A stretch of DNA of 64,000 nucleotides, taken from contig CAVXZB010000006.1 in the NCBI GenBank assembly GCA_963765895.1, positions 33,166 through 97,165 on the forward strand. Direction: 5' to 3'. Every line of letters starts with the position of its first letter. Positions within the stretch are counted from its first letter, which is position 1. The position numbers and the translations under genes are program-made. The DNA comes from an uncultured Nitrososphaeraceae archaeon. GTDB lineage: Archaea; Thermoproteota; Nitrososphaeria; Nitrososphaerales; Nitrososphaeraceae. The notes beneath the pieces were generated by a model, which saw nothing but the letters and a program-made list of their open reading frames with translations, did not search any database and was not told where the DNA came from. Below are positions 1-64,000 of the stretch, piece by piece.

Positions 1-708
1 GCTTTAAGTCAACCATATGCCTCTGATTCAAATAACAAAGGCTTATTGGTTAAGAGTAAAGAACACATAATGGAGCAGTTTCGTATTGCACATGAAGATG
101 GATGGCAGGTAGCAATGCATGTTATTGGCGATCAGGCTATCGAGGTCGCTTTAGAGGCCATAGAAAAGGTTATGGGAAAAAAGGCAGAACAATATAGACC
201 CAGATTAGAACATTGTGGTGTTTTAAGAGATGATTTAATTCAGAGGATCAAGAGTTTAGGCGCAGTAGTTGTTACTCAACCGCATTTTATATGGGAACTA
301 GGTGACGGATTTCGTGATGCATTAGGAGAGGAGCGTTTGAAGTTAACTTACCCATTCGCAAGTTTACGAGATTTAAATATCATTGCATTTAGCTCAGACA
401 GACCTGTAGTTGAGGGCGCTCCCCTTATAGGAATTCAAGCAGCTGTCCGTAGGCAGACCCAAAGCGGGGCTTTATTAGTTCCAGAGGAGAAAATAACAAT
501 AGGAGAGGCTATAAGGTGGTATACCCTAGGGGCTGCCTCTGCAGCATTTGAGGAACAGATAAAGGGGACGTTGGAGCCAGGTAAGCTAGCAGACTTTATA
601 GTACTATCAGAAAATCCTTTTGAGGTGAAACCAGAACGAATTAGTGAGATAAAAATATGTTTAACTATAATTGGAGGTAAAATTTTCTACGAGTCACAGC
701 CAAAATAG
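1..708 (+). CDS. Amidohydrolase 3 family (YtcJ-like), 5'-truncated by window edge
   Basis: Open from base 1; motifs HVIGD, RLEH, QPHF, FSSDRP, GTLEPGKLADFIVLS. Confidence 0.85.
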   Translation, partial: ALSQPYASDSNNKGLLVKSKEHIMEQFRIAHEDGWQVAMHVIGDQAIEVALEAIEKVMGKKAEQYRPRLEHCGVLRDDLIQRIKSLGAVVVTQPHFIWELGDGFRDALGEERLKLTYPFASLRDLNIIAFSSDRPVVEGAPLIGIQAAVRRQTQSGALLVPEEKITIGEAIRWYTLGAASAAFEEQIKGTLEPGKLADFIVLSENPFEVKPERISEIKICLTIIGGKIFYESQPK

Positions 709-1331
709 CTCTAGAGTGTAGCTCTTGCAGCCTAGTAGATGATATAATAAAGACATACAATTGATGTGTAGTAATGATATTAATTATACAAGAACTTGTT
801 CTATTTTGTCTATGGACGATAATGATGACTTCTAGTAACGGTTGTTGCAGAAACTACTCTGCCTAACATAATTTCGTGTAACTGCAAAAGCATTTAAACA
901 GCAGATCGCTTGATTGATTTGACGATTTTACTTTTACGTCTCTGAAGGTTTTCTTTTGGTCGTAGTATAAGTCCATTATAAGATCTTCTGTTTCCTGTCT
1001 GTTTAGCGGCTTCATATAATGTCAAGCCAGCGTAGCTTTGTCTTAATAATACAGGACTCACTATTATCATTTTCAGACCTCATATCGTGGTGTTGGCACA
1101 TCTTCTTTTCAGCTATTATGGAATTTTTTCTATTTTCTCGACGTCCTATCCTGAGCTACCAAGACAATCAAATTAACCATTAACCTGATTCTTTATGTGA
1201 GAATGAAAGTCCTTCCGCATGTTATGAGAAACATCAATGAATTTAACATACCTGCCGGAAATTCCAATGGCTATGAAGTATTATATTTTGGTGTAAATCT
1301 GATGATTTGTTGTAATTATTGTGAATGGCTA

Positions 1332-2109
1332 CTACCGTATTGTCTCTCCACCATCAACTACGATTGTCTGTCCACTTACAAATGATGCGTAGTCACTAGC
1401 AAGGACCAATGCTATGGTAGCAATCTCCTCAGGCTTGCCTGCTCTTCCTAGTGGAATTGATCTGACAATATCCACCCTTTGTTGAGTTGTAAGTCTATCC
1501 CAATTTCGCTGCGTAGCAATAGTCCCAGGTGCAATAGCATTACATCGTATTCCATATTTGCCAAATTCAGACTGCTATATGCTTCGTGATCCCAAGGTTA
1601 GCAGCCTTTGCCACGGTATATGGTGCACCCTTAACATACCCACTTATTGCAGGGGTAGAAGAAATATTAATTATTACTCCACGACGTTTTTCGACCATGA
1701 TAGGCAGCACTGCACGGCAGCATCTATAAGTTCCAATGGTATCAACATCAACAACATTTTCCAAGTCTTGGTCCTGTATTTGTTCAAAGCTTGCGTCCCA
1801 TAATTGATCTTTAATTGGGTAGCCGGCATTATTTACCAGTATATCAATCTGGCCATATTTTTTATGCACTTTCGTAACCATCTCATTTACTTTATCTGCT
1901 AGCGATACATCAAGCTTCAAACCAAGGGTATTAGTTTGATATTCTCTAGCAATCTGCTCAGCTATACTTTGTGCCTCATTTTCATCTCTTCCTGTTACAA
2001 TTACATTTGCGCCATGTTCAGAAAAGATATTTGCCATCGCTCTTCCATTGCCCCTGGTAGAACCCGTGATAACCGCAATCCTACCATCGAGCAATCTAAT
2101 CACTGTCAT
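1332..2109 (-). pseudogene. SDR family oxidoreductase with one +1 frameshift (~1571)
   Basis: TGSTRGNG, NNAG, YTVAK; continues in another frame EFGKYGIRCNAIAPG...GQTIVVDGG to TAG at 1332. Frameshift may be a sequencing artefact. Confidence 0.85.
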
Positions 2110-2489
2110 ATAGGTATAACAAAAGATCCTAAAATAGTATATGTAATAATATCTGTAACGTAAGAGAACATGTGATAACATGGTAATCATATCTTTGACA
2201 TACACAAAAATTCGTCTTATGTGAATTATGTTTCTGATGTGCTTCCTCATTATAGTTTCTCACCACTATATGATTTATTAAATGACGACAAAGGTTCTAA
2301 ATGCGTGATCTGCAATAAATATACTTTAAAACTGATTCCAATTTACAACATAACTCTGTTACAAGAATCTGTTTAGTCAAGATAGCAAAGTAACTGTATT
2401 ACGGAGCAGTAGAAATTAACATGAACATTGCTGGTACGGAAGCAGCTTTGCAATAGTTGTGAGGATATGTCCGTATGTTGATATTATTA

Positions 2490-2837
2490 TTAGAATTTAG
2501 TCTTTTGTAATTGTGGTGACTTCCAGCGGTTAGCCCATTTTCCCAATTCATTCATAATAGTTTCTAGATCCCTTGCTTGAGGTGTCATACGATATTCTAC
2601 TTTCGGAGGTATTTCAGAAAAGTTTTTTTAGAGATAAGACCTTCGCGTTCTAGCTCTAATAGTCTATCTGATAAAACAGTACTACTTATTCCTGGTAGAC
2701 CCTTTTTAATTCGTTGAAACGGATGACTTCTTTTTTACAAAGATTCTTTAGAATTAATAATGACCATCGTTTTACTAGTACTTCCCAAGCGCTGGGAATC
2801 TCATATTCCTGAATTTGTAACCTTTAGGTTGCTTCAT
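2490..2837 (-). pseudogene. HxlR-family winged-helix regulator, frameshifted
   Basis: Manual translation: KRWSLLIL..RFNELK..LPGISSTVLSDRLLELEREGLI..EIPPKVEY. Confidence 0.75.
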
Positions 2838-2912
2838 AATACTTAGTCACTTTTTCATACCAGCTACTATTATTCTGCTATTAGAAGATAATTAATATAT
2901 AATTATATTGCG

Positions 2913-3962
2913 TTACAATGCCTTCACTTCGTTTTCTCTCGCTTCACGAAGTGCAGGTGCTACACGAGTACCTATTAATTTAGTAGCTCGCATCAGCTTC
3001 TCATGAGGTAATGAGGCTGGATTCATCATAAAAGTGATGCGGGATATGTCACCTAGCACTTTACCGTGCCTAATTATCTTCTCAGCTACCTCGTCTGGAT
3101 TGCCTACTAGAAGTGCGCCTTGAGGACCTTTCTGCGCATCAAAACTGGCACGTGTCATCTTTGGCCATCCCCCGCTCCTTCCCAATCTCCGTCATGGTGT
3201 ATGCATAGCCTGGAAAGAAGTCATCTACAGCCTCTTGCGTACTCTCTGCGACATAGCCTAGCGAGTGTACCCCCACTTTTAATTGCTCAGCTGAATAGCC
3301 GGCCCGCTTTCCAGCCTGCCTATAGAGATCTACAAGTGGTCTGAATCTGTGTGTTTTGCCACCTATGATAGCAACGATCAATGGGAGTCCAAGCAAACCA
3401 GCACGCACGAATGATTCTGGGGTTCCACCAACACCTATCCATATTGGAAAAGGATTCTGTAATGGTCTTGGATATATTCCATGACCATTCAGAGAAGGCC
3501 GATATTTGCCAGACCAAAATACATGCTCATTGTCACGAATCTTTAGCAGCAACTCTAGCTTCTCTGCAAAAAGTGAGTCATAGTCCTCCAAATGTAATCC
3601 AAAGAGAGGAAATGCTTCGACGAAGGAGCCACGGCCAACGACCATCTCAGCCCGACCTTGAGACAAAAGATCAAATGTTGCAAGTTCTTGAAACACCCTT
3701 ACTGGGTCGGCAGACACTTAGTACCGTCACAGCACTGGTAAGACGTATGCGTTTTGTTCTTGCAGCTGCAAGCAGCTAAAATGATAGTAGGAGCTGAATC
3801 AAGAAACTCCCTACGGTGATGTTCGCCTATTCAAAAAACATCTAACCCAATTTTATCCGCATATTCAATTTGTTCAATTAATTTAGTCAAACGCTCCGAC
3901 GCGCTGACCGATAGATTGACGTCGTCAAGTGCTGATGCAAAGCTATCAATTCCTACTTGCAT
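2913..3962 (-). pseudogene. LLM-class flavin-dependent oxidoreductase (luciferase-like), several frameshifts
   Basis: MQVGIDSF..GEHHR..ADPVRVFQELATFDLLSQGRAEMVVGRGS..WIGVGGTPES across frames. Confidence 0.85.
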
Positions 3963-4008
3963 CCAATACTATTAGGTAAATAATTATTTAAGTACAGTAG
4001 TAGTTGCA

Positions 4009-4032
4009 AACTTAGTTAGTAACTTAGTTAGT
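4009..4032. repeat. 12-bp tandem duplication AACTTAGTTAGT x2 upstream of LLM gene
   Basis: Seen directly in sequence. Confidence 0.8.
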
Positions 4033-4539
4033 ATGAAATACCGTATTAGGTGGGCAGAAATTTACCTAGAAATTCTAATGTTCAAAACTCTACCGCCTGT
4101 TTCAATATAATGCAATTCATTTATCATGTAATTGTTACCTTTTCCAAATGAAACTAAGAGGGAAGCATGGGATGTGCAAACTATATTTCTGCTAACAAAT
4201 TGTAATATACAGATCTTTTAATTCAAGAAAATGATGACACATTATCAATGCTGGATTTATCGATATCATGATTCTAATATAATCCATTAATTTTTTGATT
4301 AAAATATTATCCTACGGGCTATATCATCGTAGTACCAATCGTAGTAACTACTAAAATTGCAAATTCTTTGGTATTGGAGTATTAGTATCGTTATTCATCT
4401 AATTCTCTATACGATTGCCTTGCCAGATAAGAACAGCATCTGAATTATTCAATAACGTATAGAATAATATGATAAATAAAGAGTATTATCACATAACTGA
4501 TAAATTTATTAAGGTAGTAGCTTTTATTAATGTTATAAT

Positions 4540-4824
4540 ATGGCTTCAAACGAAAACATGTATAATGAGTACTTTAGATATTTTGATAAGATGAATGAAT
4601 TGTATAACGGATATATTAAAGGCATAGAGAAAACTAATCAATTATACACTGAATCAATTAAAAATGTTGATAAAATGAATGAATTGTATAAAGAACTTAT
4701 CAAAACGAACGAAAAAATGAATGAATTGTATAGAGAGATACAAGGGATAAATCTGGAATGGCTAAATGCTTTTTGGAAACCTTGGCTGGCAAAGGACTGG
4801 ACAAAGTACGAAAACAAGACATAG
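4540..4824 (+). CDS. Small helical protein with four 14-aa (D/E)K(M/T)N(E/Q)LY repeats and C-terminal FWKPW motif
   Basis: ORF translation; AT-rich TATA-like upstream region. Confidence 0.7.
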   Translation: MASNENMYNEYFRYFDKMNELYNGYIKGIEKTNQLYTESIKNVDKMNELYKELIKTNEKMNELYREIQGINLEWLNAFWKPWLAKDWTKYENKT

Positions 4825-5329
4825 ATAATAATTAAATTCTTCTTTTTATTAATTGATCAGATTAATAGAACAAAGTGGATAGAGTAATAACTCGGTTAAC
4901 ACACTCATGAACGCATCAATTCCATTTTTCGCTTTGACATCTACTTACATTTCGAAAGCTGCTAAATATAAGAAATAGATGGTATCAAGTCAGATTTAAT
5001 CATGCTCTAAATTTTGCAGTAATTGCCTTAATGTCTTGAAACATGTTCTCTACACAAAAAATCTAGTTCAGGGATCACGTCAGGATTTGCAAATATTTAT
5101 TCCTGTAGTTAAGTGAATCTGTTGTAATTTTTTGTATAATGTTATTGTTTTAACCTAAACCTCACGACCTTGGAGCTGCAATCTGTTTACACTCCAATAC
5201 TACATGTTCGGCCTACAACGTACAAATCTGATTGAAATAAAGAAGATATTCATAGACTTCTATTTTGATTATCGTATAGTTATAACAGTAGTCTAAGATC
5301 ATCCGTTAATGCATAAGGTTCCTCTGGTC

Positions 5330-5740
5330 TTCCAATAAGTGGCAATCGTGAATTTTGAACGTGGCGAAACGCCATTTGATATTCTGTTTAATAGCAACAG
5401 CGCAGGAAGAATTTCACTCGATCAATGTCTGGTTGCCCAGCCATCACTGTTCTACCAACTATAACTACGTAGCAATATCTGGAGTCAGAAATCGTATACT
5501 TCTAATCTTACTACAAGACGGCTACCTTTGATAAACTATCAAAAAGCATCTGACGAAAAGAAGCTATATCATGATGTACTTTGAGGTAGATGCCATCAAA
5601 TCCGATATAATTACTATCATGCGTTAGTTACCGAAATTACAGGCCCAGGATCGGTCTATTTCCAACCAAAAATATTGAAGATTTTGTGGACTATCTTGGA
5701 ATAGAAGAACCATCTGATGACTCCGACGATACGTAGCGGT
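5330..5740 (+). pseudogene. Possible AIM24/DUF124 family remnant
   Basis: Fragment ALVTEITGPGSVYFQ resembles the AIM24 C-terminal GPG.V..Q motif; heavily degraded, boundaries approximate. Confidence 0.35.
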
Positions 5741-6334
5741 ATGACAGCAACATATAGTCCCACTTATGACATCAAATAGTCACAGTCACAGCAACCACCA
5801 CCACTACTACAAATGAGTCAAGAGTAGCCAATAGTTATCATACCTGCTATTACAGGAAATATTCTCGCTATAGTTTCTTTCTTGATAGGAACATCATTAT
5901 TTATTTTTAGGATTAAGAATCCAAAGCGCAGCAAGAACAAATACTACAGGAGTGACACCATCTCAGCAGCCATCCTCAACATTAGCAACATTACCGTCAT
6001 TAACAATGCACAAATATTTTGAGTTACTGATTTTAGCCCTGGTTTATCCTTCAGTAGGGATAAATGCATATGGCTTACTTCTAGTTGAGAGCAATTTGTA
6101 TCTGCCAGACCATTATTTACTACCTTTTTGCTCTCTTCATACCCTCAGGAACGATATTATTTTTTGTCGAAAGTTACGTATTGCAAAATAGAATAGAATG
6201 TAAAACATAGATATTTATTAGTATATACATAAAACGGTGATCTTTTAGCTTGTCATTGTCCCCCAATGACTGAACTTGTGAAGACCAGATATTCCCTTAT
6301 AACTACTAAATAGTATTATGAGTTTTCATACTCA

Positions 6335-6616
6335 ATGACTACAGATAAGACATTTGAAGAAGGAGCGGCTGGAACAAAAACACAGAGAAAAGGTGATCCT
6401 ACTAAAGAATATGAAGCAAATGAACCGATGTCGCCAGCCAAGATAAGTGAACATGAACCTACTGCAGTGAAAAGAGAGAACACCTCAAGTTCTGGTTCCA
6501 CTTCAGAACAAGAAGCTAAAGAAAAACTAAGAAAAAGTGGTATGACTGAGGGAACTGCTGATTCTACAGAAACAGGTAATGAATATGAACAGGGAGCGGC
6601 TGGAACAAACAAATAG
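6335..6616 (+). CDS. Small hydrophilin/LEA-like protein
   Basis: Very rich in E/K/T/S/G; repeated FEEGAAGTK / YEQGAAGTNK at both ends. Confidence 0.7.
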   Translation: MTTDKTFEEGAAGTKTQRKGDPTKEYEANEPMSPAKISEHEPTAVKRENTSSSGSTSEQEAKEKLRKSGMTEGTADSTETGNEYEQGAAGTNK

Positions 6617-6815
6617 TCGATTTAGAGTTCCAGGAAGCAAAAAAATACAGATATAGAATTTTATCTATATTCGATATTTCTTGTGAATATCATTTATCAC
6701 TATTATATCAGAAAATTCTATGTCAGATAGTCTAATTATTTTTTACATGATAGATAAGAATGATAGAAATTAAATATAGTGTTTTGATTTTCACAAAACA
6801 ATGAATCATTTATCA

Positions 6816-7000
6816 TTAGGTGCATAACCAAACAAAATCTTTTGCAGTTGAAGAACAAGAATCATTTGGACTTGCCAAAGGTGCACCAGCATTAGGTGTA
6901 CCAAACATTATTAAATTTGCAACGTCGCTAATACTTTTATTAGCTAAAAATACTCTTTCATCCAAACCTCCTTTAGATAGATTTTGTTCAGATATACTGA
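6816..7000 (-). pseudogene. Alpha/beta-hydrolase (lipase/esterase-like) fragment
   Basis: SKGGLD and LIMFGTPNAGAPLA motifs; no N-terminus. Confidence 0.5.
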
Positions 7001-7145
7001 AGAGGTAAACAATATTATACCTAGCCGACAACAAAATGACTTACAATCCTAGCCACATCTTCTAGTCTACTATATTTTTAATCATTACGATCATGCAATG
7101 TAAAATAAGGTATTACATTCTATATTATAATGGTCTAATTCTAAA

Positions 7146-7505
7146 TTAAGTTAATTCATCTATTGGAAATCTAAGAGTAGATTTTATCAGTCTTGCAATG
7201 GGAATGTAAATCGATTGAGGATTAATTCCAACGTTATCTGCAAAACTAAAATCACCAGTCATTTTATTTAATTCTACGAATTTCTTGTTTGGGATTTCAT
7301 TGAGAATATGATAATGAGCAATAACTCCACCTACAATTCCCGTATGTATGAAGAGTATCGCTTTATCGTGATAAGTAATATAGTAAAGTAATGGTGTAAT
7401 AGACATAAAGGATTGTGATGTATAAAGAATAACCTTTAGCATATCCTTTAGATTCTCATATTCTAAATAAGTAGTGAACCATTCAGCTTGTGACACTATA
7501 TCCAC
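7146..7505 (-). CDS. Hypothetical protein
   Basis: 119-aa ORF with protein-like composition. Confidence 0.6.
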   Translation of the reverse strand: MDIVSQAEWFTTYLEYENLKDMLKVILYTSQSFMSITPLLYYITYHDKAILFIHTGIVGGVIAHYHILNEIPNKKFVELNKMTGDFSFADNVGINPQSIYIPIARLIKSTLRFPIDELT

Positions 7506-8261
7506 TCATTTAATTAGATTATTATATTTTCGCTACCTATGACTAATCCTGGAGGATAGATCGAACGATCAAGCAGATTCTTTCAGTCACTGACAGATGG
7601 AATAGAAAATGTATTTAATCAATTGATTCTGCAATAACTTTATACCTAATTTAGTCTTAATCCAAGATAACAATCGCGTTCCGCAACTATATCACAATTT
7701 GGCAAGACTAATATAAAGTATTGTAAAATATATAATATTCTATAGACGAAATTGCCAGGAAGGTTAAGATAACATTCATCTTTCAAAAAGGTCAAATGTA
7801 CCGCAGAATCTTATAGAGAGAGTTGAAAGGCATTTACAAATGAAATAATGACTAAAAATTATCTTCAGATCTTCGATAAAGTAATAGAAGATGAGCCTGT
7901 CTTCCGATGGTAGTAAAGATGAGGAGGATTGAATTAACAATAAAGTATTATTTTAATAGTCTTAAATGACAGTAGATTATTCATCGCTAGAAATATTCCA
8001 AAAGAGAACAAACACCATTATAGCAAATTGATTAATTATTTGAAAAACAATATCAAGATCATCCAAGAATAAACATGATATAAATTTGTTAATATATATA
8101 AAATAGAATTACTTGAACCAGTAAATTATGTGTTCAACTCAACAAAGAGTTCCAATACAATGCCTGAAATAAGATCCTTAGGCTTTGATATTGAACATTT
8201 TAAGAAAAATTTGATACAGTTATCTACGGAATATATGATGGTAGCATGAAGGAGGATGTAT

Positions 8262-8322
<61 letters not shown>

Positions 8323-9005
8323 AATTCATGAAACACAGTCTACTATTGGTTGAGAATATCACAGTTACTCAGTTATATCATATTATGTTTATACAATGCT
8401 GCGCAAAATTATTTAGATTACAGATAATAGTATAGATGGGAAATTTTATCAACATGAAATCATAAGGGTAAAACATCTAACATATTGCTCTAGCGAACCG
8501 GTTGTTCAGCTGAGGCAATCGATACCTCGTAGCATGGAGGACAAACAATTGACGTCATTAGCCTGTCCAACACAAGCAATCAGATTATGAAATATACTGA
8601 ACCCTATCGAAGACATCAAGAAAAAATGAGTTAAATTCTATAGTAGTTTCTATCTTAGGCGCATGTTGGTATAGTGAAACCATAATGAAGCCCTATTAGG
8701 GAAAGCTAGTGATTGATGCTGGCCTGGCCACTCGACAACTATAAAGTTAATAAACAGACATTAGCATTGCAGAATCAGCGTTTATTTTGCTAATCATGGC
8801 TAGTCACCACTGTCATTTAATCTTGTATTTTTCCGACAAAGTCGGACCTGCAATAGAGTTTGTAATAACTCGGACTTATTGACACTACATCTTGCAAGAT
8901 ATCCGACAAGTCGATAAAAGCTTGCTTGTATAGGCAGCTAATTCAATGGTATCAAATGGAGTAACAAGTCTAGAAATAAAACGAAAAGTAATCTATTGTA
9001 AAAAA

Positions 9006-9210
9006 ATGCCAAAAGGATTTTAGTAGTTGACGATGAGTCGGACATCAAATACGACTTTATATGAGATACTTTAACAAAATGGTTCATTATTGATTCATAT
9101 GAGAATTCTCGCCTTGCATTAGAGGACTTCACTATTTCTATGATCTGTTAATTTTGACATTAAATGACCAGAGATGAGTGATTTTCATTTATAGGGAGAG
9201 GCAGAAAACT
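9006..9210 (+). pseudogene. Decayed stand-alone response regulator (REC)
   Basis: MPKRILVVDDESDI then frameshifted fragments similar to 15635..16042. Confidence 0.7.
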
Positions 9211-9353
9211 CCGTAGAGTCCAAGATCTAATTCATTTTGTATATAGATTCAGACATACCTTCTAAGGCAAACTCACTTTCGGTATGCAGAATGAAACTGA
9301 ATCACCATACTTTAATACGTTATTTTGTTTTAAGATTAGTAGTAATAGCAATA

Positions 9354-10293
9354 ATGAAATCTGTTCAAATTAGTAAGTATGGAAGCAGCGAAGTTATCGA
9401 AATCACTCAGAATGCCACTATACCAAACATGCCTGCAGCTGGAAAAATTCTAGTCAATATAAAAGCCGCTGGCGTAAATCCTGTAGACTGGAAAATTCGT
9501 GAAGGTTACTTCCAACAGATGATGCGACTCCAATTCCCCTTTACATTGGGTATGGATTTTTTCAGGTATCGTCAAAGAAATTGGGGAAGGTGTGTTAGAT
9601 TTCAAACAAGGAGATGAAGTATATGGACAAGCTGGAGTAGCTACTGGTGGGTCAGGAGCATTTGCAGAGATGGCAATGGCAAATGCGGAAAATATCACCC
9701 ATAAACCAAAGAGGCTAAGCCATGTCGAAGCTGCTGGCTTACCGCTTGTAGGAGTTAGCGCCTGGCGAGCACTTATTGAAAACATTGGATTATCAAATGG
9801 TCAGCGGATTCTAATTCATGGTGGAGCTGGAGGTAGAGGATCAATTGCTATACAGCTTGCCAAGAACTTGGGAGCATTCGTTGCGACAACAGCAAGTGCA
9901 AATGACAAGATGTTTGTTCAAGAACTGGGAGCCGATCAAGTCATAGACTACAAGAGCCAGAACTTTGAAGATCTGCTGCATGACTATGATTCAGTCTTTG
10001 ATACTGTAGGTGGTGAAACATACAAAAGATCTTTCAAAGTCTTAAAGAAAGGTGGCATAATAATTTCTATGCTAGAGCAGCCAAACTTAGAGCTGATGAG
10101 TCAATACGACATCAGGGCAATATTTCTGTTCACACAAGCAGATAGAGAACGGTTGACTAAATTGGCAGAATGGGTGGATCAAAATAATATAAGAGTAAAT
10201 GTAGACAGGACATTTTTACTAGATGAGGCTAGTAAGGCACTAGACTACCAAAAGGATGTCCATCCAAGAGGTAAAGTGGTCCTGACCGTGTGA
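9354..10293 (+). pseudogene. NADPH:quinone oxidoreductase / MDR family, frameshift in T-run ~9560
   Basis: AAGVNPVDWK, LGMDF, LIHGGAGG, GKVVL. Confidence 0.85.
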
Positions 10294-10429
10294 TAACAGA
10301 AAGTAATATTGGCCATTAAACTTTTGAACACTTATTAGTAATACTTAGTCATATATAGTTTTGTGGGAAATTACTCATGAAATTGTTTTTTAGCATGACC
10401 TATAGTCACGTCAGAGTTAGCGAAGTGAA

Positions 10430-10831
10430 GTGAAAGACATACGTTTGAAGTCAGCAACGGCCCTACGTAATAGAATCCTAATTGTAGATGATGAGCTCGA
10501 TGTTGCTCTTACTTTAAAATTGGGATTGGAAGTCAACGGATTTGTAGTCGAGACGTATAACGATCCATTAAAAGCACTATCAGACTTTAGGGCAAATTCG
10601 TACGACTTGTTACTGCTTGATATAAAGATGCCAGAGATGAACGGCTTTGAATTGTACAGTAGATTGCAACAAATAGATCATAATGTCAAGATCTGCTTCA
10701 TTACTGCATTCGAATTATATTTTGATGAATTTCAGAATATGTTTCCTAAGCTAAAAGTAGAATGCTTTGTACACAAACCAGTATCAATAGATACTCTAGC
10801 CAAGGTAATAAAAGGCGAGCTTACCGAATAG
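10430..10831 (+). CDS. Stand-alone response regulator receiver (REC)
   Basis: ILIVDDE, LLLDIKMPEMNG, CFITA, KP. Confidence 0.9.
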   Translation: MKDIRLKSATALRNRILIVDDELDVALTLKLGLEVNGFVVETYNDPLKALSDFRANSYDLLLLDIKMPEMNGFELYSRLQQIDHNVKICFITAFELYFDEFQNMFPKLKVECFVHKPVSIDTLAKVIKGELTE

Positions 10832-11263
10832 TCCCAATGATAAGAACACTAATATACAAACATTAAAACTTGACTTGTTTGCTACTGTCTTCTAGGCAAT
10901 CGTCAATCGTCGAAAAGTGAAGGCCGCATAGTAAATTCTTCATGTTGATCAGTTGCTTGACAAGTAGCTCAACAGAGTAAACTTAGACCAGGTCCATTGC
11001 TGGCGGGACTGAGTCTGACGGCATTTTCTACTTATTATAGAGAGGTATTGTTATTAGTATGCAGATCATGAATATGGTTGAACCCTCGAGGTTCAGTACA
11101 CGAACAATTATGATTTATTTTGTTATGACTAGACCACTGAGATTTCTGAATATAAAAAAAGGATCTAGATCTTCAACAGGATCATCAAAAGTGTTGTAGG
11201 ATAAGCTCGTGTTATACAAATATTAAAATGCTGAAATTCAATACCATACGGGTGACATAGTAA

Positions 11264-11827
11264 ATGAATATGAGTATTAATAATAATGATCGGTTTCACT
11301 TTAGTTATCTTAATATCAAAGATTTCATTCAATTTGCTCAAGGCAATGTTGGGACGATTTGGCTAGGAAAGCTTTTTCAATCTGCGGATATATTACTCAC
11401 AATATTCAATGCTAGCAATACAAACACAAGAAAAGGAATCGTCGATGACGTATTAGTGTGGAAGCAATTCTGATATTCCTGTTTTGCCCCTAACTACAAC
11501 ATTGCTGCTTGGCCCAGTGGACTTTACAAATTAAAAGAGTTCTCACTGTTGTTATCCACTACGAGCGATCCAAAATTCAATCATCTTGATACTGAGGACA
11601 GCATCAAGGTAGTGACTGCATACCATCCCTCGATTGGTAAACGAATCATTGTGGATGGTTTTCATAGAGCAGTTGCACTTGAAATTGCAATCAGGGATTC
11701 CAAGAGAAATAATATTCCGAAGGTCACGGTATGGGAATGTTATGGAAGATTGGTTCATACGATATTCCCCTTTGAATTTAGTCATCTTTTAACGTCGTAT
11801 ATCGAATCGAAAGAATCTGGTAACTAG
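11264..11827 (+). pseudogene. ParB/sulfiredoxin-like domain protein with one in-frame TGA (11471)
   Basis: Two ORFs in the same frame joined across one TGA; IIVDGFHRAVAL motif. Confidence 0.55.
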
Positions 11828-11909
11828 AATCGGGACAAAGATATTAATTAACAAGTATAAAAGCTTCACAATCTTTACCAAAATAGTGTAGTATACGTCA
11901 ACATACTTG

Positions 11910-12320
11910 CACTACCACATTGGCTGCTCTGGAGGGGGTTACTCAGACTAGCAAAGACCATTTTGTCCTCCTAATCTAGGGAATTCCAGATGGTTAAGTT
12001 ACTATTCCCAAGTGTTTGATTTTGTTGAGATAGATTCTTCTTTTTACAGGACGCCTAATGCATTTATGGTAAAGAACTGGTGCAAAAAGACTCCAGCACA
12101 TTTTAGATTTACCGCTAAATTTCCAAAAGTTATAACTCATGATAAACGACTGAAGGATGTAGGAAAAGAGCTAGAATTATTCTTTTCTTCCATGATTTAC
12201 CTTGAAGACAAGGTTTTAGCATTATTGATACAGTTACCACCTTCGATGGGTATAGTTGAAGGTTATTTTGTATCATTGATAAAACTAAATGATATTTGTC
12301 AAGGCCCCATTTTGAAATAA
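11910..12320 (+). pseudogene. DUF72 family protein, truncated/decayed
   Basis: FVEIDSSFY..W...TP..FRFTAKFPKVITH..LLIQLPPS. Confidence 0.8.
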
Positions 12321-12399
12321 TAAGTATAATCTAGTAAATGCTCCTGCTACTTCAGAAAGTGATGCTGCAAATAGCGAATAAAATCCAATAACCCTATTA

Positions 12400-12775
12400 C
12401 TTTACAGCAGAGATATCTGGTGCATTGCTTAGAAGTCTTTTTGTAAAATTTATGATAGGAAATCAAGCGAACTTGGCAAATGCTCCGAATAATGCATATC
12501 CAATCCAAACAATAATTGGAGTTGAAATTATTGGTTCTGCACTGCTAATGTCTGTAATCTATGTAGTTGTCTACACTAAAGGACTAAAGCGATTTGGCGG
12601 TATTGTTACAGGTGGTATGGTTGGACTTGATATGTTCTTAGCATTTATATCATGTGCTTCAATGAATCCTGCTCGCTCTTTGGCTCGTACGCTTGTTTCT
12701 GAATTCTACTGCGACAGCTCCCTCATCGATAACACCCTCTGCGGTGCCACAATAATAAATGTGAGCCTAATTTAA
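12400..12775 (+). pseudogene. Aquaporin/MIP channel C-terminal fragment
   Basis: EIIGSALL..SMNPARSLA (second NPA); N-terminal half missing. Confidence 0.75.
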
Positions 12776-13063
12776 TTCTCAAACTACAAAGTATGAAAAT
12801 AGATGGTCAAACCAAACTTAAGCAAATTTCTAGGAATACAGTTCTATATTGGTATTCTAGTTTAACGGATCAAGGCAAATACCGGAGAGTTACTAAAGTA
12901 AGATCTAGAGATTATGACATTATGAATTTCGCTCCACATAAAGACTTCACTTGTTAATGGTATAAAGAAAGGAAAGCAGGTGATTAATAGCCTTATAATG
13001 CTATATTTTGATTAACTGACCATCTGATCCAGTTTCTCTAGCATTGTAAAGACGGATACGCCC

Positions 13064-13478
13064 TTATTGTGAATCTTCGGCTAGCTCTTTCTTTACTTTT
13101 ATCAAGTCTTCTATGGTTAATGGCTTTGAAATAAAACGTTTTACTTCATCTAGAATCTCTTTTGTTTGGCTTCTTAAGCTCTCATTATACAATTCAGAAG
13201 CAGTAAGAAAACATATCTTTACTTTATTATCTAATTTCCGTATCTCTTTATACAAGTCATATCCATTCATTTTAGGCATATTAATATCAAGTATTACCAA
13301 AGAATAGTAGTTAGACTTAAAATTAGAGAGTGCTAATAGGATCATTAAATGCATCAACCTTAAAACCCTCATCTTCCAGACCCATACTTAAAACTGAAGT
13401 GTTATTAGACTCGTTGTCGACTAGTAATAGTCTCGTCGTCGTAGTAGTAGCACTATTGTTATGGCTCACTACTATCAT
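13064..13478 (-). pseudogene. Stand-alone REC response regulator, frameshifted
   Basis: RLLLVDNE..FKVDAFNDP / LDINMPKMNG..CFLTA..KP. Confidence 0.8.
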
Positions 13479-13542
13479 TTACTCCAATAGTAATAATATC
13501 GTTATTATTGCTACTAAACAATACATTTGTTATAGGTATCAA

Positions 13543-13954
13543 CTAAGAATTCAATTCTTCCTTTATTCGTTTTGCTAACTCGTCTATATCGATGGGTTTT
13601 TGAATAAAGCATTCTACTTCAGAGTCTTCTTTTCCTTCTTTATTTTGATACTTTGCACTTGAACTACTGTGAGAGTTCTGTTTGAGCTCTTCGTGATATA
13701 CATCAAATGCTGTGATAAAGCATATCTTAACTCTGTCATCTATCTTTCTTATCTCATGATATAGTTTAGATCCATCCATCTTTGGCATTTTATAGTCTAT
13801 GAGCACAAAGTCATAGGTGCCGCTCTTGAAATCAGATAATGCTTGTAAGGGATCATTAAATGCATCAACTTTAAAACCATTATCCTGAAGACCCAGGGTA
13901 TAAACAGTTGTAATATCCATTTCATCGTCTATTACTAGTATTCTTTTTTGACAT
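13543..13954 (-). CDS. Stand-alone REC response regulator (ATG offset by one extra A in an A6 run)
   Basis: KRILVIDDE lies in frame upstream of the listed ORF; IDYKMPKMDG, CFITA, QKP. Confidence 0.8.
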
Positions 13955-14346
13955 TTTGTTTGCAGGGTTATTTTCCTTTCTCTTCTATATTCGCTTAGTC
14001 ATTCCGAGATAATTGAATTACATGATGGCTTTTTTATCTGCTATATGCCGCTAAAGCTACTTAGTTACTCATAAATGTAAGCTTTTATCGCCTTGTTGGG
14101 TATTTTGCAAGTTGAGAAGTGCCAAGCTAATTCAAGTCCAAGTAGAGTTACTACAAATCCTATTGCTGGATATATCAAATGTTCAAACACAAGTGTGGAT
14201 TACATATGGTGCTTATTCTACTCTAGTAGACAATAATTTTGATAAATAATAATTGTTGTTTATTTGCTGGAAGTAACAAAAATGCCTACATCGAGTTTGT
14301 AATTTATTATTCTGAGGTTAGCCGGATTTGATGATTTATTTCGATG

Positions 14347-14742
14347 TGGAACATTATGCAGTTAATTAAATCTGACTTGCTAAAATAAAAGTGAAGCTAT
14401 ATGAGAAAATTGATTATTATCCTGGGTGGGTTGAATTCATAAATACGGTATTATCTCTTCCATGATTTTTCGAATCATTATTTTGACAGATGATATTCGT
14501 TGTTAGATCATCATTTCCACAACTGTTTTGTTGCGTGCTTGTTCTGGAGCTTTTGCTTGATGCATATGCATCGTGGATTGTCATAATTGCTATTATTCCA
14601 ATAAACAAGGCCGTTAATACTAGACTGCCTATCACTGTGTTTTTATTGTTCATAATTCTAGAAATTTGTTAGATTTCGTTGTATATTTCATTTTGGAACA
14701 TTAATGCAGTTAATTAAATCTGACTTATCTCCAATAAAGTGA
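14347..14742. repeat. Imperfect ~48-bp direct repeats (14347-14394, 14694-14742) flanking a small gene
   Basis: TGGAACATTA(A)TGCAGTTAATTAAATCTGACTT...AATAAA(A)GTGA in both. Confidence 0.8.
14417..14653 (-). CDS. Small secreted protein
   Basis: Signal peptide ending DAYA; QQNSCGN..ICQN. Confidence 0.65.
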   Translation of the reverse strand: MNNKNTVIGSLVLTALFIGIIAIMTIHDAYASSKSSRTSTQQNSCGNDDLTTNIICQNNDSKNHGRDNTVFMNSTHPG

Positions 14743-15235
14743 GTAGAATATAACGTTATAGAAAAGATTTCATCCTAATGGCCTCATTTAATAGTAGTGT
14801 CATGCTTTTTTGCCAAATAATTTATTTGTAGATTATTCTTGTTACCTCTATGTCATTTGAGTTAAATACGTTAATGGTCTTATTTACGAAGCTTTTTGTA
14901 ATTATTATAGACAGACTAGATACTTCGCAGCGAGAGAATATTTACAATCTAATAATCCTGTTTATGGACTTGATCTTACCATTCTCTGTGTCGGATTTTT
15001 CTTATTTTGTAAACAGAAATGAATCAATAGTTTTACCCTTACGATCTCTTCTCTCACGTTTGACAAAATTCCAATCTATCCCACTTACAATAACAGGTGA
15101 CTACTAGCTATTTTTAGAATTGTATAGCAGATATATTATATTTATGTCATCTATCTGTGATATGATAAAAGTGTATTATTTCGACTAAAGAACTTCGAAT
15201 TATGACCAAATGAAATATATTAATTTTCTAGTAAT

Positions 15236-15484
15236 TCATAAATTCGCTGCAAGTTTATGATTATTTTTTGAATGGCCTCTCCAAGAGCTGCTTTCATCCA
15301 ACAATTGCATATGCTCTTCTAGGGTATTATACCTAGAGAAGTCCATCTTTATATCCTCATGATCCCTTATCGTCTGTAATTCTTCAAGAATGGAGTCAAA
15401 TTTCTTATATGTTCTTCTCACATTTTTCCTCTTATTACTGGATGCTGTTTTCTTTACCATGGATGACGATGTTGGGGACGTCAT
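15236..15484 (-). CDS. Hypothetical protein
   Basis: 82-aa ORF only. Confidence 0.45.
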   Translation of the reverse strand: MTSPTSSSMVKKTASSNKRKNVRRTYKKFDSILEELQTIRDHEDIKMDFSRYNTLEEHMQLLDESSSWRGHSKNNHKLAANL

Positions 15485-15634
15485 GGTCTATATGTAAGTA
15501 TGATATACGGTAACGTAGTATATAATCTCATTTATTCAATCAATCCGAAGAAAGATAGATTAATGATGAATGAATGAATAAATAATCTAAAGATAAGGCG
15601 ATTTAATGCCGTCCAGTATCCATATTAACAATAA

Positions 15635-16042
15635 TTATTCGCGCCCACCATACATTATTCGGTCTATATGTTCTAAGAGCTCTTCATTTGTTATAGGCTT
15701 CCGAATAAAACAGTTAGCAGGAAGAGAAGAAAATATATCAGAATATGACCCATAATACATTTCTCCAGCTGTAAGAAAGCATACTTTCATCTTATCATCA
15801 CGTTTCTTAATCTCTCTATAAAAAGAAAAACCACTCATTTCTGGCATCTTAATATCAAGAATTAATAGATCGTAGTAATGAGGTTTGAAGTTTTCTAAAG
15901 CAAGAAACGGATTCTCATGTGAATCGACGATAAAACCGTTTTTCTGTAGCACCTTGCGTAATGTTATGTTAACATCAGGTTCATCATCGGTAACTAGAAT
16001 CCTTTTTGACATTTCTATTACCTTGTTTATATATGCAAGCAT
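15635..16042 (-). CDS. Stand-alone REC response regulator
   Basis: MSKRILVTDDE, LDIKMPEMSG, CFLTA, RKP; true start probably at MSKR. Confidence 0.9.
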   Translation of the reverse strand: MLAYINKVIEMSKRILVTDDEPDVNITLRKVLQKNGFIVDSHENPFLALENFKPHYYDLLILDIKMPEMSGFSFYREIKKRDDKMKVCFLTAGEMYYGSYSDIFSSLPANCFIRKPITNEELLEHIDRIMYGGRE

Positions 16043-16197
16043 TTTTGACTAAAGCGGCTGAAGTATACCACGAAGACTTACAAGGCAGTATAATCAAGAA
16101 CAAAGCAATAATATTAATATACTATTTTTGAAAGCCAAGTGGAAATCACGAGCTATCGAAGGTAGTAAACACGACAATAGTTACAAAAGTTATAAAG

Positions 16198-16668
16198 TCA
16201 TTTAATGCTTCTCGAATTAAACCAGGGTTTCCAAAATCTGTTATACCAGTCTTCATTCATTTTTGATACAGATTTAAGAAACTCTCCATAAGCATTAAAC
16301 CAATAGCTCATTAAGCTTTGCCAAGTTGCTGAACTTGCCACAAACGGATGGATGATATTATCTTGATTCTTTTTCATATAAGATGGTGCTTCAACTATTT
16401 CTTCTTCTTGGTGTCTAATAACATTAGCCTCATTTTGATTTTTATTACTTATAGACTTAGATGTTGGTGTTGTTGTTGTAATTTCAGCTTCTTGTATTGC
16501 CACTGTTGGCTTTGATAATACTTCTGCGTTAATACAATCGGTATGAACTTTTTCTTCTGTAATATATTCACAAGAGGTGCATGCAAAAATTAAAGGCTGT
16601 TGGCAAAGTTGACAATAGGAAGACGCTTTGAGCTCTGAACCACATTTTATACAAAGTGTTTGAGCCAT
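16198..16668 (-). CDS. Zinc-ribbon protein with C-terminal amphipathic FWKPW helix
   Basis: Three CxxC pairs plus HxxC; C-terminus resembles 4540..4824. Confidence 0.75.
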   Translation of the reverse strand: MAQTLCIKCGSELKASSYCQLCQQPLIFACTSCEYITEEKVHTDCINAEVLSKPTVAIQEAEITTTTPTSKSISNKNQNEANVIRHQEEEIVEAPSYMKKNQDNIIHPFVASSATWQSLMSYWFNAYGEFLKSVSKMNEDWYNRFWKPWFNSRSIK

Positions 16669-16877
16669 ACCTATATGTTATCACTATGCAATATATTTCT
16701 TCAACTAATAACTGCATCTCTAATTTGTGAGAAAGCCTCCATATCGAGTCCAAAAACAAAAGGCGTTCCAATACTCGGGTCTATAATTAATAGAAATCTC
16801 ATATTACCATGAATCTTATTTGGATTAAAGTAAATCGATAAGTCTTAGCAGGAGTTCCCAATGAATTTTTCTATAGA

Positions 16878-18250
16878 TTAATTATTATTTCTTCTTTTGG
16901 AATTTTCAATCTCTTGTAAAGTCAATTTCAAATATTCTTTAATTTCTTCTTCTTGTATGGATGATTCAACACCAGTTTTTTCGTAGACATACTTTGATTC
17001 AGCAGAAAAATGCTTTGCAATACTTGTAATCCTATTTTGAATTTCTGTTTCCAATTGCGATGTTGCAATGTTATCTAGCATTAATGATTCCCGCTCCATA
17101 GTTTGTCTCATAGATTTACGCAAGTTATTATCATTAGCAACAGAAATTGCTGAAGAATAAATTCCTACGAGGAGAAGGTAAGATCCAAGCCCTAAAAAGG
17201 ATATGCTAGCAAGTCCGAATGGCGGATAGTGCGCAAGAATTAAACTAGTGATTTGATTTGAAGAAAATATTAGTATAACGCCGTATGCTGAGAGAGTCAT
17301 ATAGTCTTTTACTGCGTGACCTCTAATCAGTCTTGCTATACTCCAAAATGCAATACCAAATAATAGACCTCCTATAGGTCTTGTTGCACTAAAAAATAAA
17401 GTATAAACTATACCAAATAATATCGGATCTGAAAGACGAAACTGAGCAAACAAATCTAAAAAATACGATTGAAATTCACTCAGAAAATAGACCAAAGGGA
17501 TTGTAACAATGATCCAATATTTTATCCTCCCAAGTTTGCTAGAATGATGGTATAATAGAACAACTGTGGCAAGCCACATTAGTATAAAAGAAAGAATTGA
17601 TGTAATAACATATCCATTATGAAACATATTGTCGAAGCTAAATAATGCAGTATTGGCCACTTTACCAATGGAAGGCTGTATGTAGTCATTTTGCCCAAAT
17701 CTTGTCAATGAGCTTGTTACATACAAAATAATGAAAACTGCATTTATTGAAAGGCAGCACGATCGCCAGAGTATACAAAAAAACAGTTAGATTTCTATTC
17801 GATCTAAACCAGGAGAAGAACTTCTCAGCTAAAATCCCTAATAGAAAAATCGAAGTAATGCAGCTGATCCAAATAATTAGCTTCATGAAGAAAATGTCAT
17901 ATCTCATAAATATTACCATCTGGACGATTATGAGCAATAGAATTACAATTAGGAAGAGCTGGATTACGGATACAGATTTAATGACCACTCTCAGCATTGA
18001 AGATTTAACCGATTGGCCAGTTTGTTTGACAAAGCGTAGTATAATGAATTGGCCAAAAGCATAGATGAGAGTCATAATCGTAAAGATTGTAATATCCGAG
18101 CTTGAGGGAATTACCTCACCAACGAAAGCAGAAATATCTGGTATTGAGGCTTCCATTATCCATTATCATTGCAGTAATAACGAAGCAGATCACCACCATG
18201 ACACTGGTATTACTAGGACAAACGATGAATCTTGTATATCTCGTGTTCAT
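16878..18250 (-). pseudogene. Multi-pass membrane protein with cytoplasmic coiled-coil tail, two frameshifts
   Basis: ORFs 17686..18156 and 16878..17726 join by removing one base at ~17754; about 9-10 hydrophobic segments. Confidence 0.7.
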
Positions 18251-18365
18251 AAACAACTATTGATTGATTAGTCTTAAGATATCGAGTCATTAATAAAAGC
18301 GACTATCTTGAATTTATCATAGAGGTTCAAGTTATATAGTTCCATATTCTATTACGAAATGATAA

Positions 18366-19100
18366 ATGGTGGTTGGAACTGACTGCAGTTTCATGCCGAA
18401 ACTAACCGTATTGGTCATTCTTTTCGGAGTAATCCTTACGCTTAGCACTATGTCATTAATTACAAGTGTAAAGGCGGATAGCATGAATGTTGGTGTATAT
18501 GCCAAGGATTCCAAGCCATTTGGTATTTCATATCAAAATTGGATTAATAAATGGTGGCAGTGGAATATGGGGATTCCATCTGCAGAACATCCAAGAGATC
18601 ATTTCACCCCCTCAAGATGCACTATCAATCAAAATGGGCCAGTATGGTTCTTGGCCGATCTCTTAAGCGGGAAGGAAGAACGCACTTGTGCTATCCCTGC
18701 TGATAAAGCTATTCTTGTGCCTCTGCTCACTGGAAACTGTGATGCTGACTTTACTACTCCAAATGCTCCTGCTAGTGAAAGCAATCCTAACCTAATTCAG
18801 TGTGCTAAGGCAGGCGACGAGTATGGGGCTATAAGTGCCAGCCTAGATGAAAGAAACCTACAGAAATTAGAGCAATATAGAACACTGACTGGATTTTTCA
18901 ATCTAATTGTGCCGAAAGATAATGTTTTCAAGAATCGGCCGGGCACATGGAAATCAGTTAATGATGGGTTCTTTGTATTTTTAGAGCCATTGCCACCTGG
19001 CAAACATGATCTTCATCTTAAAACAAATGTAATTAATCCGATCAATCCGTCATATAATTATTCTGCTGATTTGTTGTATCATTTAATAGTAAAGCCATAG
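18366..19100 (+). CDS. Secreted protein (WWQW / GPVWFLA motif family)
   Basis: Signal peptide; WINKWWQW, GPVWFLA, DGFFVFLEPLPPGKH. Confidence 0.8.
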   Translation: MVVGTDCSFMPKLTVLVILFGVILTLSTMSLITSVKADSMNVGVYAKDSKPFGISYQNWINKWWQWNMGIPSAEHPRDHFTPSRCTINQNGPVWFLADLLSGKEERTCAIPADKAILVPLLTGNCDADFTTPNAPASESNPNLIQCAKAGDEYGAISASLDERNLQKLEQYRTLTGFFNLIVPKDNVFKNRPGTWKSVNDGFFVFLEPLPPGKHDLHLKTNVINPINPSYNYSADLLYHLIVKP

Positions 19101-19898
19101 CTTACAGGATTTGGTTAATTCAATATCAATAGATCAAAATAATTCATCTCCCATGTCTCCTTTTCAAATATTTGGGAGATGCTTCGTATGTCAACCTACT
19201 AAATTATATAATTATTCATCAGCAATTATTTTTCAAAAACTATATTACTATAGTAGAGATATATCCTTCCGGCCCCATCTATTTCCAAGCGCTATAACTT
19301 ATGTCCTTTCAAAATAGTGTATGAGAATATGAGATAAATAGAAAGGCTATATCTCTTAATGAACATGCTATCAAATGGAAATCCTAAATACGCAGAATGT
19401 GAAGATAGGGGCTTCAAATGATTACAACTAGACCGCATTAATGGTATTGTGAGATGGATGGATAGAAATGGTTTCAAACCTTGACTTTGGCATATCAGTT
19501 TTCGTGGACTGATCTCAATAGCCGTATCCTATTATTGTGTTAAGGATAAATGATAGTATACTACTTAAAATATCATACTGTCATTAACAGCTAATGCCGC
19601 CTCACACACTCACTAGCCCTAGAACAGAGTATTTAGTGTTGGTAACTATCACTTATGCCGTCTAAAGGTAGGGCAGTAAGCATTTAATATTTTATGTATG
19701 CGGTATTTGTGTATGCTCATTCATCCCTTATGTTATTCCTGTTCTTCATCTATGAATTTAGAGCATTCACATTCTAAACAAAATTCAACTGGTCTGATTT
19801 TTCCGGTTTCTATATTTGCAATTGTTGAATACAGGTGATATAGTTTGGGATGTTTGCATTTGCAAATTGCAGCCTCACTTGTTTGATTTGACTGCCAC

Positions 19899-20195
19899 TC
19901 AATTTTTGTCAATGGCTAAGTCCAGGATAGGATTTACGGAATTGATAATAATCCTTGCTATGTATTTATCAATACCAAGTATTTCCGCTAGGTCATTTGA
20001 TGACATGCTTTTCAATAGTTCTATTCTAAAGCTGTAGGCTAGAAGTAATTCCTTCAAGCCATCGGCTATGTCGAGTTGATCAACTGCATCTATATAGCTT
20101 ATAAGCTGTGGTTGTTGTTGTCGCATTAAATTGAGTAATGAATTAAAAGACTCAGATTGAATAATCGCATTGTCGGTTTTAATTGCGATACTCAT
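19899..20195 (-). CDS. Hypothetical protein (helix-hairpin-helix-like C-terminus)
   Basis: DLAEILGIDKYIARII. Confidence 0.55.
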   Translation of the reverse strand: MSIAIKTDNAIIQSESFNSLLNLMRQQQPQLISYIDAVDQLDIADGLKELLLAYSFRIELLKSMSSNDLAEILGIDKYIARIIINSVNPILDLAIDKN

Positions 20196-21109
20196 ATTTG
20201 CCTATAACCTTTATATTATTTAACATCATCTTAAAGCAAGATATTAAAAAATAGATGTTATATGACCTGTATGATTTACTAAAATACTTATTATGGATCC
20301 ATTAATCATTTCAGACGATTCATGTGGTTAGAATACTTGAGTTAGCTACTTTCATGCGATCGTGATAGAATTCAGCCAAACTATATCTTTGGGGGGAATC
20401 AGCCAGCCCTATGACTAGGCTATACGCGGCTAAATGCACGATCGAATGGTTGAATATTCACTCATGCTATAGCCATAATAAGTAAAGTTATTTTTATTAA
20501 ATGATTCTAGGACTAAAACTTTGCTTATATTTTGTTATACAAACCTGCAACAGACATTAGTTGACATAATGCATCAGGCTTATTTATTATACTAACAAAA
20601 AGTGATTATTTGTTTACCTGTTGCCTTCAACAAACAGACCATTGGTATAGCAAACTAACATATTCAGAAACAGTTTCACCCATACCTCGTCTGGCAACAC
20701 GCCTTTCAAGGTGATTATAAAGTGCTGTGGACAGAATAATAGGAATTCCTTCAAGATAGATAATATTTCGTTTCGATACGGCTTAGCAATCGTGCCAGTC
20801 ATACCCGTGTTTTATACTCCAGATTATATTATTAGGTTTCATATTCCATGTATTCATAGTTCATCCACTTGTGAAGAATAACCAGAAGTGTAAACTAAGC
20901 GCGAGACGTAAACATGTTAATAAAATCTTAATTCTTTTAATTTAACTTCGTCTTTAACATTCATAAAATAATTCACGATTTTGTCCATGTTATTCTTCCA
21001 ATATAGCTTGCGAAACTATAGATGTGTCTTCAAATGTATCTCTATTATGCAACATATAATCAAGTCTTTGAATTCTTTCTTTCTTTTCTCATATCTTCTT
21101 GTAGCTTTA

Positions 21110-21457
21110 CTAAGCCGATCTTAGTTCATAATAATGATTCACTTTACCGTCATCGCAAATGTCCTGCTTCTTCATCATAAGAAAGTTGCTAATACCATTG
21201 TTACAAGAGTGTTGTAATGTAGGTCTTAACTCATGGTCGCAAACACTTGAGCCTGCTGGCAGTTGTTTCATGCATTGACTCACCAAATTATTACTGGCTG
21301 CATTTGCTTCATTAAATGATTTTCGTAATCCCTGATATACATTCCACCCTCCCCACAGAATTAGTCCTAAAAAGAAAATACTTAATCCAATACCGAATAT
21401 TCCTTTTGATGACATAGCACTTGCTTCTTTTCTGTTTGTTATAAACAAAATATACAA
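21110..21457 (-). CDS. Membrane-anchored Cys-containing hypothetical protein
   Basis: N-terminal TM, four Cys. Confidence 0.55.
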   Translation of the reverse strand: MYILFITNRKEASAMSSKGIFGIGLSIFFLGLILWGGWNVYQGLRKSFNEANAASNNLVSQCMKQLPAGSSVCDHELRPTLQHSCNNGISNFLMMKKQDICDDGKVNHYYELRSA

Positions 21458-21519
21458 GGGTTACTGATTATCTAGTAGATAGACTTCACAATCTTTCCAA
21501 AATTATGCTGTTTTAGGGA

Positions 21520-21710
21520 TGTGTTACCATAATCGCAATAATCATACTGGTTGCTACGGATGGAGTTATACAGCTTGGCAAGGACCATTTTATATTCCTA
21601 ATCTGGAAAATCCTAGATGGATGAGTCACTATTCCTACATTTTACTTTTGTAGAAATTGATTCTTCCTTTTATCGGCTTCTCAATGCATTTACGGTTAAG
21701 AATTGTTGCG
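21520..21710 (+). pseudogene. Second DUF72 N-terminal remnant
   Basis: GCYGWSYTAWQGPFY..FVEIDSSFY; similar to 11910-12080. Confidence 0.65.
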
Positions 21711-21823
21711 ACAATTATACGATCGCAATCTACAAACACAAATTTTTCTAAAAAATCTCTTGCAAAGTCAATTTCAAATGAGCGACATCTCTTGAATTAG
21801 TATTTAGGTAATATTATTTGAGA

Positions 21824-22779
21824 GGCTCTGTAGAAACCATGTTCTGAATACCGTTAGAGCTTTCTAGACGTATGATCCAATATGGATGTTGAAAGAATCA
21901 AGATATGTTAGGCTGGCTAATACTATGTACCGTGTCTTGAGAAATTCAAGGATACCATTGTTTCTTCACAGAAAGAGCAATCATGTATTTATGATATGGC
22001 AGCATTTAGTATTACTTACAATAAGACAGTACAAAGGTAAGAGTTATAGGATGTTTGTCGAGTGGTTAGTCGAGGCACATTACCTTAGATCGTACCTACG
22101 ATTGTCACGTATTCCTCATTTTACAACATTGCAAAAGTTTACAGACAGACAGAATTAGCAATTCACTGCTTGAGAAGATAATTTCGTCATTCATTGTAAT
22201 TAGCTGTACGAAGCATATCTTTGTAGGAATAGATTCAACAGGATTTAAAATAACTCATGCTTCACAGTATTATGATGAACGAATAGAAGCAAGAAGAAAA
22301 TATGCGAAATTATCTATTGGAGCTGACGTACTACAACAGATTATCTGAAACATAAGGATAAGACGAGCTCCTACAAGACATGATAATGTAGATTTCAAGC
22401 CAATCATAACAAGAATAGCTGAAATTCTACCACTATCCGTAGTTACAGCTGATAATGGATATGATAATGAAGATAATCATCAGTTGGTAAGAGAAACCTT
22501 GCATGCATTCAGTGTTATTCCAGCTCGATATGAACATGTACCGATATGGAGAACACATGGCAGATATAGAAAGCAGATGAAACGTGGATATAACGAACTA
22601 TTGTACAATCAACGAAACAAGGATGAGACCATAATGTCTGTCATAAAACGACTATTTGGAGAATATATTTCTTCAAGGCTAGTAAAAACACAGAACAGGG
22701 AACTATCATTCAGATGCATAGCCTATAACATGCACAGGCTAACGAATATTGTCATTTTTGTGATGATTTCTACATGGCC
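21824..22779 (+). mobile_element. IS5 family (IS903-like) insertion sequence, 956 bp
   Basis: Imperfect TIRs GGCTCTGTAGAAACC / GATTTCTACATGGCC; 9-bp TSD TATTTGAGA at 21815-21823 and 22780-22788. Confidence 0.9.
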
Positions 22780-22786
22780 TATTTGA
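21886..22786 (+). pseudogene. IS5-family DDE transposase, frameshift plus internal stop
   Basis: IPHFTTLQKF, IDSTGF, ADNGYD, YNQRNKDETIMSVIKR. Confidence 0.88.
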
Positions 22787-23156
22787 GACTACAATCCATT
22801 ACTTCGTTTATAATTTTTAATAGATCTTCATTTGTCACAGGCTTTTGAATTATACAGTTGTCTGGTAGTGAAGAAAGAATATCTGAATATTCTCCATAGT
22901 TAATTTCTGCAGCTGTAAGAATACACACTTTCATCTTGTCATCAAGTTTTTTAATCTCTCTATAAAAGGAAAAACCATTCATCTTTGGCATCTTTATGTC
23001 AAGAAGTAATAGATAGTAAAAATGAGGTTTAAAGTTCTCTAAAGCATCGAGTGGATTATCAAATGAATCAACAGTAAAACCATTTGATTTGAATATCTCA
23101 CGTAATGCAGTATTGATGTGAGCCTCATCATCGACTATAATGATTCTCTTTGACAT
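22779..23156 (-). CDS. Stand-alone REC response regulator
   Basis: IIIVDDE, LDIKMPKMNG, LTA, QKP. Confidence 0.9.
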   Translation of the reverse strand: MSKRIIIVDDEAHINTALREIFKSNGFTVDSFDNPLDALENFKPHFYYLLLLDIKMPKMNGFSFYREIKKLDDKMKVCILTAAEINYGEYSDILSSLPDNCIIQKPVTNEDLLKIINEVMDCSLK

Positions 23157-23596
23157 TTTATTTTACCATTGATTTTTTCATTTCTTTTTTCAGATTTGAT
23201 CCTACATACTGAATTCATTGAATCGCTTGACTATACCTGCAATCTTTTATGGTCTTGTCGGCTGTCATATATGATATATAATGCCAAGCTGTCTCAGGTC
23301 GAAATGGAGTTATAACAAACTCTAAAGCAGGGATTGAATGTTCAAACATATAGATGAATTATTAATGGGACATATTTTTATTCTGGTAGACAGTTATCTT
23401 GATTAGTAATAAATATTGTATATTTATTGGAGCTAGCCAGGTGTCGCTCAATAAAAATTCTAAAACCTAGATAGACAAAGCATTCTTTATAACGTGGTGT
23501 TCTACAGAAGTTTGACATAGCATATAAATTAGATTCTTGAAAATCCTTAATATCACTTTGATGAGCCAAAATATTATGCAAATGGTTATCCTAGTA

Positions 23597-24000
23597 TTAA
23601 TCTAATTCTGAGGCTAATCTTTCAATTAAATATTTTATCGACACTAGCTTTTCGATAAAACATCCAAAACCTACATTACGGTATACTTCTCTTAGAGCCT
23701 GGATATTTACTGCTAATGCAGACATAAAACATACTCTCATGTTAACATCTAATTCTAATAACTTTTCACATAACTGAAAGCCATTCATGTTTGGCATATA
23801 AATATCGGTTAGAAGAAGATCATAATAATGTGGTTTGAATTGTGTCAATACCAATAAAGGATTGTTATATGCGTATACTTCAAATCTTTTCTTGTTGTCA
23901 CCATCGCCATAATAATGACCGTCTAAACCCACTTTGAAAGTTAATGTAATGTCGGGATCATCATCTATGACAAGTATCCTTTTGATAAATGGTGATTTTG
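23597..24000 (-). CDS. Stand-alone REC response regulator (start uncertain)
   Basis: In-frame KRILVIDDDPDI upstream of the listed ORF; TDIYMPNMNG; no canonical start codon seen. Confidence 0.75.
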
Positions 24001-24401
24001 GTTGTGGTTGTTCTTTTGTTTCCGTTCCTATGATGGTATCTAAACGTGATCCCTGGCTTTGTAGGTAATTAGGATCAGTAAGTGAGGGAGAAGACCTGGA
24101 AAGATAATGTTGATGAAGACAATCATCCTCACTGTTACTATAGGAATGACGAAATGAACCAATCCCATTATCTAAAATTGGATAAGAATTATGGTTTTAG
24201 TTCGGGTAAGCAATATTCTCGTATATTTCAACTTTCGACCCCATCTCTATATAACTTTCTATGTTTCTATCGTTAAAAGATCCTCTATCCGACTGTTCCA
24301 AATTTTTGGACCTCGAGGCATATGTAATCCTTTATTGCGTTGTAGATAATAATAATGTCTATCATCGCATTGGCAAAAACTTTTACTTTAGAGGCGAGAA
24401 T

Positions 24402-24926
24402 ATGACAAATAACCCTACTGACACCAACACCGCAGCAGACAAACCTCTTGTCCTCAATTCAGTTGAAATCGACAAACTTCTTTCGATGAGACTAATAGCT
24501 AACCTCGCTACACCTGATGAAGACGGCAGTATTCATCTCATGCCTATATAGTTTCTGCGAATCCATAACGACATTTGCATCTCTGCTTCTCGCTATACAC
24601 ACAAGTATCGAAACCTTGTAAGTAGGCCATGTGCATCAGTAATAATTGATATATCAAGAGCCGGCTTGAATCTCAAAGGAGTATTGATCACAGGTCAAGT
24701 AGAACTTGTTGTTGAAGATGAGACCCGGAAGATTAATCACTTGATTCATTTGAAATATGTGACACAGGAGACATTGGATGATCCAACTGTCGCATCATAT
24801 CTTTCGAAAGGGGATGACGTAACTGTAAAGGTGCATATGGAACGCTTGATCAGCTGGAATCTAAATGACTCTCAAGCTGGGATGGCTCTTCGCAGAGGCG
24901 GCTGGTTCCACCCACTAGACGGTTAG
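24402..24926 (+). pseudogene. Pyridoxamine 5'-phosphate oxidase-like flavin-binding protein, in-frame TAG at 24549
   Basis: ANLATPDEDGSIHLMPI*F..KYRNL..GVLITGQVE. Confidence 0.75.
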
Positions 24927-25089
24927 ATAGATGAAAAATATTGAAGGGGTTTTTGGATTAAAACATACTGATTAAGGCATAAGTTTCTACGAATTAGAAT
25001 GTATTGAAATTCTTGTTTGATTGTGTTACCTTGATATTCCTTATTACCGTGTCATGTTCTACTGACTGATTTGCCTGAAGAGGTTCTCG

Positions 25090-25370
25090 TATCACTTCTG
25101 CACTTATTGTGTCATCTCCAACCGGCAAGCTTTTACAATTCTTAATTATAAAGTATGTAAAGAGTTCCTTTAGAGAATGCCGACTAGATAAGAGAAAGAC
25201 TAAGGTTTTCTACATAATTTCATTATCTTCACTTTCTCTACTAGCAGTTCTTATGGGTATTCTGATATTCGAGCAGTTCGTTAACAACTACTACGATACA
25301 GCAATCAGCATTTCTATCATTGCAACAAGCTACGGAATAGCAGCTTACGTTCTGTCAGAAATGTCCAAAA
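25090..25370 (+). pseudogene. Fragment of a membrane protein related to 16878..18250
   Basis: QFLIIKYVK..YYDTAISISII resembles GQFIILRFVK..RYDIFF. Confidence 0.5.
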
Positions 25371-25568
25371 CTTATCGAAATCATCAGGAAAATATTCTAG
25401 TGCATAAGGTGTTCCTCTGAGTTGAATCCAATCATTTAATGGAATTATTTCTTTACCTCTCCAGTCATTTGAGCCATTACCATCACCATTACCATCACCA
25501 TCACCATTTAGATAATCAAATCTTTCAATCTTTTTAGACAGATTATTGATTGATCTCTCTAGATTCAA
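25317..25568 (-). pseudogene. Truncated ORF overlapping the HTH gene; possible terminase large-subunit N-terminus
   Basis: Translationally coupled to upstream gene; function is inference only. Confidence 0.3.
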
Positions 25569-25968
25569 TGGTTTGTAGTCTCTCCTCTAATGACTTGATA
25601 TGCATAATTGATTGACCTTCCTTAAACAATGCAAACTTGGCTTCATTACATTCCCTTATTACTTTCAAAGCTAAAAGTTTGTCTTTCGGTGTTAGGTTGC
25701 TGTTGTTATTATCCTGTCCTTTGAATATCTCCCAGCCTTTTCTTCTTACCTCTTCTATTCCATCAATACATTGTTTGTAATAATATGCTAAATCCGACTT
25801 TGCTAAATCAAATACGAATCGCTGCGATAATAGTTTTAGCGCTTTGATATCTCTACTAATGGTTGATTGGTCTACTCTCGGTTCCTATGCTATTTCAGTT
25901 TCTGTCATTGACTGTGCTAACAATGTTGCAACTTTCCGTCTTCTTTCTTCGATCTCGTATTTATGCAA
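25543..25968 (-). pseudogene. HTH protein, terminase small-subunit-like, one in-frame TAG
   Basis: Manual translation EERRRKVATLLAQSMTETEIA*EPRVDQSTISRDIKAL..KLLALKVIRECNEAK. Confidence 0.6.
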
Positions 25969-26282
25969 CTCTTATCTCAAGTAATGCATTAATCTCCTCT
26001 TAAAGTTTAGCTTTATGCATTTTCAAATACTCATGCATCAATCAATGTTTGATCTAATAGCTTGAAATATGGTGATAAGTTTTAAAACGTGTAGGTCAAG
26101 TAACAAGTATAGTTGACAAATCTCTACTATTAAGAACTAACATTTTTTGTTAGATGGTTTGCATTGCAGAGATTTGATCAGCACAAAAACTCCATGATGG
26201 TTAAAATAGAGTGTGACTAGTATTGGGTTCTGAGCGTATAGTATAGGTAGTTTATATACTGTCATTATATACACATGTTATA

Positions 26283-27146
26283 GTGATTATACAATATAAA
26301 ACTGTCAAAGTAAATGGCGTTAATATATTTTACAGACAAGCTGAAAATATCAAAAAGCCAACTATTTTACTCCTTCATGGTTTCCCATCTTCATAACACA
26401 TGTTTCGAAATCTAATCAAAGAACTTGCAGACGAATATAATATTATTGCTCCGGACTATCCAGGATTTGGAAACAGTGACCAACCTCCAATCGATGAGTT
26501 TGAATATACATTTGACAACTTGGCCAATGTAATAAACAATTTTGTTAAGGAAATAAAACTAGACAAATATAGTATTTATGTTCATGACTATGGTGCTCCA
26601 GTTGGATTCGGACTAGCAGTCAAACATCCTGAACGAATACAAACGATTATTACTCAGAATGGTAATGCCTATGAGGAAGGACTGCTACCTGCTTGGGATC
26701 CAATACGTGCGTATTGGGAACATCCTACGGAAGAAAATAAGAAAAAATTAAGAAGCCTTTTTACTGCTGACTTTACAAAATATCAGTATGTGAACGGGAC
26801 TCGCAATCCCGCAGTAATCAGTCCAGATTCATGGAATATTGATCAGTTTGTATTGGATCGTCCAGGTAATAAAGAAATACAACTTGCATTATTTTATAAC
26901 TACCAAAATAATTTGAAGCAATATACTATATGGCAGCAATACTTTAGAGCACATCAGCCTCCAACGTTAGTGGCATGGGGGAAAAATGATATTTTCTTTG
27001 GGCCGCAAGGTGCATTAGCATTCCAGAGGGATATTAAAGATGTCGAAGTTCACTTATTAAACACTGGACATTTCCCATTAGAAGAGAATTTAGATGTTAG
27101 TGTCAGCCTGATAAAACGATTTTTGGCTGAACGAATTATATTTTAA
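26283..27146 (+). pseudogene. Alpha/beta fold hydrolase (epoxide hydrolase/dehalogenase-like), in-frame TAA at 26394
   Basis: LLLHGFPSS*HMFR, APDYPGFG, HDYGAP, TGHF. Confidence 0.85.
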
Positions 27147-27342
27147 TTGTATGTGCGAAGGCTATGCACTATCCACTTGGTGTAGACAAACGCCAAATGA
27201 CCAAGCCGTTAACCTAAGAAAGAATTCAATAATATTTAAACCAATAGCCTTTTAACTCATAGGTGATTGTGCTTGTCATGATGTAATGAATTATTTGTAT
27301 TTAGAACAAGTAGGCTATCATACACAATTTGATAATCGATAT

Positions 27343-27393
27343 TGATTTTTCAATTGTCGATTAATGTGATTTTCAATTGTCGATTAATGTGAT
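27343..27393. repeat. ~23-bp tandem duplication TGATTTTCAATTGTCGATTAATG
   Basis: Two adjacent copies. Confidence 0.8.
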
Positions 27394-27625
27394 AATCCAA
27401 TGAAATGATTAAAGCAGCAATCTACCTTCGTTATTGAATCTTCTTGTTTGTGTTGTTTGATGTCCCAATCCCGAATGACTTGTTTCGCAATATTTCAAAT
27501 AGGCTGGATTATAGGTATGAGTTGTCTAAGGTAACTCTTTTACTGAAATCTTAATGTCACTTGTAGTATAATGACAGCTAATCTTTAGCTTTTTATCTAA
27601 TACTTTGTTTCTTAAATGAAATTTA

Positions 27626-28063
27626 TCAGGTAAATTTTGCTCCAACTATCTCTGTATCTATGAAGTTCTGGAAATCAGGATTAAACCATTTGTCTGTCTC
27701 TATTTGCTTCCATGTTTCTTTGATAGTTCCTCTTCGAAAGATGTGTCTCATCCATTGTATCCAACCTGCCCATTCATTATCATCAAGTATATTTCTTTTA
27801 TGCATAGCATATGCATGGGAACATATCCACAATATATAAAATGAGTATGCTCCCTCTTGTGATACTTCTGCTTCGTTATCTATCACTCTTCGTATCGACG
27901 GATCTTCGATAGCACGCTCTACCATCTTGAGATACTTTTCACCCAAGTCATTAAGACCTCTGGTTTGCGTATCAATTGACAGACTCTGTCATAGCTTCTT
28001 TGAGAAAAAAAGTGTCAACACCATAGTTCCCACTATTCAAATTGTTTGTGCTACACTCAGCAT
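27626..28063 (-). pseudogene. Membrane-anchored helical protein, paralog of 63647..64000; two in-frame stops
   Basis: YILWICSHAYAMH..EWAGWIQWM shared with the paralog. Confidence 0.65.
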
Positions 28064-28394
28064 GTCAGAAAATCCTATTACGATCCCTTCAACCATTAGC
28101 CAAAATCATATACGTATTGATAATAAGCATTATTGACATAGTAAAGAGAGCTTTAGCTTTATCTACTCATAAAGAATGGATATGAGATATAAGATTATAG
28201 CTATTATGCAGCTAAATAAGAACTAAAGTATTGATGAATGACCCATTTGAGCTACCATCTTTAGAAGAGATTGCAAGCCATCGAAGCTCTAGAGATCTCC
28301 CACGATTCTGTCAGGTGTCAAAGATGCTGATTTTGAATTTTCTTCTTAGCATATATCATTTGATAAGAGTAAAATCAATATCGATAATAAGAAT

Positions 28395-28610
28395 AATGTG
28401 AGCCGCGCAATTATCTTCAGATCATTATTATCTGATACCACATATCCATTAATGGTTGGATTAGGACCAACATATGTTACATCAATCCTTTTTGCGAGTA
28501 ATGCCTCAATAGCAGATGGACCTACGTTAAATACAGTTGTTTGGATATTTACATTCTTGCCCAATGCTTTCTGAAAATCTCCATCCATAATCCAATTACT
28601 GCCTGAGCAT
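28395..28610 (-). pseudogene. Sulfonate/nitrate ABC substrate-binding protein fragment
   Basis: FNVGPSAIEALLAKRIDVTYVGPNPTINGY. Confidence 0.7.
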
Positions 28611-28779
28611 GGTTTATGTTTGGAAAGTAGCCTACGCACAAAATCTACTCGATGTAAAAAATTTTTTAATGCTGACGCTTTACTAGGGCATAATGTGTTA
28701 GTCGAATGAAGAACAAAGAAAAATCAATAGCAAGAGAAGCAGATACAAAGCTAAAATATCAGACAAATTATAAGGTGAT

Positions 28780-29462
28780 ATGTCTGCAACAGCTTCATCC
28801 ACAACAACTACTACCAAGACTAACACTATTCCAAAATGGAAGGCTTCTGGAGACTGGTTTGATGTCTGTAAATGTAATATACCGTGTCCTTGTGAATTTG
28901 CTCAAGCACCAACCTACGAGGAATGCGATGGTATTTTGGCGTATCATATCAAAGAAGGTAACTACGGTAATATTTCACTTAACAGTTTAAACGTATTAGC
29001 CATAGGAGCCTTCAAAGGTAACATTTGGACTGGAGATGGATTGACAAAAGAGTAAATATGGCTATCTTTTTTGATGATAAAGCTGATGACAAGCAGAGAG
29101 ACGCACTCAATGAGATTTTTAGTGGAAGAGCTGGTGGTTTTATGGCTGAATTTGCAAAACTCATAGGTGAAATCCGTGTAATAGAGTATGCGCCTATCAA
29201 ATTTGAGCTAGCGGATGATCTCTCCCATTGGAGTGCAGAGATACCGGGTAAAATCCTAGCAAGAGCTGAAGCATTAACTGGACCTACTACGCCTCCAGGC
29301 AAACGAGTTCAAACTATTAATCCACCTGGAAGCGAAGTAGGACCAGGAGGAGTTGCAACATGGGGAAGATCCCTTGCTGATGAGGCTGATGCAATGGGCT
29401 TCAAATGGGCAAGAAAAGAAAGATCAAGTAAGCATATTCCTTTTGATTGGAGTGGTCCATAA
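28780..29462 (+). pseudogene. DUF1326 family protein, one frameshift ~29048
   Basis: CKCNIPCPC..C..YHI..G; DDKADDKQRDALNEIFSG. Confidence 0.8.
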
Positions 29463-29762
29463 CCCCTTGGCTTTCTGAACTATCAGAACAGCGAGCAGTT
29501 TAGAAAACCCTATTTTTTGTTATTTCAGCCTCATTCATCGATTGTGTAAATAAAGTGGTAACATTACTTTATTCTTTCTTTCTTATCTTTATAGTTTGCA
29601 CAGATTTATTTGAGTGCTTTTCCCATTCTATATCCTTTTTAATTACTTCGAACCAATCGATTCCATCCCATCGTAAGTCCAACAAAAGTCAGTCAAGAGT
29701 TACTTGGATAAGATTCCAGTCTTTTTCTTTTTACATCAATCTTTCTTTCCATTGCGTATCTT

Positions 29763-30344
29763 TTAGTTTCTTTTAGGCTCAAAGTGAAGCTCAACTATTC
29801 CAGAGTCAAATGGCGTAGATTTTATCATGGTGAACTTTTGGACCGCTTTCAAATCTTTGAATATTGCCATGCCGCTTCCAATAACGGCAGGATCGATTAA
29901 CAAATGAAATTCGTCAATTAGTCCTGCTTTAATTAAGGAAGAATCAAATGTGGCCCCACCATACACGATGATGTCCTTACCACTTTCACTCTTTAGCTTC
30001 ATGATTTCGTCCGTAAGGTCGCCTGTTGCAAGAACCGTATTCACCCATTTTGATATTTTTAGCGTTTTTGTAAAAACAACTTTTGGTGTTTCTATCAACT
30101 TTTTTGCAAACGCATACGATGGGTCACCAGGTTTTGTCATTATATCTGACCAATATGAAATGAAACCATCTGTCATTTTTCGACCTAAAATAATTGTGTC
30201 AACAGATTCAGTTGATTCAAATATATAATTTTTGAGCTTATCATCAAAGTCCCAAATCATCCAGTCCATCTCACCATTAGGCCCTGCGATGTAGCCATCT
30301 ATGGACATTCGCACTTGCAGTTTTAACTTTCTCAAACTCTTCAC
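29763..30344 (-). CDS. Dihydrofolate reductase family / RibD C-terminal domain protein
   Basis: SIDGYIAG, ILGRK, DIIVYGG, GLIDE..P.VIGSG. Confidence 0.9.
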   Translation of the reverse strand: MKSLRKLKLQVRMSIDGYIAGPNGEMDWMIWDFDDKLKNYIFESTESVDTIILGRKMTDGFISYWSDIMTKPGDPSYAFAKKLIETPKVVFTKTLKISKWVNTVLATGDLTDEIMKLKSESGKDIIVYGGATFDSSLIKAGLIDEFHLLIDPAVIGSGMAIFKDLKAVQKFTMIKSTPFDSGIVELHFEPKRN

Positions 30345-30918
30345 ACCAAATATTATGACGAATTTTATAAACTTTCAGGTATTTCTCGTGAACAAGTTTG
30401 GATTCAGCGTAGTCCACCAGGAAGTGGTGCTCCTGATCTTGGAGTAATTAGTATAGAGACAGAGGATCCAACAAATACAATGAAAGAATTTGCTACATCA
30501 AATCATCCATGGGCTATAAAGTTTCGTGAATATGCAAAGAGAGCATTTGGTATAGATTTTTCTGGTCCACCACCTCCACTCAATGAAATAATAGTTGATT
30601 GGTATAAGTAAAAATAAATAATTAAAGTAGCAGTAATAACAAAAGCAATGCTTAGTATCTAACCAATAAATGATTGTGCTTAAAATCAGGATGTAATGAA
30701 TTGTCTTAAAGTATAGACTAGAATTGCCTAATGATTTACTGTTTAGCAGAAATTTGAGCGATCAATTCTTTAATCATCTTCAACTGTTCCATTATTAATG
30801 TGAAAAATAGTAATTCGATCGTATATCGTTCGCCTTTGGCATTTATTACATCAGCATATTTATTACAGTCTTCGATCATCTCCATAAACAATCTCTATCA
30901 TTACGGCCGCAGCGCAAG

Positions 30919-31125
30919 GCCTACTGTCGAATTGCAACTAGAACTATGTGCTGCCTTATTGTAAATATATGATTACTTTTCCTGTTAGAAAATAGAGGAA
31001 TCCTTGCCTGCTTCAAAACACTGAACATAGTATCTGCAAGTCTAATGTACCTTGATTCTTTCAATAGACTATTGGTATTATACTCTTACAAAGCTTTGAC
31101 TATATGATATGATTTCTACACAGCC
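30919..31125 (-). mobile_element. Left-end fragment of a related IS5/IS903-like element
   Basis: TIR GGCTGTGTAGAAATC then LKESRYIRLADTMFSVLKQARIPLFSNRKSNH, homologous to the 21886 ORF. Confidence 0.85.
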
Positions 31126-31288
31126 CCAATACATGTATTTTTACATATTACCAAAATCGTTCTCTTGCGAGATTGATATTGACTAAAAATTCTGAACTCA
31201 GCTACCAGTATATCATTCGATGTTGTAATGACGAGTCCAGTACCGTTATAGGCAAGTACTACGTCTATACATATTCATAAATTAAGAA

Positions 31289-32165
31289 ATGATAAGAATA
31301 GACGTATCCTCTGACTTTATAAAAGATCTTTTGCCTGCACGATTGGCGTCTTCCAAAAAAGGTGATAACGGTACAGTTCTTGTCGTTGGAGGAAACAAAA
31401 TCTACCATGGCGCACCAATCCTTGCATCGCTATCTGCATTGAGATCTGGGACAGCCCTAGTATATACTGCTGTTCCAAGGTCTAGTATAGTAACAGTTAG
31501 GTCACAATCACCAAATATTATCGCTTTACCATTATCTAAGGACGAATTGACTATAGGCTCAGCTAATTGGCTTTTATCTAATCTTCCAAAAAAACCTGAT
31601 GCAGCCGCCATCGGAATGGGGATGACAATTGACAAACCTGCGGCTTTGGTCAGGCTAATTAGGGGCTTACAATCTATTGACACAAAGCTATTACTAGATG
31701 CTTCGGCTCTTGTTCCTGAGGTCTTGGAAGTAATATCAGGGTACTAATACAATTGTTACTCCACATCCAGGAGAATATAAAAGAATTTTTGAAGAAGATG
31801 TAGGAAAGAGTCATAACGAACAAATTTCAAATATTAGTAGGTTATCGGAAAAGTACGGTATTACTATAGTTCTTAAAGGATTTACGAATTTCATTTCGTC
31901 ATTTTTTAATAAAGATGTTCATGTAGCTTTGGTCAACAGAGCCACTCCTGCCATGACTGTTGGAGGTTGTGGAGATGTATTGTCGGGTTTGATCTCAGGT
32001 TTTCTAACAAAATTGAGTTCTTTTGATGCTTCTGTATTGGGTATATACTTTAATGGATTATCCGCAAGTAAGGTGAACGATCAGGTCGGCCTCCACATGT
32101 TGGCAACTGATTTATTGGAAAATTTACCTGATGTCATGAAAGGATTTGATAAGATTGATGAATAA
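31289..32165 (+). pseudogene. nnrD: NAD(P)H-hydrate dehydratase, one +1 frameshift ~31740 (possibly artefact)
   Basis: KGDNGTVLVVGG..YHGAP, LDA, TPHPGE, VLKG, GGCGDVLSG. Confidence 0.85.
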
Positions 32166-33096
32166 AATTTGGAGTACATCCTGAATATCCAAATACGAGA
32201 AATTGTAATGTTTAATAAACTAGTAATGCAAAGTGCAGACCAAAATCCTTACTACTAGTAACATCGCTATTCCATGCAAATTGACACACAAATTTTACTG
32301 TACTCATAAGAGTTTTGTAAGTATTACGAGTATATCGGGTACTGGATTAGTACTGTCAATATATTGAAAACTGAAAATTATTATGCTCAATAATTGGCAA
32401 ATAGTCCATCTATCTATTTTGTTCAAACTTCCATACTTGAAACAGAAAGATTATTTATGGCGGTATTCAATACAAATTGAAAACCAATATGAGAGTGTTA
32501 GTCAGAGCAATGGTTCCAACAATAGCAGGCAACAAAATGGCCAGTGATCCTAATTTCTGAAAATAAGAATATATCAAGAAATTCAATTGTCAAGCAGCAT
32601 ATTTTACTGAGGTAAGTGGAAACAGAACTTTAGTCTTTGTTCTAGATCTATCAAGTTCAGATATGATAACTGAAGTTGCAGAACCCATACCTCAAGGATT
32701 CGAGGCTAATGTAGAAATACATCCTGCCATGATAGAGATCAAGCTCTCAAATATTGATTAACAACTCCATATCTTCGTACCACTTTAACCTTAATCATTT
32801 CTATAACATACTATTACTATTACTGTTGATAGTGATTTGCACGTGGCTATCGAAAGAAACCAGCCAGTCATCCACGGCAGATTCATTATAATAATATTTT
32901 GCGAATAGCTTATTTATCTTTTCTTGAAGTATGAATACGGAAGTTAATGTATTAACTAATGATCACTCTATTAATTAACACATCTGTTAAATATGTCCTA
33001 AACAAATCTGGCACTTGCCTCTCTTGCAGTCCTGAGTCTCAACTTGATAAGATAACAGTGTGAGTCACTAAGCATTAACCTAATTCAAATGCAAAA

Positions 33097-33576
33097 ATGC
33101 AAATTACTAACAACAAGAAAGAACAGCATATGGACATGATCAAAAGAGAAGAATATAAATACACACCCAAACAAGGATTTGTCCTCACACATTTCAAGAC
33201 AGTGCAGGATGTAAAACGATCAGCAGAGTTTTATATCCGAGTTTTCGGAGGCAAGGTTATCCGTAGTGGTGAACCCACCATCATCCAAATTGCCAATAGC
33301 TGGCTAGTTTTAAATGTAGGTGGGGGCCCAACTGACGACAAACCAACTATAACTCTCCGTACGCCTCAGAACGAAAACGAAGCAAGCAGCTTTATGATCA
33401 TTCGTGTAGCGGACATATGGGCCTGTTACAATGAATGGCAAAGCAGAGGAGCTGAATTCATTACGGAACCAAAAGACCATGGTGTTGAGATTCGGTGCTA
33501 TATGCGTGATCCGGATGGATATATCATCGAGGTCGGACAGACAACGGGAGGATTAAAAGATATCAAGGTGGGATAA
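33097..33576 (+). CDS. VOC/glyoxalase family protein
   Basis: DVKRSAEFY..FG; YMRDPDGYIIEV. Confidence 0.9.
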   Translation: MQITNNKKEQHMDMIKREEYKYTPKQGFVLTHFKTVQDVKRSAEFYIRVFGGKVIRSGEPTIIQIANSWLVLNVGGGPTDDKPTITLRTPQNENEASSFMIIRVADIWACYNEWQSRGAEFITEPKDHGVEIRCYMRDPDGYIIEVGQTTGGLKDIKVG

Positions 33577-33801
33577 AGAAGGACTGATAATCTATCACTA
33601 TTTTATTTGATAATGAAAACAACGTCAACAATACTGACACCTTTGTATCTCATAATTCTAGTTATACTGATTCTTGAATAATTATTGCTCAATCAATCAT
33701 ATATTATCAACATGACACCATTTCTTATGTCTCACCTGGCTCAAAAGACCTCATAATTGGTCCCGTCTATTATATAAAGTGGTATAAGTACTAATTAGAT
33801 A

Positions 33802-34290
33802 ATGTCTCAAATTGAAAAGAATAAGGCCGTTGTTAAACGCTATTTCAAAGCATACAATAACAAAGATGAAGCAGTATTTGATGAAATAATATCTCCTGAT
33901 TACATCGACCATGGCCAATCTGCCTATATGGGCTCGCCTGGAAGAGGAATTGATGGAGCAAAAAATGACCTTAGGTATTCTTTGGATAAATTAGATGCAC
34001 TTAATTACGTGGTAGAGGCAATAGTTGCATCAGAAGCTTACCCGGATCTTGTGGGTGCATATTGGAAGGGATCATTGACAACAAAAACAACTTACTCTGA
34101 CACTTCGGAAACCAATAAAACAATTAGCTATAGAGGCATAAGTATATACAGAATTCAAAATGGCAAAATGGTAGAAACTTGGCATGTATTTGATGGTTTA
34201 CCGATGAACCTCCTATCTACCGGACTTACTGATTTACTGAGGATCTTTAGAAGAGGACTGACTTGCCTATTACTATTTGAAATTCGATAG
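33802..34290 (+). CDS. SnoaL-like ester cyclase (NTF2 fold)
   Basis: NKAVVKRY..ISPDYIDH..YRIQNGKMVETW. Confidence 0.85.
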   Translation: MSQIEKNKAVVKRYFKAYNNKDEAVFDEIISPDYIDHGQSAYMGSPGRGIDGAKNDLRYSLDKLDALNYVVEAIVASEAYPDLVGAYWKGSLTTKTTYSDTSETNKTISYRGISIYRIQNGKMVETWHVFDGLPMNLLSTGLTDLLRIFRRGLTCLLLFEIR

Positions 34291-34744
34291 ATTTACTACA
34301 GAATTGTAGTAAAGCCAGAGTTCTCTACCTACAGTTTTACAGCCTATAGAAATCAATACCAATAGAATGTCATGATTGCCAAAGCAACAGCAAAAAAGAA
34401 AAAGAACTAACGGTAGACGAAGTCAAGAAAATGATTTACAAGCAAATTGAAAAGAAACAGAAACAAATCGACCAAACCTGATCTCATGACTGAAAAAATC
34501 TTTGGCAAATCTGTGAATACAGATCTGAAAGATATCATACACAACTTGTCTGGTAATTGGATCCAGCTTAATCAAATATTTTTTAGTACTTTGTCTAGAC
34601 CTGAAAGTATATATCTAGCCATTTGAGCCATTGCCTCACTATGATTTTTATCCTCGTTGATAAAGAGTGCACAAAAAGATAACATCTTATAAAGTGATTG
34701 TCGTTGGTAACTGAAGCAGCATACATATCGGAAAAAGTATTATT

Positions 34745-35386
34745 TCATTTAGTAAATTGAAATGAATCAACCATTTTTTGTATTGTTGGTAAATATTTAG
34801 AATACTGCCCAGGCTCTGCTTTGTATGTAATAAGATATGCATTATCTCCCTTTACGGTCCAAATCCGCATCGCCTTTCGTTCATGCTTAATACTGTCTGT
34901 TGCAGTAAATACTATCTTATAGGCCATATTGCCTGCTAACTTAAACTCGGTTGATTCTAGAAGTTTAAAATCTGGATGGTTCTGTGTCAAGTTTTTGATC
35001 TGTATTTTTGTTATTTCGGAAAGTGCCATGTTTTTGGGTTTTAAATGTTCAACTGTTATGCCAAGACCTGCAGGATATGTACTTGTATTACCTTCTAGAC
35101 TTGGGAGAAAGGTAACAAGACCACCGGCATGTAATTCGTGTATCCACCCAGTAGGATAATCTATTTTTATTCCTAAGATGTTGTCCTGATATGTCAAGAA
35201 ATTATTGTTAGTAGTAGTTATTGAAGAGGATGCACCAAAAATAGCTGATACAGATGTTGTAGAGTAAGACATATTCGAACTAATTGACAATGAGCAAACT
35301 AATGTTACTGCTAAACGTAGCAGTGACATAATTTTGAATGTTTCGCAGTGATAAATACAAAAAAAATTACATTTACTTGTAAACAT
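34745..35386 (-). CDS. PsbP/Mog1-like secreted protein (start probably MSLLR)
   Basis: FLTYQD..GIKIDYPTGW..AYLITY..YLPTIQKMVDSF. Confidence 0.8.
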   Translation of the reverse strand: MFTSKCNFFCIYHCETFKIMSLLRLAVTLVCSLSISSNMSYSTTSVSAIFGASSSITTTNNNFLTYQDNILGIKIDYPTGWIHELHAGGLVTFLPSLEGNTSTYPAGLGITVEHLKPKNMALSEITKIQIKNLTQNHPDFKLLESTEFKLAGNMAYKIVFTATDSIKHERKAMRIWTVKGDNAYLITYKAEPGQYSKYLPTIQKMVDSFQFTK

Positions 35387-35523
35387 GATGATTGGTAATC
35401 TGTGTAATGATAATATAATCTTAGATAATCCTACAGCTTATCAGCCACATCCACCAACTTATTAGCAGTATTAGAAGTATCTGGTACTACATGATCATTA
35501 GTTACGATATGTCCTTTCTTATC

Positions 35524-35960
35524 CTAAATAAACCCAGAACCCGGCGCAGTACTATTTCTACTCAGGTCTGCAAATACGTTGACAAGTTTTCTAAAGAGAT
35601 CTGCAGAAGCAAAGCCATCGCCATCTATGTCTTGTAATGCTACATGACTTGTATTCTGCCTACCTACAAATGACTCTATTAATTTAATAAATACGGCTCT
35701 TCCCATTGTTGCCTGAACTGAACAGGATAAATGCCTTTTCGAATTCACTACTCTTTAATAGAATATAGCAAAAAATCTGCATTGTAGTAAAGACGTCTTG
35801 CGGATGAAGCACTTGATCCAGAAACTTCCTTTAGCTCTCTAGTATGGATATTTAATAATCCATTTTCTATATTGACGATATCTTCATTGGAATCGAATTC
35901 ATCCCTATGTAGAGTTCTTCATTTTATCTTATTTATTACCTCTTGTACGTGTGAGTAGTG
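35524..35960 (-). pseudogene. Phage/plasmid D5/P4-type SF3 helicase remnant
   Basis: VNIENGLLNI (D5_N-like), EKAFILFSSGNNGKS (Walker A), LQD..FASADLFRKLVNVFADL. Confidence 0.75.
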
Positions 35961-36326
35961 ATCGCCCGGTTAGAGTAATTCTGGCTGTGCTTCAATTATG
36001 CATTTGCTGGCATTTGAGCATCTCACTCATTTACGAAGGCTGTGATCACAGTTAGTGAGCCTGTCTGAGCAGCGTTTCTGGGGGTTTACTCGCCGGCTTA
36101 CTGGTCTTGGGCTAGGATTCGATTCAATAAATCTTTGGACACAGTATCATGAATAGCTCAAAATCTGGCGAGCATCTAATACAACCTTCGTGACCCAGTG
36201 TTATTTTTGTTATCGATGTTATCGCAAATTAGAATGAGATTCCTTCTGGTAGCGTTACGACTTATGCTAACACACATTCACATTAGAGAATATGCTGATA
36301 GGAATCCGCTGCTGCGACTTCAAGCA

Positions 36327-36900
36327 TTAACTTAACGTTACTATTCTGTGTAAATATATACATTCTACCTTTAGCTTTTCCATGCCTATTGGTAGATAAC
36401 CATCTTTCTTTACATTACTAATATTGCGTCTGACGACGTAATTTGGAAAGTCCAAATGTCGCAAAGAGTTGTACTTAAGCCAACTACTTATTGTTTCATT
36501 GGCCTCTTCGCCGGCGAGTCTTCTTATATTAATAAGATATGGAACCACGATACGCCAAACTGTAAATTTCCTGCAATCATCTAATGGAGTTTATAATAGC
36601 TTCTCAATCCATCAGATCTTCATCTAATCGGGTTATTTGTGAACGGGCGCGAGCCATCTTACTATCCAACTGTCTGCGTTATTCTACCTTTTCATCTATA
36701 AGCCATCTCCGGAATCGGCGCAATAGATATTGTATCGTGGCCTTTGACGATTCCACATTTGTATAATCTTGACTACCTGTCCACACTTGAATTAATTGTT
36801 CGTAGAATTCTATCAAACATGAATTTGAAGCCGGCTTAACTGAGTAATCCAACTTTGGAATATGGTGATCAATAACGATACATGATGGATTAACTCTATC
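36327..36900 (-). pseudogene. PriX-like / primase-associated protein remnant
   Basis: WIEKLL*TPLDDCRKFTVWRIVVPYLINIRRL..ISSWL..GYLP; 5' boundary approximate. Confidence 0.65.
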
Positions 36901-37819
36901 TCCAATTTTGCCACGAATTATTTATCGCTAGTCTAGCTGCGGATCGATTAGGTATTAGGGAAAGACATTCTTCTTAATTAACCACTTATCTTTTCTATAT
37001 CTTTATGGCAGAACGACCGGATTTTCGAGTTCCAAGTATGAATGCAGTATAAGGAGATTTGAAAATGACGACTGACGCGAAACGAGTGATAGAGGTACAA
37101 CAACTCTCTGCAGAAGATCTTAAACCACTTACCATTCTCCGATCATCTTGTCCTTGCGCCACATTTCCCCGGCGACGTGATGCTGAACGGCGCTGACCCA
37201 GTGATCCGTTCGCCGCACCCACCTCGCAGAGACGTCCGGGATGGCTCAATTACTGATAGGCATAGCGGGCGCCGCTATCTGGTATGCGCGAACAGGCCAG
37301 CAGACTAATATTCCAATCGATATTATTGACGCGCTGCACCCATCTGCATCCTACTCACTTCGTTCAGCAGCAGGGCCGCATGATCAATGTCGGCGCGGAA
37401 TTTGTCGACGTGAATGGGCATGTTTCTTTGCCGTGATAATCGCTATGTCCTACTCTGGTAATATTGTATTGCTGTTGTCTAAATGGCTAATCCACTCGCT
37501 TCTTTTTCTAAGTTGGTGGCATAACTTGCAGCGGAACTGCCGTTCTTTATCGTTGCTAGCCATTTAGTTTAGTAACCGAATTTCCCAGCAGAAATTGGAA
37601 TCCTTGAGCAACAGGCGCTTAATCTTAATCCGACGTTGTTGTTGAAAATCCTACATAACTATGAACTATTTAAAAATGGAGGTTGAAATTAGATAGTGAT
37701 ATGTATGAATTCCTTTGTTATTGTTATAGTTGTCTCTAGTGACAAATAATGACAAAATTATAAGTTTATTCGTATTCTATATCGCTAAACCTATATGAGC
37801 CGATGCCAGTTAATTAACA

Positions 37820-38029
37820 ATGTTAACTAAGAAAAGTGGTTTGTTGTTACTATGTATTCTATTAGTTACAATAATATTTGCAGGATTTGTGTCTGTGTCG
37901 CTTCTTACTTCGCCCAGTGTAAAGGCACTTCGAAATGACACGTTTACGACACACCCCCAACAAGTAACGGTAGCAGCAGTAATAATACATCAATGTCTAA
38001 AATCTTCCAAAACGCCATCGACAACATAA
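37820..38029 (+). CDS. Small secreted/membrane hypothetical protein
   Basis: Signal-like N-terminus. Confidence 0.4.
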   Translation: MLTKKSGLLLLCILLVTIIFAGFVSVSLLTSPSVKALRNDTFTTHPQQVTVAAVIIHQCLKSSKTPSTT

Positions 38030-38181
38030 GTAAAGGATGAGTGATTAGTGAATTGTTTGAATGTAGGAGTTTTCAGTAATGGATTATGCTTTAATAGCCC
38101 TGGTAATCGGTTGGGAATAGTCCTAGTTTCTCCTTCCTTTATACCTGTGATTAATTTCGGTCTACCTTAAGAGCCGTGGAA

Positions 38182-38397
38182 TTAAGTAAATACCTCTCCA
38201 TATATGTCCATGACTGTTACGCCGTCAACAACTCTATCCTTATAAAACTGTGCACCACTTCTAATGGCTTTAATGAGACCATCTGCCTGCGCTCCTATGA
38301 TTGTGGTTGTATGTTCCATTTTACTGTATAACCATGTTCGTTCCTCTGGTTTCAATTCTGGCCCAGACTGAGAGTTAGACTGAACTTCTAACATCAT
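38182..38397 (-). CDS. Hypothetical protein
   Basis: 71-aa ORF. Confidence 0.45.
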   Translation of the reverse strand: MMLEVQSNSQSGPELKPEERTWLYSKMEHTTTIIGAQADGLIKAIRSGAQFYKDRVVDGVTVMDIYGEVFT

Positions 38398-38601
38398 TTA
38401 AGTACGTCTTTGCATAATGTTTCGTTCCATTTGATGAGTGTATAGTGCGCTTTGCATAAAGGAGCTGCCACATAGTATATTTTGATTGATTGTGTCATAA
38501 AGTAGGACAATATTAGAGACACAAATCACCCAACTAACTAAATAGCGGTACCGCAGTCAAATAGAAAACTACAATAGATACGATGCCTATAGACAGTAAC
38601 A

Positions 38602-38844
38602 GTGCCCAAGATCTGGGTTGACTTAAATGTAACCTACGACTACAGGATTATAGCATACAGACTTGACGATGGTGTAGTTGGTATACTAAAGGATAGCGCT
38701 CTGAACAAAGCCGAACGGACAATCGATTTATACGATTATAGCGGTACAAACTTTTCAGGAGTCTATGGAGAAATTGAGATTGATGAGAGGGACTTTGTAC
38801 CTATTGATAATCAATTACAGGTAGGAAACTGGATGATTAAGTAG
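38602..38844 (+). CDS. Hypothetical protein
   Basis: 80-aa ORF. Confidence 0.5.
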   Translation: MPKIWVDLNVTYDYRIIAYRLDDGVVGILKDSALNKAERTIDLYDYSGTNFSGVYGEIEIDERDFVPIDNQLQVGNWMIK

Positions 38845-39026
38845 GAAACTAGGTGACTGAGTTACGGCCATAATTATTCCATCCGAAGTTTCGCCAGTAA
38901 TAGCAATATTGATAATGCTACCTTACTTTATAGCAGTTGTCGCAACGATCATTTATACAAATAAAGAAACCAGAAAGAGCAATTATGCTGACAATAAAAG
39001 CAATGAAATAATCAGCTATAGTAATA

Positions 39027-39222
39027 ATGACTGAATATTGTTGCCGCGAATTCGAAAAGAGTGTCCAATACGACGACCTCTGCTATTATAGGGCCATAGA
39101 GGATTCACATCGCTCAATAACAAAGACTATCCGTATATACGTAACGCACAATTTGATAGACTAATAGCGTCGTTGGAACCCTTCCAATATTGCTCTTGGT
39201 GTGCTTAGAAGTTAAAGAAATG
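39027..39222 (+). pseudogene. Virus-type small Zn-binding protein remnant
   Basis: MTEYCCREF...FQYCSWCA*KL resembles CC..YCPWCG.KL proteins. Confidence 0.4.
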
Positions 39223-39310
39223 AGTTTTTGTTTATATATAGCCATATGGTACACATAAATAATTCCGTATCTCTAATATAGGACGAAGTAGATATAGACT
39301 TTGTCTAGGT

Positions 39311-39475
39311 ATGCAAAAAACTAACCCAAAGTCGTTTACTGTACGAGCAGATGAAGAGCAGGCTTGGGATATTGAGATTGAAGCAGTCAAGAGTATAAAG
39401 GAAGGTAAGACTAAAATGGTTAGCCAGAGCAGTGAGGAATTTCTAGCAGAACTTAGAGAACTCGAAAACGAATGA
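39311..39475 (+). CDS. Putative type II antitoxin (54 aa, acidic)
   Basis: EAVKSIKEGKTK..SSEEFLAEL, directly upstream of a RelE-like gene. Confidence 0.7.
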   Translation: MQKTNPKSFTVRADEEQAWDIEIEAVKSIKEGKTKMVSQSSEEFLAELRELENE

Positions 39476-39516
39476 ATGAAGGATCAAATATCAAATACAC
39501 TATAAACTAATAGTTA

Positions 39517-39792
39517 ATGACAGATTGGGAATGGATCTTTGTAAAACCTAAAGATTTTAGAGAGCAAGTATTAAGATTACCTCCATCAGTTAGAAGAAAC
39601 CTCACTTCGGTTATGACTTTATTGAGCGAATCTCCTAATCCTCTTGTTTACGGTAGAAAGAAAACTACAAAATATGGTGAGTTTTATGCCCTAAAGTTAG
39701 ATAACACATATCGCCTATCTTATACTGTCCAAAGTTTTAAGGAGAAAAAAATAGTGATATACAGAGTTGGCGACCATAACTTTATCTATTGA
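39517..39792 (+). CDS. RelE/ParE-superfamily toxin
   Basis: 91 aa, basic; NP..G..YALKL..YRLSY..IVIYRVGDH..IY. Confidence 0.8.
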   Translation: MTDWEWIFVKPKDFREQVLRLPPSVRRNLTSVMTLLSESPNPLVYGRKKTTKYGEFYALKLDNTYRLSYTVQSFKEKKIVIYRVGDHNFIY

Positions 39793-40745
39793 AAGAAATG
39801 AAGCGTCTATAAATTGGAGTGACACTACTTTATTTAGATACTACAATTAGACTACTTTCCTTTTAGTCCTACGCCAATTTTCTAGCCTTAGTTTTTGATT
39901 TTTACGTTCCATGTCATTTAGGACTAGAAAGGTGCAGTGGAATAACGTTTTCAGTTCTTCTGTCTCATACCTGGATACTATATCAATAATTTTATCGATA
40001 AATCTGTCTGAAATCTTTTGACTTTCAAGGTTAGTGATATATGCTTATGCTATATCTGTTTCCCTTTTCACAAAATCTCTAATTTTACCCAATCGCATAT
40101 TTTTGTCTATATTCATACTGCAATAATCAGATATCTGCATGCTTTTCGATCTTGCTATATATTCTTCATTGATGATAGCAACAACTCCTCCACGTCCTTC
40201 TTTATATCATTTATTGAGAGTGGCATCGCCATGGGATTAATGCCTCATCTAAAATGTTAAGTATTCAACTCAAAATCGATTCACTCAATTATTCATAAGA
40301 TATTGACAATGAGCACATTAAACAAGAAGGTTGGGTTTCGTCTGGCACATGAACGATCGAATGAGCGAGCCAAATTCAAGTATACATGTTATTTTACTTT
40401 TGCACCAGACTAAGCCGAACCAGGAGAACAGGTCTTATCTTACCTATCCGCCATTCTACCACCGTTCCACCACAAACATATGGCAATTATACTATCACTA
40501 GATATTTTTTAAATAGTAGGTATACAATGTATTACGACTAAGATGCTATCTACAATGGTCCCATTTTTGAACGGCCTGAATGATCTCCTTCGACAGTCAC
40601 GAAATGAGCACGAACTTATAAAGCGGTGATCGGTCGGAGTATATAAAGAAAAACCAGTATTTCTGGTTTACATACCTCTTTGTCTTCTCTGGCCAAAAGA
40701 CATCGATATATTTATCCATTTAAAAAATAGTTAGAGTTTCTAACC

Positions 40746-40908
40746 TATCCTACCATATCATAGTATGTCTTAACTATCCTGGTGGGACGTTCGGCGATCC
40801 AGTGCCTCAGCCATTTCTACCCTACTATAGTTCGTCTTAAATTGACAGAGGCATTCTGGAAACACAGTTCAACTTCCAGTTTTTACCCTACTCTAGTTCG
40901 TCTTAAAC
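40746..40908 (-). CRISPR. Mini CRISPR array A: 3 repeats (1 degenerate), 2 spacers
   Basis: 30-bp repeats 40813-40842 and 40879-40908 (minus-strand consensus GTTTAAGACGAACTATAGTAGGGTAGAAAY); degenerate copy 40746-40774; 36-38-bp spacers; AT-rich leader-like DNA after 40908. Confidence 0.8.
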
Positions 40909-40979
40909 CCTATCAAATCACGCTTAATCTCTTATATTAGTCTATAAAATAATAAGTCAACCTCGATCATGTCTGTTCT

Positions 40980-42800
40980 TTATATATGTCCAATCAAAGA
41001 GGTAAACCTATCGTTAAGGTCTAGTCCTACCTCCTTGTCATACCTACAACCAACTAAGACCATAGGATCTCTGTCGTTATTCTCTGTTTTGATTATCATG
41101 TTATTTTCGAATAGCTCAGACAGTTTATAGCTTGGAACAGGTACGCATAGATCATTAGCCTCTGTCGTTAGTTTCTCATGCTTTAGTCGGTTGTATTTCT
41201 CTTGTAGCTGTTTGGGTAATAGTTCGGTTGTCACTTCCTTATCGTCTAGAACTTGGTCAATCCAGCCTTGATTTGTCCCCGCTGTAAGGTATTTGCTAAA
41301 GTATTTTAGTTTCTCGTATTCTAATCCAGCCTCGTAGTCCTTCCTATCTTTCCCCTCGTAGCCGTTACCATACACAGAATCGGCGGCTTTGTTTAGGTCT
41401 TACTCTGATAGTGGGGAAGGCGGTGAGGATAATACTACTAATGATTTATTCCATAGCGCTTTACTGTATACATGGTTATCCTCGCTGTACTGATCAATGA
41501 ATATTCGTACTGTTGCCGGTTTTTCCTGCCTGCCACGCCTGTTTGTTCTTCCCATACGTTGGGCTATAGGTCTATGGGTGCGGGTTCGGTAAAGCCTTGC
41601 TCGAAATCTTGGTCTAATGATATCTCTACGACCTGAGTAGCGACTAATACTTTAGGTAACTGCTTGAGTAATGACTGTTCGAGTTCATTCCTGTCTTGCC
41701 TTGTAAACCTAGAATGTAATAGGACCGTGCCTTTTACCTTATCCTTGAGTACTCTGTACGCTGGTTGGGCTGTATCGACATGGTTACAGGCTACTAGGGT
41801 ATACTCCGTTTTGTTGGACTCTTTATCAGGTCTATGTTATCCATGATGTTACCCTCTATAGGTTCGATAGCATGCCACTGCTGTTCCAGTATTTTCCTAT
41901 TGCTCTCATTATCATAGGAAGGTTCTATGAACTCGATACCTGGTATTCCCTTTCTACTAATTTAGGCAAGAACGTCGGTAGTATTGCAGTAATAAACATA
42001 CATCTAGCCCTATGCCCTATCAAGTATCGAACGTTGCCATCATTAAGCCAGTTAGCTTGGGATTATACGCGTGTATCTCGTCAAAGATAAACACAGAGTT
42101 AGGAAACTCCGATAACACAGACTCCCAGCCTTTACCTTGTAGTGAATAACGAAGGATCTGGTGAGGCATACATACCTTGATAGGAAAGTACATTTCTCGC
42201 ACTAGTGAGGCTAAATTTCTAGCGTTTGCTTGGTTTTCTATAGCATTATCTAATTCGAACATAGAGTATAACGCGCTTGCTCTTCTGGAATGTAGGAGTC
42301 CAACCAAACTGTTACTGTTATCATTACACGAGCCTTTTATCCGTAGGTACTTGGCATTAATTGAGGCAGCCGTAGGTAGTGCCTAGAATAGCCTTCAGTT
42401 ATGTTCTTGGTTTAGCTGTGCCCATAATAGCGCTCGCCTCGGTCTTACCTGAGTCTGTAGGAGCTCGTAGTATTAGATTACCCTCATGTTTTGCTGTCGC
42501 TATTTGAAAGCCACGAAGGGCCTAGGATGTTAGTATAAAGTCCTTTAGTCATGGAATAAAAGCGGGTAAATACTTTGCCCTTAGTAGCCGAAGCAATATG
42601 ATCCGCTGACATCATAAGGCCGCGTAGGAGTGAAAAATAGACTCTATTCTAGTACTGAAATTGCCTAGCTTGACGATTCCTATCTATCCACTTTGTCATA
42701 GCGTCAGATAATTGTGATAGACTTAACGGCTTGATAAGCAAGTCATGCCGCCCTTTATATTCGCAAATCTGTTGTCATCAGCCTCACTCTCGTTGATTAA
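40980..42800 (-). pseudogene. cas3: CRISPR-associated helicase Cas3 (type I), multiply disrupted and 5'-truncated
   Basis: ADHIAS, LRAPTDSGKTE, LLHS, FIFDEIHAY, LHSRF, VATQVVEISLD, QRMGRTNRRG. Confidence 0.9.
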
Positions 42801-42807
42801 GTGCTTT

Positions 42808-43033
42808 GTTTAAGACGTACTATAATAGGGTAGAAACGCATGAGGTTCGTACACTTCGATGCCGGAATTAGTCAGTTTAAGGCGTACTATAATAGGGTAG
42901 AACCTACAGGGTACGCATGGACATTTACACGGTAGCTATGTTTAAGATGAACTATAGGGTAGAAACGCATGAGGTTGGTACACTTCGATGCCGGAATTAG
43001 TCAGTTTAAGGTGTACTATAATAGGGTAAAATA
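42808..43033 (+). CRISPR. Mini CRISPR array B: 4 repeats, 3 spacers
   Basis: GTTTAAGACGTACTATAATAGGGTAGAAAC-like at 42808, 42875, 42940 (3-bp deletion), 43004; spacers 37/35/37 bp. Confidence 0.92.
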
Positions 43034-43402
43034 CAACATACGTGTAGAGTCGATGGCTACTCAGACACTTTCATTCCTATGAGGTCTTGAGCAAGGAGGA
43101 AAGAGTGTATATATGACTAGTGGTGCCATGATCAGATTGTTGCTCTACTAGAGTAACGCCACCTGACAAAAATGTCATGTTTACTATCATTTATTGTCAT
43201 TTACAAATCTTTATTATTAGTAACAGCCTGACAAGTTCTCTTGCTAAGCCGGATGCAGGTTTTGGCAGGGTATGGCCCCCTATCCATCCAGGCCTTGCCA
43301 TTGGTAGAAGCCTGTAACGCTATTAAACTAAAATTAAAATTAAAAATTAAAGATAAAGATGATTACCACATAACGCAATAGTCTATTTCTAGGAAGTTAT
43401 TA

Positions 43403-44474
43403 TACCAATTAAGATAGGTTCTCTGACACATTACAAGTGAGATAATTTCTCATATTCAGATTGAAATGGTTAGTTCTAAAGTACTGTCCTATCCTAGCTC
43501 TAAATTCTACATCTGACTGGATAATATCTTACTACTAGCAGATCATCCTTGGATATATTCAAGCACTCTTATAGTACCATGTATTCTGGTGATGCCGCTG
43601 GAAGATAGACAGACTGATTTTAGCTTATCTCTGTGTTCTTTCAAGTACTTTCTTACTTTATGAGATCTATAATGTTGAGGTGCTTTATCTAGGAATAGGT
43701 AACACTTCGGGAATTTATAATGTACATGCCTGCTTTAGGAATTCATAGAACGTATTCTCGTTAAACTTTTCATATTGTCTGAATAACTGCTTTCCATGCT
43801 AATAGCTCCAAACATATAGAAACTCCTGTGTGAACCTGTAATTGTAACTATAGGTCAGGAGTCTTTATAAATCCATACTCTTCTAACAAGAGAATCAAAC
43901 AAGAAAAATGATTCATCCAGTGATACTGTGGTAAAATCCTTAGGTAAACAGTCTAGTATCTTCTGTGCTCTTTTTTTAAACTGCTTTTTCTCCTTTTGTG
44001 ATGCAGTATTAACGTCCACTTTTCTAGGTACTTTCTGTTTGAATCCCCATTTATGAAACAGTGTATAGATATAGATTTGATGGTAGTGTACATTTCCTTC
44101 TTTTAATATCATTTCATTTATCTGCTGTGCTGTCCACCCATGTTTTCTTTCCTTTCGTTTCTTCCTTACTTTAACAGCAACGTCCAGGTAGTTTGGATGG
44201 TCTTCCACTCTTAGACCTATTCTCTAGTCTATCGACACCTTCCTTACGATATCTTGCAAGCCAGTCAGAAGTCCATGTTCTACTTCTATGCAGATCCTTT
44301 GTAACATGAGCTGGAATCCTTCCTTCGTTTACCTTCGACTTTGAGAACAAGTAATAGTCTCTCCTTTAGTCTTGCTCGTGATTCCTTCCTGTACCCAGTT
44401 TCTAATTCTCCTCTACTAAGAGTCAAGACTCATTCAGGAAGCAGATCAATTAACAAAGCTTATCTTAATTGGTC
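43403..44474 (-). mobile_element. IS630-family element with decayed transposase
   Basis: TIR (T/G)ACCAATTAAGATA flanked by TA on both sides; GWTAQQI..WGFKQKVPR, LDESFF, FLDKAPQH. Confidence 0.88.
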
Positions 44475-44774
44475 TAATTAATTAGCTAACTTTTTGTCAT
44501 TTTTAGCCGTTATTTGGTTAACTCACTTTAGTATAAACCCGATACTTATAACGTTCCTAATTAGGATTCGGGAACAAAAAATTTACTACTTTCATGATAT
44601 ATGTGGAATTACTGTTACAGTTATTAATATTTATTATATTAACGAATTATGAATTTGCCTAATATGCAGAGAAACAAGATGGATACCATAGAGAGAGGAT
44701 TAAATATTTAATTTAGATTCAGAATTCGATCAAGAATTAACTAGCCTATTAAGTACTCATTATTTTAAACATTA

Positions 44775-45194
44775 TTATTTTAGATCTCTGATATTCTTGT
44801 AATTTTCTATAATCCTTATTCTTTCCTCAAAGCCGGGGCTATATTCACCTTTCTGGCCTGAAGGCGAGCTCTTAAAGGACTCTAATCCCTTTGTATATTC
44901 ATCTCCTCTAGGTGATTCATCTCCATATACATGCTTTGAATGAACTTCTTCCTCATTTATCAAAAGCCACAGATGCTTTCCATCATATGCATCAGCAGTA
45001 TACTTTGGAATCCAGAACTTGTCTTTCTTTATTGAACCCTTCTCTAAACGAATATAGTTATCAGATATATCTTTAATTTCTCCAATATCTTTTCCGTCAT
45101 TTGTTATCACTTTTTTACCTTTAAGCATGCTCCATAAAATAGTAGGACCTATTCTACTGCCACTTTCATCACCAACATCAGCATCTGAAGACAT
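44775..45194 (-). CDS. PRC-barrel-like single-domain protein
   Basis: LKGKKVITNDGKDIGEIKDI..FWIPKY..YDG. Confidence 0.8.
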   Translation of the reverse strand: MSSDADVGDESGSRIGPTILWSMLKGKKVITNDGKDIGEIKDISDNYIRLEKGSIKKDKFWIPKYTADAYDGKHLWLLINEEEVHSKHVYGDESPRGDEYTKGLESFKSSPSGQKGEYSPGFEERIRIIENYKNIRDLK

Positions 45195-45385
45195 TAATAT
45201 ACATGATCTTTATTGTAACTATGCCTAATGAATGTTATATATTCTCTAAATGCTAATTCTGATATGCGTGGACTATTGACATTATCAATAATAGTCGATA
45301 ATCGATCAATCAATAATCTGTTTGTATGTTTGTCTGTAACTGATAAATCCTATATGGTGAAGTAATGGATTGGTAAGAAAAAATA

Positions 45386-46478
45386 TTGTCCGATATAATT
45401 TCATGGGATAAAGCTATTGACAAAAAAGTCAAGTCTAAAGACGATAAGGATCTGGGTAAAATTCAATCTATAACCAATGAATATATTCAGACAAAGGATG
45501 GAACAATAAGTAAGAATTATTATTATATTCCCAAATACTATATGGAAGGATATGATGGAGATCATCTATGGGTATCTCTTACAAAGGATGAAGTAAAGAC
45601 TAGATTTGAAAAAGAAAATGCTCCTTCTTCAGTAGAATTTGAAACACCAGAATATAATGAAAGACGAACCACGGTACAAAAACAGTATCCAGATTTTGCC
45701 ACTAATATTCCCAGCTATACAACGACAGGTAGTAGTAGCGCTGCTCCAAGTTCACAAGGAAAACAACAACAACAACAACAACAAGAAAATATGGTAGGCA
45801 TGAGTTGGGATAATGTCATTGATAAAGAAGTCAAATCTGCAGATAAACAAGATTTAGGCAAAGTCGAAAGTATAGCTAAACACTATGTTGAAATAAAAGA
45901 GGGAACAATATCAAAAAAACATTACTTTATTCCAAAATACTATATCCAAGGATACGATGGACACAAGTTATGGGTTTCACTAACAAAAGATGAAATTAAA
46001 CACAAGTATGAAAGAGAAAATCCTCCACTAGAATCAGAGTTTGAAACATCAGAATATCTAGAACATAAACGACAGATGGATACCCAATATCCTCAATTCT
46101 TACATGGTATCCCATGGATGGCCAAAGAACCCGGAGTGGCATTACAGACACCTGTTACACATGAGCCGCTACACATAGCCTGGGAACAGGTGGTACACAA
46201 GCGTGTCATGACAAGTGATACTATTGATATAGGTGATGTTGACCAAGTTGGAAATGGATTCATTGTAGTAAGACAGGGAGTAGCAAAGTCAACTCTATAC
46301 TATATCCCTAAATCCTATATTGACAACTACGATGGGAGTTGCTTGGTACGTAGCGGTACCAAGTGGATTAGTTGCTGCCAAGTTTGCAAGAGATACTGAC
46401 CCTACACCAGAAGAGTTGGAAAGATTAGGACAAGAAAAGCCTGGTAAATCTACTGCTGGAAGTACTGTAACAGAGTAA
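45386..46478 (+). CDS. Protein with three PRC-barrel-like repeats; +1 frameshift near C-terminus (~46345)
   Basis: Three W...I.K.V.S.D..DLG...YYIPK....YDG units; poly-Q linker. Confidence 0.8.
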
Positions 46479-46769
46479 TATCCAAGTCTAAATTGTAGCG
46501 AGACGCAATACAAAGAATATTTGCATATAAATAAATGATTACTAGAAAACCCTACTGTCTATTATCTTAACATATTCAGAATCAACTCTGATAGTGAGAA
46601 TGTCAAAAGGATTCTGGAGAAAATACGCGTCGTGGCACTCTATTCTTTTCCTACATTCACTTTAACGTAAATAAGATATAGAATTATTAGAATAAATGGA
46701 TAAAAGAAAAAACCTACTTTATATTTGCATATATCATGAGAAACGGAAACAGAATGGGGAACTTGTGAT

Positions 46770-48133
46770 ATGAAAGTGAAAAAAATAAATGCAGATAAAG
46801 ACAGTAACAATGACAAAGGCATTTTGTTAAATAACAAACAATCAAAGTTCTCGTCTACCAAAGAAAAACTCAAGTCTTTGGGTCCGGGACTGATAACGGG
46901 AGCATCCGATGATGACCCTTCCGGCATAGCAACATTTTCTCAGGCCGGAGCACAGTTTGGCTTTGGAATGTTATGGATGGCGTTATTTCAATATCCCATG
47001 ATGACGGTCATTCAGGAAATATGTGCAAGGATAGGTCTTGTGACAGGTAGTGGATTGGGAGGAATATTAAAAAAGAAATATTCAAAAAAAATTCTTATTC
47101 CACTTTCTGGCCTTGTGCTTATTGCAAATACAATAAACATCGCAGCTGATATTGCTGCCATGGGTGGCAGCTGTCAGACTCTTGATTCCTCAGGTACCGA
47201 TTTTTATTACTACAATTCTTTTTGTAATATTTATCGTTGGATTGGAGATCGTCGTCCCATATCAAAAATATATGAAAATTCTGAAGTATACTGCTCTCTC
47301 TCTGTTATCATATATTATTACTGCAATAATTGTTGGAGGCGAGCTGGAGTCAAATATTGACTTTCAGTGTAATTCCACATATCGAGATTAAACCAGAATT
47401 CGCAACAATGTTTGTTGCCATAATTGGTACTTCTATATCACCATATTTATTCTTCTGGCAGGCATCAGAAGAAGCTGAAGAGGATGTTGCTAAGCAAAAA
47501 ATTAAGGAAATCGGTAAGGGCAATCCAGAGGTAACAAAAAAAGAAATAAAATTAATGCGAATAGATATCGCAGTAGGAATTGCTTTTGCAGAGTTAATTG
47601 TTTGGGCAATTGTGATAACTACAGCTGGAAGTCTTCATACTCATGGAGTAACGGATATACAGTCATCAGAACAAGCTGCAAAAGCGTTGGAACCACTTGT
47701 AAAGACTTTTCCTCACGCAGGTGAAATTGCAAAGGCAATATTTGCATTTGGTATAATTGGTACTGGATTACTAGCAATACCTGTGTTGGCCGGTTCTTCA
47801 GGTTATATATTGGCAGATACTTTTGGATGGAAACAAGGCCTGAACAAAAAATTTAAACAGGCCAAAGCATTTTACATAGTTATAGCCGCCGCCACTTCAA
47901 TAGGCTTGCTAATTAACTTTGTAAATATCGATCCTATAAGAGCATTAGTATATGCCGCAGTTATAAACGCCATTACTTCTATTCCTATTCTTTTCGCTGT
48001 ATTGAAAATATCAAATGATAAGAATTTTCTCAAGACCGAAACGAATGGAAAATTATCAAATACTATCGGGTGGATAACCTTTATTGTAATGGGTATTTCA
48101 GTAATTATTATGTTTATTACATGGGGCAAGTGA
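46770..48133 (+). pseudogene. Nramp-family divalent metal transporter, two +1 frameshifts (47167, 47341; possibly artefacts)
   Basis: GPGLITGASDDDPSGIATFSQAGAQFG, GTSISPYLFFWQ. Confidence 0.88.
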
Positions 48134-48340
48134 CAATATTTAACAATACGATAGGATTTATGAGATAAACAGATGGAAGTCATTTGCAGAGAGGGAACAT
48201 GGCAATCTCTACAGTGGTAAAAGTTGAAATGATGAAAAGCGAAAGATATACATCGAATTTGGTAGAATATGAGTGGGATGCCTATAAAGTAAAGAAGTAT
48301 CGTTTATTACCTTTATATCCTATAGATTATGTAGTATTGT

Positions 48341-48973
48341 ATGATATTTAACAAATTGAGTGTTAGAAATAAAAGTAAATCTAGATCGACGCAGGTTACG
48401 ATGTTGTTGCCGTTGTTGGTTACAGCAATGCTTATATTTGCAACATCTTTTCAGGGGGTATCGGCTCAGAATCAATCGTCTGCGAACACAAGTAATAATG
48501 ACAATAAAACAAATCTTAATACATCTGGTAAGACTGTGGTAATTCCACAAGGTAATAAAGCGACAATCATAGCAAATCCTACAACCGCTGGTCAGACTAA
48601 GAATACACAGGGTAATAATCGGACTGGCTTTACTTCTGTTTCTAACTTTGTTGTAAAAGATAAGACGTTCCCAATAAAATATAACATAACGAAGGGAAAA
48701 CTTTTAGGAATTGTTGGTGACAAAGATAAGACGACCATGATTTTCCTATTAGGTGGCACCTCGGATAATGGTAAATTAACAGTTGAACTCCCACGAAATG
48801 TACTTGATGCAAAAAGTCAGGGAAATACTGACACCAAATATCATGTCAAGATTGATAACAAGGATGTGGATTATAAAGAAGTTGGAACTAACCTTAATGC
48901 TAGAATATTACAGATCGACTTTAGCAAAGATGATAGAATGATGGAAATAGCAGGTACTCAGATGGCATCCTAG
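48341..48973 (+). CDS. Secreted protein with domain like thaumarchaeal PEFG-CTERM proteins
   Basis: Signal peptide, N/T-rich linker, GKLTVELPRNVLDAK..RILQIDF..EIAGT. Confidence 0.75.
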   Translation: MIFNKLSVRNKSKSRSTQVTMLLPLLVTAMLIFATSFQGVSAQNQSSANTSNNDNKTNLNTSGKTVVIPQGNKATIIANPTTAGQTKNTQGNNRTGFTSVSNFVVKDKTFPIKYNITKGKLLGIVGDKDKTTMIFLLGGTSDNGKLTVELPRNVLDAKSQGNTDTKYHVKIDNKDVDYKEVGTNLNARILQIDFSKDDRMMEIAGTQMAS

Positions 48974-49165
48974 TCAAATAATCAAGTATATCCCCCATGT
49001 TTCTGTTTACGACGAGCTATAATAGTTAATACCAGAAAAAATAATATGATGGTAGGATTTGGATAGCATCATACTACGAGATTAGATCTATGAGAATGTA
49101 CAAGTGATGTAAGAATCCATTGAATAGACAATTAGACCATAATACACGCGTATTAGAAAACTATA

Positions 49166-49790
49166 ATGAGAAAATACCGGAAGGATAAGAGCGAGACAGA
49201 AAAGGATTCATCAGCAAGTAATGCTGACTTGCTGATGAGAACACGCATATCTTTTCTGATAACTTCCAGTTTAGTTATAATATTTGCGGTTAGCTATGGC
49301 TACCTAGAGTATTATTATATAAACGATCCCGTACAAGGCAAGACTGCCAATCTTACAGTAAAATCTGGCACTCATCGTGTGGCTACTCCTGTAATAGCCG
49401 GTCTCTACTCCTACCACATATTTCCTATGATAGTGATATTCATTCTAGTTGGTTTTGGCCCCTTCTTTGACAGTATTAGCTTTAATATACTTGGTAGACA
49501 TGAAAGGAGAAAAGCTGCGTCTTTGGGAATTGCAAATGTATTATCAGCTATCCTAGTAGAGGATTTTACATGGTTTTTTATAGATGATGGCTACCACTTG
49601 ATAATGATCCTAAGAGGGGACTACTCATTCAGGCATCAGATTGGACAACAAAGAATTTTGGTGGGTTACACCTACCTCATGTAGATCCATTTGGAAGCTT
49701 TGTTATACCATATTGGTACATTATTGTTATCATGATTGCTGGTATCTTTTATTACTTTGCCTATAAAAGGTCTACTAGACGAATATCATA
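49166..49790 (+). pseudogene. Membrane protein, frameshift in T-run ~49578
   Basis: TM segments, VEDFTWF then frame change; 3' end approximate. Confidence 0.55.
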
Positions 49791-50302
49791 AAGGTAACCA
49801 AGTTTTTACCAAGTCATGTACAAACTACTTTGATCGATAAAAGAAGCAGTACAGTATTTCCTTCGTATTGTATCGATATATAGATATGAACTTGTCAGTT
49901 ACGACCTACCTACCTACCAACCAACCAATTTTAAATTGTAATGAATAGCTTTAAATCCTAAATCTTAATGAATGGATGTATAGTTCGTAATTCGTAATTA
50001 TAAAATAATTAAGCAAACTATAAATTATAAAAATCTGTCTTCGGATAGGATCCTGTTTGATTGGCTATCTGATAAAATGCTCTTGTTATTCATACCACTA
50101 TTTATTAGCGACATAAACTTTACTATCCTTCAAAGCCTTGTTTGAAAAAGCGAGATATCAGTGAAATCGGAATTTACAGAATTTAATAAAAATAAAAATA
50201 ATATTCAAATAATCAGGATCTCTTTTACTCTCATATTTTCGTTCTGTGCAGCTAACTATTCCAATTTATCAATCTGTACAAAGGATATATTTGGCAGCCT
50301 GA

Positions 50303-51049
50303 CTATGACACTTTTGTAGCAAATTTTACTGAGTCTGTGGTTGAGCCTCTTGTAGCAGCTGCAGCTGCACTTTTGATATTATTTATCTGGATTGTTATAT
50401 CTCCTTTATATGGTTTAGAAAAGGTTATTCTTTCAAATCCACTACCGGCTCGTGGCATTTCATGAGTTTTATTCCAGAGAACATGACCTTTGTTATCATA
50501 AATAGATATATCATAGCTGTCAACAGGCATCAGTCGTTGTAATATTTCTGGCTGATTAAAGCCAACTTCACGACCTTCTCCTGATACATTTGTTTCCGTT
50601 TGTGGAACAGTTTTCGCACTAGCCGGTGGCGCACTTGCATTCAAAAATAGCACTTCCATATCAAAGCCCCTATTAGCAGGTATATTTGGGGACTGCATTG
50701 AGGTGGGATTACTCCATTTTAGTTGAACCCTATAGATGCCATTGTTTGATATCTTCGTCATAATTGGAATGGTTGAATTAGAGTTATTTGCTGATTGTAC
50801 AAGTCCGGAGGTCTTGCTGCTGTTAGTGTTATTGTTACTTAATGCAAATGTATAGTTATTATTTGACTGTGCTAGTATTATGGCGGAAGTAAGTGAAAAT
50901 AGCGATGTTATAATAATTAAAAGCCGTATCGACTTTAATTGACGTAATGGTCTGATAAAACTAAACATTTTATTAAACATTTCATCTTCCGACTTTCTAT
51001 TCGTATCAGTATTGTAAATAACCATAGTAATAATTGGCTTGAATAGCAT
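50303..51049 (-). CDS. Secreted hypothetical protein
   Basis: Signal/TM, N-rich linker, beta-rich C-terminal domain. Confidence 0.7.
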   Translation of the reverse strand: MLFKPIITMVIYNTDTNRKSEDEMFNKMFSFIRPLRQLKSIRLLIIITSLFSLTSAIILAQSNNNYTFALSNNNTNSSKTSGLVQSANNSNSTIPIMTKISNNGIYRVQLKWSNPTSMQSPNIPANRGFDMEVLFLNASAPPASAKTVPQTETNVSGEGREVGFNQPEILQRLMPVDSYDISIYDNKGHVLWNKTHEMPRAGSGFERITFSKPYKGDITIQINNIKSAAAAATRGSTTDSVKFATKVS

Positions 51050-51182
51050 ATAGAGCTTTCAATATTTTACTTGATGGCTTGGCAGAGTAATTATGAACTG
51101 TCCTCATCCTTCCTAGTAACTGAAATCTTTTTTATCCTATGCTGCACACATTGACATGATTTTTACGACTACTCGACTAGTA

Positions 51183-51674
51183 ATGGAGTAATAAAGATAT
51201 TAATATTGATTTGTCCAAGGGACTCTCATCATGGTGTAATACAAATTTTGAATAAGAGATTATGATGAATATATTTCATTTACAAAAACAAGAAATTATC
51301 ACTGGAACGTTGTTAGGCCTAATTTCTGTGAAAGACATAAATTTTTCCAAGAACAGTATGAACAAATAGATGAGATTATAGATGAAGTTGCTGAACGTGC
51401 ACATACTCTTAATGGCAGATCACTTGGTACTCTTGCCGAATTCGTAGAACATGGTTCAATTCAAGAAAGTCCAGGAAAATATCCCGATGAATTGACAATG
51501 ATTTCAAATCTGTTTGCAGACCATGAACAGATAATTAGAAGTTTACGTACAGATGCTAATAGGTGCGAAGAGTATCATGATATAGGCACAAACGACTTTT
51601 TGATTGGTGTTATGGAAAAACATGAAAAGATGGCAGGGATGTTACATGCTCACTTGGACAGAGACAGGGTATAA
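51183..51674 (+). pseudogene. dps: Dps ferritin-like protein, frameshifted N-terminus
   Basis: KTRNYHWNV..F...H..F.EQY..IDEVAER..G..LGT..EKHEK. Confidence 0.85.
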
Positions 51675-51973
51675 TAGCATAATTTTATACATAAATTTAT
51701 CTTCCAACCTTTTTATTATTTAGAACTTGACCTATCTACTACATTTTGTATGTAATTCATCAAATTCATCAACAGAGCCAGGTCTGTCTCAAAATAAACT
51801 TTTAAAATTAGGTATTTGTACTATTACATATGACTATATTATTTTTACAACTGTCTTTAATAATATAGTTATTATTCTTTAATATGACTAAAGGTCTTAA
51901 TTTTCAAAGTTTAGCATACTCTACTACCTATGCTAATTATATCTAATATGTAAAGGATGTCGGTAATTAGGAC

Positions 51974-54850
51974 ATGCGACTACAGGAATATAACAACAAG
52001 AGAAATTTTGGAAAAACACCCGAACCACATGGTAGAGCTAATAAATTTGCTAAAGATGATTCTAGTCGTTTAAAGTTTGTCGTACAAAAGCATCAAGCTA
52101 CAAGACTACATTATGACTTTAGACTAGAAACAGAGGATGGTGTATTAAAGTCATGGGCTGTGCCAAAGGGAATTTCATTAGATCCTAAAGTGAAAAGACT
52201 TGCAGTGTTAACAGAGGATCATCCTTTAGATTACTTAAACTTTGAAGGAGTAATACCTGAAGGAAATTATGGCGCTGGTTCAGTAATAGTATGGGATACC
52301 GGCTACTATGCTGCAGAAGATCCAAAACAAACACTTTCTCAACAATTTATTAGCGGTAAGATCGCATTTAGTTTATTCGGAAAAAAATTAACCGGTAAAT
52401 ACTTCTTAGTAAAGACTACAAGAGAAAATCAATGGTTGCTGATAAAAGGTGCTGACGAATTTGTATCTGCCACTGAAGATTTGGCTATTAGTAGACCAGA
52501 GTCGGTTCTGACCAATAGGACAAATGAAGATTTGAAGGCATATAATAAAGGAAGTACAAGGTCAACGCACATCGCTTTTCAAACATTCCAAAATCCTGGA
52601 AAGCAAACAATCAATCAAGATAATAATAATAAAAGTATAAGTAGAAGTAAAGAAACAGCTGTAACACGACGAAAATTATCGACTGCGAAAGATTCTGAAT
52701 TCCCAACCAGTATAAAGCCGATGTTAGCTACACCAGTCGACAAAGCGTTCGATAGTAAGGAATGGGTCTTCGAAATCAAGTGGGATGGAGTTCGCGCAGT
52801 TCTATTTCATAATAAGAGTAACATGAAAATGCCATTTCTAGAATTGTCGTCTAGAGCTGGAAATTCTATCGCGCACAGATATCCAGAGATCTTGGAATCA
52901 ATCGGCACTATAACATGTAATAGGTCAGTCGTTTTAGATGGTGAAATTGTAGTATTAAATAGACAAGGCTATCCAGATTTTCAAAGCCATCAAAGAAGAA
53001 TGAATGTTGAAAATTACGGTGATATACATACTCTATCTCATCAAATACCCGCAACATATTATTTATTTGATATACTGTATCTTGATGGTAAATCCCTACA
53101 GAACCTAGATTTTATAGAAAGAAGAAAAGTTCTATCAAGCATTATTCAGACAAACTATACAATAAAACTCTCAGAATTCTTTGAAGAAAACGGAATCTCG
53201 TTATATAATAAAATTAAAAGTATAGGTCTTGAGGGTATTATTGCAAAGAAGAAGAATGGTAAATATTCTCAAGGCACAAGATCAAGAGATTGGCTAAAAA
53301 TAAAAGATGTAAAAACTCAAGATAGTGTAGTAATAGGGTATACTAAAGGAGAGGGAAATAGAAAGAATTATTTTGGATCACTGCTGCTCTCTGCATATAA
53401 TGCTCTAACACATCAACAAAGATTTGTAGGTCATACTGGAAGTGGATTTAATTTCGAACAACTTGATAATATTTATACCAAGATAAAAGAAATGATCACA
53501 GATAAATGTCCAATCAAATATGTACCATATACAAATCGAGACCCAATCTGGATAAGACCTGAGCTTGTAGCGGAAATAAAGTATACCGGATGGACAAACG
53601 ATAGGATTATGAGAGCACCTATTTTCATTAGATTTAGAGAAGATAAAAAACCTGAAGAATGCATAATAGAAGATGAAAGGCATGTAGAAGAAGTTGTTGT
53701 TACTAATGCCGATGTTCAGTCGAGAGAGACATTCAAGCAAAAAATGACAGTAAGACCAACTGATAATGATGAACAAAAAAAAGACATGAACATGTCATCA
53801 CATTCTTTATCCTCAACATCCTCATCATCATACAGTGGGTTTTCAAATCTTGGAAAAGTATTCTGGCCAAAAACTAAAGAGCATTCGGAATTAACAAAGG
53901 GAAATTTAATTGAATACTATGATAAGGTCAGCAGATATATTCTTCCACACCTTAAGAATAGGCCTCTTTCATTAAGCAGATATCCTGATGGCGTTGAAGG
54001 CAAACACTTTTACCATAAAAATTGGGATAAGGAAAAACCCACCTATGTGCAGACAATAAAAATATATTCAAAGTCAGCCAATAATACCGTAAATTATCTA
54101 ATTTGTAATAATAAAGATACGTTACTATGGATAGTTAATTTAGGATGTATTGAAATACACCCATGGTATAGTAGAGTGAACGATTTGGATGCTTGCATCA
54201 AAGGAATAAATCGAAAGGAAATGCCCGTAGTTGACGAAGAAAAGTGTGGATTAGGATTCCCAGACTTTATCGTCTTTGATCTAGATCCATACATATATTC
54301 AGGATTTGAACAAGAAGGAAATGGAGCTGCTGCAATAGAACCAGAATACAGTATTAAAGGCTTCAAAGCAGCTGTGAATATAGCATTTCATATGAAAGAT
54401 CTTTTTGATCAGTTAAAGATCAGAAGCTACGTTAAAACGTCCGGTAAAACTGGCCTACACATCTATGTGCCAATTGAACCATCTACTTATACTTATAGCC
54501 AGACCAAAGGGTTTGCTAAGATCATCGGAACATTACTCCTCAAAAGATATCCTGACAAAATTACAATGCAGTGGGATACTGCACAGAGAAAAGGAAAAGT
54601 TTTCTTTGATTATAATCAGAATTCAAAAGGAAAAACGATAGCCTCAGTGTTTTCTGCTAGGCCTACTACTTTAGCAACCATATCTATGCCTGTAAGATGG
54701 GATAAGCTAAATGACATTTACCCTACTGATTATACTATACTCAATGCTCCTGAAATTATAAACAAGTCTACAAATATAGATACTTGGGAAGATATATTGA
54801 ATAATAGACAAGATATAATTAAAATATTGCAAGACCTAGACTTGGGTTAA
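51974..54850 (+). CDS. ligD: DNA ligase D: phosphoesterase + ATP-dependent ligase + primase/polymerase fusion
   Basis: PE: FVVQKHQATRLHYDFRLE, SWAVPKG; LIG: EIKWDG, LDGE, FD, EGIIAK, WLKIK; POL: RYPDG, FDLDP, KTSGKTGLH. Confidence 0.97.
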   Translation: MRLQEYNNKRNFGKTPEPHGRANKFAKDDSSRLKFVVQKHQATRLHYDFRLETEDGVLKSWAVPKGISLDPKVKRLAVLTEDHPLDYLNFEGVIPEGNYGAGSVIVWDTGYYAAEDPKQTLSQQFISGKIAFSLFGKKLTGKYFLVKTTRENQWLLIKGADEFVSATEDLAISRPESVLTNRTNEDLKAYNKGSTRSTHIAFQTFQNPGKQTINQDNNNKSISRSKETAVTRRKLSTAKDSEFPTSIKPMLATPVDKAFDSKEWVFEIKWDGVRAVLFHNKSNMKMPFLELSSRAGNSIAHRYPEILESIGTITCNRSVVLDGEIVVLNRQGYPDFQSHQRRMNVENYGDIHTLSHQIPATYYLFDILYLDGKSLQNLDFIERRKVLSSIIQTNYTIKLSEFFEENGISLYNKIKSIGLEGIIAKKKNGKYSQGTRSRDWLKIKDVKTQDSVVIGYTKGEGNRKNYFGSLLLSAYNALTHQQRFVGHTGSGFNFEQLDNIYTKIKEMITDKCPIKYVPYTNRDPIWIRPELVAEIKYTGWTNDRIMRAPIFIRFREDKKPEECIIEDERHVEEVVVTNADVQSRETFKQKMTVRPTDNDEQKKDMNMSSHSLSSTSSSSYSGFSNLGKVFWPKTKEHSELTKGNLIEYYDKVSRYILPHLKNRPLSLSRYPDGVEGKHFYHKNWDKEKPTYVQTIKIYSKSANNTVNYLICNNKDTLLWIVNLGCIEIHPWYSRVNDLDACIKGINRKEMPVVDEEKCGLGFPDFIVFDLDPYIYSGFEQEGNGAAAIEPEYSIKGFKAAVNIAFHMKDLFDQLKIRSYVKTSGKTGLHIYVPIEPSTYTYSQTKGFAKIIGTLLLKRYPDKITMQWDTAQRKGKVFFDYNQNSKGKTIASVFSARPTTLATISMPVRWDKLNDIYPTDYTILNAPEIINKSTNIDTWEDILNNRQDIIKILQDLDLG

Positions 54851-54985
54851 GTTAACGTCTTGTTGCTGTAATTCACCATATCATACTGGTTCTAACTTAC
54901 CATCCTTTCTATTTCAAATGCAGTCAACAAGTATTCCCTAAGACTAGACTGTAACTGACCCAATCTCCTACTATATTTGTACCTG

Positions 54986-55859
54986 CTAGCACATTTTATT
55001 GGATTCTCTTTTATCGTGTCTCGCGGATTGTTGCAAACTAGCTTTCAAAGCTGCAACTAAATCTTTGGTTTCAGCTATCGGTTCTATTTCTTTCATAGTA
55101 AAGGTTTTGCCCTTTGACTCGGCCTCAATTAACTTTTTCAGTTCTGTTGCATAGGAATCGGAATATAGAGAAATATCAAACTGTTCTGTACCTAAGATTT
55201 TGTACTAGAAGTTGTCCTAGCTCCAGTTCTTTATTATCGATTTTGGCTGGAGTTGCTTCGGAGATCTCTTTGATATCTTCTACAGGTCTTATCTCGTCCA
55301 TATAACGAAGTATGTGCATAACAATACCTCTTTGATAGGCTCTTAAGGCTACAAGATGTTCTTTGTTTTCTCTTAGAGTAACTTTACCTATACATATCTT
55401 GTTATTTTCCTTTAATACTCTTACTAGCAAGCTATATGCCTTGTCTAATGTCGTACTAGTACCTTTCTTGACATCAGGTGCTACGTAATAGCTTTTTTCT
55501 ACAAATATCGGATCAAATTCGTCTAGATTTATGAATTCTTTTACATCAATCGTTCTTGTTGTTTTTAGCTTTATCTTGTCTAAATTTTCCTTTTCTATTA
55601 TAATATATTTATCCTTTATTATTTCATAACCCTTCTTTATTTCTGCGTAAGAGAACTCCTTTTCGTCTATAGGACACCATCTCTTGTATTGAATTTTGTG
55701 ACCATTTGGACATAATTGATTGAAAGAAAATTCTTTATCGTATGTTGCATTATATAATCTTACTGGGATACTTACTAGTCCAAAACTTATACTTCCTTTC
55801 CATAGTGATCTTGGTGTTGAGGATTTGTTCTTCATTCCTTCTTTCTGTTTGGCAGACAA
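54986..55859 (-). CDS. ku: Prokaryotic Ku protein; +1 frameshift at ~55191 (probably artefact)
   Basis: WKGSISFGLVSIPV, KGYE, EKSYYVAP, LRYMDEIR; shifted tail YSDSY..LIEA..DLVAALKASL. Confidence 0.92.
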
Positions 55860-55862
55860 ATA

Positions 55863-56180
55863 TTACTGCCTCATTTTGCTACTAAGGCGTGTATACCGAG
55901 TAGCAATGCCATATGCCAATATGAATAAGCCTACGAATATGAGAATTTCAAATATTAGCTGAGCTTGAGCGGGCGGGACACCATTAACTGTATTCGGTAG
56001 ACCTGTTTGTGGATTCACATTATTTTTGACAACCTGGGTTACATTAATGGAACCAAAGTAAAGAGTACCAGATATCCCGATGACTAGAATGACTACGCCT
56101 ATGGCAACAGCTATTCTCCATCTTTTCTGTGAATGCAAGATACCACCTATAAAATTGCCTTTATTAACTTTATCAGCCAT
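55863..56180 (-). CDS. Two-TM small membrane protein, likely co-transcribed with ku
   Basis: Two hydrophobic segments; stop 3 bp before ku start. Confidence 0.7.
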   Translation of the reverse strand: MADKVNKGNFIGGILHSQKRWRIAVAIGVVILVIGISGTLYFGSINVTQVVKNNVNPQTGLPNTVNGVPPAQAQLIFEILIFVGLFILAYGIATRYTRLSSKMRQ

Positions 56181-56509
56181 AACTTTGTATTACACTACAT
56201 TATACTTTTAAGTTACAAGGTATTTTCTCCGTTGCTAATATCGATCTTTGTGAGATATTAATTTTTTTTAATAGATTTTGTATATATCTAGCATTTACGA
56301 GATGGATACAAAAATCAACATATGAAATAGCAATATATCTAATGTATTAATTTACTTTAACCAGAAATGAATTGATTTCTCAATAAATAATATTTATTAA
56401 GTGTAGTTTTTCACTGGGTAATTAAAGATAACAGAAGCATGCATAATAAATAAACCGCCTATAAAGGCACCACTAGTGATTTACGAAATATACTACCTTT
56501 ATTTGCTGG

Positions 56510-57656
56510 CTACTTAAGCAGGACAGGCTGTGCATCAATACGCACACGAAATAAAGTGTACGGTTTGTTACGTAGATCTCGTCCCATATTGAACTTGGCC
56601 TGTCGATGCAATTGGTTAGCAGTCACATAAAGGTAACCGTCAGTAGCAAGCGATAATGTATCAGGCCATAATAGTCGTGAATCGTGTATTACTGTCTCCC
56701 ATATGCCAGCTCGAGTTCTACGCATAATAGCATTATGCTCGTAATTGGTCGAGTAGATGTTTCCTGACGCATCTGATTCCAGCCCATCAGAAGCGCCTCC
56801 TTTGTCCCCCTCATCAATTATAGTTGTAGCGACCGCTTTATCATCAAGTGAGCGGTCCACTAAGGCATTCGTGTCAACGCTGTAGAGCCTTCTGCTACTT
56901 AGTGGACAGTAATACAAACGGGATCCATCAGAACTTATAGCAATACCATCTGAACCCATACTTGCACCTAGTTTTACAGATCCGTCTGGTTGATGCTCTA
57001 ATAATGGCCTGCCCTCAATCATTGGAAGGAAGGTTTTCAAATCTTCTGGCTTGGTTGAAGGGTGGTCATGAAGCCGGCGCCAGCTAGTGCTTGTGGCCAG
57101 GTCGACAACAATAATTCCATTAGGCCCATTTTCGGCAGAATCGGTGATATATGCGGTGCCTTCTTCGCCACGTCGTAAATCAAAGCGTACATCATTAAGA
57201 TAAGTAGTGGGGAGAGCAATGTATTCTGGGAAGAGAATCTTTTTAACGACCTTATTCGGTACTGAGATCAACGCAGACTAATTTAGGCCCTCCACATTTG
57301 GTTGGCTGGAACATTGGACTACCGGTATCAAGAATCCATAGGCGATCCGCAGAATCAACTACGACGGACTGAACAGATACAAAGGCAGACGCCTGATCAT
57401 TAGGATTGGTTTGATTCATAGCTTGGTCTGGATATGCAATTGCCTTATTGTCACGGATTTCACAAACTGTAAAAGCGACATCATCACCCCATTTTGGAAA
57501 GTTCACAAAAATACGTCCAGAGTGTGAAACAGCCACACCAGTAGGCATCGCATCATTAAAAAGAAAAATTGGCTCCAATTCGCCTAGTGCTTCCTCTACA
57601 GGTAACCTGTCCTTAGCTTGCGTGAGACCTATTGATGATTCTTTTTTTGATGACAT
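56510..57656 (-). pseudogene. Major royal jelly/yellow family beta-propeller; +1 frameshift ~57258 (possibly artefact)
   Basis: PTGVAVS..RIFVNFP, SVQSVVVD..RLWILDTG, AYITDS, DGIA, LWPDT. Confidence 0.85.
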
Positions 57657-58464
57657 TAAAAATATACTATCCTATTCCTTGTTCTGGTACGATGGAATAT
57701 TGTAGTTAATAATGACTGTATCTCCATTATTCATGATTTTAGCTATATGTATTTAAGGTATTCAAATGCTGCTGGTTGACTTCCTGGAAATTCGTAATAT
57801 TAATTTCAACATGCAGTACGATCTCTTTTTTATAGAATAATGAATTATTCTGATTTAACATGAATTTCTCACTTGTATAGTGTTTCAACATAGAATTTTT
57901 CTGTAGCATATCATTTATAACAATTGCATATACGTTCACAAGAGATTTAGGATTAATTATTTGTAAACTGATTTAATTTAATTTAATTTAATTTTTTCAA
58001 TATCATCTAATTTCACGAAGATGATGATATTGTAATCAAAGTGATCACATGAGAATAAAATACTTTTGGGTGAATGTCGTAAAGTAAGAATTTCTACAAT
58101 ACTACTATTCTGCTAAAAATATTATGAAGGGTTATCTCGAGAATATTCAATTCTATAATAAAACAGCCAAGATTTACATGTATCTAGCAAGAAAGTTGAT
58201 AACTTACAGTCCACATAATAATGGTTTTATGAGAAACTAGAAACGAATAATGCAATTATTTAAAAAAGTAATCTAAAATAAGTAATCAATATTTATTGTT
58301 TTGAAGATGATCTATGCATTATTCGAAGTATTTGACCATCGAAGTCAAACAAATGATTAAAATAATCAAAATAAGGACTTTTAGTCTTATTTCATGTAAT
58401 GTTTATCTGTTTAGTATAATTACCAATGATAATATTAATAATTCGGCTCATATTGATGGATAAC

Positions 58465-58820
58465 TGATCCTAATAATCGATGATGATTTTGATATCGTAC
58501 TACTAATTAGGACAAGTATTGAGAAACTTGGCCTTTCTGTAATTTCTTTTACCGATCCATTAGAAGCCTTGAAGGAGTTAGTTTACACTATCGTGATTAC
58601 AATCTTGTGATATCTGATATTAGAATGCTTAATATGAATGGCTATAAGTTTGTTCAGGAACTGAAAAAGATAAAACTTTATTTGAAGATTTGCTTATTAA
58701 TGCGTTTGATTATAGCGATTGTATTTTAAAGGCCTTTTCACATTCATAAATAGAGGGGTTTATTGAAAAGCCTATCTCCTTAAGCGAACTAGGTAGAATG
58801 GTACTTACTTATACTAATTG
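58465..58820 (+). pseudogene. Decayed stand-alone REC response regulator
   Basis: ILIIDDDFDI..FTDPLEAL / LVISDIRMLNMNG / FIEKPISL. Confidence 0.75.
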
Positions 58821-59252
58821 CACCAATATTTCATGTCCTAACTAACCTTGAATCAATTTTGTACATACTTCTCCTATGAATCGTGCAGTATAGGAACTAG
58901 CATAAGTGACAGAGGATACGATACTAGGAAATGCAGAAATTACAAGTTTGCTATTCAGTTAGCAACGGAGATGCAACTTGTGGTACAATATAAATTTATT
59001 AGAAGTCTGTAAGATAAGAAATATGTTCGCCTGGCCAAGGGTTGTCTGCTAATTTTTGCTAGTATTCAAAACTAGAGTATTTTTTAAGGATTGCATTCCT
59101 ATTTGTGCAATGGTCAAAAAGATTCTAGTTGCGAGCGAACAGAATGATACCAATGATCAAAACAATATTTATCTTACATAACCCAAAAGACTGATATTAA
59201 GACGATATTATTTCGTACTTCCTGCCAGAATATTTCTGAAATCAATCTCGTA

Positions 59253-61161
59253 TTATCTGTCTTTAAATGAGGGTCTAGGAAAAGTAATTTTTATTGGATA
59301 TCTAAATGCAGAGTGGATTATGACTAATTCACCTTTATTTAATCTTACAATATTCATTTTTTGTACTTTCGTCTATCATGCTATAGAAAGCAGTAGATAG
59401 TTCAGATAAACCCATCTTTGCAATTATGTGCATTCCTGTACTTTCGTGTAAACTAGGATCTACTGTACTTTTGAACTGCTGAGCAGAAAATAAAATTGTA
59501 CCTCTTGATCTACCAGCAATCACGGTCTTCACAATCTGTTCTCCAACCGGTTTCATTTTACCTGTTGGTTTAGAAATAGGCAAAAATCTATTTATTTCGT
59601 CTATGAAAACCAATACATACCTTGGCTTCTTTTTCTGATTTACTTCCTTGGCTGTACTCCTATCACCTTTGCTTGTAATGATAATTTCATTTGACGAATA
59701 CATTTCATCAATACTTTTCATAACATCTCCTATGACAAATGATTGTTCCTCTACCGTAGAAAGCATGGCTATATCTACAACGAAAATATCATGTGAATTT
59801 ATTTGTCTAATTTCTTTTCCTAAATATTTACTAGTTACCTTTTTGTCAATGAATAAAGAAGATCTTCTAAAACGTTGTATGTGTCCTTGGAAATGTAATA
59901 ACGAGGATTTGTGTGTAATTATTTCCCCAGGATAGTCCCTAAAGTTAAAAAGGTCGGTCCATGTTTTGATGTATCCATGATTATCCTTCTCTATGCTAGA
60001 CGATTTCTTAATTGGCCAGAATTCATAAATATAGTTTATGATCGAAGACAGATTATATCGGGGATCATATATTTCTGAAAAGAGTAATTCTAATCTATCA
60101 TATACATCGTTTAATTCATAAGAATAAGTCTTGGAATTCGATGGAATATGCATTGAATTAGGTCTTCCATCTTTTCCTCGTGGAAGAAAATAGGTCACAT
60201 TGTCAAACGGGGTTAAATCCAGATTAAGCATATGAAAGTACTTTTCTTTTGTCTGTCTTTTTTCTTCATCTTGTATTTCATCTATTTGCAGTAGATCTTT
60301 TTCTTTAGTGTTGAAAATTATTATTGCAAATTCTTGCTCATATTCTTTAAATTTTTGATGTATCGATTGCAGTAAAAAAAGCAGATAAGAAGTTTTTGCA
60401 TTTCCTGAGATCCCTGCTGCATTTGCATGGGCAGTATCAGGACCTACCAAATATGTAACGTCCAAAGAAACTGGAACCTGCTGCCCATTGCTCATTTCTA
60501 TTATTCCAGCAGGGATAGGAAAAATCATTTCTGGTACTCCAAGGGCAAAAGTAACCTCTTCTGTTGTAGAAAATCTAACCGACCTTCCTAATCCTACCGG
60601 CATTCCTGTTGTAGACATACGACTTACAAGCCCTTCGTCCTTGTACTCGGAATTAGCAATAACCACAACCTTTACAACATTTATCCCATATTGAAAATCA
60701 TAATCGCTGGTAGTTGACTTATTGCCAGGTGCCTCATTGGTTACACGATTTAGGAAATCTCTTGATTTGTCAGTTTTATCAAATGAGGCAATACGACCTT
60801 GATCGCTTGCAATTGTTTGTATATCTTGAATTATTCCAATGGTTTTAGTATCCTGTCTCAAATAGTCTATTGTAACAAAGTCAAATGGCCTTACGAATAC
60901 GCCAGGTTTGAGGGCAAACCAGAATGAATCAATAGTATTGAGATGTCTATCAGAAGCAAACGTTATCCCAATTTCTTTTATATCATCGTCATTATTTGAT
61001 TTCGAAGAATTTAGACTACTTGTATTAATAAAACGATTCTTGGTAGTACCATAATTGGTAGCAATATCAATACCACTATTGGTATTGTTACAATTATCTT
61101 GATGATCTTTATCTGCTTGATTATTCATATAAAACTCATTATTTAGTAGCATGTACATCAT
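59253..61161 (-). CDS. HerA/FtsK-superfamily (DUF87-like) ATPase; frameshift in A-run near C-terminus
   Basis: HAS-barrel-like N-terminus, H..AAGISGNAKTS, VFIDEIN, GRSRG, SAQQ; shifted tail LNKGE..HSAFRYPIKITFP. Confidence 0.85.
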
Positions 61162-61409
61162 TCTTCATAAATCTTGTATGGTGACAGTACAAGCCGGAAT
61201 ATATGTGGGTGGCGAATATAGGTAGACTGTTATGTCACTTTAAGTACATACATTCAGTCATTTGGGTCAGTTATTTCAATAATTCAATATTTATTACGCT
61301 AATAGCAATATAAAATGAACAGATTATAATGGAAGTCTAAAAGATTTCATATACCTATAATTCTGATCACATAGATACTTACTTAAATTGTGTGATATAT
61401 TAATAACTT

Positions 61410-62252
61410 ATGAGAATTGTTCAAATATCCGATCTTCATATTGGAGGTTTATTCAAACAGGACATCTTTGATATTCTAGTTGACGAAATAAATAACGAGC
61501 TTCAGCCTGATGTAATTATTGTATCTGGAGATTTAACTGATGATGGTCTGATCTTTCAGTTTGAACAAGCAAGAAGAGAAATTCAAAAATTCAAGTGTTC
61601 TAATCTTATAGTATTTCCAGGCAATCATGATTATAGACACACTGGCTATCTGCTTTTTGAGAAATATTTTCCTAAAGCAATCTCTTCTAATCAAGTCCAT
61701 GAATTTGACGACAGGAAAAATAAAGACACCAAAGTTATATTAACCACAGTCGGTACCGCGGTACCAGATAAGGATGAAGGTGAAGTAGGATACAGACAGA
61801 ATTTATGGCTAAACGATAATTTGGCTAGATATAATAACAGATTTCAAAATAACGGCCAAAGGATAACCAAAATAGTAGCTATGCATCATCATCTAATTTC
61901 TATACCAGATACTGGTTATACAAATGTTGTAGGAATTTCTGATGCTGGAGATGTTTTGAGAACCTGTCTTGAAAACGAAGTTGATTTAGTTATTTGTGGC
62001 CATAAACATAGACCATGGATCTGGAATTTAGGTAATATGAGGATTGTATATGCTGGAACAGCCTGTTCCTGGAGATATCGAGGCATATTCAAAGATACAT
62101 ACAATATTATAGATATCAATAAAAATAATAAAATTAATATTGAAATGAAAGTGGTGGGAGAAAAAAGCATACCGTTATCTGAAGTAGTTAGAAGATATGA
62201 ACCGGAGGCTAAAATCACTAACCTCTCGAGAATTATCACATCAACGGGATGA
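61410..62252 (+). CDS. Calcineurin-like metallophosphoesterase (Icc/CpdA-like)
   Basis: SDLH, GDLTD, GNHD, HH, GHKH. Confidence 0.92.
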   Translation: MRIVQISDLHIGGLFKQDIFDILVDEINNELQPDVIIVSGDLTDDGLIFQFEQARREIQKFKCSNLIVFPGNHDYRHTGYLLFEKYFPKAISSNQVHEFDDRKNKDTKVILTTVGTAVPDKDEGEVGYRQNLWLNDNLARYNNRFQNNGQRITKIVAMHHHLISIPDTGYTNVVGISDAGDVLRTCLENEVDLVICGHKHRPWIWNLGNMRIVYAGTACSWRYRGIFKDTYNIIDINKNNKINIEMKVVGEKSIPLSEVVRRYEPEAKITNLSRIITSTG

Positions 62253-62711
62253 TTAATATTTCTTCTAAATCGCAATATTAACTAGCATACAAAAAATATA
62301 TTTTTAAATGTTGTCAGATTGAGAATTAGAAGAATATAGAATTTATTTCAAGCTCTATGTCATCAATAGCTGGTTGATCTACTTTAACGGTCAATTGAAA
62401 AACTAGTACTATTCCAGTACAAGCAAAGTATTGCGGCATTACATCATCCTACATTTTCAGAATTCGTTTATCATACAATTATAGCTATGAAGTATGACGT
62501 CTTCCGGTCAAATTCAGAATATTAGCTGACATTTCTAAATGACCGGTCCACCCTAGAAATAGGCAAAGATATTGGATTAATTTTAAGAATAGATATTCTT
62601 TTTGATTTGAAATATCACTAATGTTTTATAATTTATGTAGACTAATTTATTGATAAGGTATGACTCGCCGAAAGATAGCAAAAAAACATTAGGTTATATC
62701 TACCATGTCAA

Positions 62712-63571
62712 TCACCATTGCCGTTGTCGGTATGGTTCATGACTGATATCATTGTTGGCGTGTGCCGCAGTTGGTAGACTAAAGCTAAAAGTAGCACCAT
62801 TATCATCTTGGTTATTTTCAGCCCACATTCTGCCGCCATGGGCCTCAATAATATTCTTTGATATAAAATAACCAGTCAGGTTCCACCTTGCGAGACTGAA
62901 GCAAACTTTGTGAAAAGCTTGGGAAATACCTTAGCATCTATACCAGTTCCACTATCCTTTATGGCAATAACCACGACCTTATCACCAATATCATCGTACT
63001 CTCTTTCTTTAGTTTCAGTTGTAATAGTAATAGTTCCTTTCTTAGTAAACCTGATCGTATTGACTAAGAGATTTAAAATCACCTGATTAATTCTGTTCTT
63101 ATCTGCTTCTAAATAGATATCTACTTTTTCCTTAAATATGAGCTCTATATTTATATTGTTATTGTTACTGCTCATATTTTCACTCGCAATATAATTTCTG
63201 GAATCTGTAACTGCATTCAGTATCATCTGATTTAAATTGAATTTCTCCTTTTTAAGTGATAATGAATGACTCCCAATTCTTGCGACGTCTAGGAGATCTT
63301 CTGAAAGATTTTGTATTTTCTTAGCATTTCTTCTTGCGACGTCTAAGATCTTATCTTGTTGTAATTGCCCTTCCAGCTTTCTGTGACGAAGAATCTTCGA
63401 TAAGCCGATGATCGGTTGAATCGGAGTCCTTAGCTCGTGAGCAGCAATATTAATAAAGTCCTTTTGGGCCTTATCATTAGCTTTCAGTTTTTCATTTAAT
63501 ATTCGTTCATTCCAGAGAATATCAAATATCGATCTAAATGAGTTTACTGTAACTGCACAGACAATCTTCAT
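62712..63571 (-). pseudogene. Histidine kinase HisKA-HATPase, N-truncated, stop in G2 box
   Basis: AHELRTP, NLLVN, DSGTG, GT*LVFYISKNIIEAHGG. Confidence 0.85.
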
Positions 63572-63646
63572 TAACGGTAGATTTCTGACGAGGTATCAGT
63601 ATACGATACTGTTATGAACATCCCTCATTTCTTATAATACATAAAT

Positions 63647-64000
63647 ATGGCTGAAGTTGGAATAGCCGAAATATTCGGCATGGCAGAAGCACTTGGAATA
63701 ATTGCTACATTGTTTGTGATTCTATATTTCTCAAGAAAACAATCGTAGAGCCTCTCAGTAGATATCCAAACAAAGGTTCTCAATGACTTGGATGAAAAGG
63801 TTCACAAGATGGCAGAAATCATAGTTGAAAAACCATCAATGCAAAAAGTCATCTATAAACTTGAAACGCCATCAGATGAGTTAGCATTTGCGTATTATAT
63901 CTTGTTTATTTGTTCTCATGCATATGCTATGCATCAAAGAAAAGTGCTTACTAACGATGAATGGACAGGATGGTTGCAGTGGATGAGAAATTGCTTTAAG
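63647..64000 (+). pseudogene. Paralog of 27626..28063; one in-frame TAG; runs off window
   Basis: FSRKQS*SLSVD..NDL..YILFICSHAYAMH..EWTGWLQWM. Confidence 0.65.

Follow-up and report, generated by a model that had tools for sequence, protein, structure and literature searches.

Bacterial-type NHEJ genes, a fused PE-LIG-POL ligD and a convergent ku, in an ammonia-oxidising archaeon of the Nitrososphaeraceae

The window, by which we mean the whole stretch of 64,000 nucleotides analysed here, carries the genes for Ku and LigD, so that both NHEJ genes are linked in one genome (Table 1). The ku gene runs from 55859 to 54986 on the minus strand, convergent with ligD, with about 135 nt between the stop codons of the two genes. 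A scan of the window with Rfam gave no match.

Table 1. Positions of the NHEJ genes, their parts and the neighbouring membrane protein gene in the window
Feature	Position	Strand	Basis and remarks
ligD	51974..54850	+	uninterrupted 958-aa frame, module order PE-LIG-POL; ORF list and four Pfam domains
3'-phosphoesterase (PE) module	52085..52414	+	residues 38-147; PF13298 and solved LigD PE domains
ATP-dependent ligase module (nucleotidyltransferase and OB)	52718..53647	+	residues 249-558; PF01068, PF04679, 1vs0
primase-polymerase (POL) module	53894..54769	+	residues 641-932; PF21686, 5op0/6sa0 matches
ku, C-terminal part, about 65 codons and stop	54986..55190	-	shifted frame; aligned to the 3' end of ku in G004
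extra single base shifting the ku frame	55191	.	plus strand TGTAC[C]T; absent from G004
ku, N-terminal part, 222 codons (Ku beta-barrel core)	55194..55859	-	frame of the TTG start; PF02735
two-helix membrane protein gene, 105 aa	55863..56180	-	directly upstream of ku; ORF list, hydrophobic segments

No stop codon was found within the 958-aa frame of ligD (51974-54850, plus strand). A Pfam search revealed four domains in the deduced protein, all of them far above the curated cut-offs: LigD_N, the PE domain (PF13298, residues 38-147, E 2.1e-40, full profile covered), DNA_ligase_A_M (PF01068, residues 249-444, E 5e-38), DNA_ligase_A_C (PF04679, residues 463-558, E 1.5e-21) and LigD_Prim-Pol (PF21686, residues 641-932, E 2e-74, profile positions 1-250 of 254). 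The PE module contains the strings HYDFRLE at residue 46, WAVPKG at 61 and EDHP at 81, the ligase module contains KWDG at 269 with the motif I lysine (KxDG), and the POL module contains DLDP at 769, SGKTGLH at 823 and DYNQN at 879. The protein thus comprises a ligase nucleotidyltransferase and OB part with the KxDG lysine, a primase-type polymerase with a DxD site and a 3'-phosphoesterase module. The reading of the earlier note, an uninterrupted fused PE-LIG-POL LigD of 958 aa convergent with ku, agrees with Pfam domains, ORF and motifs.

Solved structures were matched by all three modules. The top match of the PE domain was 2lj6/3n9b (E 1e-48 to 1e-49), with the metal- and phosphate-binding strings conserved (HYDFRLE, WAVPKG and EDHPLDY); we take these two chains to be LigD of Pseudomonas aeruginosa. 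The ligase module matches the solved LigD ligase domain 1vs0 (E 1.7e-41), and the POL module matches the solved LigD polymerase domains 5op0/6sa0. LigD and Ku of P. aeruginosa are among the closest known counterparts, and LigD of that species likewise shows the order PE-LIG-POL. Mycobacterium tuberculosis likewise has a two-component system of LigD and Ku, of which 1vs0 and 2iru match the ligase and POL modules of the window, but the domain order of Mycobacterium LigD is POL-PE-LIG whereas that of the window protein is PE-LIG-POL. Methanocella paludicola, which has the characterised NHEJ system of archaea, is also an archaeal host with Ku and LigD-type ligase, polymerase and phosphoesterase. 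The structures 5dmp, a match in the PE region, and 5dmu, named 'NHEJ Polymerase', which match the PE and POL modules, are presumably Methanocella proteins. In M. paludicola ligase, polymerase and phosphoesterase are three separate proteins, whereas in the window all three activities are predicted on one polypeptide.

Compared to the fetched bacterial relatives, most of which have 805-867 aa, the window LigD is about 100 aa longer; its linkers are extended, and DLDP is flanked by two inserts. In comparison with 10 bacterial LigDs these two POL inserts (residues 741-762 and 773-791, on either side of DLDP) are lineage-specific. Gene order differs as well: in Bacteroidota relatives ku lies immediately upstream of ligD on the same strand, whereas in the window it is convergent and downstream.

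The LigD ortholog of G004, a MAG of the same genus, has equal length and is 96% identical. Not a single indel separates the two genes across 2877 nt, and their differences are distributed 26/13/57 over the three codon positions, a pattern of purifying selection.

The Ku core domain is equally clear (PF02735, residues 25-212, E 3e-44, profile positions 1-188 of 190). The longest ku frame opens with TTG, and an in-frame ATG located 24 nt downstream of it offers another start. Judged by their sequences, the genes of the window are confirmed as a genuine fused PE-LIG-POL LigD and a Ku. Nevertheless, in the given assembly the ku of the window is not read as one complete frame that includes the C-terminal region. 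As assembled, the ORF (55176-55859, minus strand) encodes 227 aa, and the frame of Ku is lost beyond codon 222. The lesion consists of a single additional base at 55191 (TGTAC[C]T on the plus strand, A[G]GTACA on that of the gene), which places it at a GTAC site, as the earlier note had stated. Upstream of the break the protein shares 97.7% identity with Ku of G004, which is intact at 287 aa, and the codon differences between the two comprise 15 synonymous and 5 non-synonymous ones. Downstream of it the shifted frame, which is closed by a TAG at 54986-54988, is 94% identical to residues 222-286 of the same protein (tblastn). A further one-base difference at 54998 alters only the final Ku residues, which read ESK* in G004 and ESNKMC* in the window.

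The extra base is private to the given assembly. It is absent from two genomes of the genus, G004 and G006, the latter with an intact ku frame (286 aa), and all seven contigs covering position 55191, from four public runs of four studies (X1 1, X2 1, X4 4, X15 1), leave it out. Furthermore, in the same assembly amoA is split into three frames and rpoB into two, each by single-base insertions. Since such insertions occur in these genes too, the ku frameshift is probably an error of the assembly consensus, as the earlier note had suspected. Apparent 'pseudogenes' of this source genome should therefore not be trusted at face value, given that insertions break even amoA and rpoB. A second extra base, at 54982, has the same surroundings, TGTAC[C]T, and an X1 contig without this base shows no other difference across 117 nt. 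Parts of the window have no cover by an X1 contig, to which no meaning was given.

Indels of any length relative to G004 are biased towards insertions (36 extra versus 16 missing). They amount to about 4 per kb outside ligD; most of them are intergenic and may be real differences. As estimated from these comparisons, the error rate of the assembly in coding DNA is moderate and not high, because aEF-2 is intact in the same assembly, ligD is without indels and most indels lie between genes. A basecalling error specific to GTAC is not supported genome-wide, and the context shared by 55191 and 54982 may be a coincidence. G precedes GTAC in 21.6% of the sites in the genome, similar to other palindromes. 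The ratio AGGTACA/AGTACA is 0.225 in the own genome and 0.148 in the loci of relatives, a shift no larger than that of the control pairs AGGCAC/AGCAC and AGGATC/AGATC.

Alternatively, the frameshift could be real, leaving a Ku of 227 aa that lacks the C-terminal region. Either another Ku of the genome would then bind DNA ends, or the strain would be in the course of losing NHEJ. The lesion is present in the assembly as given, and a candidate substitute exists: a second Ku frame, intact and of 274 aa, lies on contig C19 of the same genome (G000:C19:30085-30636), and an additional Ku fragment lies on contig C18. Decayed copies of Ku or LigD are also found in relatives, for instance with many stops in G020 and with a match of only 59 residues in G005, and the X1 contig across 55191 has 6 mismatches to the window in 274 bases, which makes a mutation private to the strain conceivable. 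Against these points stand the intact frames in G004, G006 and the seven contigs, the lesions of the same type in amoA and rpoB, which are implausible as pseudogenes in an ammonia oxidiser, the excess of synonymous differences in the N-terminal part and the high identity of the shifted C-terminal part. Loss of the frame in the organism itself is therefore considered unlikely. The conservation of both halves across the shift would also fit a programmed frameshift that is recoded during translation. Such a site would, however, be conserved, yet the close relatives, like the seven contigs of other samples, lack the extra base and encode Ku in one frame, which makes recoding extremely improbable. 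With a one-base assembly insertion as the probable cause of the break, the organism in all likelihood produces Ku at its full length of about 290 aa.

The host was named by the earlier note as an apparent ammonia-oxidising archaeon, with a check of the contig taxonomy recommended. The source genome contains an archaeal amoA, and three syntenic blocks, with neighbouring DNA on both sides of the NHEJ genes, are 96-97% identical to G004. For the flanking DNA, the identity to another MAG of the genus is 95-97%. The G+C content is 0.345-0.346 for the region from 52 to 56 kb, 0.348 for the whole contig and 0.36 as the mean over contigs. Full-length LigD matches with 76-96% identity were obtained in all six other genomes of the genus. 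Phylogenetic trees separate 28 archaeal LigDs from 10 bacterial ones by a single branch (SH-aLRT 100), and 19 archaeal Kus are likewise set apart from the bacterial ones (SH-aLRT 96). Gene content, synteny and phylogeny identify the host as an ammonia-oxidising member of the archaeal family Nitrososphaeraceae, and the contig is neither bacterial nor chimeric. A bacterial or chimeric contig, with NHEJ genes foreign to the archaeon, would be in line with the bacterial type of the system and with the finding that, outside the archaea, the most similar LigDs come from bacteria (33-37% identity). It is hardly credible in view of the orthologs throughout the genus, the neighbouring DNA that is syntenic with G004 on both sides, the matching G+C content and the position of LigD and Ku inside well-supported Nitrososphaerales clades. 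Because the bacterial rows of the trees stem from a pattern-based scan and represent a biased sample, no donor lineage is named.

The NHEJ genes are present throughout the lineage. Among 68 LigD loci, 33 are of the Nitrososphaerales type; 29 of these gave a full-length LigD match, which is one open frame in 27 cases. Of the 151 family genomes, 106 yielded Ku, as did 72 of the 103 high-quality ones. The Pfam search did not find Ku in the other 45 family genomes, including two of the six same-genus genomes that keep ligD. Thus, retention of the two genes is not strictly coupled. Linkage and orientation of ku vary within the family: ku lies inside the fetched flank of ligD at 10 of 33 archaeal and 21 of 34 bacterial loci.

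A complete NHEJ system in Nitrososphaerales is already known from the literature. According to Abby et al. 2020 (mBio, PMC7554672), the ancestor of this order gained a complete NHEJ complex of bacterial origin, and that report concerns the same lineage and the same gene set, with which the trees and counts presented here agree. A Ku survey from 2025 includes proteins of Nitrososphaera sp. AFS and of three species of Nitrosocosmicus (PMC11936186), and a paper from 2026 describes NHEJ components in arctic ammonia-oxidising archaea (AOA; PMC13006922). Novelty of NHEJ in AOA, which the earlier note had made subject to a database check, is thus not upheld, since a complete NHEJ complex of this lineage is already described in PMC7554672 and Ku is common in the family (106 of 151 genomes); an earlier description as common in the lineage is what the note itself had named as a refutation. 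The main-text passages of that report do not mention the fused PE-LIG-POL architecture, the gene order or Ku paralogs, which its supplements may cover. A literature search yielded no biochemical test of a Ku/LigD pair from AOA.

The 105-aa ORF beside ku has two hydrophobic segments, at about residues 19-48 and 68-97, and it ends 3 bp ahead of the TTG of ku, on the same strand, as the earlier note had described. Its protein matched no Pfam family at E<=0.01. An identity as TRAP transporter small permease (DctQ) was discarded, as no such profile match exists in Pfam; the name comes from JGI, which labels 10 of the 31 homolog clusters in this way, and occurs nowhere else. These 31 clusters show 66-100% identity, and matches to the family occur in 57 of 151 family genomes, with seven copies in the own genome.

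The earlier note had suggested that this gene may be an unrecognised partner. In NHEJ, its product might for example tether Ku to the membrane. Besides the close spacing on one strand, several observations fit this idea. The layout is the same in G004, where the protein is 93% identical, and in G002 a 66% identical ortholog is followed by a ku fragment at the contig end, so that the gene adjoins ku in all three genomes with a close ortholog. The frame looks selected (differences by codon position 2/5/10). One contig from an RNA library (X15, 54900-56169) spans both genes, which is a weak hint and is not used as evidence of expression because RNA libraries may contain DNA. Nevertheless, the gene is not conserved together with ku. 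The protein is without a Pfam domain, only the window copy (contig C6) among the seven of the own genome adjoins a ku match, and the other ku matches of this genome are found at unrelated sites on C19 and C18. At no more than 3 of 30 family loci is ku located in the fetched flank, the gene was found beside none of the 11 other ku loci of relatives inspected, and the single occurrence among the 68 LigD loci, L035, is once more G004. The flanks of G006 can be aligned, but the gene is missing beside the intact 286-aa ku, and bacterial relatives have ku and then ligD directly, with no such gene. A conserved partnership with ku is rejected as a general rule; only some genomes of the genus have the gene next to ku. 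A role as NHEJ partner is very unlikely. Equally doubtful is a narrower version, in which one sub-clade of the genus has recruited the two-helix protein as a Ku accessory that places end joining at the membrane or regulates it; if true, it would be a lineage-specific add-on to NHEJ. The gene is probably a member of a multi-copy, lineage-specific family and not part of NHEJ.

Taken together, we favour, with a probability of roughly 0.8, an ordinary, vertically inherited two-component NHEJ system of bacterial type in soil Nitrososphaeraceae, with an assembly insertion error in ku and an incidental membrane gene as its neighbour. As a discovery the locus has small weight, since the presence of NHEJ is in print in the passages cited above and the genes occur in most family genomes searched.

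The mechanism is modelled on NHEJ as studied in bacteria. A Ku homodimer would ring the ends of a double-strand break and recruit LigD, whose POL module would extend or fill the ends with a preference for ribonucleotides. The PE module would trim 3'-ribonucleotides or 3'-phosphates, and the ligase module would seal the nick via a lysyl-AMP intermediate formed at the lysine of KWDG (residue 269). The archaeal form of the system is a single-chain PE-LIG-POL LigD inherited as one clade, and its biological role may be template-free repair of breaks in slow-growing or desiccated soil cells.

Within the window, LigD is encoded in one uninterrupted frame next to a convergent ku gene, and the phosphoesterase (PE), ATP-ligase (LIG) and primase-polymerase (POL) modules of the protein were all recognized by Pfam. 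The motif strings HYDFRLE (residue 46), WAVPKG (61), EDHP (81), KWDG (269), DLDP (769), SGKTGLH (823) and DYNQN (879) are present, and we take them to have the catalytic roles known from bacterial LigD. Solved-structure matches were obtained for the PE module (2lj6/3n9b, E 1e-48 to 1e-49), the ligase module (1vs0, a LigD ligase domain, E 2e-41) and the POL module (5op0/6sa0, LigD polymerase domains). The fused PE-LIG-POL LigD with convergent ku, as described in an earlier note, is thus borne out by frame, domains, motifs and structure matches. The POL motif DLDP is flanked by two inserts, one 22 aa long (residues 741-762) and one 19 aa long (773-791; window 54194-54346 for both); about 80% of the archaeal LigDs possess these inserts, which are missing from 8 or more of the 10 bacterial LigDs compared. 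The ligase module contains a 10-aa insert (residues 345-354), which is filled in all archaeal rows.

Features of the ligD-ku locus and domains of the encoded LigD
Feature	Position	Strand	Description
ligD	51974-54850	+	958-aa ORF, stop-free
LigD_N (3'-phosphoesterase)	LigD residues 38-147		Pfam, far above cut-off
ATP-ligase adenylation domain	LigD residues 249-444		Pfam, far above cut-off
Ligase OB domain	LigD residues 463-558		Pfam, far above cut-off
LigD_Prim-Pol	LigD residues 641-932		Pfam, far above cut-off
ku, longest frame	55859-55176	-	227 aa; convergent with ligD; Ku core 25-212 (E 3e-44, Pfam)
Two-hydrophobic-segment ORF	56180-55863	-	105 aa; stop 3 bp ahead of ku TTG

The window lies at C6:33166-97165 of its own assembly, G000 (4.9 Mb, 88 contigs, 88% complete), which contains archaeal amoA. 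The nearest LigD relatives carry Nitrososphaeraceae labels, among them Ca. Nitrosopolaris, Ca. Nitrososphaera maunauluensis and Ca. Nitrosocosmicus. Furthermore, another MAG of this genus, G004, has contigs with 96-97% DNA identity to three window blocks (31.1-36.2, 46.4-51.5 and 51.5-56.3 kb), and ligD and ku have the same G+C content (0.345-0.346) as the contig (0.348). On this sequence evidence the contig is archaeal, as had been assumed, and ligD and ku are resident genes. No syntenic block for window 36-46 kb was found in G004. Many stretches of 100-300 nt within 30001-50000, e.g. around 30950-31125, 34320-34470 and 36080-36830, match numerous different G004 contigs with 70-90% identity and are dispersed repeats. 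A 14-kb part of the window carries five small stand-alone response-regulator receiver ORFs (10430-10831, 13543-13920, 15635-16042, 22779-23156, 23597-23932), and a histidine kinase fragment is located at 62876-63571.

The remainder of ku, about 65 codons, is read in a different frame, which closes with a TAG at 54986-54988. Compared to G004, which has an intact 287-aa Ku, the window carries an extra base at 55191 (gene strand AGGTACA vs. AGTACA), and without this base its Ku reads through like the G004 protein. The ku gene of the same-genus genome G006 (90% identical) has an intact frame of 286 aa. Contigs of four public sequencing runs from four studies (three DNA libraries, one RNA library) were checked for 54900-56300, and the base at 55191 is missing in all seven covering contigs (X1 one, X2 one, X4 four, X15 one). 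A further extra base outside ku (54982) has the same TGTAC[C]T context and is missing in all four runs; an X1 contig without it is otherwise identical across 117 nt. In the same assembly amoA (G000:C24:168102-168652, three frames) and rpoB (G000:C23:24785-25907, two frames) are similarly broken by insertions of single bases (CCC instead of CC, GGG instead of GG), and aEF-2 is intact. Indels of any length are insertion-biased (36 "window extra" vs. 16 "window lacks" relative to G004), and the codon differences to G004 in the N part of ku comprise 15 synonymous and 5 non-synonymous ones. According to these comparisons the ku frameshift is probably an assembly artefact (probability about 0.8), as the earlier note had guessed. 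Nevertheless, the X1 contig across 55191 stems from a different strain (6/274 bases differ), which would fit a mutation private to the window's strain. The artefact explanation is also weakened by a genome-wide test, which gave no support for a GTAC-specific error, and by the position of the indels relative to G004: many of them are probably real, because they lie mostly between genes and none falls into the 2.9 kb of ligD. We consider a strain-private mutation unlikely and favour the assembly artefact; if the mutation were true, the genome would still have its intact second Ku (274-aa frame, G000:C19:30085-30636). This second Ku shares 59% identity with the ortholog that G004 has of the window Ku.

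Other window genes are split into two ORFs each, namely Nramp (46770-48133, with one-base insertions vs. G004 at 47166 and 47341), an MRJP/SGL-type beta-propeller gene (56510-57656) and a zinc alcohol dehydrogenase gene (9237-10293), and ORFs for amidohydrolase, luciferase-like, MIP and Carb_kinase proteins match part of their Pfam profiles. Apparent pseudogenes of this assembly call for read-level checks.

The 105-aa membrane protein gave no Pfam match; its homologs form 31 clusters (66-100% identity), all of about 105 aa. As a query it matched 57 of 151 family genomes (including the unpublished G092), mostly with 25-43% identity, with seven copies in G000. Only 3 of the 30 membrane-gene loci fetched have ku in the flank, and these belong to the genomes with a close ortholog (G000, G004 and the same-genus genome G002). 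The gene was not found at the 11 other relatives' ku loci inspected. G006 can be aligned with the window at the MRJP end, in the 50 nt upstream of the membrane gene start and at the start of ku, and the approximately 320-nt membrane gene is absent beside intact ku. The membrane gene had been suggested before as a possible partner of ku. We conclude that it is a lineage-specific neighbour and not a general partner; a sub-clade-specific role beside ku is highly improbable. Window 54900-56169 is matched by a 1285-nt contig (about 97.5% identical) from X15, a soil metatranscriptome library, which extends from the ku 3' end through ku across most of the membrane gene, and 0.42 of the sampled words occur in five further RNA libraries. 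This is only a hint of transcription of the ku locus in soil.

Among 40 relatives, Pfam detected Ku in 13 of the 24 genomes that belong to the family and in 2 of the 16 from the order's other families, one of these two weakly. A wider even sample including G000 revealed Ku in 106 of 151 family genomes (a tally with the unpublished G092 and G054) and in 72 of the 103 high-quality ones. Two Ku matches were seen in many family genomes. G000 also contains a Ku fragment with a stop (G000:C18:19075-19257) and short LigD-POL fragments (G000:C84:521358-521624, G000:C20:3471-3735). The 5-Mb genome of the relative G020 has 18 LigD matches (C28, C45, C61), one of them split into three frames and several of them decayed copies with many stops, and therefore a duplicated, decaying NHEJ gene set.

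Full-length LigD matches share 76-96% identity with the window protein within the genus, where all six genomes have one, and 56-61% in several genera beyond it. A species-level scan yielded 68 LigD loci: 33 of Nitrososphaerales type (29 full-length), one from Bathyarchaeia and 34 bacterial ones (29-41% identity), mostly from Bacteroidota, Acidobacteriota, Chlamydiota and Saccharimonadota. ORFs were extracted for 46 loci, the other 22 being partial matches or contig-truncated (L058, L060, L062, L063, L074, L078, L082, L086, L088, L090-L102). At 37 of the 46 loci (27 archaeal, 10 bacterial) a single open frame contains 90% or more of the LigD match; LigD is split at L064 and L067. At seven bacterial loci (L075, L077, L079, L080, L081, L085, L087) PE lies outside the long LIG-POL frame, as either a separate gene or a frameshifted part.

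In a quick maximum likelihood tree of the 37 one-frame rows and the window (IQ-TREE, LG+G4, SH-aLRT only) all 28 archaeal LigDs fall on one side of a branch (support 100). Likewise, all 19 Nitrososphaerales Kus are on one side in a Ku tree of 41 rows (support 96), in which the second Ku of G000 groups with a Ku of another genus (G021). The transfer donor is left unnamed, because bacterial sampling was biased by the search method. ku is found in the fetched flank at 10 of 33 archaeal ligD loci, many on short contigs: six times convergent downstream as in the window, three times upstream on the same strand and once divergent. The flank of 21 of 34 bacterial loci contains ku, immediately upstream on the same strand in 19.

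In its accessible part, Abby et al. 2020 (PMC7554672) reports that the ancestor of the Nitrososphaerales gained a complete NHEJ complex from bacteria, and describes this as extremely rare in archaea, with the full complex formerly known only from Methanocella paludicola. Portions of a 2025 survey list 19 archaeal Ku sequences including Nitrososphaera sp. AFS and three Nitrosocosmicus species (PMC11936186), and a 2026 paper, again in its accessible part, assigns NHEJ components to arctic AOA clades (PMC13006922). Neither the fused PE-LIG-POL architecture nor a biochemical test was found in the accessible parts of the literature searched; the supplements of PMC7554672 may give architecture and trees. 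The novelty that the earlier note left to a database check is not supported: the NHEJ of the window is a family-wide system that has been described before. What the analysis adds is minor and descriptive, namely the inheritance of the fused LigD as a single clade, the DLDP-flanking inserts, the variable ku linkage, the Ku paralogs and a warning about single-base insertions in the assembly.
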